13,090 bases of DNA, taken from the NCBI GenBank assembly GCA_000403035.1, contig AQSL01000144.1:7853-20942 (forward strand), in the 5' to 3' direction. The DNA comes from Candidatus Latescibacter anaerobius SCGC AAA252-E07. GTDB lineage: Bacteria; Latescibacterota; Latescibacteria; Latescibacterales; Latescibacteraceae. How positions within the stretch are numbered: position 1 is the first letter of the stretch; each line of letters starts with the position of its first letter. The position numbers were made by a program, and so were the translations under genes. Of this stretch, positions 1-13,090 are shown one piece after another. The notes under the pieces are model-generated. The model did no database searches. It was not told where the DNA came from and saw only the letters and a list, made by a program, of their open reading frames with translations.

Positions 1-1
1 C

Positions 2-700
2 TTTGTATCCCGAGTTTTGAAGATGGAAGAAGATCTGGTAAAGCGTTGGGTTGACAATCGCTTGACAGTAGCTTGTAAGTATGGATTTACCTTAATATAT
101 GATGAGTTTACACGCTCAAGACCAGAGGCAAATAACATCCTCCTTTCTATATTACAGGAGAAGATGATGGATTTGCCAGTAGGACGCGGTGGTGAGGAGC
201 CATATTTAAGGGTCGATCCGGATTTCACCGCTATCTTTACCTCTAACCCTGAGGAATATGCTGGAGTCCACAGGTCTCAAGATGCTTTAAGAGACAGAAT
301 GATTACTATGGATTTGGACCACTTTGACTATGAAACTGAAGTGGCGATCACCCAGGCAAAATCCAAACTCTCTAAACCACATGCAGAAACGATAGTCGAT
401 ATCGTAAGGGGCTTGAGAGAATCTGGAAAGTGCGAATTTGCACCAACAGTTCGTGGTTGTATTATGATTGCAAAAACCCTTAAGGTTCAAAATATTACCC
501 CTTCTAAAGACGGAGCTTTTATGCAGATGTGCCAGGACATCTTAGCTTCAGAAACAAGCAGGGTTGGTTCTAAGACGAATCAAGCCAGGGTAAAAGAAGT
601 AGTTAAGGGGCTTGTCGAGAAAGAACTCGGCATAAGAAAGGCCACTGATGTTGGAAAGAAGACGGTGAAAGAGAGCGTTGTTGCTAGTACGGCCAAGTAG
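2..700 (+). CDS. gvpN: Gas vesicle AAA+ ATPase GvpN (CbbQ/NirQ/NorQ/GvpN family), 5'-truncated by the window edge (C-terminal ~230 aa)
   Basis: The frame is open from base 2 with no upstream stop, so the gene continues 5' of the window. The translation LVKRWVDNRLTVACKYGFTLIYDEFTRSRPEANNILLSILQE...YLRVDPDFTAIFTSNPEEYAGVHRSQDALRDRM matches the GvpN sensor region downstream of Walker B (LIYDEF). The Walker A motif would lie upstream of the window. Confidence 0.85.
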   Translation, partial: FVSRVLKMEEDLVKRWVDNRLTVACKYGFTLIYDEFTRSRPEANNILLSILQEKMMDLPVGRGGEEPYLRVDPDFTAIFTSNPEEYAGVHRSQDALRDRMITMDLDHFDYETEVAITQAKSKLSKPHAETIVDIVRGLRESGKCEFAPTVRGCIMIAKTLKVQNITPSKDGAFMQMCQDILASETSRVGSKTNQARVKEVVKGLVEKELGIRKATDVGKKTVKESVVASTAK

Positions 701-786
701 TCAGAATTTAGAAGAAAAACAGAGGATAGAAAGTCTGTTTTTAAACAGGCACCTTTTAGACAAATCGGTAACGGAGGTGATACAAG

Positions 787-957
787 ATGACGTTGATGCG
801 AGCATTTTCTAAGGTGGATAAAGATGGGAAGATAAAATTTCCTGGCAATATCCAGCGAGCAGCAGACTTAAAAGAAGGCCAGTTGATTGAGCTGAAGATT
901 GTAGGAGCAAGTAGAAAGAAGAATATTTTAGTTTCGGCTAAAGGTAGTGCAAGATAA
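787..957 (+). CDS. Small AbrB/SpoVT/MazE-type swapped-hairpin DNA-binding protein (56 aa), absent from the ORF track
   Basis: ATG at 787 follows a strong SD (GGAGGTGA) 6 nt upstream. The translation is MTLMRAFSKVDKDGKIKFPGNIQRAADLKEGQLIELKIVGASRKKNILVSAKGSAR. The core vDKdGrIxiPxxiRxxlxlkeGdxlElxi is the AbrB/SpoVT looped-hinge-helix fold signature. Confidence 0.6.
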   Translation: MTLMRAFSKVDKDGKIKFPGNIQRAADLKEGQLIELKIVGASRKKNILVSAKGSAR

Positions 958-1010
958 CGGCAGCGTCCCAATAGTGGGTGGAAATTGCAAAAGTGAAAAG
1001 TGTGGCAAAA

Positions 1011-1019
1011 TGATAAAAT
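1011..1019 (+). promoter_or_regulatory. Candidate extended -10 element (TGaTAAAAT) about 20 nt upstream of the SD of the 1040 ORF, lying in a tandem AAATGATA repeat
   Basis: A TGnTAAAAT motif sits in an AT-rich gap, followed by GGAG (1029-1032) and ATG at 1040. There is no convincing -35 element. Confidence 0.25.
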
Positions 1020-1039
1020 GATAATTATGGAGATAGAAA

Positions 1040-1351
1040 ATGAGAGGCGTGTCAGAAATTAGCGGTTTGCGGAGTATAAGAAGTATGGACGGTACTGGCA
1101 AAAGGTCTATCCCTCGCGTGCAAAGCTCTGCTTACCTCGATCTATATATACTACATAAAGAAAAAGATAGATTAGAGAAAGAAATCTATATTTTAGATAA
1201 AAGGAAAAAGGATATTCAGAAGAAGCTCGATGATGTCAATGAACAAATTGATAAATTGCAGAAAGCAGAAGCTGGAAGAAAAGAGAGGACTATAAAAGAG
1301 TTTAAAAAACCTTCAGAAAAAGACTGGAAGACTATGCCTCTAAAATATTAA
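1040..1351 (+). CDS. Hypothetical coiled-coil protein (103 aa), lysine/glutamate-rich
   Basis: ORF with GGAG 7 nt upstream of the ATG. The translation has heptad-like K/E-rich stretches (EKDRLEKEIYILDKRKKDIQKKLDDVNEQIDKLQKAE). No family was recognised. An alternative start is possible at M16 (nt 1085). Confidence 0.5.
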   Translation: MRGVSEISGLRSIRSMDGTGKRSIPRVQSSAYLDLYILHKEKDRLEKEIYILDKRKKDIQKKLDDVNEQIDKLQKAEAGRKERTIKEFKKPSEKDWKTMPLKY

Positions 1352-1381
1352 GAAGAAAATCATAATTCGGATGATACGATA

Positions 1382-1762
1382 ATGGATTGGAAAACAATCG
1401 ACTTCAAGAGTCAAAAGCCGGGCAAAAAGGGCGAGGTTTTGAATAACCAAATATATAGATGTGGCTTCTGTGGTGCGAAGGGATTTATGCCTTCCAGGAA
1501 GAGCACAAGGTGCCCTGTTTGTTTAGGTGTCGGGACTGTAAAGGCTCAACCTCCAGTTGTAATCTGTGCTTACTGTAATGGTTCAGGAAAATCTCATTTA
1601 AATACTGATCTTACCTGTATTGTCTGTGGTGGAAAAGGGATTGTAGGTGTACATACTAAGCAAGTCGAGATATGCCCTACATGCAAAGGTAGAGGTAGAG
1701 AAAAAGGTGGGAATCTTCCCTGTTTAATGTGCAGAGGAAAAGGAGTTATCTATAAGAAGTAA
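1382..1762 (+). CDS. Standalone DnaJ-type zinc-finger protein with six CxxCxGxG repeats (126 aa)
   Basis: Six evenly spaced motifs are present: CGFCGAKG, CPVCLGVG, CAYCNGSG, CIVCGGKG, CPTCKGRG and CLMCRGKG. This is the DnaJ central Cys-rich repeat type (DnaJ has four). The protein has no J-domain of its own. Confidence 0.8.
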   Translation: MDWKTIDFKSQKPGKKGEVLNNQIYRCGFCGAKGFMPSRKSTRCPVCLGVGTVKAQPPVVICAYCNGSGKSHLNTDLTCIVCGGKGIVGVHTKQVEICPTCKGRGREKGGNLPCLMCRGKGVIYKK

Positions 1763-1794
1763 TTATACCTTAAAAAGGCTATAGGAGGTAAGGT

Positions 1795-2328
1795 ATGGCA
1801 AAGGGAAAAAAGAAAAAGGAAGAAGATTTGGACATTGATTTTGGAATAGGAAAATTAAGTCTGGGGGGTTTATTTAAAGGTATTGAGAAATTAGTCGACC
1901 TAGCAGCAGATTTAGAAGAAGCAGGTGGCGAAATCAAAAAAGAAGGTGAAATAGACCTGAGCCATCTTAAAGAAGGCATGAAAGGTGTGTTTGGCTTCTC
2001 TATAAAGACGATGGCGGGGGAAAAGACAATTGTTGAGCCTTTCGGTAATATTAAGAAGACTCCTAAAGGACCCAAGGTTGAAGAGGAAAGAGAACCTATG
2101 GTTGATATTTTTGATGAAAAGGAAGAGGTTGTGATTATAGCAGAAATGCCAGGGATTAACGAAGAAGACATCTCGATGGATTTTAAAGGAGATATATTAG
2201 AGGTAAAAGCGGTGTATAAGGATAGAAAATACTATAAAGAAGTTTTGTTACCGGCAAAGGTGAAATCAGAGACCCTGACCTCAACTTATAAAAATGGTAT
2301 ATTAGAAGTAAGAATAAGGAAATGCTAA
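1795..2328 (+). CDS. Hsp20/alpha-crystallin-domain small heat-shock protein (GvpH-like), 177 aa
   Basis: Strong SD (AGGAGGT) precedes the ATG. The C-terminal half (PMVDIFDEKEEVVIIAEMPGINEEDISMDFKGDILEVKA...YKEVLLPAKVKSETLTSTYKNGILEVRIRK) is an alpha-crystallin domain with the characteristic terminal I/V-x-I/V-like motif. The N-terminus is charged and disordered. Confidence 0.8.
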   Translation: MAKGKKKKEEDLDIDFGIGKLSLGGLFKGIEKLVDLAADLEEAGGEIKKEGEIDLSHLKEGMKGVFGFSIKTMAGEKTIVEPFGNIKKTPKGPKVEEEREPMVDIFDEKEEVVIIAEMPGINEEDISMDFKGDILEVKAVYKDRKYYKEVLLPAKVKSETLTSTYKNGILEVRIRKC

Positions 2329-3264
2329 GTGGCATTAATTGGATTAAAAGAAGGTGCCTTAAAGTTAATTCTTTTGGGGGGAAAGGGTGGTGTAGGAAAG
2401 ACGACCTGTTCCTCAAGCACAGGTCTTTACTTAGCTAAAGATTTTAAGACGCTTCTTATCTCGACAGATCCAGCACATTCTTTATCTGATAGTTTAGGCC
2501 AGAAAGTTGGAGATGAGATAGTAGGAGTAAAGGGTGTAGAGAACCTAAGTGCTCTTGAAGTAAGCGCGGAAAAGGCTTTTTCTAAATTTAAGGTTGAATA
2601 TGAAGACCAGATAAAGAAAATCTTGGATACTTCTACGTATTTAGGCCAGGAAGACATTGATTCCATTTTCGCCTTGCCTATCCCGGGAATGGATGAGGTA
2701 ATGGGGTTTAAGACTATAGTTGATCTTATTGAAGAGGCAAGGTTTGATAAATATATTGTTGATACTGCACCCACTGGGCATGCGTTGAGACTTCTGACTT
2801 TACCAGACCTCTTGGATGACTGGATTAAAGTGATGGCAAAGATGAGATGGAAATATAGGTATATGGTTGAAACTTTTGCTGGAAAATATAAACCTGATGA
2901 AGGCGATGATTTTCTATTAAGTATGAAAAAGACGGTAAAGAGAATAGAAGGCCTTCTTAAGGATCAAAGCAGGTGCGAATTTATAGCAGTTACCATTCCA
3001 GAAGATATGGCAATTTTGGAAACGGAGAGGCTGATAAATAATCTGAATAACTATGGAATAAAGGTAAGGCAATTAGTTATAAATAATGTCATGGAATCGA
3101 GGGATTGCGGATTTTGTCAAGAACGAAGAAAAGAGCAAGAAAAATATATAAACCAAATAAAAAGAAAATTTAGCAATTTAAAAACAACAATTATAGCTTT
3201 ACAACCTCGAGAGGTTAAAGGTATAGACGCGTTAAATAATTTTAAGGAGTTGCTATTTCAGTAA
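2329..3264 (+). CDS. ArsA/Get3-family P-loop ATPase (anion-transporting ATPase-like), 311 aa
   Basis: The deviant Walker [11 protein letters not shown], the A-loop/switch [11 protein letters not shown] and switch [14 protein letters not shown] are all hallmarks of the ArsA/Get3 family. A C-terminal CGFC pair is also present. The GTG start at 2329 directly abuts the TAA stop of the Hsp20 gene, suggesting translational coupling. Confidence 0.85.
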
Positions 3265-5429
3265 TGATGAAAAAAAACACAAACCTTACTTTAAAGGTAA
3301 AAGAGGCCTTACCAAAAGATGTGGGAAGGGCAATCGCCAGGATTGACCCAGAGGATATGAAGGCCTTTTGTTTAGAGGTAGGTGATATCATCGAGATTGA
3401 AGGAAAAAGAAAAACACCAGCAAAAATAATGCCCTGTTATACTGAAGAAAGGGGTAAAAAGATTATACAGATAGACGGTATATCGAGAGAAAACGCTCAA
3501 ATAGGGCTGGATGAAAAAGTGGAGATTCATAAAATTAACCATAAACCTGCTAGTAAAATTACTCTCACACCTTTAACCGTATCAACTCTCTTACAAAGAG
3601 ATACAGATGCTAAGTATATCAGTTCGCTTATAGAGGGATTGCCTATAATCCGTGGTGATAGGGTTAGAGCTACGCTATTCGGCTCAAAGTCCTGCGATTT
3701 TAAGGTAGTAGATACCATACCCGAAGGTGTGGTATTGGTAAACCCAACTACTTTGATAAGGATGGAGACGAAAGGGGCTGGAGAAGGCAGACCGGCCAAG
3801 ATTTCATATGAAGATATCGGTGGACTTACTCCCAAAATTCAGAGGATTAGAGAGATGATAGAACTTCCACTGAGATATCCTCAGGTTTTTGAAAGATTGG
3901 GGATTGATGCGCCGAAGGGAGTTTTTCTCTATGGCCCACCGGGCACAGGAAAGACCTTAATCGCTCGTGCAGTAGCTAATGAAACAGACGCCTATTTTAC
4001 TCACATATCAGGTCCTGAGATTATGGGCAAGTTCTACGGTGAAAGTGAAGCACGTCTGCGAAGTGTATTTGAAGATGCTAAAAACCATACTCCTGCCATA
4101 ATTTTTATCGATGAAATAGATGCTATCGCGCCAAAGAGAGAAGAGATGGGTGGAGAAAAGCAGGTTGAACGCAGGGTAGTAGCTCAGCTTTTAGCCCTGA
4201 TGGATGGTTTGGAATCTCGAGGGCAGGTTATTGTTATTGGAGCTACCAATATCCCCAATACAGTTGACCCTGCTCTTCGTAGACCTGGTCGGTTTGATAG
4301 AGAGATACCCATCCCTATCCCTGATAAAAACGGAAGATTTGAGATACTTCAGATTCACACAAGGGGTATGCCTTTAGCAGAAGATGTCAGTGTAGAGAAG
4401 TTGGCTGGGATCACCCATGGATTTGTGGGTGCGGATTTGGAGGCATTAGCCAGAGAAGCGGCAATGAGCGCGTTGAGAAAGATTTTACCTAAAATCACCT
4501 TTGAATTGGCAGATATTCCTTATGAGAGTTTGATGAAGTTAGAAGTAACCATGGATAATTTTTTAGAGGCCATGAAAGAGGTTGAGCCATCGGCCATAAG
4601 AGAAGTATTTGTGGAAGTGCCGGATGTAAAGTGGGAAGATGTAGGAGGTTTAGAAAATATAAAAGAAGAGTTAAAAGAAGCTATAGAGTGGCCATTGAAA
4701 TATTCTGATACCTTTAAAAAGGCAAATACTAATCCTCCCAAAGGGATCCTACTTTATGGAATACCTGGAACAGGAAAGACACTTTTGGCCAAGGCAGTGG
4801 CTAATGAAAGCGGAGTTAATTTTTTATCCATTAAAGGGCCACAACTTATCAGCCGCTATGTTGGAGAGTCAGAGCGAGGGGTAAGAGAGATATTTAAGAA
4901 GGCAAAACAGGTAGCGCCAACAATACTTTTTATTGATGAGATAGATAGCCTTGTGCCCAGACGTGGTTCAGGTTCTACCGATTCTCATGTTACAGAAAGG
5001 GTAATAAGTCAATTTCTAACTGAGATGGATGGGATTGAAGAGCTTAAGGGAGTCGTTGTTTTAGCCGCTACTAACAGGTTAGATATAGTTGATCCTGCCA
5101 TTTTACGGAGTGGTAGATTTGACCTCTTACTTGAGTTGCCTGTGCCAGATGAAAAAACCAGGGAAGAGATATTTAAGATACATACTAAGGATAAACCCCT
5201 TTCTAAAGACGTGGATTTGAAGAGTTTAGCCAAAGAGACCGAAGATAAAGTAGGTTCTGATATTGAATTTATCTGTCGTAAGGCCTCAATGCTGGCGATA
5301 AGAAAATTTATAGAAAATCCGAGAAATAAAGATGAACTCATTATTATTAAGAAGAAGCATTTCGAAGAGGCTATTAAGATAGTAAACGAACAGAAAAAAA
5401 TGGGGGGAGAAGATGGCAAAGATTATTGA
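3264..5429 (+). CDS. Cdc48/p97/VAT-like double-ring AAA+ ATPase with N-terminal double-psi-barrel domain (721 aa)
   Basis: The N-domain [38 protein letters not shown] resembles VAT-N/Cdc48-N. The D1 domain has [17 protein letters not shown] and a second-region-of-homology arginine motif RRPGRFDRE. The D2 domain has GIPGTGKT and ILFIDEIDS. The ATG at 3264 overlaps the TAA stop of the ArsA-like gene (TAATG). Confidence 0.9.
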
Positions 5430-5565
5430 AAAAATTAAAAATCTCTTTAGTGGCAAGGTTGTCTTTAAATCAAAGTGTGGAGCAAAGAAAGAAGAGGCAA
5501 AACCAAAACAAGAAACCTCTTCCCAAGAAAAATCCGAAGAGAAAAAACAACAACCCTCAACATAA
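5413..5565 (+). CDS. Possible small lysine-rich ORF (50 aa) overlapping the 3' end of the Cdc48-like gene
   Basis: The ATG at 5413 is preceded by a G-rich SD-like run (GGGGGGAG). The translation is [50 protein letters not shown]. The region is low-complexity and A-rich, so this could be a chance ORF. Confidence 0.25.
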
Positions 5566-5618
5566 AAAAGTTAAGGGTTTCCATTTAGATGTTTGGACCT
5601 TAAAACAAGAGGTGCGAT

Positions 5619-5885
5619 ATGGGATTTGTAGAATTTGAATACCTATTAGTAATCAGTTTAGTAGTTTCATTGGTATTAGCATATTTGCCGAAGGTAAAGA
5701 TTACACTCCCGGGAGGGATTACGACAAATATTATCGTTAGCTATATTGGAGCAAGGCTTGGTGCAGTTGTGTTTGGGAATTGGCTATTTTTAACCTTTCA
5801 GGGTATTAGTATTTTGCCAGCAATATTGGGAGCGATAGTCGCGATTCTCTTAGGCAAGGCCTGTGTAGAGTGCTCTAAGAAGTAA
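5619..5885 (+). CDS. Small integral membrane protein (88 aa), resembling the GlsB/YeaQ/YmgE (transglycosylase-associated) stress membrane-protein family
   Basis: A GAGGTG SD lies 4-5 nt upstream of the ATG. The protein has hydrophobic helices with Gly-zipper-like motifs (IGARLGAVVFG, ILPAILGAIVAILLG) and a C-terminal CVEC pair. It is a paralog of the 12707-13012 product. Confidence 0.65.
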   Translation: MGFVEFEYLLVISLVVSLVLAYLPKVKITLPGGITTNIIVSYIGARLGAVVFGNWLFLTFQGISILPAILGAIVAILLGKACVECSKK

Positions 5886-5917
5886 AACCAGATTAATTTT
5901 TTTTCTTGTATGACATT

Positions 5918-5953
5918 GCCTGAGGGAGAGGCGGTCTAGCCTTACCCTCAGGC
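5918..5953 (+). promoter_or_regulatory. Structured stem-loop in the 5' leader of the gvpF-J gene: 9-bp stem GCCTGAGGG/CCCTCAGGC with a nested AGGC/GCCT helix
   Basis: A perfect 9-bp inverted repeat separated by 18 nt contains a 4-bp inner palindrome. It is preceded by a T8 run and immediately followed by GAGGAG (SD) and the GTG start at 5967. It is not followed by a T-tract, so it is not a canonical intrinsic terminator. Confidence 0.5.
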
Positions 5954-5966
5954 GAAGAGGAGCATT

Positions 5967-6992
5967 GTGGCTGAAACAGAAAAATATATTTACGGAATTA
6001 TAAATTCTAATGAAGCATTATACTTTGGTTCTTTTGGAACAACTGCATGTGAGGAGGTTTATACTATTCCTTATCAAGATATTTCAGTAGTAGTAAGTAA
6101 CTCTGAAATGGTTGATTACACCATTTTACCCAAGGATGCAGTAGTCAGACATCTGTTTAAGCATCAGCAGGTAATCGAAAAAGTTATGGAGGGCTTTACA
6201 GTAATCCCCATGCGATTAGGAACATTTGCATATGATGAAGATGAAGTAAGATATATTTTGGCCAAAGCCTACCTAATGGTTAAGGACATATTTAATAAGA
6301 TATCTGATAAAATCGAGATTGATGTTGTTGCCACTTGGGGTGATTTTGATTCCGTCCTTAAAGTGATTGGAGAAGAAAAGGAGATTAAGGGATTCAGAGA
6401 AAGTCTTTTAACCAATCCTAAAGAGATAACCGTAGACAACCAGATGAAAGTGGGAGCTATGGTCAAAAACCACTTATATAAAAAAAGAGAAAAATATACT
6501 CTAGAAATACAAACATCCCTAAGCAAAATTATCCAAGGAATCAAAGTTCATGAGCTTATGAATGATGAGATGGTCTTAAATACTGCCTTTTTAATAAATA
6601 AAACTAAACAGAAAGAATTTGATAAAAAAATAGAAAAACTAAATACAAAATTTAATAACGAGTTGAACTTTAGATGTGTTGGTCCGCTACCTCCTTATAG
6701 CTTTTACACACTCGAGATCAAGAAGTGGCAATTTGAAGAGATAGATTGGGCAAGAAGAAAACTTGGGCTCCAAAACAACTTTGCAACTAAAGATGAAATA
6801 AAAAAAGCCCATCAGACAATGGCGTTTACTTTTCACCCTGACAAAAATCCCAATACTTCTGGCATAGAGAGAGAATTCGATGAGATAACAAAGGCTTATA
6901 AATTGTTGTGTGAATATTGCGAGGGAGATAGTTGTTCTTTTAGTGAGGAAGAATTCAAAAAGAACGCAATATTAGTCAAGGTAAGAGATTGA
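5967..6992 (+). CDS. gvpF: GvpF/GvpL-family gas vesicle protein fused to a C-terminal DnaJ J-domain (341 aa)
   Basis: The N-terminal ~250 aa carry GvpF/L motifs: KYIYGII, VxxHxxVIEKVMEGFTVIPMRLGTF, NTAFLINK and RCVGPLPPYSFY. Residues ~258-315 (WARRKLGLQNNFATKDEIKKAHQTMAFTFHPDKNPNTSGIEREFDEITKAYKLL) form a canonical J-domain with the HPD motif at nt 6834-6842. The tail CEYCEGDSCS is Cys-rich. GTG start with a GAGGAG SD. Confidence 0.85.
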   Translation: MAETEKYIYGIINSNEALYFGSFGTTACEEVYTIPYQDISVVVSNSEMVDYTILPKDAVVRHLFKHQQVIEKVMEGFTVIPMRLGTFAYDEDEVRYILAKAYLMVKDIFNKISDKIEIDVVATWGDFDSVLKVIGEEKEIKGFRESLLTNPKEITVDNQMKVGAMVKNHLYKKREKYTLEIQTSLSKIIQGIKVHELMNDEMVLNTAFLINKTKQKEFDKKIEKLNTKFNNELNFRCVGPLPPYSFYTLEIKKWQFEEIDWARRKLGLQNNFATKDEIKKAHQTMAFTFHPDKNPNTSGIEREFDEITKAYKLLCEYCEGDSCSFSEEEFKKNAILVKVRD

Positions 6993-6993
6993 T

Positions 6994-7764
6994 ATGGAAA
7001 AAGAAGGAAAATATATCTATTGTATTATCGCGACATCACAAGAGAGAAATTTTGGTCCTATTGGAATAGGTGAAAGAGGCGACGATGTCCTAACCATCGG
7101 CTATAATGACCTAAGCATGGTTATGAGCAATCATCCTATAGTTAAATTTGTTGTTAATCGAGAAAACATGTTAGCTCATGAGAAAGTAATTGAGGAAGTG
7201 ATGAAGGAATTTGATGGTGTGCTTCCGGTCAGGTTTGGCACGATTGCATCCAGTGCCGATGAGATAAGGAATCTTTTGGACAGAAGATATAGAGAATTTA
7301 AGACGCTGTTACGAGATATGGACCACAAGGTAGAATTAGGTGTTAAAGGCATATGGAAGGATATGGATGTAATCTTTAAAAAAATTGTAGAAGAAAATAA
7401 AGGGATCAAGAAAACAAAAGAGAATATTCAGAACGATAAAGGTAAGAAAAATATTCAAGCCAAAATGGAGATTGGCAAGATGGTCGAGCATGCCTTAGCA
7501 ATAAAGAAGGAAAAAGAGGCGGAAAGTATAGTAAATACCCTTAAAAGAGCAGCTTTTGATTATAAACTCAATAGAACCGCTGGTGATGAGATGTTTATGA
7601 ATGCTGCTTTTTTGGTTGATAAAGGTAGAGAAAAAGAGTTTGATAATATAATGGTTGACTTAAGTAACAAATACAAAGATAGAATAAAGTTTATGTATGT
7701 AGGGCCTTTACCTGTATTTAACTTTGTCAATATTGTCATTTATCCTGAAGAGTGGGAGAAATAA
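6994..7764 (+). CDS. gvpF: GvpF/GvpL-family gas vesicle protein, paralog 2 (256 aa)
   Basis: Carries the motifs EGKYIYCII, NMLAHEKVIEEVMKEFDGVLPVRFGTI, NAAFLVDK and FMYVGPLPVFNF. It starts 1 nt after the stop of the preceding gvpF-J gene. Confidence 0.85.
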   Translation: MEKEGKYIYCIIATSQERNFGPIGIGERGDDVLTIGYNDLSMVMSNHPIVKFVVNRENMLAHEKVIEEVMKEFDGVLPVRFGTIASSADEIRNLLDRRYREFKTLLRDMDHKVELGVKGIWKDMDVIFKKIVEENKGIKKTKENIQNDKGKKNIQAKMEIGKMVEHALAIKKEKEAESIVNTLKRAAFDYKLNRTAGDEMFMNAAFLVDKGREKEFDNIMVDLSNKYKDRIKFMYVGPLPVFNFVNIVIYPEEWEK

Positions 7765-8065
7765 TGGGTCTATCAGGGACAGAGGCAGAGATTATAAATT
7801 GTGTTGCTAAGTTAAGACAGGCGACCAAAGACCAAATAAGAAGAGAGAGGTGGGTTTTTCGTTAGATTATATCGGTTTTTTATGCCGATATTTAGTCAGA
7901 AAAGGTTTCCTGAATTTCTCTGGCGGCTATTATTCTTTGGCAAAGGCAGGGATAAAGATACACCTAGAAGAAGAGCCAGAGATTGATAGAGCGTTACTTA
8001 AGGAAGTTGCTGGCGAGGTTAGCTCAACAGATCGGCAGAGAATTAAAAAAACAATAAAAGGTTAG
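7764..8065 (+). pseudogene. Winged-helix (MarR/ArsR/PadR-like) small transcriptional regulator split by a -1 frameshift in a purine-rich tract (~7840-7855)
   Basis: Frame A (7764-7865) reads MGLSGTEAEIINCVAKLRQATKDQIRRERWVFR*, which is helix 1-2 of an HTH. Frame B (from 7850) reads VGFSLDYIGFLCRYLVRKGFLNFSGGYYSLAKAG..., which is the recognition helix plus wing. Both frames read RRE across aagaagagagaggtggg, so one indel in this run would restore a ~100-aa wHTH protein. The ATG overlaps the gvpF2 stop (TAATG). Confidence 0.55.
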
Positions 8066-8102
8066 ACTTGTCCCAATTAGAGTATTTTCGATAGTGTGAT
8101 AT

Positions 8103-8172
8103 TGGGTTGCTCTGGCAAAAGGGTATATTGATAATACAGTAATAAAAAAACTTTAGCCGGATGAGCAACCCA
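8103..8172. promoter_or_regulatory. 10-bp perfect inverted repeat (TGGGTTGCTC ... GAGCAACCCA) with a 50-nt spacer, in the 192-nt intergenic gap upstream of gvpF3
   Basis: The arms lie at 8103-8112 and 8163-8172. The intervening AT-rich DNA contains TATATT (8124-8129) and TTGATA motifs. This is the largest non-coding gap inside the cluster and is a likely internal promoter/operator region. Confidence 0.4.
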
Positions 8173-8257
8173 TGAGTAAGTTTAGCAGTATTTTCAGTCA
8201 ATTACTGATGATTCCCTTAAGTAAGTTTCTTATTTACGGGATGAAGGCAAGAAATAG

Positions 8258-9025
8258 ATGGAAGTAGCTTTAAAAGAAGGTAAATATATATACTGTATTA
8301 TTGAATCAAATAAGCCTCGTTCTTTTGGTCCTTTAGGTATTGGTGGAAGGGCTGATGAGTTGTATACAGTCTGCTTCAATGGTCTTGCCGCTTGTGTGAG
8401 CAACTCTCCCATAATAAAGTATTCTTGTTTAAGGGATAATATGCTTGCCCATGAAATGGCAATTGAGGAGGTAATGAAGGAATATACAGTCTTGCCAGTT
8501 CGATTTAATACGATTGCTGATGATGAAGAAAAGGTAAAGAAGATATTAGAAATAGATCACGATAGGTTTATAGATGCATTGAAAAATATGGAAGGTAAGA
8601 AAGAACTGGGGCTTAAAGCCATATTTAAAGAAGAAATTATTTATAAAGATATATTAGAAAGGTATGAAGATATAAGGATATTAAAAGAAAAAATAGCTCT
8701 ACTTTCACCCGAAAGAACATATTACCAACGTATGGAAATAGGAAGAATGGTGGAAGCATCTGTACAAAATGAAAGAGAGATCTGCAAAAAGGAGATATTG
8801 GATTCTTTAATACCTTTGGCAGAAGACAATAAAATCAATAATACCTATGGTGAGTTAATGATTTTAAGCGCCGCCTTTTTAGTCAACAGAGACAAAGAAG
8901 TAGAGTTTGACCGGAAGGTTGAGGAATTCAATACAAAATATGGTGATAAAATAAAATTTAAGTATGTGGGAACAATACCGCCATTTAATTTTGTAAATCT
9001 TGTCATTGAAACAGGAAAATATTAG
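8258..9025 (+). CDS. gvpF: GvpF/GvpL-family gas vesicle protein, paralog 3 (255 aa)
   Basis: Carries the motifs EGKYIYCII, NMLAHEMAIEEVMKEYTVLPVRFNTI, SAAFLVNR and FKYVGTIPPFNF. Confidence 0.85.
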   Translation: MEVALKEGKYIYCIIESNKPRSFGPLGIGGRADELYTVCFNGLAACVSNSPIIKYSCLRDNMLAHEMAIEEVMKEYTVLPVRFNTIADDEEKVKKILEIDHDRFIDALKNMEGKKELGLKAIFKEEIIYKDILERYEDIRILKEKIALLSPERTYYQRMEIGRMVEASVQNEREICKKEILDSLIPLAEDNKINNTYGELMILSAAFLVNRDKEVEFDRKVEEFNTKYGDKIKFKYVGTIPPFNFVNLVIETGKY

Positions 9026-9027
9026 AT

Positions 9028-9264
9028 ATGTTTTTAATCGATGACATATTACTTGCGCCTTTAAAGGGCGTGATTTGGATTGGGGAAAGGCTTAACGAGA
9101 TAGCAGAAAAGGAATTCTCCGATGAGGGGCGTATAAAAGAGAAACTTATGGAATTGCAACTGAAATTCGAAATGGATGAAATAAGTGAAGAAGAGTATAA
9201 TAGGCAGGAGAAAGAACTTTTAGAGCGCTTAAATGCAATTAGGAAAGCAAAGGAGGAGGTGTAA
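9028..9264 (+). CDS. gvpG: Gas vesicle protein GvpG (78 aa)
   Basis: MFLIDDILLAPLKGVIWIGERLNEIAEKE...LMELQLKFEMDEISEEEYNRQEKELLERLNAI matches the GvpG pattern: an N-terminal PxxGxxWIxE motif and LQxxFxxGEISEEE. Confidence 0.8.
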   Translation: MFLIDDILLAPLKGVIWIGERLNEIAEKEFSDEGRIKEKLMELQLKFEMDEISEEEYNRQEKELLERLNAIRKAKEEV

Positions 9265-9265
9265 A

Positions 9266-9532
9266 ATGGCTAATATTGAAGAGGCAAGAAAAGCAGTGGC
9301 AGAATTTTTAAGGAAAACTCTCAATGTTAAAGATGTAAAGGTAATTAAGACGGCAAAGGCTGGTGATGGCTGGGAAACTGAGGCTGAAGTATATGAAGAA
9401 AGCTCGTTCATAAAGTCACTCGGTCTTCCCACAAGAGTCCAGGATAGGAATATTTATGCGGTCAAACTAAATAGCAGTTTAGAAGTTGATTCCTATGAGC
9501 GCAAGGGTACAGAAGAGCAAGAGGAAAGATAA
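9266..9532 (+). CDS. gvpO: GvpO-like gas vesicle protein, paralog 1 (88 aa)
   Basis: ATG at 9266 follows an excellent SD (GGAGGAGGTG). The preferred start is downstream of the track's 9233 start, which overlaps gvpG. The architecture AVAEFLRKTL...DGWETEAEVYE...YAVKLNSSLEVDSYERK parallels GvpO (..DGW..V.V.E...Y.V..d..G.l.gY.R..). It is a paralog of the 11490-11744 product. Confidence 0.6.
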   Translation: MANIEEARKAVAEFLRKTLNVKDVKVIKTAKAGDGWETEAEVYEESSFIKSLGLPTRVQDRNIYAVKLNSSLEVDSYERKGTEEQEER

Positions 9533-9534
9533 AA

Positions 9535-10344
9535 ATGGAGGGATTATATCTTTATTGCATAAGAGAAAAAATAGAAGATGCTCCTGGAATTTCTGTAAAA
9601 GGAATTGATGGAAAGGGAGAGGTTTTTATCCTTGTTCATGGCCAGTTAGAAGCAGTGGTAAGCAAGGTTTCCTTAAAAGAATTCAGTTCTGAAGAGATTC
9701 AGAAAAAAGCCCAGGAAGACTTAAACTGGATTAAAGAAAAAGCCCTTCTCCATCAAAAGGTTATAGAAGAAGCAATGAAAAAGAACGATAAGCTCTTAGA
9801 TCTAATTCCTATGAGGTTTGGGATCATCTTTAAAGAGGAAACAAAATTAAAACAGACTCTATATAAAGATTATACCAAGATTAAAGAAACATTAGAGAGA
9901 ATTCGGGGAAAACAGGAATGGAGCCTAAAGGTGTATTTAAAAGACAAAGAAAAATTTGAAGAAGTGGTAAAAGAAAAGAATCCACTAATAAAGGAAAAGG
10001 AAAAAGAGATAACAAATTTACCTGAGGGTATGGCCTTTTTTATGGAAGAGGAGTTAAAAGAGGTTATCTTTAAAGAAGTAGATAAAGATTTAAACGATTT
10101 TGTAGAGGTTGTTTTTGAGGATTTTAAAAAGCAAGCCATGGATTCCGTTAAAAATAAGATTTTGGAAAAAGAATTAACCGGAAAACCTGAGCATATGATT
10201 TTAAACGCTGCCTATTTAATCCCTGAGGAAAAGGTTGAGAATTTTAAAAAAGAGGCTGAAATTCTCAATCAAAAGATACAAGAAAAAGGGATTTACCTTG
10301 AGTATAGCGGTCCTTGGCCACTTTATAATTTTACATCTTATTAA
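9535..10344 (+). CDS. gvpL: GvpL/GvpF-family gas vesicle protein, paralog 4 (269 aa, more divergent and GvpL-like)
   Basis: Carries the motifs LYLYCI, AVVSKV, LLHQKVIEEAMKKNDKLLDLIPMRFGII, NAAYLIPEEK and YSGPWPLYNF. The middle is K/E-rich. Confidence 0.8.
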   Translation: MEGLYLYCIREKIEDAPGISVKGIDGKGEVFILVHGQLEAVVSKVSLKEFSSEEIQKKAQEDLNWIKEKALLHQKVIEEAMKKNDKLLDLIPMRFGIIFKEETKLKQTLYKDYTKIKETLERIRGKQEWSLKVYLKDKEKFEEVVKEKNPLIKEKEKEITNLPEGMAFFMEEELKEVIFKEVDKDLNDFVEVVFEDFKKQAMDSVKNKILEKELTGKPEHMILNAAYLIPEEKVENFKKEAEILNQKIQEKGIYLEYSGPWPLYNFTSY

Positions 10345-10348
10345 ACTT

Positions 10349-10882
10349 ATGATTAAAAAAACTGATAATGTAACATTAGTAGATGCCTTAGATAAGGTTT
10401 TAGAGAAAGGCGCAGTTATCACTGGGGATATAGTGATAAGGGTAGCTGATGTGGATCTTGTCTTTTTAGGCTTACGGCTTATCCTTACATCAATTTCCAA
10501 GGCCGAAGAACTGTCTGGCAAGAGTTTCAGTGATCCAGATAAAGAGTTTACCCCTGAAGATATAGAATATATACAGAAATTACAAAGGGAGATAAGAAGA
10601 GCCGAAGAAAATATTCCTAAACTTATTGATCTAGGCAATCCTAAAAAGACAGAACAAGGTTTAGCTAAATTAATTTTAACCCTTGTTGAACTTATAAGAA
10701 GACTTATGGAGAAAGAAGCCTATAGGAGAGTAAAGAGAGGAAAGTTATCCAATATAGAAATTCAAAAATTGGGATTAAGCCTTAAGGCTGTTCAAAAAAA
10801 GATAAAAGAAGTTCAGACAATCTTTGGTATTGAGGATGAAGAGCTAAATTTAGACTTAGGTCCTTTAGGAAATTTAATGTAG
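10349..10882 (+). CDS. gvpK: Fusion of a GvpA/GvpJ-like N-terminal domain with a GvpK C-terminal domain (177 aa)
   Basis: The N-terminus MIKKTDNVTLVDALDKVLEKGAVITGDIVIRVADVDLVFLGLRLILTSISKAEEL is a GvpA-family core. The C-terminus GLAKLILTLVELIRRLMEKEAYRRVKRGKLSNIEIQKLGLSL...EDEELNLDLGPLGNLM matches the GvpK signature (LxLTxVELLRxLxERQAxRR...LGPLG). The ATG is 4 nt after the gvpL stop. The track's upstream extension (10235) overlaps gvpL and is rejected. Confidence 0.7.
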   Translation: MIKKTDNVTLVDALDKVLEKGAVITGDIVIRVADVDLVFLGLRLILTSISKAEELSGKSFSDPDKEFTPEDIEYIQKLQREIRRAEENIPKLIDLGNPKKTEQGLAKLILTLVELIRRLMEKEAYRRVKRGKLSNIEIQKLGLSLKAVQKKIKEVQTIFGIEDEELNLDLGPLGNLM

Positions 10883-10892
10883 GAGAAAAAAG

Positions 10893-11156
10893 ATGCATAA
10901 AGAAGGAGCTAAAATAAATTGTGTAACATTTCAAAAGCAAGAAAAGGTAATAAAGGATATTACTGATAAGATTAATATGGCTAAGGGAGTGCGAGAGAAA
11001 GCGATATTTGCCGAAGAATTACAGAAAGAAGTAGATATGCTTTTAACTTGTCCGGATTATGATGATAAAAAATTAGACTGTAAGAATTGTCGTTTCATTG
11101 CAAATTTGCGTAAGAAAACCTCATGTTTAATTATAAAAGCTAAAAAGTTAGTATAA
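10893..11156 (+). CDS. Hypothetical small Cys-containing protein (87 aa)
   Basis: An AGGAG SD lies 7 nt upstream. Cysteines sit at positions 10, 53, 62, 65 and 77 (CPDYDDKKLDCKNCRF...C). No family was recognised. It is tightly packed between gvpK and the gvpJ-like gene. Confidence 0.5.
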   Translation: MHKEGAKINCVTFQKQEKVIKDITDKINMAKGVREKAIFAEELQKEVDMLLTCPDYDDKKLDCKNCRFIANLRKKTSCLIIKAKKLV

Positions 11157-11173
11157 GAAAGTCGGAGATAATC

Positions 11174-11479
11174 ATGTCAGAACAAAAAATGATGCACGCC
11201 ACAAATGCTACTAATCTTGCTGATATCTTAGAGCGGGTATTAGACAAGGGAATTGTAATTGCCGGAGATATCCAGATTAAAATTGCCGATGTTGAACTTT
11301 TAACGATAAAGATAAGGTTATTGGTTGCCTCTGTGGATAAGGCAATGGAGATGGGTATAAACTGGTGGCAAACTGATAGTTTTCTTTCCTCAAAAGCAAA
11401 AGAGGCTGAGATAGAAAATGAAAACACAGAGCTGAAAAAGAGATTAGGAAAATTAGAGGAGAAGATTAAAAGTGCATAA
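11174..11479 (+). CDS. gvpJ: GvpA-family minor gas vesicle protein (GvpJ/GvpM-like), 101 aa
   Basis: LADILERVLDKGIVIAGDIQIKIADVELLTIKIRLLVASVDKAMEMG is the GvpA/J/M core. It has a coiled-coil C-terminal tail. GGAG SD lies 6 nt upstream. Confidence 0.85.
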   Translation: MSEQKMMHATNATNLADILERVLDKGIVIAGDIQIKIADVELLTIKIRLLVASVDKAMEMGINWWQTDSFLSSKAKEAEIENENTELKKRLGKLEEKIKSA

Positions 11480-11489
11480 GGAGCAGAAA

Positions 11490-11744
11490 ATGGAAATTAA
11501 AGATATTGTGGAAATTGCTAAGGCGGGGTTGGTTCAACTTACCGGATTTAGTTCTCCCACTGCGATAGGAATAAACAAAGAAGCGGATATATGGCACATT
11601 ACTGTAGAAATAATAGAAAAACCTTCGGAAGCAGTTAATCTGGAGCTTCTTGGAATTTATGATGTCCGAATAGATGCTTCTGGAAATCTTCTTGGTTATG
11701 AGAAAATAAGGATGAGGAAGCGTGGTGATGTTCAAAAAGGGTAA
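11490..11744 (+). CDS. gvpO: GvpO-like gas vesicle protein, paralog 2 (84 aa)
   Basis: AAGGAG lies 6 nt upstream of the ATG at 11490. The C-terminus VNLELLGIYDVRIDASGNLLGYEKIRMRKRGDVQKG closely matches the GvpO C-terminal motif (L.asY.V..D..G.L.gY.RvRRYERG). Confidence 0.65.
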   Translation: MEIKDIVEIAKAGLVQLTGFSSPTAIGINKEADIWHITVEIIEKPSEAVNLELLGIYDVRIDASGNLLGYEKIRMRKRGDVQKG

Positions 11745-11860
11745 ATATGGGAACCCTTATTTAATAATTGTTCCTCCGGTTTACAGTATCTTAGATGACA
11801 ATCATCGAACAAGAAAAGAAATAAGTAAGAGATTACTTGGATAAGAATAAAAGGCGGGTT

Positions 11861-11883
11861 TTTGAACATTTGCGACGTTCAAA
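11861..11883. promoter_or_regulatory. Palindrome TTTGAAC-N9-GTTCAAA in a non-coding or degraded region
   Basis: Perfect 7-bp inverted arms, directly after GGCGGGTTTTT. This could be an operator or a small hairpin. Confidence 0.3.
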
Positions 11884-11907
11884 GCAAATTCATGAAGGAA
11901 TTGGGTT

Positions 11908-12051
11908 GTGAAAAGAGCATTCTTTCTCATAATTGGGCTTTTGGTTTTGCCTTCTGTTGCCCGGGCGGATGATTTTACCTTAAGTGGCTATACTGAGGTA
12001 GGGAAGAGATCCACGGCTGAAGATTACGAGGAAGAGGATCGAGGAGCTTGA
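11908..12051 (+). pseudogene. Probable remnant of a secreted/outer-membrane protein gene: intact signal peptide then premature stop (47 aa)
   Basis: A GTG start follows AAGGAA. VKRAFFLIIGLLVLPSVARA|DDFTLSGYTEV... is a classic Sec signal peptide with an A-x-A cleavage site followed by a beta-strand-like start, then terminates. An out-of-frame coiled-coil tail (IEELETEVKRLKSEEM*) follows, suggesting gene debris. Confidence 0.3.
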
Positions 12052-12245
12052 GACAGAAGTTAAACGATTGAAAAGCGAAGAAATGTAAAGAAAATTTTAT
12101 CATAGATACAAAGCTTGGATCAAAATTTCGTTGGGAGATAGATATATGACCGCTTCTGAAAAGAAGATAGTTAAAATCGTTAAGTGTTTTACAACTTGTC
12201 GAGTTCTAGGATGAATTTTCCAAAGCATGTGGAAGTCTCGCATCG

Positions 12246-12542
12246 ATGACAGATGAGATTACATATAATCAGATTCTCTACTTTTCCAGTAACGCTTTCA
12301 TATGTAAGACTGTCGTGAAATCATATGTGGATCAAGGTAAGCTGATATTAATACTTGAAGACTTAGAGAAAATAATAATAGATGGGAAAAAAGTCGATAC
12401 GACCGGTCATGAAAAACGGATAAAGGAGATTATATCATTGGCAATAGAAAAGGGATTTAGTATTTACGAAAAGTCGGTGAAGCATTACGCAACTGATGTG
12501 GAAGGCGACAATATAATCGAGTATGTATTGATTAGGAAGTAA
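12246..12542 (+). CDS. Hypothetical protein (98 aa), no recognisable family, weak or no SD
   Basis: An ORF only: MTDEITYNQILYFSSNAFICKTVVKSYVDQGKLILILEDLEKIIIDGKK.... Its composition differs from the gvp genes. Confidence 0.35.
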   Translation: MTDEITYNQILYFSSNAFICKTVVKSYVDQGKLILILEDLEKIIIDGKKVDTTGHEKRIKEIISLAIEKGFSIYEKSVKHYATDVEGDNIIEYVLIRK

Positions 12543-12560
12543 CTTAATTTATTAATTTAG

Positions 12561-12569
12561 TGTTATGAT
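12561..12569 (+). promoter_or_regulatory. Candidate extended -10 promoter element TGtTATGAT upstream of the second membrane-protein gene
   Basis: TG-n-TATGAT in an AT-rich intergenic region ~140 nt upstream of the start at 12707. There is no clear -35 element. Confidence 0.25.
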
Positions 12570-12706
12570 ATATGTTTGCCAATTGAAGTATATTTCCACA
12601 CATTAACCGGGGAGATACTACCGAGTACAGGGAACATCACGAGCCGCCCGTTTCCGAAATAATTCCTTGAATCCCGGAGAACTCATAACTGAAGGGGGTG
12701 AAAGGT

Positions 12707-13012
12707 ATGATTTATGTGGGGTTTTTACCGTTTTTGTATCTGTTAATCATCGGGATAGTAGTTTCTTTGATACTGTTTTTTGTGCCGAAGATCACGGTTA
12801 AACTTCCCGGAGGGTATCCCGTCAATTTAATTGCTGGCTATGTCGGTGCCTGGGTAGGAACGCCTGTATTTGGCAAATGGGAGTTTTTGACCCGCGGTGA
12901 GATAAGTATTATCCCTGCTATACTGGGTGCTATCGCGGCGATTCTCTTGGCTAATTCCTGTGCAGAATGCTGTAGGAAATATGGAGAAAAACAGACAGGA
13001 CAACAAGGATAA
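12707..13012 (+). CDS. Small integral membrane protein (101 aa), second GlsB/YeaQ/YmgE-like paralog
   Basis: The ATG at 12707 is 6 nt after AGGGGGTGA. The track's GTG at 12698 is less likely. The product aligns with the 5619-5885 product (VPKITVKLPGGYPVNLIAGYVGAWVGTPVFGKWEFLT...IIPAILGAIAAILLANSCAEC versus LPKVKITLPGGITTNIIVSYIGARLGAVVFGNWLFLT...ILPAILGAIVAILLGKACVEC). Confidence 0.7.
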   Translation: MIYVGFLPFLYLLIIGIVVSLILFFVPKITVKLPGGYPVNLIAGYVGAWVGTPVFGKWEFLTRGEISIIPAILGAIAAILLANSCAECCRKYGEKQTGQQG

Positions 13013-13038
13013 TCGCAAGAGAGATGAAGAGCAGCTCC

Positions 13039-13075
13039 ACGGGGAAGGATATCTACACTTCCCCGTCTGTTTTAT
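13039..13075 (+). terminator. Rho-independent terminator: 9-bp stem ACGGGGAAG/CTTCCCCGT, 10-nt loop, then CTGTTTTAT
   Basis: A perfect GC-rich inverted repeat is followed by a T-run, 27 nt after the stop at 13012. Confidence 0.6.
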
Positions 13076-13090
13076 GGAATGATAGGTTAC

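Follow-up and report, generated by a model that had tools for sequence, protein, structure and literature searches.

Why should a gas-vesicle locus carry, between gvpN and its gvpF genes, genes for a small heat-shock protein, a Get3-like ATPase and a double-ring unfoldase? The best reading of the window, by which we mean the whole 13,090-nucleotide stretch analysed here, is that it holds most of one gvp operon, of a widespread type without prior characterisation that has a built-in protein-quality-control module. The gvp and module genes all lie on the same strand with little space between them (Table 1). When the window was scanned for sigma-70-like promoters and terminator-like sites, neither was in excess over shuffled sequence, and sigma-54-like sites occurred at chance level. 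The major gvpA gene is outside the window; in the close relative L097, whose 56-residue AbrB-like protein is identical to the window copy, it is found about 2.8 kb upstream of gvpN.

Table 1. Features of the gvp locus, in window coordinates
Feature	Position	Strand	Evidence and remarks
gvpN, C-terminal 232 residues, MoxR-like AAA+	2..700	+	Pfam AAA_5 41.5 bits; gene cut by window start
AbrB/MazE-like 56-aa protein, candidate cluster regulator	787..957	+	No direct Pfam match; L005/L006 homologue has PF04014 MazE_antitoxin
Conserved 103-aa coiled-coil protein	1040..1351	+	Only a weak DUF7491 coiled-coil match; start codon uncertain
Stand-alone DnaJ-type zinc-finger protein	1382..1762	+	PF00684 DnaJ_CXXCXGXG 40.4 bits; six CxxC repeats
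Small heat-shock protein, alpha-crystallin family, GvpH-like	1795..2328	+	PF00011 31.3 bits
Single-domain Get3/ArsA/TRC40-family ATPase, 311 aa	2329..3264	+	PF02374 277 bits; TIGR00345 GET3_arsA_TRC40 276 bits
Cdc48/VAT-type double-ring AAA+ ATPase, 721 aa	3264..5429	+	CDC48_N, CDC48_2, two AAA domains
50-aa Lys/Glu-rich ORF overlapping Cdc48 stop, doubtful gene	5413..5565	+	Called in L001 and L087; no family match
88-aa small membrane protein, lineage-specific insertion	5619..5885	+	56% identical paralogue at 12698-13012
GvpF/L fused to C-terminal J-domain (GvpF::J)	5967..6992	+	PF06386 185.5 bits, PF00226 46.2 bits; HPD motif read in sequence
GvpF/L paralogue 2	6994..7764	+	PF06386 206.7 bits
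GvpF/L paralogue 3	8258..9025	+	PF06386 209.3 bits
GvpG	9028..9264	+	PF05120 81.1 bits
GvpO-like 88-aa protein	9266..9532	+	PF05800 22 bits, under cutoff of 25
GvpL/F paralogue 4	9535..10344	+	PF06386 188 bits
GvpJ-like (GvpA-family)::GvpK fusion	10298..10882	+	PF00741 48.4 bits, PF05121 95.6 bits, single ORF
Conserved Cys-rich 87-aa protein	10893..11156	+	Same position in 11 loci; no Pfam or NCBIfam match
GvpA-family minor shell protein, GvpJ/S/M-like	11174..11479	+	PF00741 63.6 bits
GvpO	11472..11744	+	PF05800 47.1 bits

The domain assignments of the first-pass annotation were all confirmed by Pfam and NCBIfam. The truncated gvpN matches annotated gvpN genes on plasmids in tblastn searches, and the full-length protein has 326 residues in the close relatives L095–L097. 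A gvpJ-like gene and gvpK had been listed as such; both domains are present, but in one fused open reading frame, and a separate GvpA-family gene follows. The fusion is called as a 194-residue gene in L001, L087 and L095 and as two separate genes in L002, L004 and L005, and a fusion of GvpJ-GvpK type has been reported in A. flos-aquae too (PMC10903477). Two gvpO genes had also been proposed, of which the distal one stands whereas the proximal one falls under the Pfam cutoff and resembles the other only faintly; the proximal gene is called in L001 (7966–8232) and conserved in 29 loci.

The chaperone set had been said to go beyond the GvpH Hsp20 homologue, but the Hsp20 is itself GvpH-like (PF05455, 22.9 bits against a cutoff of 22) and its Methylosinus counterpart is annotated GvpH. 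It narrowly misses the equivalog cutoff for archaeal Hsp20 (NF041800, 139.7 against 140 bits) and has a weak match to ArsA_HSP20 (18.8 bits). The ArsA-family protein reaches only 135 bits against the ArsA pump model TIGR04291 (cutoff 650); in the PDB it is closest to Chlamydomonas ARSA1 and archaeal Get3, and its P-loop, DPAHS, DTAPTGH and CxxC motifs align with M. jannaschii Get3. Cdc48 exceeds the TIGR01243 cutoff of 802.65 with 943.6 bits, has archaeal VAT as its best match and aligns over its full length with Thermoplasma VAT (5g4f, 748 bits). In that alignment Walker A, Walker B and aromatic pore loops are present in both rings, the D1 pore loop reading KFYG in the window protein and KYYG in VAT. 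The protein shares with VAT and p97/Cdc48 the full N-D1-D2 architecture and intact ATPase motifs, and differs from them in its bacterial host, in a genomic context tied to one system and in its C-terminus, no conserved HbYX-like proteasome-docking tail being present.

The junctions of these three genes lie exactly where they were first placed: Hsp20 and ArsA are separated by 0 nt (TAA-GTG at 2326–2331) and ArsA and Cdc48 by −1 nt (TAATG at 3262–3266). Touching stop and start codons of this kind suggest translational coupling, and not the co-translation that had been put forward. The same junctions are found in L002, and the arrangement in L003 is near-identical.

Both domains of GvpF::J are present in all of its best 120 database homologues. 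The repeats of the zinc-finger protein comprise five canonical CxxCxGxG and one CxxCGxxG, with cysteines that are, by count, enough for three predicted Zn(Cys)4 sites; the zinc finger of DnaJ has four repeats. Exactly six CxxC motifs are found in 37 of 44 homologues at gvp loci, secondary matches to Anti-TRAP/RtpA appear in Pfam and NCBIfam, and L097, like many other loci, has a second paralogue upstream of gvpN. Small stand-alone assembly chaperones made of a DnaJ-type zinc finger only are represented by the plant BSD2 type and B. subtilis anti-TRAP. The window protein is likewise small, stand-alone and limited to such repeats, but has six of them and often occurs as two paralogues flanking gvpN.

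Among the smaller genes, the AbrB-like protein follows gvpN in at least 15 loci, and an AbrB/MazE/SpoVT protein is also encoded in the Methylocella cluster. The coiled-coil protein holds the same position in 34 related loci, with 103-residue products called there in L095–L098; an exact database look-up of the 103-residue product from the window DNA returned no record. The doubtful frame at the Cdc48 stop has phmmer matches at the same position in L005 and L006, where 52-residue genes are called, and in L053, and a 48-residue frame is found there in L004. The small membrane protein after it probably lies outside the conserved system: none of the 80 related loci has a BLASTP match covering at least 60% of it, and the close relative L095 has GvpF::J as the next called gene after Cdc48.

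It had been left possible that this neighbourhood was an accident of one genome. Species-representative genomes were scanned with the Cdc48 protein as query and 80 loci were kept; gvp genes flank Cdc48 in 64 of these, with the block between gvpN and the gvpF/G/L/J/K genes, so the linkage is clearly conserved. Hsp20 is directly upstream of Cdc48 or ArsA-Cdc48 in 50 of the 56 loci with enough flank. ArsA adjoins Cdc48 in 24 loci, is present anywhere in 28 of the 64 gvp-linked loci and, in about two of every five gvp-linked loci examined, stands between Hsp20 and Cdc48. A GvpF with an HPD-containing J-domain occurs in 48 of 60 loci (the J-domain is absent in 12), and a zinc-finger protein in 30 of 64 gvp-linked loci. 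The linked loci carry metagenome-assembled genome (MAG) labels of more than 20 bacterial lineages, most loci being MAGs, for some of which the phylum label may result from a binning error; one 5.5-Mb chromosome (L036) and one 3.4-Mb contig (L085) are among the loci recovered. P0103/P0124 are recorded on an 848-kb Omnitrophica contig, and the same protein, in this gene order, is on the 552-kb ENA contig L005.

Cdc48 identity ranges from 64 to 86% across the 80 loci, with a median of 84% for the strongly conserved D1 ring. Pairwise divergence of Cdc48 follows that of ArsA, Hsp20 and GvpN, and about as closely as two core gvp genes follow one another: Spearman coefficients of pairwise identity are 0.84, 0.79 and 0.66, respectively, and 0.72 for GvpN against GvpF2 as the core gvp reference (Mantel p = 0.001 each). 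This co-divergence could come in part from shared organismal history. The module is inherited along with the gvp genes in many bacterial lineages.

Cultured organisms show the linkage too. In the methanotrophs Methylosinus sp. C49 and Methylocella tundrae T4, a plasmid-borne gvp cluster ends with Hsp20/GvpH, a hypothetical gene and CDC48, and on Nostoc sphaeroides p4 the gvp cluster ends with a two-domain ArsA and a 613-residue D1-D2 AAA protein of Cdc48 class that shares 48% identity with the Cdc48 of the window. The components of the module are modular and not obligatory. Octadecabacter encodes Hsp20 and GvpL/F::J without Cdc48, and Spartinivicinus lacks all three. Halobacterium, B. megaterium and Serratia form gas vesicles from model clusters that have no Cdc48, so the module is not universally required. 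Nor is Cdc48 intrinsically specific to gas vesicles, since close relatives occur in Synergistales in unrelated gene contexts.

The set as a whole had been called previously undescribed. This holds for Cdc48, the GvpF::J fusion and the six-repeat zinc-finger proteins, no mention of which in gvp clusters was found in the literature searched, but not for ArsA homologues and hsp20, already described from gvp operons in 2010 with a proposed role in gas-vesicle biogenesis (Castillo & Saier, PMC2963123). As in the window, the ArsA-family ATPase and Hsp20 of those operons lie among gvpN/F/L/G/J/K; the ATPase, inferred there to energise one biogenesis step, was found in cyanobacteria, Chlorobi/Bacteroidetes, Geobacter and an acidobacterium. 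It is a two-domain protein of about 600 residues, whereas the window ArsA is single-domain, closer to Get3 and apparently translationally linked to Cdc48, and that study mentions none of Cdc48, the J-domain and the zinc-finger protein, all of which the window has. Model gvp clusters (Halobacterium, cyanobacteria, Serratia) share GvpN and a GvpH-like small heat-shock protein (sHsp) with the window, but have a single AAA+ protein, of MoxR type, and lack Cdc48, a Get3-like ATPase and a J-domain on GvpF/L. On Halobacterium plasmids a Cdc48 gene is located about 27–29 kb from gvpN, outside the gvp cluster.

Three other systems bear comparison with the module. In archaea, sHsp and Cdc48-type AAA+ proteins are a known heat-shock pair, co-regulated as a stress unit in the Phr/HSR1 regulons (PMC10653856), and as in the window the sHsp gene precedes the Cdc48 gene, lying directly before it and overlapping it in Natrinema, where no gvp genes accompany the pair; the window pair differs in being bacterial, within a gvp operon, split by a Get3-like gene and without a conserved HbYX-like tail. 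The bacterial bi-chaperone system also combines an sHsp holdase, an Hsp70-recruiting J-domain (DnaK with its J-protein) and a double-ring AAA+ threading motor, but that motor is of the Hsp100/ClpB and not the Cdc48/VAT class, whereas in the window the J-domain is fused to the client-binding GvpF and the set belongs to an organelle operon and not to a general stress regulon. Get3d, finally, is a Get3-fold ATPase with a fused alpha-crystallin domain that binds hydrophobic clients (PMC10248533). The window similarly couples a Get3-fold ATPase to an sHsp-type domain, but as two adjacent genes, with Get3-like motifs and CxxC kept, and for gas vesicles rather than photosynthetic membranes.

Judging from sequence and gene order, we lean, with modest confidence, towards an operon-encoded holdase and unfoldase set whose role would be to maintain GvpA-family proteins in an assembly-ready state and to dispose of shell material that has misassembled or collapsed. 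In E. coli, aggregated GvpA is a source of proteotoxic stress (PMC12848028). GvpF binds monomeric GvpA (PMC9501494), and GvpF/L is viewed as a chaperone for GvpA (PMC9501494, PMC10903477); the maintenance of GvpA solubility and the degradation of gas vesicles have both been named as open questions (PMC10903477). The GvpH-like sHsp and the six-repeat zinc-finger protein or proteins would serve as ATP-independent holdases for these very hydrophobic clients, and the helical client-binding domain of the Get3/ArsA ATPase may shield their hydrophobic segments. The J-domain on one GvpF would bring host DnaK to GvpF-bound GvpA. The Cdc48 hexamer, driven by ATP, is predicted to act on GvpA-family protein that has misassembled, aggregated or stayed behind in collapsed shells, unfolding it by threading so that it could re-enter assembly or be removed. 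Most likely, an archaeal-type sHsp-Cdc48 stress pair was recruited into a gvp operon directly after gvpN/gvpH.

A different but unlikely arrangement would have Cdc48 mainly pull GvpA from intact or collapsed vesicles, for buoyancy loss or recycling of shell protein, with the sHsp, ArsA and J-domain receiving the hydrophobic subunits and the module unneeded for assembly. Cdc48/VAT enzymes are indeed segregases as well as unfoldases, collapsed vesicles act like aggregates and trigger a ClpB/DnaK/J response in a native host, and gas-vesicle degradation is among the open questions named in PMC10903477. The genes nevertheless sit in the middle of an assembly operon, between gvpN and gvpF; their junctions point to translational coupling, and promoter-like sites inside the window do not rise above shuffled expectation; co-expression with assembly genes suits an assembly role better than an opposing one, and neither a protease nor a proteasome-docking tail is encoded.

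It is still less probable that Cdc48 performs the mechanical work of shell growth itself, for example by bringing GvpA to the growing seam or inserting it there, alongside GvpN or partly in its place. The gene adjoins gvpN and is conserved to a similar degree (median identity to the window protein 71.5% against 71.7% for GvpN), and the D1 ring is the very conserved part noted above. Cdc48 is, however, not a replacement for GvpN, because most gvp-linked loci whose upstream sequence is long enough have a GvpN match ahead of it; Cdc48 is missing from many functional gas-vesicle systems, and its close relatives work outside gvp contexts.

We regard as quite improbable a general heat or stress cassette, sHsp-Cdc48 with or without ArsA, that was captured once beside gvp genes and spread horizontally with them with no gas-vesicle-specific function. 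Such a history would fit the archaeal character of the Hsp20 score, the gvp-free pair of Natrinema, the Hsp20 gene about 1.7 kb upstream of Cdc48 in the Scalindua locus L077 (two ORFs between, no gvp genes) and the solitary Cdc48 of Synergistales and rhizobia. A neutral passenger would be expected to be lost frequently, whereas the block keeps its in-operon position across the MAG lineages at the identities given above, co-diverges with the gvp genes and recurs in related, rearranged associations in Alphaproteobacteria and cyanobacteria, and a chaperone-type addition is found on a gvp protein itself, GvpF::J. Very unlikely, lastly, is that Cdc48 unfolds or removes a regulator of gas-vesicle formation, such as the conserved small AbrB/MazE-like protein or a GvpF paralogue, by a logic like that of haloarchaeal GvpD, an NTP-binding repressor (PMC9501494), on GvpE, given that no degradation partner is encoded and that the tight pairing with sHsp, Get3-like ATPase, J-domain and zinc-finger holdases suits bulk hydrophobic clients and poorly a single regulatory target.

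The occurrence of the putative quality-control module together with gvp genes under more than 20 lineage labels points to an overlooked route for the handling of very sticky shell proteins.

All substantial open reading frames of the window are on the plus strand and tightly packed, matches to Pfam and NCBIfam profiles give the map below, and the genes are arranged like one operon. The gvpN, gvpF/L, gvpG, gvpJ/M-type, gvpK and gvpO genes that mark a gas-vesicle cluster are all present and co-directional. Embedded among them are genes for a small heat-shock protein (Hsp20), an ArsA/Get3-like ATPase, Cdc48, a zinc-finger protein and a GvpF/L protein with a C-terminal J-domain (GvpF::J), and the apparently new element is a type of gvp cluster with an embedded Cdc48-centred proteostasis module.

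Genes and open reading frames of the gas-vesicle cluster, in window positions, with profile scores in bits
Feature	Position	Strand	Remarks
GvpN, C-terminal part	2-700	+	truncated at window start
AbrB/MazE-like protein, 56 aa	787-957	+	
Coiled-coil protein without assigned function, 103 aa	1040-1351	+	
DnaJ-type zinc-finger protein, 126 aa	1382-1762	+	six CxxC repeats
Small heat-shock protein	1795-2328	+	HSP20 31.3 bits; GvpH 22.9 vs 22; "archaeal Hsp20" 139.7 vs 140
Get3/ArsA ATPase, single-domain	2329-3264	+	277 bits
Cdc48, N + D1 + D2 domains	3264-5429	+	TIGR01243 943.6 bits
50-aa ORF, doubtful	5413-5565	+	
Membrane protein, 88 aa	5619-5885	+	
GvpF/L with C-terminal J-domain	5967-6992	+	J-domain 46.2 bits, HPD present
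GvpF/L, two further copies	6994-7764, 8258-9025	+	
GvpG	9028-9264	+	
GvpO-like	9266-9532	+	sub-threshold
GvpL/F, fourth copy	9535-10344	+	
GvpJ-like::GvpK fusion	10298-10882	+	
Cys-rich protein, 87 aa	10893-11156	+	conserved
GvpA-family protein	11174-11479	+	
GvpO	11472-11744	+	

The first-pass annotation of this locus is confirmed, with corrections, because the map and the gene junctions match it: the assignments of Hsp20, ArsA/Get3, Cdc48, zinc finger, J-domain and gvp genes all agree with the profile matches, and the junctions TAA-GTG (2326–2331) and TAATG (3262–3266) are exact. These touching codons had been taken to indicate co-translation; they imply translational coupling instead. Both domains of what had been described as a gvpJ-like gene and gvpK were found, not as two genes but as one ORF in which a GvpA-family domain is fused to GvpK. 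The two are separate genes in the related loci L002, L004 and L005, and a GvpJ-like::GvpK fusion of the same kind is known for GvpK of A. flos-aquae (PMC10903477). Of the two proposed gvpO genes the downstream one holds and the upstream one is weak. The window does not include the major shell gene gvpA; in L097, a close relative, and in L002–L006 a 68-aa Gas_vesicle gene is located upstream of gvpN.

Conservation of the linkage in related genomes, on which the first-pass annotation had made its reading depend, was tested first. A scan of GTDB species representatives (one genome per species) with Cdc48 gave 517 relatives, the best 80 of which, with 64–86% identity, were kept, and these loci were annotated by searching six-frame ORFs with the window proteins; as the survey was seeded from Cdc48, its counts describe Cdc48-bearing loci and not all gvp clusters. 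At least two gvp families are found on the flanks in 64 of these 80 loci (best 80 of 517), so the linkage is conserved. Nine of the other 16 loci are short contigs of 2.9–5.7 kb, and gvp genes are absent from the remaining seven, namely L062, L066, L079, L081 and L086 from Synergistales, L082 and L077. The five Synergistales loci are flanked by about 10 kb on either side, and in L062, the annotated one, Cdc48 is found among unrelated genes. L082 is a 7-kb Synergistaceae contig, and in the Scalindua locus L077 an Hsp20 gene lies about 1.7 kb upstream of Cdc48.

Within the gvp-linked set, the gene immediately before Cdc48, or before an ArsA-Cdc48 pair, is Hsp20 in 50 of the 56 loci whose flanks are long enough, an adjacent ArsA is found in 24 loci and an ArsA at any position in 28, the J-domain (with HPD) is carried on GvpF in 48 of 60, and zinc-finger proteins occur in 30. 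The contexts of three relatives share the gene order gvpA, two to four unassigned genes, gvpN, AbrB-like, a protein of about 100 aa, (zinc finger), Hsp20, ArsA, Cdc48, GvpF::J, GvpF, GvpF, GvpG, GvpO-like, GvpL, GvpJ, GvpK, an unassigned gene and GvpA-family. Most of the linkage evidence comes from metagenome-assembled genomes (MAGs), and its breadth is judged by MAG label, phylum labels being intermixed when the loci are ranked by Cdc48 similarity; among the labels are Bacteroidota, Ignavibacteria, Chlorobiaceae, Nitrospirota, Nitrospinota, Planctomycetota, Omnitrophota, Cloacimonadota, Acidobacteriota, Elusimicrobia, Victivallales, Desulfobacterota/Syntrophia, Atribacterota, Clostridia, Actinomycetota, Dehalococcoidia, Marinimicrobia and Acetothermia. 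Since one locus lies on a chromosome of 5.5 Mb and another on a contig of 3.4 Mb, not all of these placements can be binning artefacts. Pairwise divergence of Cdc48 follows that of ArsA (rho 0.84), Hsp20 (0.79) and GvpN (0.66), and the value between the core gvp genes GvpN and GvpF2 (the second GvpF/L paralogue) is 0.72 (Mantel p = 0.001 for all correlations). No proteins of the cluster are better conserved than Cdc48, GvpN and ArsA, whose median identity to the window is about 71.5%. The module is inherited together with the gvp genes, and it is very probably tied to gas vesicles in its function. A housekeeping block that lies beside gvp genes by chance is rejected on the linkage statistics.

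The Cdc48 protein has the full domain order of its family, CDC48_N (PF02359, 91.6 bits) and CDC48_2 (PF02933, 46 bits) followed by two AAA stretches (PF00004), and scores well above the TIGR01243 cutoff of 802.65. Its best solved relative is Thermoplasma VAT (5g4f), with which it aligns over the full length (748 bits). Walker A and B motifs are intact in both rings and the pore loops are aromatic (GKFYGESE in D1 and SRYVGESE in D2, versus SKYYGQSE and SKWVGESE in VAT), all of them aligned to the VAT motifs, so that judging from these motifs the protein looks as an active threading unfoldase should. Conservation is highest in D1 (median 84%) and lowest in the N-domain (58%). Archaeal and eukaryotic CDC48 proteins bear an HbYX tail by which they dock to the 20S proteasome, and membership of the family is possible without it. 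No such tail is present in the window protein, which ends in GKDY, or conserved in the C-termini of 73 relatives, where median identity is 17% and no penultimate-Tyr motif occurs. A proteasome-docking tail was rejected on these grounds, and with C-termini of this kind nothing suggests that the protein docks to the 20S proteasome. An apparent ArsA-Cdc48 fusion was also rejected as Rosetta-stone evidence, as the 1007-aa homologue in question (P0004) is a triple-AAA Cdc48. More than 120 database relatives have 80–98% identity to the window protein, the few with names being from Nitrospirota, Omnitrophica and Bacteroidota MAGs. To our knowledge, few roles have been assigned to bacterial Cdc48 homologues.

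The ATPase encoded between Hsp20 and Cdc48 carries a deviant Walker A motif (GKGGVGKT), switch I (DPAHS) and switch II (DTAPTGH), all aligned, and matches TIGR00345 with 276.1 bits (cutoff 135) in addition to PF02374 (277 bits). Its CGFC aligns with CDFC of Methanocaldococcus jannaschii Get3 (PDB 3ug6), corresponding to the CxxC of the Get3-type dimer interface, which in Get3 binds zinc. The helical subdomain, the part in which the family binds hydrophobic clients, aligns to that of Get3 but is shorter. With Chlamydomonas ARSA1 and archaeal Get3 as its best matches (195 bits), versus 145 bits for E. coli ArsA, the protein by sequence resembles Get3 more closely than the arsenite pump. It has 311 aa in a single domain, versus two tandem domains of about 580 aa in the pump, it reaches 135.2 bits on TIGR04291 versus a cutoff of 650, and there are no ars genes within the window; a role as an arsenic-resistance ArsA was rejected for these reasons. 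On the near-identical contig L087, the stretch 11495–14076, downstream of the window and just past the gvp cluster, contains a second single-domain ArsA paralogue of 307 aa with IS110- and IS1595-family transposase genes on its flanks. In L095, a close relative known from the single-cell genome GCA_000398625.1, two ORFs of 122 and 202 aa take the place of an intact ArsA gene (2984–3920), as the result of either a frameshift or a sequencing error.

The α-crystallin domain of Hsp20 comprises residues 104–176 (PF00011, cutoff 20.8). The protein is borderline on the GvpH model (PF05455) and almost at the cutoff of the archaeal Hsp20 equivalog; its Methylosinus counterpart, annotated as gvpH, scores 28.9 bits on the GvpH model. 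The zinc-finger protein matches the central domain of DnaJ only (TIGR02349, 38 bits versus 377), and the cluster encodes no type I DnaJ, its zinc finger and J-domain being on separate proteins with the J-domain on GvpF. Exactly six CxxC repeats are kept in 37 of 44 zinc-finger homologues in gvp loci. A second six-repeat paralogue of about 107 aa lies just upstream of gvpN in L097 (2402–2725) and many other loci, and therefore two such proteins often flank gvpN. The J-domain of GvpF::J (PF00226, cutoff 27.8) contains the sequence FHPDKNP; HPD is kept in all 48 J-domain-bearing homologues, and both Pfam domains are present in all 120 best homologues of GvpF::J.

The source organism of the window is uncultured; variant clusters are found in cultured ones. 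Plasmid p1 of Methylocella tundrae T4 and pMSC49b of Methylosinus sp. C49 share the order sigma-54 regulator, GvpF, kinase, response regulator, gvpA, gvpN and, further on, GvpF, GvpG, GvpJ, gas vesicle protein, Hsp20, hypothetical gene and CDC48, and so carry the Hsp20-Cdc48 pair without ArsA, J-domain or zinc-finger genes. On plasmid p4 of Nostoc sphaeroides, a classical cyanobacterial cluster (gvpA, gvpA, gvpC, gvpN, then gvpJ/K/F-type and GvpL/F genes) runs directly into genes for a two-domain ArsA of 634 aa and then a double-AAA protein of 613 aa (L092, 9801–13584), the latter 48% identical to D1-D2 of the window Cdc48 and without the N-domain. Plasmid pOA238_160 of Octadecabacter arcticus (L090) has gvpN, Hsp20, GvpF and others, together with a GvpL/F::DnaJ fusion, and neither Cdc48 nor ArsA, and therefore the fusion is independent of Cdc48. 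That fusion (15479–16561) scores 28.0 bits versus a cutoff of 27.8. The Spartinivicinus cluster has none of the extra genes, and on Halobacterium plasmids a Cdc48 gene lies about 27–29 kb from gvpN, outside the cluster. Of the five bacterial cluster types in this small plasmid sample, three have a Cdc48-class AAA protein; none of the haloarchaeal records checked does. Clearly, not all gas-vesicle producers possess the module; from the pattern of presence and absence across the annotated clusters, the extra genes behave as modular accessories, of which the window has the fullest set among the clusters compared.

Sigma-70-like and terminator-like sites in the window are not above the expectation from shuffled sequence, and a promoter of the module's own or inside it was rejected. 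Matches to the sigma-54 consensus are no more frequent in the window than expected by chance, a near-consensus site precedes gvpA in just 4 of 42 related loci, and sigma-54 control is not claimed. No Rfam family of non-coding RNA reached threshold in the window. Genes for a sigma-54-dependent activator, a PAS histidine kinase and one or more response regulators lie upstream of gvpA in L002 (417–3661), L005 (1–3569) and the Methylocella and Methylosinus clusters (L088, 1257–5400; L089, 1378–5686), a set which we take to resemble gvrA/B/C of Serratia. A small AbrB/MazE/SpoVT-type protein, conserved as the next gene after gvpN in at least 15 loci, including the window and L005 (7378–7545), is a candidate cluster-specific regulator; the Methylocella cluster (L088, 14774–15094) has one as well.

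Several small genes accompany the cluster. The 88-aa membrane protein has a paralogue at 12698–13012 (56% identical), both without a family hit. No match covering most of its length was found in 80 related loci, no gene is called between Cdc48 and GvpF::J in L095, and its gene appears to be a lineage-specific addition to the operon. Two proteins without a family match keep fixed positions, the Cys-rich one in 11 loci and the coiled-coil one in 34. The 103-aa coiled-coil product has no exact database match; 103-aa products are called at this place in L095–L098, and the window ORF may differ from these records in its start codon or in a residue. The largest gap within the cluster (7765–8257, 493 bp) contains a 71-aa ORF (7850–8065) with homologues in only four loci, and at this position L003 has extra genes, including one for a Volactin-domain protein.

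GvpA-family proteins are very hydrophobic and aggregation-prone. Aggregation of GvpA2 causes proteotoxic stress in E. coli that is relieved if assembly factors are expressed first (PMC12848028), and monomeric GvpA is bound by GvpF (PMC9501494). We propose that the small heat-shock and zinc-finger proteins would hold non-native GvpA-family proteins, the Get3-like ATPase would cover their hydrophobic segments, GvpF::J would bring DnaK to GvpF-bound GvpA, and the Cdc48 hexamer would unfold misassembled, aggregated or collapsed shell protein for reuse or removal. This specific holdase/unfoldase mechanism is put forward with moderate confidence, and the interpretation given with the first-pass annotation is supported in part. 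In its logic the module is like bi-chaperone disaggregation by sHsp, Hsp70-J and ClpB, from which it differs in that the motor is of the Cdc48 class and the genes lie inside an organelle operon. The Get3-fold ATPase Get3d, coupled to an α-crystallin domain, is a precedent (PMC10248533). Archaeal sHsp-Cdc48-type pairs are co-regulated in Phr/HSR1 regulons (PMC10653856), an overlapping Hsp20-Cdc48 gene pair is found without gvp context in Natrinema, and the module likely originated by recruitment of such an archaeal-type pair.

Cdc48 might alternatively serve in the regulated dismantling of vesicles, act directly as an assembly motor or work as a regulatory unfoldase, or the module might be a hitch-hiking stress cassette. 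Favoured over these is quality control in the course of assembly, along with removal of failed or collapsed material, because the module is found in the middle of an assembly operon and its partners are of the holdase type.

A paper of 2010 (PMC2963123) already described gvp operons with ArsA homologues and hsp20 and proposed a role in biogenesis, so that the module, first presented as previously undescribed, is not new in these two parts. Its Cdc48, GvpF/L J-domain and zinc-finger proteins do appear to be: no published mention of Cdc48, a Get3 label, a GvpF/L J-domain or DnaJ-type zinc fingers in gvp clusters was found in a full-text search with limited coverage of subscription journals, and recent reviews (PMC9501494, PMC10903477) likewise make no mention of them, which is suggestive of novelty and not proof of it.

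The solubility of GvpA, its correct insertion, the disposal of collapsed shells and vesicle degradation are stated open questions of the field (PMC10903477), and an operon-encoded chaperone/unfoldase set could address the first three with concrete candidate genes. As GvpA proteotoxicity limits gas vesicles as acoustic reporter genes (PMC12848028), co-expression of the module could improve heterologous production. Bacterial Cdc48 gains a defined, testable cellular context, and its genetics are feasible given the related clusters in the cultured strains T4 and C49 and the variant with ArsA and an N-domain-less double-AAA protein in Nostoc sphaeroides. Tentatively, the Cdc48/VAT clade may have spread horizontally with gvp operons, across more than 20 lineages by MAG label, as the machinery dedicated to pulling GvpA out of misassembled or collapsed shells and recycling it, together with a GvpH-type sHsp, a Get3-like carrier of hydrophobic clients and a GvpF-tethered J-domain. 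If true, this would be the first organelle-specific bacterial Cdc48 system and the first known mechanism of gas-vesicle turnover or quality control.

Follow-up and report, generated by a model that had tools for sequence, protein, structure and literature searches.

A Single-Domain ArsA/Get3-Type ATPase Encoded Between Hsp20 and Cdc48 in Gas Vesicle Gene Clusters Is a Candidate Chaperone for Gvp Proteins

Introduction

The closest described relatives of the locus analyzed here are gas vesicle (gvp) operons that carry a gene for an ArsA homologue together with hsp20, as reported for Polaribacter, Pelodictyon, Geobacter uraniireducens, Anabaena/Nostoc, and an acidobacterium (Castillo & Saier, 2010, PMC2963123). 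The gvp-linked ArsA homologues of that study (clusters 4 and 6) are two-domain proteins of ~600-640 aa, which occur without arsR or other ars genes and were proposed to energise a step of vesicle biogenesis (PMC2963123). The bare link between ArsA and gas vesicles has thus been known since 2010, and an earlier note on this DNA was wrong in taking the association to be undescribed. Our locus has in common with the described forms that an ArsA-family ATPase is encoded in a gvp cluster, often with hsp20 and without ars genes, whereas its ATPase consists of only one domain (311 aa) and would have to dimerize. This single-domain form and the Cdc48 neighbor go beyond the 2010 description, in which neither a CXXC motif nor Cdc48, a J-domain GvpF, or a chaperone mechanism of the Get3 type is mentioned and Omnitrophota, Planctomycetota, Elusimicrobiota, and Nitrospirota, among other phyla of the present loci, are not covered.

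The second group of related systems are the Get3 proteins. Eukaryotic Get3/TRC40 (yeast, human) is a targeting factor for tail-anchored (TA) proteins and a stress holdase, whereby targeting involves a Get1/2 receptor and a Get4/5/Sgt2 loader. Get3 also acts as an ATP-independent holdase, gathering with the small heat-shock protein (sHsp) Hsp42 and the AAA+ protein Hsp104 (PMC3613179). For gas vesicles, a dedicated holdase of hydrophobic Gvp proteins has a precedent in the Hsp20-like GvpH, which keeps GvpM soluble (PMC6107691) but belongs to a protein family other than that of the ATPase studied here and has no ATPase activity. Aggregation of GvpA leads to proteotoxic stress in E. coli, and aggregation of the extremely hydrophobic GvpA-family proteins is the main obstacle when gas vesicles are to be expressed in other hosts for use as acoustic reporters (PMC12848028). 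To our knowledge, vesicles are formed without an ArsA homologue in clusters that have been studied in detail, namely those of Halobacterium, Bacillus megaterium, and Serratia, and with the reporter genes from Anabaena, so that the ArsA protein would be an accessory rather than a core factor. In the literature searched, no paper was found that proposes a Get3-type protein to hold or deliver GvpA/J/M, and searches for gas vesicles together with Get3, TRC40, tail-anchored, or Cdc48 yielded nothing relevant beyond Castillo & Saier.

Results

The Gene at 2329-3264 Encodes a Get3-Type ATPase With Intact Catalytic Motifs

The analysis covered a stretch of 13,090 nt from Candidatus Latescibacter anaerobius SCGC AAA252-E07, in the following called the window. 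The ATPase gene and the motifs of its product are located as follows:

2329..3264, + strand: single-domain ArsA/Get3/TRC40-family ATPase, 311 aa (PF02374, TIGR00345, AF2 model, Foldseek)
2377..2406, + strand: deviant Walker A/P-loop, 10 residues (17-26), from the translation; invariant in 33 aligned homologues
2467..2490, + strand: switch I DPAHSLSD, residues 47-54, from the translation, the homologue alignment, and the alignment to Get3 structures
2761..2796, + strand: switch II, 12 residues (145-156), from the translation and the homologue alignment
2821..2862, + strand: near-invariant amphipathic helix, 14 residues (165-178), in the helical (putative client-binding) subdomain, from conservation analysis
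3106..3117, + strand: CGFC, residues 260-263, counterpart of the zinc-binding CXXC at the Get3 dimer interface, from the alignment to Get3

The open reading frame is intact and begins with GTG, a start that is supported by homologues beginning with MALTGL at the same position. The Pfam profile PF02374 matches residues 12-310 with 277 bits (E 2.4e-82), far above its cut-off of 24.3, and TIGR00345, whose cut-off is 135, reaches 276 bits. These scores exclude a chance match to the ArsA/Get3 family. The family assignment and the single-domain architecture given in the earlier note therefore hold, and the three nucleotide-binding signatures and CGFC were confirmed by translation at the positions stated. 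All members of the close clade have a length of 306-339 aa, and GKGGVGKT of the deviant Walker A, DPAHS of switch I, and DTAPTGH of switch II are invariant among them. According to the alignment to Get3 structures, D47 of switch I is the counterpart of the catalytic Asp of Get3.

The AF2 model (pLDDT 87.3) has a Get3-type fold that consists of an NTPase core and a helical subdomain. In the structural-homology search that had been proposed earlier, the best 50 PDB chains found by Foldseek are all Get3/TRC40 (TM 0.73-0.80), with 3zq6 as the best match (TM 0.80) and client-bound Get3 (4xtr, 4xwo) among them. The best single-domain matches are the archaeal Get3 proteins of Methanothermobacter thermautotrophicus (3zq6) and Methanocaldococcus jannaschii (3ug6), with 195 bits, 36-37% identity, and TM 0.75-0.80, which have the length class, the motifs, and the CXXC position in common with the window ATPase. 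They differ from it in being encoded alone, whereas the window gene is part of a gvp cluster in a bacterial host. Eukaryotic Get3/TRC40 shows ~30% identity, and both proteins are expected to have in common the fold, a dimer bridged by zinc at CXXC, and an ATP-driven cycle of opening and closing. The top total phmmer score against the PDB (255 bits over two halves) was obtained for Chlamydomonas ARSA1 (5zme), a chloroplast factor for TA proteins. ARSA1 is a tandem Get3-like protein and resembles in this respect the tandem gvp-linked relatives described below; its aligned half has no CXXC ("DKFL"), and it groups with the archaeal/eukaryotic Get3 clade in the tree.

The CGFC motif aligns exactly with CDFC/CEFC of archaeal Get3 and also with CEQC/CPQC of fungal Get3. 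CXXC is kept in 176 of 180 homologues and missing in a few family members, including the Bacteroidota type P0121/P0122. Thus, the suggestion that CGFC contributes to a dimer-bridging metal site appears likely, and we refer to it as a putative zinc site.

The helical subdomain is present and shows several differences to that of Get3. The alpha7-alpha9 region comprises 56 aa, compared to 62-65 aa in archaeal and fungal Get3 and 29-42 aa in the ArsA halves, whereby ~6 residues of the alpha8 insert (TRC40 insert) are absent relative to Get3. The subdomain contains 6 Met, compared to 13-14 in archaeal Get3, together with 13 aromatic residues, and is overall richer in aromatic, charged, and basic residues. 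Due to the fewer Met residues and the shorter alpha8 insert, the groove of the subdomain may differ from that of Get3. Its conservation is on a par with that of the ATPase core (0.84-0.85 vs. 0.75-0.84 for the core), and the helix at residues 165-178 is a signature of the gvp-linked lineage, with the pattern W..[LM]..K[YH]R common to single and tandem gvp-linked forms. The high conservation and the near-invariant helix argue for one specific, conserved partner. The high conservation may just as well be due to an interaction with Hsp20, Cdc48, or GvpF/G instead of a client.

The ATPase Gene Lies Directly Between hsp20 and cdc48

Profile searches with Pfam and TIGR models confirmed the position between an Hsp20 gene and a Cdc48 gene within a gvp cluster:

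1795..2328, + strand: Hsp20/GvpH-like small heat-shock protein, directly upstream of the ATPase gene (PF00011; GvpH 22.9 bits vs. cut-off 22; NF041800 139.7 bits)
2326..2331, + strand: Hsp20 stop codon TAA abutting the GTG start of the ATPase gene, 0-nt gap; same 0-nt junction in 28 related loci
3262..3266, + strand: TAATG, stop of the ATPase gene and start of the Cdc48 gene, 1-nt overlap; related loci likewise show overlaps of -1 or -4 nt
3264..5429, + strand: Cdc48-type AAA+ ATPase with N, D1, and D2 domains, directly downstream (TIGR01243, 944 bits)

An AGGA is located ~10 nt upstream of the GTG of the ATPase gene, and an AAGGAG 14 nt upstream of the Cdc48 start. The earlier note had described the three genes as translationally coupled. 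The abutting and overlapping junctions are indeed present; such a geometry would allow translational coupling without being proof of it. The Hsp20 protein also gave a weak match to PF17886 ("HSP20-like domain found in ArsA"; 18.8 bits vs. cut-off 22.5), which was not used as evidence.

The Hsp20-ArsA-Cdc48 Trio Recurs in gvp Clusters of About Ten Phyla

The arrangement Hsp20-ArsA-Cdc48 within gvp genes was found in ~70 loci of uncultured bacteria from ~ten phyla, including Omnitrophota, Planctomycetota, Elusimicrobiota, and Nitrospirota. Hsp20 is the immediate upstream neighbor of ArsA in 60 of 63 loci, and Cdc48 is encoded immediately downstream of it in 50 of 54. More distant relatives with a readable gene context (31-54% identity, single or tandem) are located in gvp clusters in all 11 cases; the gene order is shuffled among them, and Cdc48, Hsp20, Hsp70, or DnaJ is often encoded nearby. 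The tandem forms show 31-46% identity and belong to gvp clusters of the kind described in 2010. The linkage to gvp genes is thus very strong and withstands rearrangement, and both the synteny and the distant relatives fit the gas vesicle rather than arsenic function that had been suggested for the gene.

No relative closer than 33% identity was present in the plasmid collection. Among the longer relatives, there are only tandem ArsA proteins, N-terminal extensions, and one TPR fusion (P0203), and fusions of ArsA to Hsp20, Gvp, or Cdc48 domains were not found. A protein of 1007 aa (P0333), considered as an ArsA-Cdc48 fusion, was rejected as such, since it represents a Cdc48 with a duplicated AAA domain and is probably an assembly artefact. 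In a neighbor-joining (NJ) tree, the close clade is resolved and separate from archaeal Get3. The deep nodes are weak, with bootstraps of 1-57, and we therefore make no claim on the origin of the lineage.

The remaining features of the window are as follows:

17..700, + strand: GvpN, C-terminal part, with the gene extending beyond the start of the window (TIGR02640, 213 bits)
1382..1762, + strand: DnaJ-type CXXCXGXG zinc-finger protein, a chaperone-type module in the same cluster (PF00684, 40 bits); conserved in many loci
5967..6992, + strand: GvpF/L fused to a C-terminal J domain (PF06386 and PF00226), HPD at residue 290 confirmed by translation
6994..11744, + strand: other gvp genes, namely GvpF (two), GvpG, GvpO-like, GvpL, GvpJ and GvpK, a Cys-rich ORF, GvpA/M-type, and GvpO (Pfam; synteny in ~70 loci)
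5619-5885 and 12698-13012: two small membrane proteins (ORF list/profile search)

In total, the window contains four GvpF/L genes, and the J-domain GvpF/L is kept after Cdc48 in related loci. According to the Kyte-Doolittle scale, the most hydrophobic 19-aa segments among the Gvp proteins are those of GvpJ (1.97), GvpA (1.91), GvpG (1.56), and GvpA/M (1.45). The two small membrane proteins, which are unrelated to these, reach higher values than any Gvp segment.

Discussion

A Possible Role in Handling GvpA-Family Proteins

Judging from family, motifs, and gene context, we suggest, with about an even chance of being right, that the window ATPase is a gas-vesicle-dedicated member of the ArsA/Get3 family, which, as a homodimer bridged by zinc, would act as an ATP-driven chaperone of GvpA/J/M-type proteins together with the sHsp, Cdc48, and the J-domain GvpF. 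Zinc-mediated dimerization, the identity of the clients, and the order of hand-over are what we infer here. As in Get3, two subunits would be bridged by zinc at their paired CGFC motifs, and a composite site formed by the two helical subdomains would open and close with ATP binding and hydrolysis. In the closed state, this site would hold aggregation-prone, very hydrophobic Gvp proteins, most plausibly GvpA, GvpJ, and GvpM-type proteins and possibly also the N-terminal helix of GvpG. The client would then be released at the growing vesicle or at a GvpF/G/L nucleation complex. The Hsp20/GvpH-like holdase and the J-domain GvpF (by recruitment of Hsp70) might act upstream in such a proteostasis relay, whereas the Cdc48 unfoldase might extract or recycle misassembled or collapsed wall protein. 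The sHsp and AAA+ neighbors of the window ATPase mirror the gathering of Get3 with Hsp42 and Hsp104 (PMC3613179), and its upstream neighbor is of the GvpH/Hsp20 type. The likely clients differ from those of eukaryotic Get3 in being shell proteins of a protein-walled organelle instead of membrane proteins. Several observations speak against this reading. The hydrophobic stretches of the candidate Gvp clients are internal, charge-interrupted beta-hairpin segments and not tail anchors, unlike the C-terminal helices bound by Get3, and no TA protein is conserved in the cluster. Moreover, no Get-type receptor or loader was detected among the window proteins, the helical subdomain departs from that of Get3 in Met content and alpha8 insert, CXXC is missing in a few family members, and the gvp clusters studied in detail do without an ArsA homologue.

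More tentatively, a bacterial ATPase of the Get3 type might have changed its role from the targeting of membrane proteins to the building of a lipid-free, protein-walled organelle. In this scenario, which we consider conceivable but less likely than not, the ATPase would form a self-contained relay with the sHsp, Cdc48, the J-domain GvpF, and sometimes an own Hsp70; this relay would hold shell proteins of the GvpA family, deliver them, and recycle them, and would travel with gvp clusters through ~ten phyla. If true, the Get3 fold would serve a client other than a membrane protein. Furthermore, the widely transferred cluster with its Get3-like ATPase, sHsp, Cdc48, and J-domain protein would offer a ready-made chaperone set, whose co-expression could possibly improve vesicle yield. 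The value of this is tempered by the bare association having been reported in 2010 and by the evidence being comparative throughout.

Alternative Explanations

The ATPase could instead be a nucleotide-dependent switch or scaffold, similar to SIMIBI dimers such as MinD, ParA, and NifH, which organises or energises the GvpF/G/L nucleation complex or positions vesicles without holding any client. Such a role would suit the location of tandem relatives directly after GvpF-GvpG (L072, L081, and the P0326 locus) and of another relative between GvpF and GvpG (L076). Also the conserved basic/aromatic helix could be a protein-protein interface, and the helical subdomain is poorer in Met than that of Get3. 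However, the hallmarks that distinguish Get3 from MinD/ParA are kept, namely the large helical subdomain, CXXC, and structural matches solely to Get3/TRC40 among the best 50, where no MinD/ParA structure occurs; MinD/ParA models scored 17-25 bits against cut-offs of 180-213. Moreover, the co-travelling genes encode chaperones and unfoldases (Hsp20, Cdc48, J domain, Hsp70) and not cytoskeletal or positioning factors. We thus regard a switch or scaffold function as possible, but on the improbable side. It is close to the "energises a biogenic step" of Castillo & Saier.

A second alternative is that the protein works mainly as a stress- or redox-switched, ATP-independent holdase, like oxidised Get3/TRC40, and protects Gvp proteins under stress only, whereby four conserved cysteines would form the switch. 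Of 180 homologues, 163-176 have a Cys at each of positions 27, 216, 260, and 263. Furthermore, the adjacent upstream gene encodes an sHsp, and the holdase mode of Get3 is documented (PMC3613179). What makes this explanation unlikely is that all ATPase motifs are invariant, which indicates that ATP turnover is under selection, and that C216 is out of register with the CXC redox pair of Get3 in the alignment. In addition, the host groups, represented by MAGs, are mostly anaerobic, so that oxidative switching would be rare.

We see very little room for the ATPase as a bacterial Get3 that targets TA proteins of the host, with its location in the gvp cluster being incidental or serving a membrane protein for buoyancy. 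Its Get3-type fold and CXXC would agree with this, as would the two small membrane proteins of the window, but the latter are absent from related loci in the synteny comparison. No receptor or insertase gene is linked, and searches with Pfam and NCBIfam among the window proteins, which cover the cluster, found no Get1/Get2 (WRB/CAML) receptor and no Get4/5/Sgt2 loader. In addition, linkage to gvp genes in ~80 loci across phyla and changes of gene order would be unexpected for a housekeeping factor.

An identity as ArsA proper, the ATPase of arsenite/antimonite efflux pumps encoded in ars operons (E. coli R773 type; 1f48), can practically be discarded. Beyond the P-loop family and switch motifs that both proteins have in common, only the shared family name and database labels such as "arsenite-transporting ATPase" speak for it. 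The ArsA equivalog model TIGR04291, whose cut-off is 650, gives 135 bits, and a single domain (311 aa) is present instead of the tandem A1-A2 of ~583 aa. Furthermore, the residues aligned to the metalloid Cys triad C113, C172, and C422 (E. coli numbering) are not Cys, no arsB/acr3, arsD, or arsR is found in the window or in related loci, identity to a plasmid ArsA, whose locus (L071) carries arsD, arsB, and arsC, is 29%, and the ArsA halves form the outgroup of the NJ tree (bootstrap 96).

The ATPase Gene and Its Neighbors

The ATPase gene at window 2329-3264 (+) spans 311 codons, is open throughout and begins with GTG, a start that we consider correct because the homologues start there too, with M-A-L-T-G-L. 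The earlier note had assigned the product to the ArsA/Get3 family on the basis of three nucleotide motifs, and had proposed profile, structural and phylogenetic checks. All three motifs are present, their coordinates being confirmed by translation, and the profile search upheld the family membership (Pfam ArsA_ATPase, 277 bits, residues 12-310; NCBIfam TIGR00345, TRC40/GET3/ArsA, 276 bits against a cut-off of 135). The relevant features are:

1795-2328 (+), Hsp20 by profile search, which marginally passes the GvpH model too
2377-2406 (+), first nucleotide motif (10 residues)
2467-2490 (+), nucleotide motif DPAHSLSD
2761-2796 (+), third nucleotide motif (12 residues)
3106-3117 (+), CGFC
3264-5429 (+), complete Cdc48, comprising domains N, D1 and D2 (TIGR01243, 944 bits)
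5967-6992 (+), GvpF/L with a C-terminal J domain, HPD intact at residue 290; conserved directly 3' of Cdc48 in related loci

In the window sequence, the Hsp20 stop TAA directly adjoins the GTG of the ATPase gene, the ATPase stop overlaps the Cdc48 start in TAATG, and purine-rich Shine-Dalgarno-like sequences precede both starts. This layout is compatible with translational coupling, without demonstrating it. According to Pfam and NCBIfam, the remaining genes of the window all lie on the same strand and together form a gas-vesicle cluster, including GvpN, four GvpF/L paralogues (one with the J domain), GvpG, two GvpO-like proteins, a GvpJ-GvpK fusion and a GvpA/M-type protein. Nothing supports the antisense ORFs of this region.

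The Protein Resembles Get3 and Not the Arsenite Pump

The AlphaFold2 model of the protein (input of 33 homologues) is confident, with a pLDDT of 87.3 and a pTM of 0.85, and its best 50 PDB matches are Get3/TRC40 chains throughout, so that the structural comparison agrees with the family assignment. The first match is TRC40 of M. thermautotrophicus (3zq6; TM 0.80, 36% identity), and yeast Get3 with bound tail-anchor helices is also among the 50. In the sequence search, two archaeal Get3 proteins scored best among single-domain proteins (195 bits), whereas E. coli-type ArsA reached 145 bits. In Get3, a pair of CXXC motifs bridges the dimer interface through one shared zinc ion. The CGFC columns coincide in the alignment with CDFC/CEFC of archaeal and CEQC/CPQC of fungal Get3, and the CXXC pair is kept in 176 of the 180 collected homologues. 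The suggestion of the earlier note that CGFC could contribute to a dimer-bridging metal site is thus well founded by homology, as a predicted site. The helical subdomain contains 6 Met and 13 aromatic residues compared to 13-14 and 8-9, respectively, in archaeal Get3, and all gvp-linked forms have an alpha8 insert about six residues shorter than that of Get3.

An arsenite pump is a very unlikely reading. The TIGR04291 equivalog model yields 135 bits (cut-off, 650), a single domain is present where ArsA has two, the positions of the metalloid-binding C113, C172 and C422 are not occupied by Cys, and a genuine plasmid arsA flanked by arsR, arsD, arsB and arsC shares only 29% identity. In a neighbor-joining distance tree, the two ArsA halves come out as the outgroup (bootstrap 96), with the window protein in a clade of its own (bootstrap 100); deeper nodes are weak. 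The tree thus speaks against the case that the earlier note had named as refuting, a firm place within arsenite-efflux ArsA with neighboring arsB/arsD, and neither the window nor any related locus contains ars genes.

Gene Order Is Conserved Among Close Relatives

Relatives of the protein number thousands in the databases. The best 120 of these (79-99% identity, 300-331 aa) are labeled only "ArsA family ATPase" or "arsenite-transporting ATPase" and derive from MAGs of Omnitrophota, Nitrospirota and others. A scan with one genome per species yielded 66 loci at 48-85% identity, all from MAGs, whose hosts are, by MAG label, Omnitrophota, Planctomycetota (Pirellulales, Sedimentisphaerales), Elusimicrobiota, Nitrospirota, Thermodesulfobacteriota and other "delta" lineages, Lentisphaerota, Ignavibacteriales, Sumerlaeota, Nitrospinota and one Cyclobacteriaceae genome. 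As judged by tblastn with the proteins of the window, gene order is constant in essentially all sufficiently long loci: GvpN, (AbrB-like), coiled-coil protein, (zinc-finger protein), Hsp20, ArsA, Cdc48, GvpF-J domain, GvpF, GvpF, GvpG, GvpO-like, GvpL, GvpJ/K, Cys-rich protein, GvpA/M. Hsp20 lies directly upstream of ArsA in 60 of 63 loci and Cdc48 directly downstream in 50 of 54. In 28 loci, Hsp20 and ArsA again meet with a 0-nt gap, and short ArsA/Cdc48 overlaps are common. Since the cluster proteins are mostly 55-90% identical (some GvpF/L paralogues lower) in the same order across about ten phyla, all of them represented by MAGs, the data suggest that this cluster type spread horizontally among anoxic freshwater, groundwater and sediment bacteria. 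An identity of 62-90% between the cluster proteins of different phyla likewise points to such a spread, whereby binning errors could contribute. Genes for a sigma-54 activator and a PAS-histidine kinase were seen upstream of four clusters (L001, L003, L004, L075).

Within the close clade of single-domain homologues, the helical subdomain (residues 78-136 and 157-212) is conserved to the same degree as the ATPase core, with a mean column identity of 0.84-0.85 versus 0.75-0.84 among 63 sequences below 85% identity. Invariant positions include F87, K88, TST101-103, D109 and the stretch from W165 to residue 178, which, drawn as a helix, presents Leu/Trp/Ile/Met/Tyr/Phe on one face and Lys/Arg on the other. 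In Get3, this subdomain is normally the more variable part and serves generic client binding. That it is fixed here suggests a single specific partner, likewise conserved.

The Linkage to gvp Genes Extends to Tandem Relatives

Among 1.8 billion cluster representatives, tandem proteins of about 650 aa make up most of the nearest relatives beyond the close clade, a few others being single-domain forms. The sampled relatives are:

P0220, single-domain, 54% identity: Hsp20-ArsA-Cdc48-GvpF-J after GvpA and GvpN
P0268, single-domain, 48%: Hsp20-Cdc48 ... GvpF-ArsA-GvpG
P0325, single-domain, 46%: GvpF-J, GvpF, GvpG, GvpO, Hsp70, Cdc48, ArsA
Cyclobacteriaceae protein (L067), single-domain, 48%: gvp cluster lacking both Hsp20 and Cdc48; its own closest relatives are those of the window clade
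P0180 type (three loci), tandem, about 46%: gvp clusters
P0183, P0186, P0294, P0326, tandem, 31-41%: gvp clusters, several with Cdc48, Hsp70 or DnaJ

All 11 sampled relatives with readable context lie in gvp clusters; one further relative is on a contig too short for context. Among kinds of comparative evidence, a gvp linkage that outlasts changes in gene order speaks most strongly for a shared function, here predicted from sequence. Most halves of the tandem relatives retain CXXC, and an element W..[LM]..K[YH]R in helix alpha7 is common to all gvp-linked forms. One tandem ArsA, with a 900-aa Cdc48 nearby, stems from a gvp cluster (L078, GCA_043811615.1) labeled "archaeon", a cluster member being labeled Nanoarchaeota; it is either the gas-vesicle cluster of a DPANN-type archaeon or a binning error. 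Another tandem relative, P0203 (984 aa), carries N-terminally fused TPR repeats; TPR domains are typical co-chaperone adaptors, e.g., in Sgt2 of the GET pathway.

The earlier note had regarded the association with gvp genes as undescribed. This is wrong, because ArsA homologues within gvp operons, together with hsp20, were reported for Polaribacter, Pelodictyon, Geobacter uraniireducens, Anabaena/Nostoc and an acidobacterium, where the absence of ars genes was noted and the ATPase was proposed to energize a biogenic step distinct from that of GvpN (Castillo and Saier, Int J Microbiol 2010; PMC2963123). However, those homologues are described there as two-domain proteins of about 600 aa, in contrast to the single domain of 311 aa found here, and neither Cdc48 nor a Get3-like chaperone role is mentioned there. 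In a literature search that left most subscription journals outside, and is thus not proof, no paper was found that links gas vesicles to Get3, TRC40, tail-anchored proteins or (meaningfully) Cdc48, or that describes Cdc48 in gvp clusters. What is new, at the level of sequence, is the single-domain, CXXC-bearing form fixed between Hsp20 and Cdc48, which is widespread in uncultured, mostly anaerobic phyla.

A Putative Chaperone for Gas-Vesicle Proteins

Several proteostasis modules stand beside the ATPase, namely a GvpH-type sHsp, a DnaJ-type zinc-finger protein, the J-domain GvpF and the Cdc48 unfoldase, and the clusters of some relatives add Hsp70 and a further DnaJ (L077, L079). The J-domain GvpF together with the Hsp70/DnaJ of these clusters suggests a dedicated recruitment of Hsp70 to vesicle assembly. 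GvpH stops GvpM from aggregating (PMC6107691), aggregation of GvpA is toxic in E. coli cells that do not already contain assembly factors (PMC12848028), and Get3 has a second role as a holdase, gathering together with the sHsp Hsp42 and the AAA+ protein Hsp104 (PMC3613179). Hydrophobicity among the Gvp proteins of the cluster peaks in the hairpin regions of GvpA, of GvpJ and of the GvpA/M-type protein, and at the GvpG N-terminus; no C-terminal membrane anchor is among these segments.

On comparative and predicted evidence, an ATP-dependent function of some sort in forming or maintaining gas vesicles is highly probable for the protein. Because its neighbors are all proteostasis modules, and in view of the published work on GvpH, GvpA and Get3, we propose a chaperone role, to which we give an even chance. 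The protein would form a zinc-bridged homodimer whose ATP cycle captures hydrophobic GvpA-family proteins, either taken over from the sHsp and Hsp70 system or shared with it, and releases them at the assembly site, while misassembled subunits would be extracted or recycled by Cdc48. The main rival, a nucleotide switch or scaffold working on the GvpF/G/L complex, appears rather unlikely, and the GvpF-GvpG-ArsA order of the tandem forms fits it. The protein might also have a redox-switched holdase mode. That it serves as a housekeeping tail-anchor factor is very unlikely.

Further Genes of the Cluster

Full-length Cdc48 (N-D1-D2) is conserved in bacterial gvp clusters (L001-L079), including those of other gene order, and constitutes its own family of >80% identity within the same phyla. 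The zinc-finger protein upstream of Hsp20 (1382-1762, +; 126 aa) has DnaJ-type CXXCXGXG repeats and no J domain, and many related loci have another, more distantly related copy upstream of GvpN. Directly 3' of GvpN, a 56-aa SpoVT/AbrB (MazE-like) ORF (787-957, +) with 73-88% identity in many related loci is possibly a small regulator or adaptor. A conserved ORF of 50-52 aa overlaps or follows the Cdc48 stop (window 5413-5565, +; L001 13150-13308); its tail is Lys/Glu/Pro-rich, and it has no family match. The GvpJ-type Gas_vesicle domain and GvpK share one ORF (10235-10882, +), as in L003, and are separate adjacent genes in L001 and L004; ATG 10337 may be the true start, because the longest ORF, starting at TTG 10235, overlaps with the GvpL gene before it. 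Two paralogous small membrane proteins with a weak Transgly_assoc/GlsB-type match, one inside the gvp cluster (5619-5885, +) and one after it (12698-13012, +), were not found in related loci and are therefore probably peculiar to this genome. Between GvpK and the GvpA/M-type gene, an 87-aa Cys-containing protein without family match (10893-11156, +) keeps its place in most related loci at 41-76% identity.

Follow-up and report, generated by a model that had tools for sequence, protein, structure and literature searches.

The window, that is, the whole stretch of 13,090 nucleotides analysed here, comes from Candidatus Latescibacter anaerobius SCGC AAA252-E07 (contig AQSL01000144.1) and contains a gas-vesicle (gvp) cluster, in which all listed genes lie on the plus strand. 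The central gene of this study encodes an ATPase of the Cdc48/VAT family. The genes, with the domains of the ATPase, are as follows:

17–700, plus strand: C-terminal part of GvpN, a MoxR/CbbQ-type AAA+ protein, the gene being cut by the window start (TIGR02640 gas_vesic_GvpN, 213 bits, profile positions 85–261; Pfam AAA_5)
1040–1351, plus strand: coiled-coil protein (cc) of 103 aa, after GvpN (weak match to Pfam DUF7491 only)
1382–1762, plus strand: DnaJ-type zinc-finger protein of 126 aa with CXXCXGXG repeats (Pfam DnaJ_CXXCXGXG, 40.4 bits)
1795–2328, plus strand: Hsp20/GvpH-like small heat-shock protein (Pfam HSP20, 31.3 bits, and GvpH, 22.9 bits; NCBIfam Hsp20, 139.7 bits)
2329–3264, plus strand: single-domain ArsA/Get3-family ATPase of 311 aa (Pfam ArsA_ATPase, 277 bits; TIGR00345, 276 bits)
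3264–5429, plus strand: Cdc48/VAT-family double-ring AAA+ ATPase of 721 aa
3288–3779, plus strand: N domain of Cdc48, aa 9–172, comprising the CDC48_N double-psi barrel (PF02359) and the CDC48_2 beta-clam (PF02933)
3933–4304, plus strand: motifs of the D1 ring of Cdc48, from motif positions and conservation across 75 orthologs
4758–5129, plus strand: motifs of the D2 ring of Cdc48, from the same evidence
5967–6992, plus strand: GvpF/L carrying a C-terminal J domain, the nearest gvp gene downstream of Cdc48 (Pfam GvpL_GvpF, 185.5 bits; DnaJ, 46.2 bits, aa 266–315)
6994–7764, plus strand: GvpF/L paralog (Pfam GvpL_GvpF, 206.7 bits)
8258–9025, plus strand: GvpF/L paralog (Pfam GvpL_GvpF, 209.3 bits)
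9028–9264, plus strand: GvpG (Pfam GvpG, 81.1 bits)
9266–9532, plus strand: GvpO-like protein (weak Pfam GvpO match, 22 bits), conserved as "O1" in related loci
9535–10344, plus strand: GvpF/L paralog (Pfam GvpL_GvpF, 188 bits)
10298–10882, plus strand: GvpJ-GvpK fusion (Pfam Gas_vesicle, 48.4 bits; GvpK, 95.6 bits)
11174–11479, plus strand: GvpA/J/M-family protein of 101 aa (Pfam Gas_vesicle, 63.6 bits)
11472–11744, plus strand: GvpO (Pfam GvpO, 47.1 bits)

The small ORFs at 787–957, 5413–5565 and 7850–8065 have no Pfam match, which leaves the reading of the first of them as AbrB-like unsupported. In a scan of the window, terminator-like sites on the plus strand fell only inside coding sequences, and the counts of promoters and terminators did not exceed the shuffled expectation. 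The ArsA stop codon (TAA, 3262–3264) overlaps the Cdc48 start codon (ATG, 3264–3266) by one base, in agreement with the overlapping start within the gvp operon reported in the initial annotation, and AGGAG is found ahead of this ATG at 3245–3249. The same annotation described GvpN as the only ATPase of canonical gvp clusters. This is inaccurate, as gvp clusters with ArsA-type ATPases have been on record since 2010 (PMC2963123), and one is encoded here too. With ArsA directly upstream of Cdc48, and with GvpN, the locus encodes three ATPases.

The whole Cdc48 protein matches the NCBIfam model of the CDC48 family AAA ATPases (TIGR01243) with 943.6 bits, against the curated cutoff of 802.65. The domain models proposed for checking in the initial annotation all matched: CDC48_N (PF02359) at aa 9–92 with 91.6 bits (cutoff 35.1), CDC48_2 (PF02933) at aa 114–172 with 46 bits (cutoff 22.4), and two stretches of Pfam AAA (306 bits), along with two stretches of AAA_lid_3. 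Since the E-values of the family matches range from 1e-224 to 1e-284, chance is excluded for this assignment. The nearest solved structure is that of Thermoplasma VAT (5g4f; 748 bits, query residues 2–707), and the p97 structures score ∼642 bits; judged by full-length similarity to the solved structures of both, the fold can be considered settled. In the D1 ring, we identified Walker A (GPPGTGKT, aa 224–231), Walker B (aa 279–287, with D283–E284), sensor-1 (N329), and arginine fingers (aa 336–347); the corresponding motifs of the D2 ring are GIPGTGKT (aa 499–506), Walker B at aa 554–562 with D558–E559, N604, and arginine fingers at aa 611–622. The Walker and arginine-finger motifs of both rings are all intact across the 75 orthologs. 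Hence the description of a full Cdc48-type enzyme with N, D1 and D2 domains, already given in the initial annotation, is confirmed by the sequence: the protein is an N-D1-D2 ATPase of the Cdc48/VAT family. A hexameric double ring with ATP-dependent unfolding is predicted indirectly, from the similarity to the VAT hexamer.

Like VAT, to which its layout corresponds along the whole length, the protein has aromatic pore loops in both rings. The D1 loop is KFYGESE (aa 256–262, K256-F257-Y258), aligned with KYYGQSE in VAT, and the D2 loop is RYVGESE (aa 531–537, R531-Y532-V533), aligned with KWVGESE. An aromatic residue is kept in both loops across the 75 orthologs, as K[FY]Y in D1, as in VAT, and as [KR]Y[VI] in D2. 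The N domain is the least conserved folded part, the mean identity of the orthologs to the window protein being 60%. Archaeal Cdc48 representatives are ∼50–57% identical to the window protein, which is bacterial.

The orthologs differ from the archaeal proteasome-activating Cdc48, which has an HbYX tail and whose gene stands alone, while the clade studied here lacks the tail and is mostly linked to gvp, the window gene being found inside a gvp operon. None of the 75 orthologs has the 20S-proteasome-docking pattern [LIVMFWA]-Y-x at its C-terminus (the last residues of the window protein are GKDY), and the gvp cluster of the window shows no protease gene. For these reasons, we reject a proteasome or protease partner. 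The actinobacterial Cpa is a bacterial member of the Cdc48 family that has been reported as a proteasome partner; the clade described here is set apart from Cpa, by description, by the missing HbYX tail and the gvp context. Compared with p97/VCP/Cdc48, the family and the fold are the same, and p97 provides a precedent for pulling proteins from stable assemblies. However, the D1 pore loop of p97 is not aromatic, the p97 C-terminal tail is absent from the window protein, and neither a ubiquitin system nor adaptors of the UBX or Ufd1-Npl4 type are encoded in the cluster. Two further identities were rejected: the anti-phage ATPase IteA (236 bits against a cutoff of 510) and a disaggregase of the ClpB/Hsp104 type, as ClpA scored only 40 bits (cutoff 993), the best matches being of the Cdc48, PAN and FtsH types. 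The Clp_N and M-domain families are absent from the best Pfam matches. GvpN, the other AAA+ protein of the operon, is a single-ring MoxR/CbbQ-type ATPase (AAA_5), without the N domain or aromatic threading loops.

Among the 80 closest genomes at species level, 67 have Gvp genes adjoining Cdc48. These loci carry ∼19 different phylum labels and share one strand and one conserved gene order, GvpA-GvpN-cc-Hsp20-(ArsA)-Cdc48-GvpF::J-GvpF-GvpF-GvpG-GvpO. In the reverse test, with loci chosen independently via GvpN, Cdc48 was present in 28 out of 30, while the two remaining contigs break off just short of the Cdc48 position. Cdc48 is a near-constant part of a widespread bacterial type of gvp cluster. 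On the same strand, upstream of Cdc48, one finds GvpN in 55 loci and Hsp20 in 65 of 81; ArsA is directly upstream in 30, with a median gap of 20 nt between the matches. In 52 loci, Cdc48 is followed within 300 nt by a GvpF gene, and in 48 loci the GvpF and J parts are covered together by one tblastn alignment. Given the 55 loci with GvpN upstream, Cdc48 adds to GvpN, as the initial annotation had it, rather than replacing it. Related clusters have three to five GvpF/L paralogs each. Also by tblastn, the cc protein directly follows GvpN in most related loci, and the DnaJ-type zinc-finger protein flanks GvpN in many of them, in the pattern Zn-N-cc-Zn.

The setting of Cdc48 is rich in chaperone genes, with Hsp20/GvpH upstream, GvpF-J downstream, the DnaJ-type zinc finger and, in some loci, Hsp70. 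Hsp70 paralogs bracket the cluster in loci L082 and L083 and are found at its downstream end in L054 and L080; as these four loci belong to one Desulfobacterota subclade, we rejected a cluster-encoded Hsp70 as a general feature. A histidine kinase and a response regulator are encoded beside Cdc48 in some clusters. According to the record titles, the carriers come largely from metagenome assemblies of groundwater, lakes and sediments. Searches with a Chlorobiaceae ortholog and a Desulfobacteraceae profile for a cultured carrier within the main clade yielded only metagenome-assembled genomes.

In a neighbour-joining tree without support values, the gvp-linked Cdc48 proteins form one clade relative to 90 outgroup representatives. 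Their divergence tracks that of GvpN, Hsp20, GvpG, and ArsA (Mantel r 0.65–0.80, p = 0.001; r = 0.77 for Hsp20; range 0.55–0.80, p = 0.001, once GvpF is included), although a mirror-tree correlation of this kind would also arise from shared vertical descent. A search of a plasmid collection brought to light a sister lineage in Methylocella tundrae T4 and Methylosinus sp. C49, whose plasmids carry gvp clusters that have Cdc48 as the last gene, after Hsp20. The same collection contained no member of the main clade, every match being below 60% identity. Another distant relative, P0178, is gvp-linked too, so that at least three separate Cdc48 lineages are linked to gvp. No Pfam family matched the genes annotated as hypothetical beside Cdc48 in Methylocella and at the P0178 locus.

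Some copies, on the other hand, have no gvp neighbours. A Synergistales subclade retains Cdc48 in a housekeeping context, and some sister-group relatives are found in unrelated contexts. Natrinema has an Hsp20-Cdc48 pair without gvp, and the Cdc48 gene of Scalindua has Hsp20 matches on both sides and no gvp genes in the sequence available. Only 13 residues differ between gvp-linked and gvp-free copies; the differences are mostly conservative and not concentrated in the N domain, and hence provide no sequence mark of gas-vesicle specificity. Given the Synergistales copies and the Hsp20-Cdc48 pairs outside gvp, caution is needed as to a strictly gas-vesicle-specific enzyme. Still, the possibility considered in the initial annotation, a housekeeping Cdc48 whose synteny is unrelated to gvp and which lies next to these genes by accident, is rejected for the main clade, as 67 of 80 loci, and 28 of 30 in the reverse test, are embedded among gvp genes. 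The housekeeping reading does hold for the Synergistales and some members of the sister group.

Literature searches, including the angles of AAA+ unfoldases, Hsp20 and GvpF-DnaJ, found no paper connecting Cdc48 with gas vesicles. The mentions of Cdc48 that did appear were unrelated, e.g. as Ni-NTA contaminants in Haloferax. The Gvp inventories of Halobacterium, cyanobacteria, Bacillus megaterium and Serratia do not include Cdc48 (PMC9501494). As these well-studied clusters make vesicles without it, the enzyme is not universally needed. A precedent for a conserved non-Gvp ATPase comes from Castillo and Saier (2010; PMC2963123), in whose study ArsA, together with Hsp20, is conserved in the gvp clusters of Chlorobi, Bacteroidetes and Deltaproteobacteria. 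The ArsA-Hsp20 neighbourhood there is the same as here; however, the gvp-associated ArsA of that study has two domains and ∼600 aa, whereas the window protein has a single domain and 311 aa, and a Cdc48-type gene, present here, is not mentioned. Several properties of Gvp proteins are relevant as well. GvpA without assembly factors aggregates and is proteotoxic (PMC12848028). GvpF is the GvpA-binding protein, GvpH prevents the aggregation of GvpM, and GvpN is needed for enlarging bicones into cylinders (PMC9501494).

We give about an even chance to the following interpretation: Cdc48 is a genuine unfoldase of the hexameric type and a fixed, co-inherited gvp component, which would act as a proteasome-independent unfoldase or disaggregase for shell proteins of the GvpA family. 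This is its most likely role, with the adjacent Hsp20/GvpH and the J-domain GvpF as candidate partners. The interpretation is supported by the identity of the enzyme, the intact catalytic and pore-loop residues, the missing proteasome tail, the synteny, and the co-divergence; the substrate, the partners and the direction of the hand-off are what we infer. The ATP-driven enzyme would target the very hydrophobic and aggregation-prone GvpA/J/M-family proteins. Off-pathway or damaged protein of this family would be held by Hsp20/GvpH, encoded upstream, and possibly also by the ArsA/Get3 ATPase. The Cdc48 ring would then engage the held protein via its N domain and thread it through the aromatic D1 and D2 pore loops. 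Freed monomers would be recaptured by the GvpA-binding GvpF, encoded just downstream, whose J domain would recruit Hsp70, yielding monomers that can be inserted into growing vesicles. The proposed logic would resemble, in function only, that of ClpB/Hsp104 with small heat-shock proteins (IbpA/B) and DnaK/DnaJ. The clusters or their surroundings encode counterparts of these components, namely a small heat-shock protein, a double-ring AAA+ protein, and J-domain proteins or Hsp70, but Cdc48, unlike ClpB/Hsp104, is not a Clp/Hsp100 protein. The function proposed in the initial annotation, extraction or recycling of GvpA, is plausible in that it would fit the surrounding chaperone genes.

The Cdc48 family is classically known for dismantling complexes, an activity established for p97 and NSF. 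Cdc48 could be an assembly or remodelling motor whose target is the nascent vesicle and not waste protein. By analogy with NSF and p97, it might strip and recycle a nucleation scaffold of GvpF/G/J/K/L, or loosen GvpA ribs at the growth zone and thereby let new subunits in. Its gene indeed lies between that of GvpN, which acts in the bicone-to-cylinder transition (PMC9501494), and those of three GvpF/L paralogs and GvpG, and three to five such paralogs could form a large scaffold in need of recycling. We nevertheless consider this unlikely, as the model clusters assemble vesicles without Cdc48, the tightest linkage is with Hsp20 and ArsA, holdase or targeting factors rather than scaffold genes, and the methanotroph clusters have Cdc48 last, after Hsp20. 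Another possibility is a generic stress-proteostasis cassette, in which the Hsp20-Cdc48 pair would ride a horizontally mobile gvp island and buffer a general proteotoxic cost, without Gvp-specific recognition. The Natrinema pair, the Hsp20-flanked Cdc48 of Scalindua, the solitary Cdc48 of the Synergistales, the sister-group relatives in unrelated contexts, and the few residues separating gvp-linked from gvp-free copies all agree with this. But a mere passenger would be expected to be lost often, while Cdc48 is near-constant in the GvpN-selected loci; moreover, in the main clade it is found mid-operon between gvp genes rather than at the edge, and at least three separate lineages are gvp-linked. 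This makes the generic cassette rather improbable.

Two other readings place Cdc48 at the assembled shell. The enzyme might be a gas-vesicle "segregase", that is, a ubiquitin-independent bacterial Cdc48 whose native substrate would be the GvpA shell lattice, presented by Hsp20/GvpH and perhaps by ArsA/Get3, and which would pull subunits from assembled or collapsed vesicles for re-use; we regard this as quite doubtful. Active disassembly, with GvpA extracted from intact or collapsed shells so as to reduce buoyancy when required or to recover protein, would let anaerobic carriers remove otherwise very stable vesicles. It would be in line with the threading-enzyme features, with the lack of a protease partner, given which the extracted protein could be reused, with the histidine kinase and response regulator beside Cdc48 in some clusters, and with the groundwater, lake and sediment origin of most carriers. 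However, access of Cdc48 to assembled shells would have to be assumed, location in one operon with assembly genes argues against an antagonist unless it is regulated post-translationally, and computation cannot separate disassembly from quality control; we hold it to be distinctly improbable. Finally, Cdc48 might remove a transcription factor or an inhibitor of assembly. An analogous case is found in haloarchaea, where the activator GvpE is lost when the NTPase GvpD is present (PMC9501494). Sigma-54 and two-component regulators do adjoin the methanotroph clusters and the L082 cluster, but the window has no recognisable regulator gene, Cdc48 is unrelated to GvpD, and the density of chaperone genes around it is more in keeping with proteostasis than with gene regulation. 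A regulatory unfoldase would thus be very improbable.

If the segregase reading were true, active gas-vesicle turnover would have its first known enzyme in Cdc48, which could provide a genetically encodable eraser and recycler for acoustic reporter genes. Aggregation and proteotoxicity of GvpA limit the heterologous expression of gas vesicles (PMC12848028), and in cluster mining those clusters with many non-gvp genes have been passed over on purpose (PMC10344784); chaperone-rich clusters like the one described here may therefore supply helper genes. Since Methylocella tundrae T4 and Methylosinus sp. C49 are carriers available in culture, the link between Cdc48 and gvp is directly testable.

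To our knowledge, in current assembly models GvpN is the sole energy-consuming protein, and chaperoning is the ATP-independent work of GvpF, GvpH and similar proteins. The recurrence of the Cdc48-gvp arrangement in ∼20 bacterial phyla points to an undescribed ATP-driven step of quality control or recycling. For AAA+ biology, this would provide a Cdc48 from bacteria that has no ubiquitin system beside it and whose candidate substrate is both narrow and identifiable. The near-constant presence of Cdc48 in this cluster type implies an additional ATP-driven step in many uncultivated anaerobes, which would serve the building or the maintenance of their vesicles.

The 721-aa protein encoded in the window (3264-5429, plus strand) belongs to the Cdc48/VAT family and is unremarkable within it; its place in gas-vesicle biology, by contrast, is undescribed. 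Its identity is established by Pfam profiles for CDC48_N, CDC48_2, two AAA modules and two AAA lids, and by a score of 943.6 bits against TIGR01243, 'CDC48 family AAA ATPase' (cutoff 802.65). The solved Thermoplasma VAT hexamer 5g4f aligns with residues 2-707 at 748 bits, and p97 structures come next with ~642 bits. Judged by their motifs, both AAA rings, D1 and D2, are catalytically complete: D1 carries [19 protein letters not shown] and RRPGRFDRE, D2 carries [19 protein letters not shown] and LRSGRFD, and each has an aromatic pore loop, the one in D1 matching the VAT D1 loop KYYGQSE. The motifs of both rings are retained across 75 orthologs. Domain profiles, TIGR01243, the VAT alignment and the motifs thus confirm the full Cdc48-type enzyme of the initial annotation, with its N domain, D1, D2, Walker motifs and arginine fingers. 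The proposed overlap of the Cdc48 start codon with the preceding gene of the gvp cluster can also be read directly in the sequence, as the TAA of ArsA (3262-3264) and the ATG of Cdc48 (3264-3266) have one base in common; AGGAG is located 14 nt 5' of this ATG.

Every gene of the window cluster is on the plus strand:

17-700, +, GvpN (TIGR02640), gene truncated by the window start
1040-1351, +, 103-aa coiled-coil protein (cc), no Gvp name
1382-1762, +, DnaJ-type zinc-finger protein (Zn) with CXXCXGXG repeats, no Gvp name
1795-2328, +, Hsp20/GvpH-like small heat-shock protein
2329-3264, +, single-domain ArsA/Get3 ATPase, 311 aa
3264-5429, +, Cdc48 ORF, 721 aa
between the Cdc48 and GvpF-J genes, +, two small ORFs
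5967-6992, +, GvpF with a C-terminal J domain (GvpF-J; Pfam DnaJ, aa 266-315), the first gvp gene 3' of Cdc48
after GvpF-J, +, three GvpF/L paralogs, GvpG, two GvpO-like proteins, a GvpJ-GvpK fusion and a GvpA/J-family protein

The fusion (10298-10882) joins a Gas_vesicle domain of GvpJ-like type to a GvpK domain in one protein, and is found in many related loci, sometimes twice per locus. A cysteine-rich 87-aa ORF (CPDY...CKNCRF, 10893-11156), which had no match in Pfam or NCBIfam, is kept 3' of the GvpJK gene in ~12 related loci. Two paralogous small membrane proteins (5619-5885 and 12698-13012) have a weak Transgly_assoc/GlsB-like Pfam match, and the gene of one sits between the Cdc48 and GvpF-J genes; as the pair is confined to the source contig among the scanned loci, it looks like a local insertion. 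A 50-aa ORF rich in lysine and glutamate (5413-5565) overlaps the 3' end of the Cdc48 gene, and a hairpin with a 10-bp stem (5552-5579), ~120 nt 3' of the Cdc48 stop, is terminator-like on the minus strand only. The G+C content of the Cdc48 gene (3501-5000) is 0.42-0.44 versus 0.33-0.39 elsewhere in the cluster, and GC skew is strongly positive on the coding strand across the whole window. Beyond the window end, the cluster is followed on the source contig (L001 11495-13036) by two transposases, first of the IS110 and then of the IS1595 family, with a second ArsA-family gene between them; this arrangement is compatible with a mobile gvp island.

The 80 closest relatives, selected via Cdc48 from one-genome-per-species contigs, were scanned with the window's own proteins. 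They are 64-86% identical to the window protein and bear ~19 different phylum-level labels, taken from the record titles of metagenome-assembled genomes (Nitrospirota, Nitrospinota, Omnitrophota, Planctomycetota, Bacteroidota, Ignavibacteria, Chlorobiaceae, Cloacimonadota, Marinimicrobia, Atribacterota, Acidobacteriota/Aminicenantes, Elusimicrobia, Victivallales, Desulfobacterota, Chloroflexota, Actinomycetota, Clostridia, Acetothermia, Patescibacteria). Gvp genes adjoin Cdc48 in 67 of the 80 loci. The conserved order is GvpA/J, (Zn), GvpN, cc, (Zn), Hsp20, (ArsA), Cdc48, and 3' of it GvpF, GvpF, GvpF, GvpG, GvpO, GvpF, GvpJK. In 65 loci Hsp20 is encoded 5' of Cdc48 and on its strand; ArsA is immediately 5' of Cdc48 in 30, and a GvpF gene is at most 300 nt 3' of it in 52; the 'Zn N cc Zn' pattern around GvpN recurs in many loci. 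Among the 13 loci without a Gvp match, four are short contigs stopping inside the Hsp20/ArsA/Cdc48 stretch, and the clear gvp-free cases are Synergistales, in which Cdc48 has an aminotransferase gene on one side and an SLT transglycosylase gene on the other (two loci examined).

Since these loci had been picked via Cdc48, we ran a reverse test on metagenomic loci picked via GvpN, requiring at least 3.5 kb 3' of GvpN (n=30). Cdc48 was present in 28 of them, and the contigs of the two exceptions stop right after Hsp20 or ArsA. The association of Cdc48 with gvp genes first noticed in the window is therefore borne out across genomes in both directions. In the Nitrospinota metagenome-assembled genome JACRGN01, two contigs (L015 and L070) each carry an Hsp20-ArsA-Cdc48 stretch, which suggests two cluster copies or strain variants binned together.

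An exhaustive search of the 50%-identity representatives yielded none above ~60% identity outside the window protein's own cluster; of the named outgroups, archaeal Cdc48 proteins (Thermoplasmatota, Halobacteria, Asgard) and a group from Dadabacteria come closest. In distance-based neighbour-joining trees, which are crude and without support values, the full-length locus proteins (75/75) form one clade against 90 representatives. The Synergistales copies are a subclade nested within this main clade, and the Scalindua copy is nested among Desulfobacteraceae; the nested gvp-free copies would most simply be read as secondary loss of gvp linkage. Pairwise divergence of Cdc48 correlates with that of GvpN (r=0.65), Hsp20 (0.77), GvpG (0.71), ArsA (0.80) and GvpF (0.55), with Mantel p=0.001 for all five.

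A second gvp-linked lineage comes from cultured methanotrophs: on plasmids of Methylocella tundrae T4 (NZ_CP139088.1, Cdc48 at 149291-151486) and Methylosinus sp. C49 (NZ_AP022334.1, Cdc48 at 11658-13838), the gvp clusters terminate in Cdc48. Their order is sigma-54 regulator, GvpF, kinase, response regulator, GvpA, GvpN, GvpF, GvpG, GvpJ, Gvp, Hsp20/GvpH, hypothetical protein, Cdc48. The last, named 'CDC48 family AAA ATPase' in RefSeq, shares 50-52% identity with the window protein and belongs to the group sister to the main clade; main-clade members were absent from the plasmid collection searched. This sister group mixes gvp-linked (P0178) and unlinked (P0153 and P0162) representatives, so that gvp linkage recurs across a bacterial Cdc48 radiation, and the window's clade is the only one in which it is near-constant. 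An equally distant, gvp-unlinked Sinorhizobium copy is placed with archaeal representatives.

The fixed neighbours of Cdc48 are proteostasis factors, namely Hsp20, the ArsA/Get3-family ATPase, the DnaJ-type zinc-finger protein and GvpF-J. RefSeq names the Hsp20 of the Methylosinus cluster GvpH, and haloarchaeal GvpH stops GvpM from aggregating (PMC9501494). GvpF and the J domain are covered by a single tblastn alignment in 48 related loci, the gene being immediately 3' of Cdc48. GvpF is the GvpA-binding protein (PMC9501494); a J domain on it implies that Hsp70 is recruited to a GvpA binder; a literature search on gas vesicles, GvpF and DnaJ returned no paper describing such a fusion. Hsp70 paralogs flank the Cdc48-containing gvp cluster in one Desulfobacterota subclade (L082, L083, L054, L080), in L082 and L083 on both sides (L082 1-4049 and 19333-21045). 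One flanking paralog of these two loci is a 933-aa protein with a DUF3731 domain; the cluster of this subclade also comes with a paired histidine kinase and response regulator, and L082 is on an 8.16-Mb contig. While the gvp-associated ArsA of a 2010 survey has two domains and ~600 aa (PMC2963123), the window ArsA has a single domain and 311 aa; two adjacent ArsA matches in each of L032, L052 and L135 could be the two-domain form. In the Scalindua locus (L072), Hsp20 matches are seen on either side of Cdc48.

Archaeal Cdc48 docks on the proteasome via a C-terminal HbYX tail. This tail was found in none of 75 orthologs, and the window cluster has no protease gene; an enzyme lacking a protease partner in this way most likely releases its unfolded product. 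On its own GvpA forms aggregates, and unless assembly factors are present it is proteotoxic (PMC12848028). The best explanation is a dedicated unfoldase/disaggregase for GvpA-family proteins, for which we infer both the substrate and the hand-off: Hsp20 would pass off-pathway or damaged GvpA-family protein to Cdc48, which would thread it out, and GvpF-J and Hsp70 would recapture the released protein for assembly.

Alternatively, the enzyme might recycle a scaffold or remodel the shell during growth, actively disassemble vesicles for buoyancy control, or have a regulatory role resembling that of GvpD. A further rival, a generic Hsp20-Cdc48 stress cassette, is kept alive by three observations. 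On the haloarchaeal plasmid CP031304.1 of Natrinema thermotolerans (L164 3768-6277), an Hsp20 gene overlaps a Cdc48-family start by 4 nt with no gvp genes nearby, the Synergistales copies are gvp-free, and linked and unlinked Cdc48 copies differ by only 13 conservative residues. Hsp20 and Cdc48 may have been a functional pair before gvp clusters recruited them.

ArsA and Hsp20 were found in gvp clusters in 2010, with Cdc48 unmentioned (PMC2963123), a recent review gives GvpN as the energy-delivering Gvp (PMC9501494), and a large cluster-mining study favoured, by design, clusters poor in non-gvp genes (PMC10344784). The Cdc48 gene is plainly visible in RefSeq annotation. Our full-text literature search, of incomplete coverage so that an earlier mention is possible, returned no paper tying Cdc48 to gvp clusters. 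What is new is a type of gas-vesicle cluster that, as predicted from its genes, brings its own Cdc48 unfoldase and set of chaperones.

Follow-up and report, generated by a model that had tools for sequence, protein, structure and literature searches.

A small gene lying between gvpF2 and gvpF3 of the gas-vesicle cluster in Candidatus Latescibacter anaerobius SCGC AAA252-E07 is split into two overlapping reading frames, raising the question of whether the pieces are expressed as one protein, switched on and off by a change of frame, or simply left over from a broken gene. The first-pass annotation of the 13,090-nt stretch analysed here (the window) took them for a complete ~100-aa winged-helix regulator of gas-vesicle expression and offered three explanations for the frameshift: a sequencing or assembly indel, a genuine inactivating mutation, or a programmed or phase-variable switch. 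All of the features described below are on the + strand.

The upstream neighbor gvpF2 (6994–7764; Pfam GvpL_GvpF, E 7e-61) is intact, matching its orthologues as a full-length single HSP, and its stop overlaps the start of the split gene as TAATG, as originally annotated. Piece A extends from ATG 7764 to TAG 7863–7865 and reads MGLSGTEAEIINCVAKLRQATKDQIRRERWVFR* in translation, comprising codons 1–28 of the winged-helix gene followed by five out-of-frame codons and the stop. Piece B is in the -1 frame, open from GTG 7850 to 8065, and reads ...KKREVGFSLDYIGFLCRYLVRKGFLNFSGGYYSLAKAG...TIKG*, corresponding to codons 29 to ~100 (the end of helix H2, H3, the wing, H4, and a helix). The pieces overlap by 16 nt (7850–7865), with the purine tract AAGAAGAGAGAGG at 7838–7850, and rejoining them needs a -1 shift; premature stops are present at 7863 and 8063. 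Both frames had been said to encode RRE across the tract, but the peptide is IRRER in frame A and KKREV in frame B, and just RE is common to the two. That the pieces belong together is confirmed by tblastn searches with intact homologues, which give two collinear HSPs to one family (joint E 1e-36) placing residues 1–28 on 7764–7847 (82% identity to homologue P0001) and residues 26–103 on 7841–8074 (67–68% identity), and by nhmmer with an orthologue DNA profile, which matches 7765–8063 (E 8.5e-66). The stub is still 74–76% identical to intact homologues, similar to the conservation of the flanking GvpF proteins, and its decay would therefore be recent.

Comparison of orthologous loci, proposed in the first-pass annotation, does reveal an intact ORF: all 33 aligned homologues, and six loci at the DNA level, have one frame across the junction. 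The intact homologues are single ORFs of 163–174 aa (~172) that cover 100% of the merged query, including the junction (DQIRREVGFSLDY). The merged 99-aa protein thus equals residues 1 to ~100 of a ~172-aa family and is not complete, the conserved 70-aa C-terminal part being absent. In intact homologues this part contains the block KIKTDF..EDESL.LESNI.KIG..EKEKSDIDKSVELFKK, in which I123, T125, F127, D133, L138, N141, and L162 are invariant in the homologue alignment; the window lacks the block, which was not detectable there by tblastn, HMM, nhmmer, or shuffle-controlled alignment.

The assignment of the protein to the winged-helix class is borne out by structure prediction. An AlphaFold2 model of intact homologue P0003 (pLDDT ~90 for residues 1–68) has the winged-helix order H1-strand-H2-H3-hairpin-H4, with helices at residues 5–17, 22–29, and 33–45 and strands at 20, 49–52, and 55–58, and both H3 and the wing are located where they had been proposed. 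Foldseek searches with this model return MarR, Hpr, Sso10a, and AspA winged helices (E 2e-4 to 5e-3). The fold of residues 1–68 is like that of MarR, Sso10a, and AspA, with a target-normalised TM-score of at most 0.71 (to the pNOB8 centromere-binding protein AspA) and 9–22% sequence identity among the Foldseek matches listed, but the homologue lacks the MarR dimerisation helices and has, in addition, a conserved helix at the C-terminus with a basic tail. No curated HTH profile in Pfam or NCBIfam matches the family above threshold. In Pfam, searches with four intact homologues and the merged 99-aa protein give winged-helix matches that are all sub-threshold (best HTH_45, 15.3 bits, E 0.02, cutoff 25.5; and MarR_2, 16 bits, E 0.014, cutoff 27), NCBIfam provides no usable match (Sso10a, 13.9 bits, E 0.04, cutoff 60), and a profile search of PDB sequences returned noise only (E >= 0.09). 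Pfam also holds Gvp-family models, with the neighboring genes matching GvpF, GvpG, GvpH, GvpK, and GvpO; none matches the merged protein at E 0.01, and none does so at E 10 when four intact homologues are searched along with it. On the structural model, the ~172-aa ancestor is composed of a predicted N-terminal winged helix, a linker, and a conserved C-terminal helix with a basic tail.

In all 19 informative loci (19 distinct loci) the gene order is gvpF2, the winged-helix gene, volactin, gvpF3, and gvpG. The neighbor directly following the winged-helix gene in the orthologues is a full-length member of PF25216 Volactin (Pfam E 1e-93 to 4e-99), and in intact relatives the winged-helix gene is immediately upstream of this actin-family gene and often overlaps it. 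The actin gene is 78–94% identical among the bacterial homologues listed, and the operon type carrying the pair is present in MAGs labelled Omnitrophota, Nitrospirota, and other phyla. The volactin of Haloferax volcanii (VolA, HVO_2015) is a cell-shape factor that forms dynamic filaments, and the paper describing it makes no mention of gas vesicles or gene neighbors (PMC10869688). It belongs to the same Pfam family as the gene deleted from the window, but is archaeal, in contrast to the gvp-linked bacterial homologues considered here. Our literature searches found no paper linking gas vesicles with an actin homologue, and the winged-helix and actin pair inside bacterial gas-vesicle operons is apparently an undescribed module, absent from the described gvp gene sets.

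No volactin gene was found in the window by tblastn or hmmsearch, its DNA-level trace being limited to the last 13 codons. Blastn alignment with the related locus L005 is collinear on both sides of the missing segment (L005 2301–2696 with window 7624–8019, and L005 3988–4293 with window 8205–8515, 79%), such that window 8020–8204 (185 nt) replaces L005 2697–3987 (1291 nt). Judged from these alignments, the 192 nt at 8066–8257, originally proposed to be an operator-bearing intergenic region, is instead the scar of a net ~1.1-kb deletion, replacing ~1.29 kb of coding sequence. The left part (8066–8184) is deletion scar or filler, although its first ~28 nt may continue the winged-helix gene (weak tblastn collinearity to 8074–8093). 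The right part (8185–8257) contains what is left of the 3' end of the volactin-family gene that was deleted, a hairpin, and the gvpF3 ribosome-binding region, as seen by blastn and in alignments with L014, L005, and L016; the final 13 codons of volactin, carrying a 1-nt indel, are at 8185–8224, and the conserved hairpin CCCTTAAGTAAG-TTT-CTTATTTACGGG is at 8214–8240, before the gvpF3 ribosome-binding site. We dropped a reading of 8240–8257 as the volactin C-terminus (DEGKK*), because the arrangement in L014, L005, and L016 ends the gene upstream of the hairpin. Downstream, gvpF3 (8258–9025; Pfam GvpL_GvpF, E 1e-61) is intact, and by synteny it follows volactin in the orthologues.

The scar itself has few recognizable features. 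Protein HMMs for the winged-helix C-terminal domain and volactin, run on three-frame translations of 8062–8257, gave shuffle-like scores (26/200 and 101/200), and nhmmer with the orthologue DNA profile has no match past 8063. Semi-global alignment of 8094–8184 with orthologue winged-helix 3' ends is not significant (equalled in 80/500 shuffles), so a match of 8124–8142 to the codons for DMDKTV (16/19 nt, in 4/6 long-gap alignments) is only suggestive. No further copy of the filler occurs in the window or in the related loci compared. The 10-bp inverted repeat noted previously does exist (8103–8112 and 8163–8172, 100% complementary), and 8066–8257 folds better than shuffled sequences (z = -3.4); a promoter and terminator scan gave no + strand match, and no Rfam family is found in 7900–8400 at E <= 1. 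The description of these 192 nt as the largest intergenic region holds within the gvpF-to-gvpO core but not overall, as 701–1039 (339 nt) and 11745–12245 (501 nt) are larger.

The same module is deleted in two other related loci, L025 and L034, at different breakpoints, with a winged-helix stub of 116 aa that is still an open frame in L025 and 39 winged-helix codons left in L034. From these comparisons, at least three independent losses of the module are counted, one each in the window lineage, L025, and L034. The upstream breakpoints in the window lineage and L025 are near codon 100–105, so both retain the whole winged-helix domain, and this, together with the open stub in L025 and the 97% identity of the 71-aa ORF starting at GTG 7850 in L001 and L002, would suit retention of a winged-helix-only stub or 71-aa protein as a small regulator once the actin partner had gone. 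We consider such a residual function very unlikely. The 71-aa ORF begins at residue 29 and is thus without H1 and most of H2, its GTG directly abuts, with zero spacing, the sole Shine-Dalgarno-like sequence, GAGAGG, and both of its differences from P0006 are nonsynonymous; it is truncated by TAA at 7967 in L011 and L004, with H3 deleted in the latter, and just 39 codons survive in L034.

The frameshift corresponds to an extra AG at 7842–7849, changing (AG)3 to (AG)4, and appears as a 2-nt gap at 7842–7843 in all six orthologue DNA alignments, where the junction of the intact loci reads ATA AGA AGA GAx GTG GGT TTy TC. Seven assemblies represent five haplotypes, each with different additional lesions, and six of the seven (the window, L001, L002, L003, L011, and L012) have (AG)4. 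The other five of these are non-identical to the window and derive from four JGI metagenome datasets (four contigs) and one SRA run (one contig). The (AG)4-bearing assemblies diverge from one another by as much as 1.4% and are variable at other indel sites, and the identical tract is therefore very unlikely to be a sequencing error or a fast-switching sequence. The remaining assembly, L004, lacks the 2 nt and has (AG)3 on a distinct SNP background, with a 30-bp deletion removing the recognition helix (H3), a 4-bp deletion, and the TAA at 7967. The L004 contig ends at the equivalent of 8065; all of the sequences extending far enough are without the C-terminal domain and volactin.

Phase variation, in which length changes of (AG)n, as a contingency tract, turn the gene and through it the regulation of gas vesicles on and off, would account for the two tract lengths among relatives, (AG)4 and the in-frame (AG)3 of L004, and for a change of one whole repeat unit, as expected from slipped-strand mispairing. 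Known dinucleotide contingency loci use longer runs, however, and this tract has just 3–4 units. It is invariant in the six diverged assemblies, and an identical (AG)4, in frame inside gvpF-DnaJ at 6866–6873, has no observed instability. The lone (AG)3 haplotype is already dead, owing to its 30-bp and 4-bp deletions and TAA, so neither tract state gives a working gene, and we regard a contingency switch as highly improbable.

The second frame-based proposal, that a programmed -1 frameshift or transcriptional slippage at 7838–7860 joins the pieces into a working ~99-aa winged-helix regulator, is consistent with the 16-nt overlap and the -1 direction required, and a tRNA-Phe slip on TTTTT (7855–7859), with the zero-frame stop two codons further on, would generate ...RERWVF-SLDY..., near to the ancestral ...REVGFSLDY.... 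It is nonetheless extremely improbable. Scanning of frame A (7764–7865) found no X XXY YYZ heptamer, and the downstream RNA (7860–7950) is unremarkable, with a folding energy of -21.4 kcal/mol (z = -1.5) equalled in stability by 13/200 shuffles. The frameshift is present in 0/33 aligned full-length homologues and 0/6 orthologous DNAs, and the tract is therefore not a conserved recoding signal; the rejoined product would still be without the universally conserved C-terminal domain and the partner gene, and further downstream the sister haplotypes carry nonsense mutations and deletions. Neither a programmed nor a phase-variable switch is thus supported, and the sequences compared give no sign that expression rejoins the two pieces. 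An artefact, with the 2-nt insertion an error in a gene that is intact in the organism, almost certainly did not occur: indels in low-complexity tracts are a common error class, but the tract is identical in five other, non-identical contigs, and its repair leaves the second frame problem (+T at 8019 and the A-run), the premature stop, and the 1.1-kb deletion, all common to relatives.

The evidence instead supports a genuine inactivating mutation, in view of the orthologue frames, the deletion, and the further lesions, and 7764–8257 is very probably a non-functional pseudogene remnant of a two-gene winged-helix and volactin module between gvpF2 and gvpF3. Its frame is disrupted relative to the orthologues, conserved sequence is lost, and relatives carry independent lesions; because the back half of the winged-helix gene and the actin partner gene are deleted, the frameshift very probably reflects ordinary gene decay rather than a switch. 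Lesions in the sister haplotypes include homopolymer length changes, a nonsense codon, and deletions (30, 4, and 66 bp), and a second pair of frame lesions is at 8019–8050 in the window, comprising an extra T at 8019/8020 (found only in the window, L001, and L002 in the haplotype alignment) and a variable A-run at 8044–8050 (A7, but A6 in L003). Between these the ancestral reading AQQIGRELKK is in the other frame, with LAQQIGRELKK in frame 3 matching VAREISGELKK of a homologue by tblastn. All seven of the distinct indel events (7/7) are within the 494-nt remnant, whereas 5,328 nt of coding sequence from the flanking gvp genes have none (binomial p = 3e-8). Nonsynonymous or nonsense polymorphisms outnumber synonymous ones by 11 to 2 in the stub, against 19:18 in the flanks with gvpF2 excluded, a difference that is only marginal (Fisher p = 0.05; p = 0.12 with the oddly variable gvpF2 included). 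The other gvp genes each match L007 and L008 as full-length single HSPs.

In the order of events that we infer, a net loss of ~1.1 kb would have taken the C-terminal part of the winged-helix gene together with the whole actin gene up to its last 13 codons, sparing the hairpin and ribosome-binding site serving gvpF3. The N-terminal stub would have drifted thereafter, with replication slippage presumably adding one AG unit to the (AG)3 run to produce the frameshift, the T insertion and A-run contraction probably coming next, and other haplotypes of the same population appearing to have gained their nonsense and deletion mutations. As the gvp cluster is otherwise intact, the module is presumably not required for making gas vesicles. 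The remnant resembles ordinary pseudogenes arising by deletion and slipped-strand indels in its disruption relative to intact orthologues, its multiple independent frameshift, nonsense, and deletion lesions, and the concentration of indels in the remnant with clean neighbors; it is set apart solely by the identity of the lost sequence, an uncharacterised pair of genes from a gas-vesicle operon. We recommend labelling the split gene a pseudogene and treating the 192 nt between it and gvpF3 as the scar of a deletion; interpretation of either as a recoding site, or of the two as a regulator and its operator, should be avoided.

Because the intact gene is always accompanied by an actin homologue, a function as an adaptor is no less probable than one in regulation. 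We suggest tentatively, from gene content and predicted fold, that the intact ancestor may have been the adaptor half of a gas-vesicle cytoskeletal module, in which a volactin-family filament and the winged-helix protein, with its C-terminal helix and basic tail linking the filament to vesicles (or DNA), might position, align, or partition vesicles. ParM/ParR, Alp7A/Alp7R, and TubZ/TubR are filament-plus-adaptor pairs, and the adaptor TubR is a winged helix. The pair described here shares the small winged-helix gene beside an actin-family gene, a layout typical of adaptor/motor operons, but is in a gvp operon rather than a plasmid partition locus, has no centromere repeats identified, and is dead in the window. 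MamK/MamJ form the magnetosome cytoskeleton, an actin-like protein in an organelle gene cluster with an acidic repeat protein as partner. The location of an actin-like gene within a prokaryotic organelle gene cluster is similar, but the homologue here belongs to PF25216 Volactin, matching the NCBIfam MamK model weakly (33 bits, far under the cutoff of 400), its partner is a winged-helix protein, and the organelle is the gas vesicle. Known gas-vesicle regulators and organisers include GvpD/GvpE, GvrA/B/C, and GvpU. The winged-helix gene is similarly located in a gvp cluster, and it may have a regulatory or organising role, but neither the merged window protein nor the four intact homologues searched have a Gvp-family Pfam match.

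This type of gas-vesicle operon thus normally carries a tightly linked pair of winged-helix and actin-homologue genes outside the described gvp gene sets. If the adaptor reading is correct, the window lineage, L025, and L034 would be three independent natural knock-outs that keep all of the core gvp genes. The losses are natural variants of clusters that are otherwise intact, and setting them against complete clusters could reveal the part that the actin module plays in the biology of gas vesicles.

The window carries a gas-vesicle (gvp) cluster with all genes on a single strand, in the order GvpN-like AAA fragment, DnaJ zinc-finger protein, Hsp20/GvpH, ArsA, CDC48-type AAA+ ATPase, a GvpF-DnaJ fusion (5967-6992), gvpF2 (6994-7764), the split winged-helix (wH) gene, gvpF3 (8258-9025), GvpG, a GvpO-like protein, GvpF/L, a GvpJ-GvpK fusion, a GvpA-like protein and GvpO. 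Chaperone-type genes are unusually many for a gvp cluster (1382-5429, 5967-6992 and 10349-10882), with DnaJ zinc-finger, Hsp20/GvpH, ArsA ATPase and CDC48-type double AAA+ ATPase genes and a GvpF that bears a J-domain at its C-terminus. The GvpJ/A-GvpK fusion gene is also found in the orthologous cluster L007; the last gene of this cluster and of a second one, L008, encodes a 227-231-aa protein that hits no Pfam family and lacks a counterpart in the window, where a second GvpO-like gene (11472-11744) takes its place.

The split gene is read in two frames. Frame A begins at an ATG at 7764 that overlaps the gvpF2 stop and translates as MGLSGTEAEIINCVAKLRQATKDQIRRERWVFR, and the -1 frame is open from a GTG at 7850 to 8065 (VGFSLDYIGFLCRYLVRKGFLNFSGGYYSLAKAG...TIKG). 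These translations confirm the two ORF pieces described in the first-pass annotation; the residues common to both frames across the tract are RE only (IRRER vs KKREV) rather than the RRE given there. The merged 99-aa sequence matches 39 proteins. Intact homologues are single ORFs of 163-174 aa (100% query coverage, 64-76% identity) in MAGs labeled Omnitrophota, Nitrospirota and others, and they cross the junction uninterrupted in one frame (…DQIRREVGFSLDY…). The merged sequence, taken earlier for a complete protein of ~100 aa, stops short of these, which continue for ~70 residues past the query end with a strongly conserved KIKTDF..EDESL.LESNI.KIG..EKEKSDIDKSVELFKK segment and a basic tail. 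By tblastn, homologue residues 1-28 match 7764-7847 and residues 26-103 match 7841-8074 (joint E 1e-36), with no match to the window past residue 103 (8074). All other gvp genes in the window are full-length single HSPs against their L007 and L008 orthologues.

An AlphaFold2 model of the homologue P0003 (33 homologues) agrees with the proposed winged-helix fold, with a winged helix at residues 1-68 (pLDDT ~90), after which a linker of low confidence leads into a long C-terminal helix, and its Foldseek matches are MarR, Hpr, Sso10a and AspA winged helices. Curated sequence profiles gave no above-threshold match for the wH protein, and the family is small, with 112 clusters at E <= 1e-3 and 52 at E <= 1e-10 among 1.84 billion representative proteins. 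Gene clusters with 64-81% identical wH proteins (L014-L034) sit in MAGs assigned to Omnitrophota, Nitrospirota, Nitrospinota, Elusimicrobia, Planctomycetia, Bacteroidetes and Sumerlaeota, and more divergent copies (39-41% identical) are present in Saganbacteria and Scalindua MAGs; the spread over many phyla suggests whole-cluster horizontal transfer or else binning errors.

In all 19 distinct related loci with enough sequence, the gene directly 3' of the wH gene encodes ~335-376 aa, with gvpF3 and gvpG next in order. This gene is a full-length match to the actin-superfamily family PF25216 (Volactin; E 1e-93 to 4e-99), and a search of the window for it found none. The wH-volactin pair (wH ~172 aa), its two genes often overlapping by 4 nt, lies between two gvpF genes at 2443-4007 in L005, 8096-9618 in L007 and 6367-7934 in L008, and is further present in L014-L023, L027-L029, L032 and L033. 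At the DNA level L005 2301-2696 aligns with window 7624-8019 and L005 3988-4293 with window 8205-8515; therefore 185 nt of the window stand in place of 1291 nt, and the 8066-8257 gap, proposed earlier as an operator-type regulatory region, is a deletion scar. Nor is it the largest intergenic region, since non-coding gaps of 339 nt (701-1039) and 501 nt (11745-12245) exceed its 192 nt.

Alignment of the scar with L014, L005 and L016 identifies 8185-8224 as the final 13 volactin codons with a 1-nt indel, 8214-8240 as a hairpin kept in all three loci, and the remainder of the retained 3' end as the gvpF3 ribosome-binding region; retention of the volactin 3' end with these gvpF3 elements probably explains the deletion endpoint. 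The hairpin (CCCKTAAGTAAG-loop-CTTAYTTACGGG) follows the volactin stop and precedes gvpF3 (L014 1684-1710, L005 ~3995-4020, L016 ~5560-5590), and in the loci bearing it resembles a ~33-nt palindromic insertion between GATGAG direct repeats. It is absent from L008-, L025- and L015-type loci, where volactin adjoins gvpF3, and L003 has an additional GATGA duplication at this site. The perfect 10-bp inverted repeat noted previously is present (8103-8112 and 8163-8172, 50-nt spacer), within a segment (~8094-8184) that has no statistically supported homology to any sequence tested, no Rfam family and no + strand promoter or terminator consensus. The 192-nt gap has no second copy within the window and has a folding energy of -49.9 kcal/mol (z = -3.4; equalled by 0 of 200 shuffles), to which the conserved hairpin probably adds. 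The gap with its inverted repeat could be filler DNA left by the deletion, or else a novel RNA element.

We consider ordinary pseudogenisation of an uncharacterised wH family gene highly likely: a deletion would have taken out the core functional part of a module of two genes, and the orphaned N-terminal stub would then have gathered slippage indels and point mutations. Seven aligned assemblies resolve into five haplotypes. The window, L001 and L002 share an AG insertion, an extra T at 8019 and an A7 run; L012 has the AG without the extra T; L003 has the AG, an A6 run and a 5-bp duplication at 8240; L011 has the AG, a TAA at 7967 and a 66-bp deletion (8001-8066); and L004 retains (AG)3 in frame, having lost the recognition helix by a 30-bp deletion and carrying a 4-bp deletion and the TAA at 7967. 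Each of the seven distinct indel events maps to the 494-nt remnant, and 5,328 nt of gvp coding sequence on its flanks carry none (binomial p = 3e-8). The stub has 11 polymorphisms that are nonsynonymous or nonsense and 2 that are synonymous, vs 19 to 18 in the flanking genes excluding gvpF2 (Fisher p = 0.05). The wH gene is decaying throughout the population, and it is very unlikely that the stub keeps a residual function. In gvpF2, beside the lost module, substitutions reach 1.3-3.1% vs close relatives, compared with ~1% or less in the other gvp genes compared, with 24 nonsynonymous and 11 synonymous polymorphisms; local hypervariability, recombination or diversifying selection could be the cause.

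The junction reads ATA AGA AGA GAx GTG GGT TTy TC in six intact orthologous loci and ATA AGA AGA GAG AGG TGG GTT TTT CG in the window, one AG having been added to an (AG)3 run to give (AG)4. An inactivating mutation, among the options offered by the first-pass annotation, is thus borne out as a real AG insertion with further lesions. Phase variation at the tract, the on/off switch also offered there, is very unlikely: the window shares (AG)4 with contigs that diverge from it by 0.2-1.4%, which argues against a hypermutable tract, and the GvpF-DnaJ gene holds an identical (AG)4 in frame, harmlessly. Programmed frameshifting that joins the two pieces is most improbable, as there is no X XXY YYZ heptamer in the zero frame and the RNA downstream of the tract folds unremarkably (z = -1.5). 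A sequencing artefact, the least credible explanation, is excluded because (AG)4 recurs in five contigs from separate datasets (L001, L002, L003, L011 and L012).

Beyond this pseudogenisation, the module has been deleted independently in two more lineages at other breakpoints. L025 (CAYVXD010000013.1, 4001-4565) has volactin codon 263 following wH codon 102 in another frame, its closest relative, P0028, being intact, and in L034 (JBDRLK010000503.1, 2017-2130) the gvpF3 start directly follows wH codon 39. The flanking gvp genes are intact in both, and these independent losses suggest an accessory role of the module in vesicle formation. The volactin homologues listed are 78-94% identical to the query and more conserved than the wH or GvpF proteins, which is what one expects of a protein that polymerises.

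Filament-plus-adaptor systems include ParM/ParR, Alp7A/Alp7R and TubZ with the winged-helix TubR, and MamK/MamJ is an organelle-positioning system. The wH-volactin pair recalls all four, and the wH protein may be either a transcriptional regulator, as proposed initially, or an adaptor. In the literature searched, no paper ties an actin homologue to gas vesicles, and the volactin paper (PMC10869688) does not mention them. The wH-volactin pair may represent a new organelle-associated cytoskeletal module, and we tentatively raise the possibility that it is an actin cytoskeleton dedicated to gas vesicles, of which the window would be a natural knock-out.

Follow-up and report, generated by a model that had tools for sequence, protein, structure and literature searches.

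In the characterised gas vesicle systems, minor GvpA-like proteins and GvpK are usually separate, as the sequence-only reading of this locus had stated. In the stretch of 13,090 nucleotides analysed here (the window), a single gene of a gas vesicle (gvp) cluster encodes both. The locus therefore raises the question of whether this gene is real, which GvpA paralogue it joins to GvpK, and whether the two domains form one functional unit or were joined by a merely harmless loss of a gene boundary.

The gene (10349..10882, + strand) is an ORF of 177 aa plus stop, running from an ATG at 10349 to a TAG stop at 10880-10882, and it encodes both peptides quoted in the sequence-only reading. Some databases carry an alternative 194-aa call, whose TTG start falls, in a different frame, within the conserved C-terminal end of the GvpF encoded upstream. 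As this TTG overlaps the GvpF C-terminus, and the position of the ATG, 4 nt past the stop of the upstream gvpL/F, is kept in close relatives, we preferred the 177-aa form. No Shine-Dalgarno sequence was found upstream of the ATG, and a promoter/terminator scan around the gene returned fewer sites than in shuffled sequence. We infer that the fusion is translationally coupled to the upstream gvpL/F.

Two domains were detected by Pfam searches, for which the gathering cut-off is 25 for both PF00741 and PF05121. The N-terminal GvpA-family domain, assigned below to the S/M type (aa 9-56; 10373..10516), matched PF00741 (Gas_vesicle) at aa 9-47 with 48.9 bits, covering model positions 1-39 of 39. The GvpK domain (aa 97-177; 10637..10879) matched PF05121 over its whole length with 95.9 bits (model positions 5-85 of 85). 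When the halves were searched separately, they scored 52.8 bits (PF00741) and 95.8 bits (PF05121), so that the claim of a GvpA-family N-domain followed by a clear GvpK domain was borne out. The protein ends in LDLGPLGNLM, which contains the GvpK C-terminal motif L-[ND]-L-G-P-L-G, and L170, G171, P172 and G174 of this motif are near-invariant among 150 sequences. The other invariant or near-invariant residues of the GvpK domain are L105, L108, V109, L110, R117, E121, R126 and R127. A search of the other ORFs of the window with PF05121 gave no second match, and the fusion is thus the sole GvpK within the window.

The fusion gene is real and under purifying selection. An identical fusion ORF was present in four independent assemblies from different projects, namely GCA_000398625.1 (NCBI single-cell), two ENA metagenome assemblies and Logan (SRR3951894). 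Among 30 loci from species-representative genomes, 27 gave a full-length alignment in a single frame, and another two ended at contig edges. Against these 27 loci, pN was 0.06-0.26 and pS 0.52-0.90, with the N-domain, the connecting segment and the GvpK domain all constrained; for residues 51-96 the values were 0.02-0.36 and 0.46-1.03, respectively. Synonymous sites were near saturation and non-synonymous differences were few, which indicates that selection has maintained the frame across deep divergence. Although the unfused neighbours differ little from the fused state (a single in-frame stop in Spartinivicinus, overlapping frames in Nocardia) and errors do occur, as in an ArsA gene that is split in the single-cell assembly L031, the reading that a lost stop codon or a frameshift in assembly or sequencing merged two genes in this contig has next to no probability left and appears effectively refuted by the identical 177/194-aa ORF in the four assemblies, the one continuous frame in each of the 27 homologous loci from different MAGs, the more than 360 database proteins with the same architecture, and the conservation of frame and linker at near-saturated synonymous sites.

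An AF2 model of the fusion was built on 150 diverse fused homologues (pLDDT 82.9, pTM 0.71). In the GvpA-like unit it placed alpha1 at 10-20, beta1 at 22-32, beta2 at 35-46 and alpha2 at 49-56, with block-mean pLDDT of 83-87. Profile comparison of the alignment with solved GvpA structures gave matches to 8GBS (E 3.4e-9) and 7R1C (E 1.8e-8), and 7R1C and 8GBS were also the top-ranked, albeit weak, Foldseek matches in the PDB (E 0.14-0.22). By both the model and the profile match, the N-domain has the alpha1-beta1-beta2-alpha2 fold of a shell subunit. The GvpK domain was modelled as helices 100-130, 135-159 and 163-166; it had no match in the PDB by profile or Foldseek, there being no solved GvpK. 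The connecting segment (aa 57-96; 10517..10636) consists of a loop at 57-68 and a confident 24-residue helix at 69-92 (block-mean pLDDT 84-91); P63 in this segment is near-invariant. The sequence-only reading had described an acidic linker of ~35 aa. A linker is indeed there, but it measures ~49 residues between the Pfam borders and is only mildly acidic (residues 51-96: 12 D/E against 8 K/R, pI 4.65).

What this segment consists of is suggested by plasmid pA of Spartinivicinus ruber, on which a 65-aa 'gas vesicle protein' of GvpS type is followed by a 110-aa GvpK in the order L/F-G-S-K-J. The pair is collinear with the window protein, with 35% identity over all 177 aa including the connecting segment. 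There, gvpS and gvpK (L116 4989-5525) are in frame with each other, with a stop codon and two further codons between them, whereas in the window they are fused. A read-through product would have 178 aa, with ~43 residues between the Pfam domains compared to 49 in the window. From this collinearity, helix 69-92 corresponds to an N-terminal extension of the free-standing GvpK. The 'linker' thus appears to combine the end of GvpS, a short C-terminal tail, with the helix that opens GvpK, and to contain no inserted spacer; one base change would suffice to fuse the Spartinivicinus pair. On the same plasmid, IS630 and IS6 transposases adjoin gvpJ (L116 6188-7895).

The window covers most of one gvp cluster on the + strand, where all the genes given here lie; GvpN is cut at the window start. 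The fusion is flanked by GvpN, four GvpL/F paralogues, GvpG, GvpJ and GvpO, which is the gas vesicle setting in which GvpK belongs. No gvpA, the major shell gene, was found within the window; it presumably lies upstream of the truncated gvpN. Directly before the fusion, a gvpL/F paralogue (GvpF4; 9535..10344; PF06386, 188 bits) takes the gvpL position of L-S-K clusters. After it comes X87 (10893..11156), an 87-aa Cys-containing ORF without Pfam or NCBIfam match that many related loci share at 37-76% identity, and whose slot is the one that gvpX has in the Serratia cluster gvpA2-gvpK-gvpX-gvpA3. The next gene (11174..11479) is a free gvpJ-type paralogue of 101 aa carrying GINWW (PF00741 63.6 bits; best NCBIfam match halo_GvpJ, 53 bits). 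Two GvpO-like genes are present: the one at 11472-11744 passes the Pfam cut-off with 47 bits, and the one at 9233-9532, with 22 bits against a cut-off of 25, is kept at 41-85% identity in related loci. These loci retain the order CDC48, three GvpF, GvpG, GvpO-like, GvpF4, fusion, X87, GvpJ and GvpO, and their best-conserved proteins are the fusion and GvpJ.

The cluster has further features of its own. A suite of chaperones and ATPases is embedded in it at 1382-5429 (+), comprising a DnaJ-type CXXCXGXG zinc-finger protein (1382-1762), an Hsp20/GvpH-like protein (1795-2328), an ArsA/Get3-like ATPase (2329-3264) and a CDC48 double-AAA ATPase (3264-5429). The ArsA-like gene is an intact 311-aa ORF in the window and appears as two overlapping CDSs in L031 (2365-3301; GCA_000398625.1), probably through a frameshift error of that assembly. 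The first of the four GvpL/F paralogues carries a C-terminal DnaJ J-domain and is a second natural fusion (5967-6992; PF06386 185 bits, PF00226 46 bits). Its architecture is repeated in the identical-cluster loci L031 and L033 and would imply recruitment of Hsp70 to the GvpF/L platform. Paralogous small membrane proteins are encoded inside and after the cluster (5619-5885 and 12698-13012), and these scored 16 and 24 bits against Transgly_assoc (PF04226), for which the cut-off is 25.3.

The region 5967-11744 of the window recurs with the same gene order in loci L001-L029, in which the fusion protein is 63-89% identical, from MAGs labelled with more than 10 phyla. Subject to possible mis-binning, these labels include Omnitrophota, Aminicenantes, Elusimicrobia, Planctomycetes, Cloacimonetes, Desulfobacterota-type lineages, Verrucomicrobiota and Saccharibacteria/Patescibacteria; the occurrence of gas vesicles in Patescibacteria would deserve attention. 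As synonymous sites are saturated, any transfer was not recent. In other assemblies, the identical cluster is closely followed by genes for a DDE transposase and an integrase (L031 13565-13957, L032 7315-11491 and L034 6096-8584), which hints that it is located in a mobile region.

Which GvpA paralogue has been joined to GvpK was assessed by a motif census. The J-type motif [GAS][IVL][NDES]WW occurred in none of 361 fused domains of proteins having the GvpA-like domain first. It was present in all 25 of the free paralogues located downstream in related loci and also, as GINWW, in the window's own GvpJ. Pairwise BLAST had been tried for the typing and was indecisive: the N-domain shared 47% identity with the S type and 41-45% with the J type, values that are not decisive alone, and the census superseded it. 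In the NCBIfam ranking the fused domain matched GvpM better than GvpJ and GvpJ better than GvpA, all under their cut-offs; the top match, halo_GvpM, gave 36 bits against a cut-off of 109, this model being haloarchaeon-specific. For halo_GvpJ the score was 24 bits against a cut-off of 125, and the G-I-[ND]-W-W sequence that follows alpha2 in the GvpJ subtype was absent. The fusion also sits in the gvpS slot, after gvpL/F in the order L-S-K-J, as in Nocardia and Spartinivicinus. Bacillus GvpS, Serratia GvpA2 and haloarchaeal GvpM are equated in reviews (PMC9501494; PMC4982088). Motif, profile and gene position together identify the fused domain as a probable GvpS/M-type paralogue, not GvpJ.

The sequence-only reading had called the partner GvpJ-like. 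A J-type paralogue joined to GvpK would accord with the 45% BLAST identity between the fused domain and the window's GvpJ, and with the label 'gas vesicle protein GvpJ' that PGAP gives to members of the family. It would also accord with the adjacency of gvpJ and gvpK in Anabaena. The two genes are likewise neighbours in the haloarchaeal order gvpFGHIJKLM (PMC7688916). Against this stand the separate J-type gene (GINWW, coiled-coil tail) just downstream of the fusion, which is likewise found in 25 of 25 related loci, the lack of the motif in all 361 fused domains, the NCBIfam scores in favour of GvpM (36 against 24 bits) and the position directly after gvpL/F. A fused GvpJ is accordingly improbable; the partner is better placed in the S/M type, and GvpJ stays a free gene 290 nt downstream. 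The S/M type appears to be the paralogue that is almost always fused to GvpK, in either order.

Two-domain homologues have been named inconsistently in the databases, as 'GvpJ', as 'gas vesicle protein K' and, in one JGI record, as 'GvpK/GvpA/GvpJ/GvpM family' (P0009, P0108, P0122, P0335, P0337, P0388, P0410 and WP_142864684.1). The GvpK of Anabaena is now named 'MULTISPECIES: gas vesicle protein GvpJ [Nostocales]' in RefSeq.

We compared the fusion with known systems. In Bacillus megaterium (pNL29, gvpL-S-K-J) the gene slot and order are the same as in the window, but there are two separate polypeptides, and GvpK is regarded as a soluble protein that does not bind to the vesicle; the gvpK ORF of this organism overlaps gvpS (PMC11445434). 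Nocardia nepalensis is also unfused, with the order L-S-K-J and with gvpS and gvpK overlapping in different frames. In Halobacterium salinarum, GvpM is the GvpS homologue, and GvpM and GvpK are encoded by separate, non-adjacent genes (gvpJ-K-L-M); both are essential there, and both bind GvpL (PMC7688916; PMC9501494).

Fused proteins also occur in a cultured bacterium and in a model cyanobacterium. The 219-aa WP_142864684.1 from plasmid pMSC49b of the cultured bacterium Methylosinus sp. C49 has the same domain order as the window protein (PF00741 at 34-72, PF05121 at 129-204). Its gene is followed by a free GvpA-family gene, in a cluster that also has GvpH and CDC48 (L115). It differs from the window protein in its longer linker and 37% identity, and its annotation as GvpJ passes over the GvpK domain. 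GVPK_DOLFA, the 155-aa GvpK of Anabaena/Dolichospermum flos-aquae (identity by exact look-up), likewise holds PF05121 and PF00741 in one chain, but in reversed order, with GvpK at 18-97 followed by the GvpA-like domain at 113-151, and with ~15 residues between the domains compared to 49 in the window. Its fused GvpA-like domain is without the J-type WW motif, and A. flos-aquae also has a free GvpJ. In an NJ tree its GvpK domain lies far from the window family (nearest distance 0.54), which points to an independent fusion event.

To what extent such fusions occur was estimated in two ways. A protein database search with the fusion as query gave 1328 matches, the best 120 of which were 84-100% identical and all had both Pfam domains; an exhaustive search of 50%-identity cluster representatives gave 3602 matches. 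The best 150 of these 3602 comprised 138 proteins with the GvpA-like domain first, 5 with GvpK first, 4 with a GvpA-like domain only and 3 with GvpK only, and in those with the GvpA-like domain first 34-159 residues separated the domains. In all, the architecture of the window protein was found in more than 360 proteins, including some from cultured bacteria. As a fused query favours two-domain proteins in the ranking, GvpK loci were also sampled with the GvpK domain alone. Among the 80 metagenome loci so obtained, 57 had enough upstream sequence, and only 4 of these 57 were fused, in agreement with the earlier statement that the two genes are usually separate. Fusion is therefore a widespread minority state.

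Close relatives may differ in state, as seen for P0205 and the GvpS and GvpK of Nocardia, for P0140 and P0269, and for P0299 and P0376, which indicates that fusion or fission happened repeatedly. In Nonomuraea gerenzanensis, a further cultured bacterium with the order of the window protein, a single-frame match extends over residues 6-177. Reverse-order proteins have short joins of 6-18 aa, explained by the lack of a C-terminal tail in GvpK. We had considered the asymmetry in linker length (6-18 against at least 34 aa) as a geometric constraint and rejected this for the simpler account of end-to-end concatenation of complete proteins, GvpK being extended at its N-terminus but not at its C-terminus. 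The fusion would have arisen in a cluster of the widespread order gvpL/F - gvpS - gvpK - (X) - gvpJ, where the boundary separating gvpS from the neighbouring gvpK was lost and two complete proteins were joined end to end.

The sequence-only reading implied that a fusion of this kind was new. However, the GvpA-like domain in A. flos-aquae GvpK, a GvpK/GvpJMS fusion, has been described as a target for the study of nucleation (Huber & Jakobi 2024, PMC10903477), so that both the fusion and the inference on nucleation are in print, and the architecture stands in RefSeq as GvpJ or GvpK. A literature search for named fusions (gvpJK, gvpSK and similar) and for surveys yielded no account of the order with the GvpA-like domain first. 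What is new here is this order, apparently the commoner of the two among the matches collected; the demonstration of selection on a fusion of this order, together with the near-constant S/M type of the partner in either order; and the one-stop-codon intermediate in Spartinivicinus.

Several experiments bear on what a joined GvpS and GvpK could do. GvpS, GvpK and GvpJ are each needed for the GvpA2-GvpL interaction and have been proposed as vesicle seeders, and GvpK binds GvpG strongly (PMC11445434). In haloarchaea, GvpL is bound by each of GvpJ, GvpK and GvpM, and GvpM is recovered in pull-downs with CBD-GvpK (PMC7688916); the haloarchaeal K-M split-GFP signals are very low (rf 1-5; PMC9501494). 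GvpJ, GvpM and GvpS are absent from the cylinder and have been found in purified bicones (PMC10903477). GvpK is essential in the Halobacterium, Bacillus, Serratia and Anabaena clusters (PMC11445434). As the sole GvpK of its cluster, the fusion must then perform both the essential role of GvpK and the role of the second minor GvpA paralogue.

We therefore consider it likely that the gene encodes a functional single-chain GvpS(M-type)-GvpK protein that arose by loss of the gvpS/gvpK boundary and acts as a covalent part of the seeding complex. The N-terminal alpha-beta-beta-alpha domain would co-assemble with shell subunits at the nascent cone, like the GvpA homologues of the bicones, and the helical GvpK domain, tethered 1:1 on the cytoplasmic face, would engage GvpL/F and GvpG. 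In this way the fusion would represent the GvpS-GvpK portion of the proposed seeding complex, covalently linked at a 1:1 ratio. Incorporation in the cone, binding of these partners and a role in nucleation are inferred by analogy with the unfused proteins. GvpK has been undetected in purified Halobacterium gas vesicles (PMC7688916, PMC11445434), which is hard to square with a GvpK domain covalently attached to a subunit of shell type.

Recurrent fusions in both orders, together with fused and unfused close relatives, are classic Rosetta-stone evidence that two proteins act as one unit. The earlier claims of a 1:1 stoichiometry and of a physical interaction are affected differently. The former is fixed by the covalent linkage. 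For the latter, the Rosetta-stone argument supports one unit, in which the two domains may be in direct contact. Mean-field DCA across the domains (324 sequences, both architectures pooled, Meff 93) gave alignment-edge artefacts as top pairs and did not recover the beta-hairpin used as positive control. The AF2 model of the reverse-order fusion P0186, built from 38 sequences (pLDDT 64.5, pTM 0.53), was too weak for a comparison of domain packing.

A fusion can persist through mere harmlessness. The join could be a neutral read-through, tolerated in adjacent co-translated genes, its domains acting independently on a flexible tether or being proteolysed apart; the plain end-to-end concatenation is what such an event would leave. 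In other families with the GvpA-like domain first the linkers are long (up to 159 aa), variable and of low complexity, and the alternation of fused and unfused states among close relatives, with fusion in the minority (4 of 57), suggests weak selection on the linkage. In the window's family, however, the connecting segment is under purifying selection (the pN and pS of residues 51-96 given above) and is predicted as a confident helix in a model with an overall pTM of 0.71. The recurrence of the S/M type as the fused paralogue, whichever the order, argues for a specific partnership, and the experiments that place GvpS, GvpK and GvpJ in one functional step (PMC11445434) also speak against independent domains. 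On balance we regard a neutral fusion as unlikely, although it retains more weight than the other alternatives, and favour the single-chain seeding protein.

The significance of this protein is limited by the fact that the same inference had already been printed from the Anabaena protein. Nucleation is, nevertheless, the least understood part of gas vesicle assembly, and GvpK is essential in every system studied. The S/M-GvpK fusions offer independent comparative evidence for one unit, which the haloarchaeal interaction assays show weakly, and they may serve as practical reagents, giving a single-chain protein for structural work and reducing the number of genes in acoustic-reporter constructs. 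More tentatively, and as a possibility that we do not favour at present, the gas vesicle nucleus might have at its core an obligate 1:1 heterodimer of GvpS/M and GvpK, with the amphipathic helices of GvpK holding or shielding the hydrophobic hairpin of the S/M protein at the cone tip. If so, the natural fusions in both orders would be ready-made single-chain nucleators that define the topology of the complex, and they could simplify engineered gas vesicle clusters.
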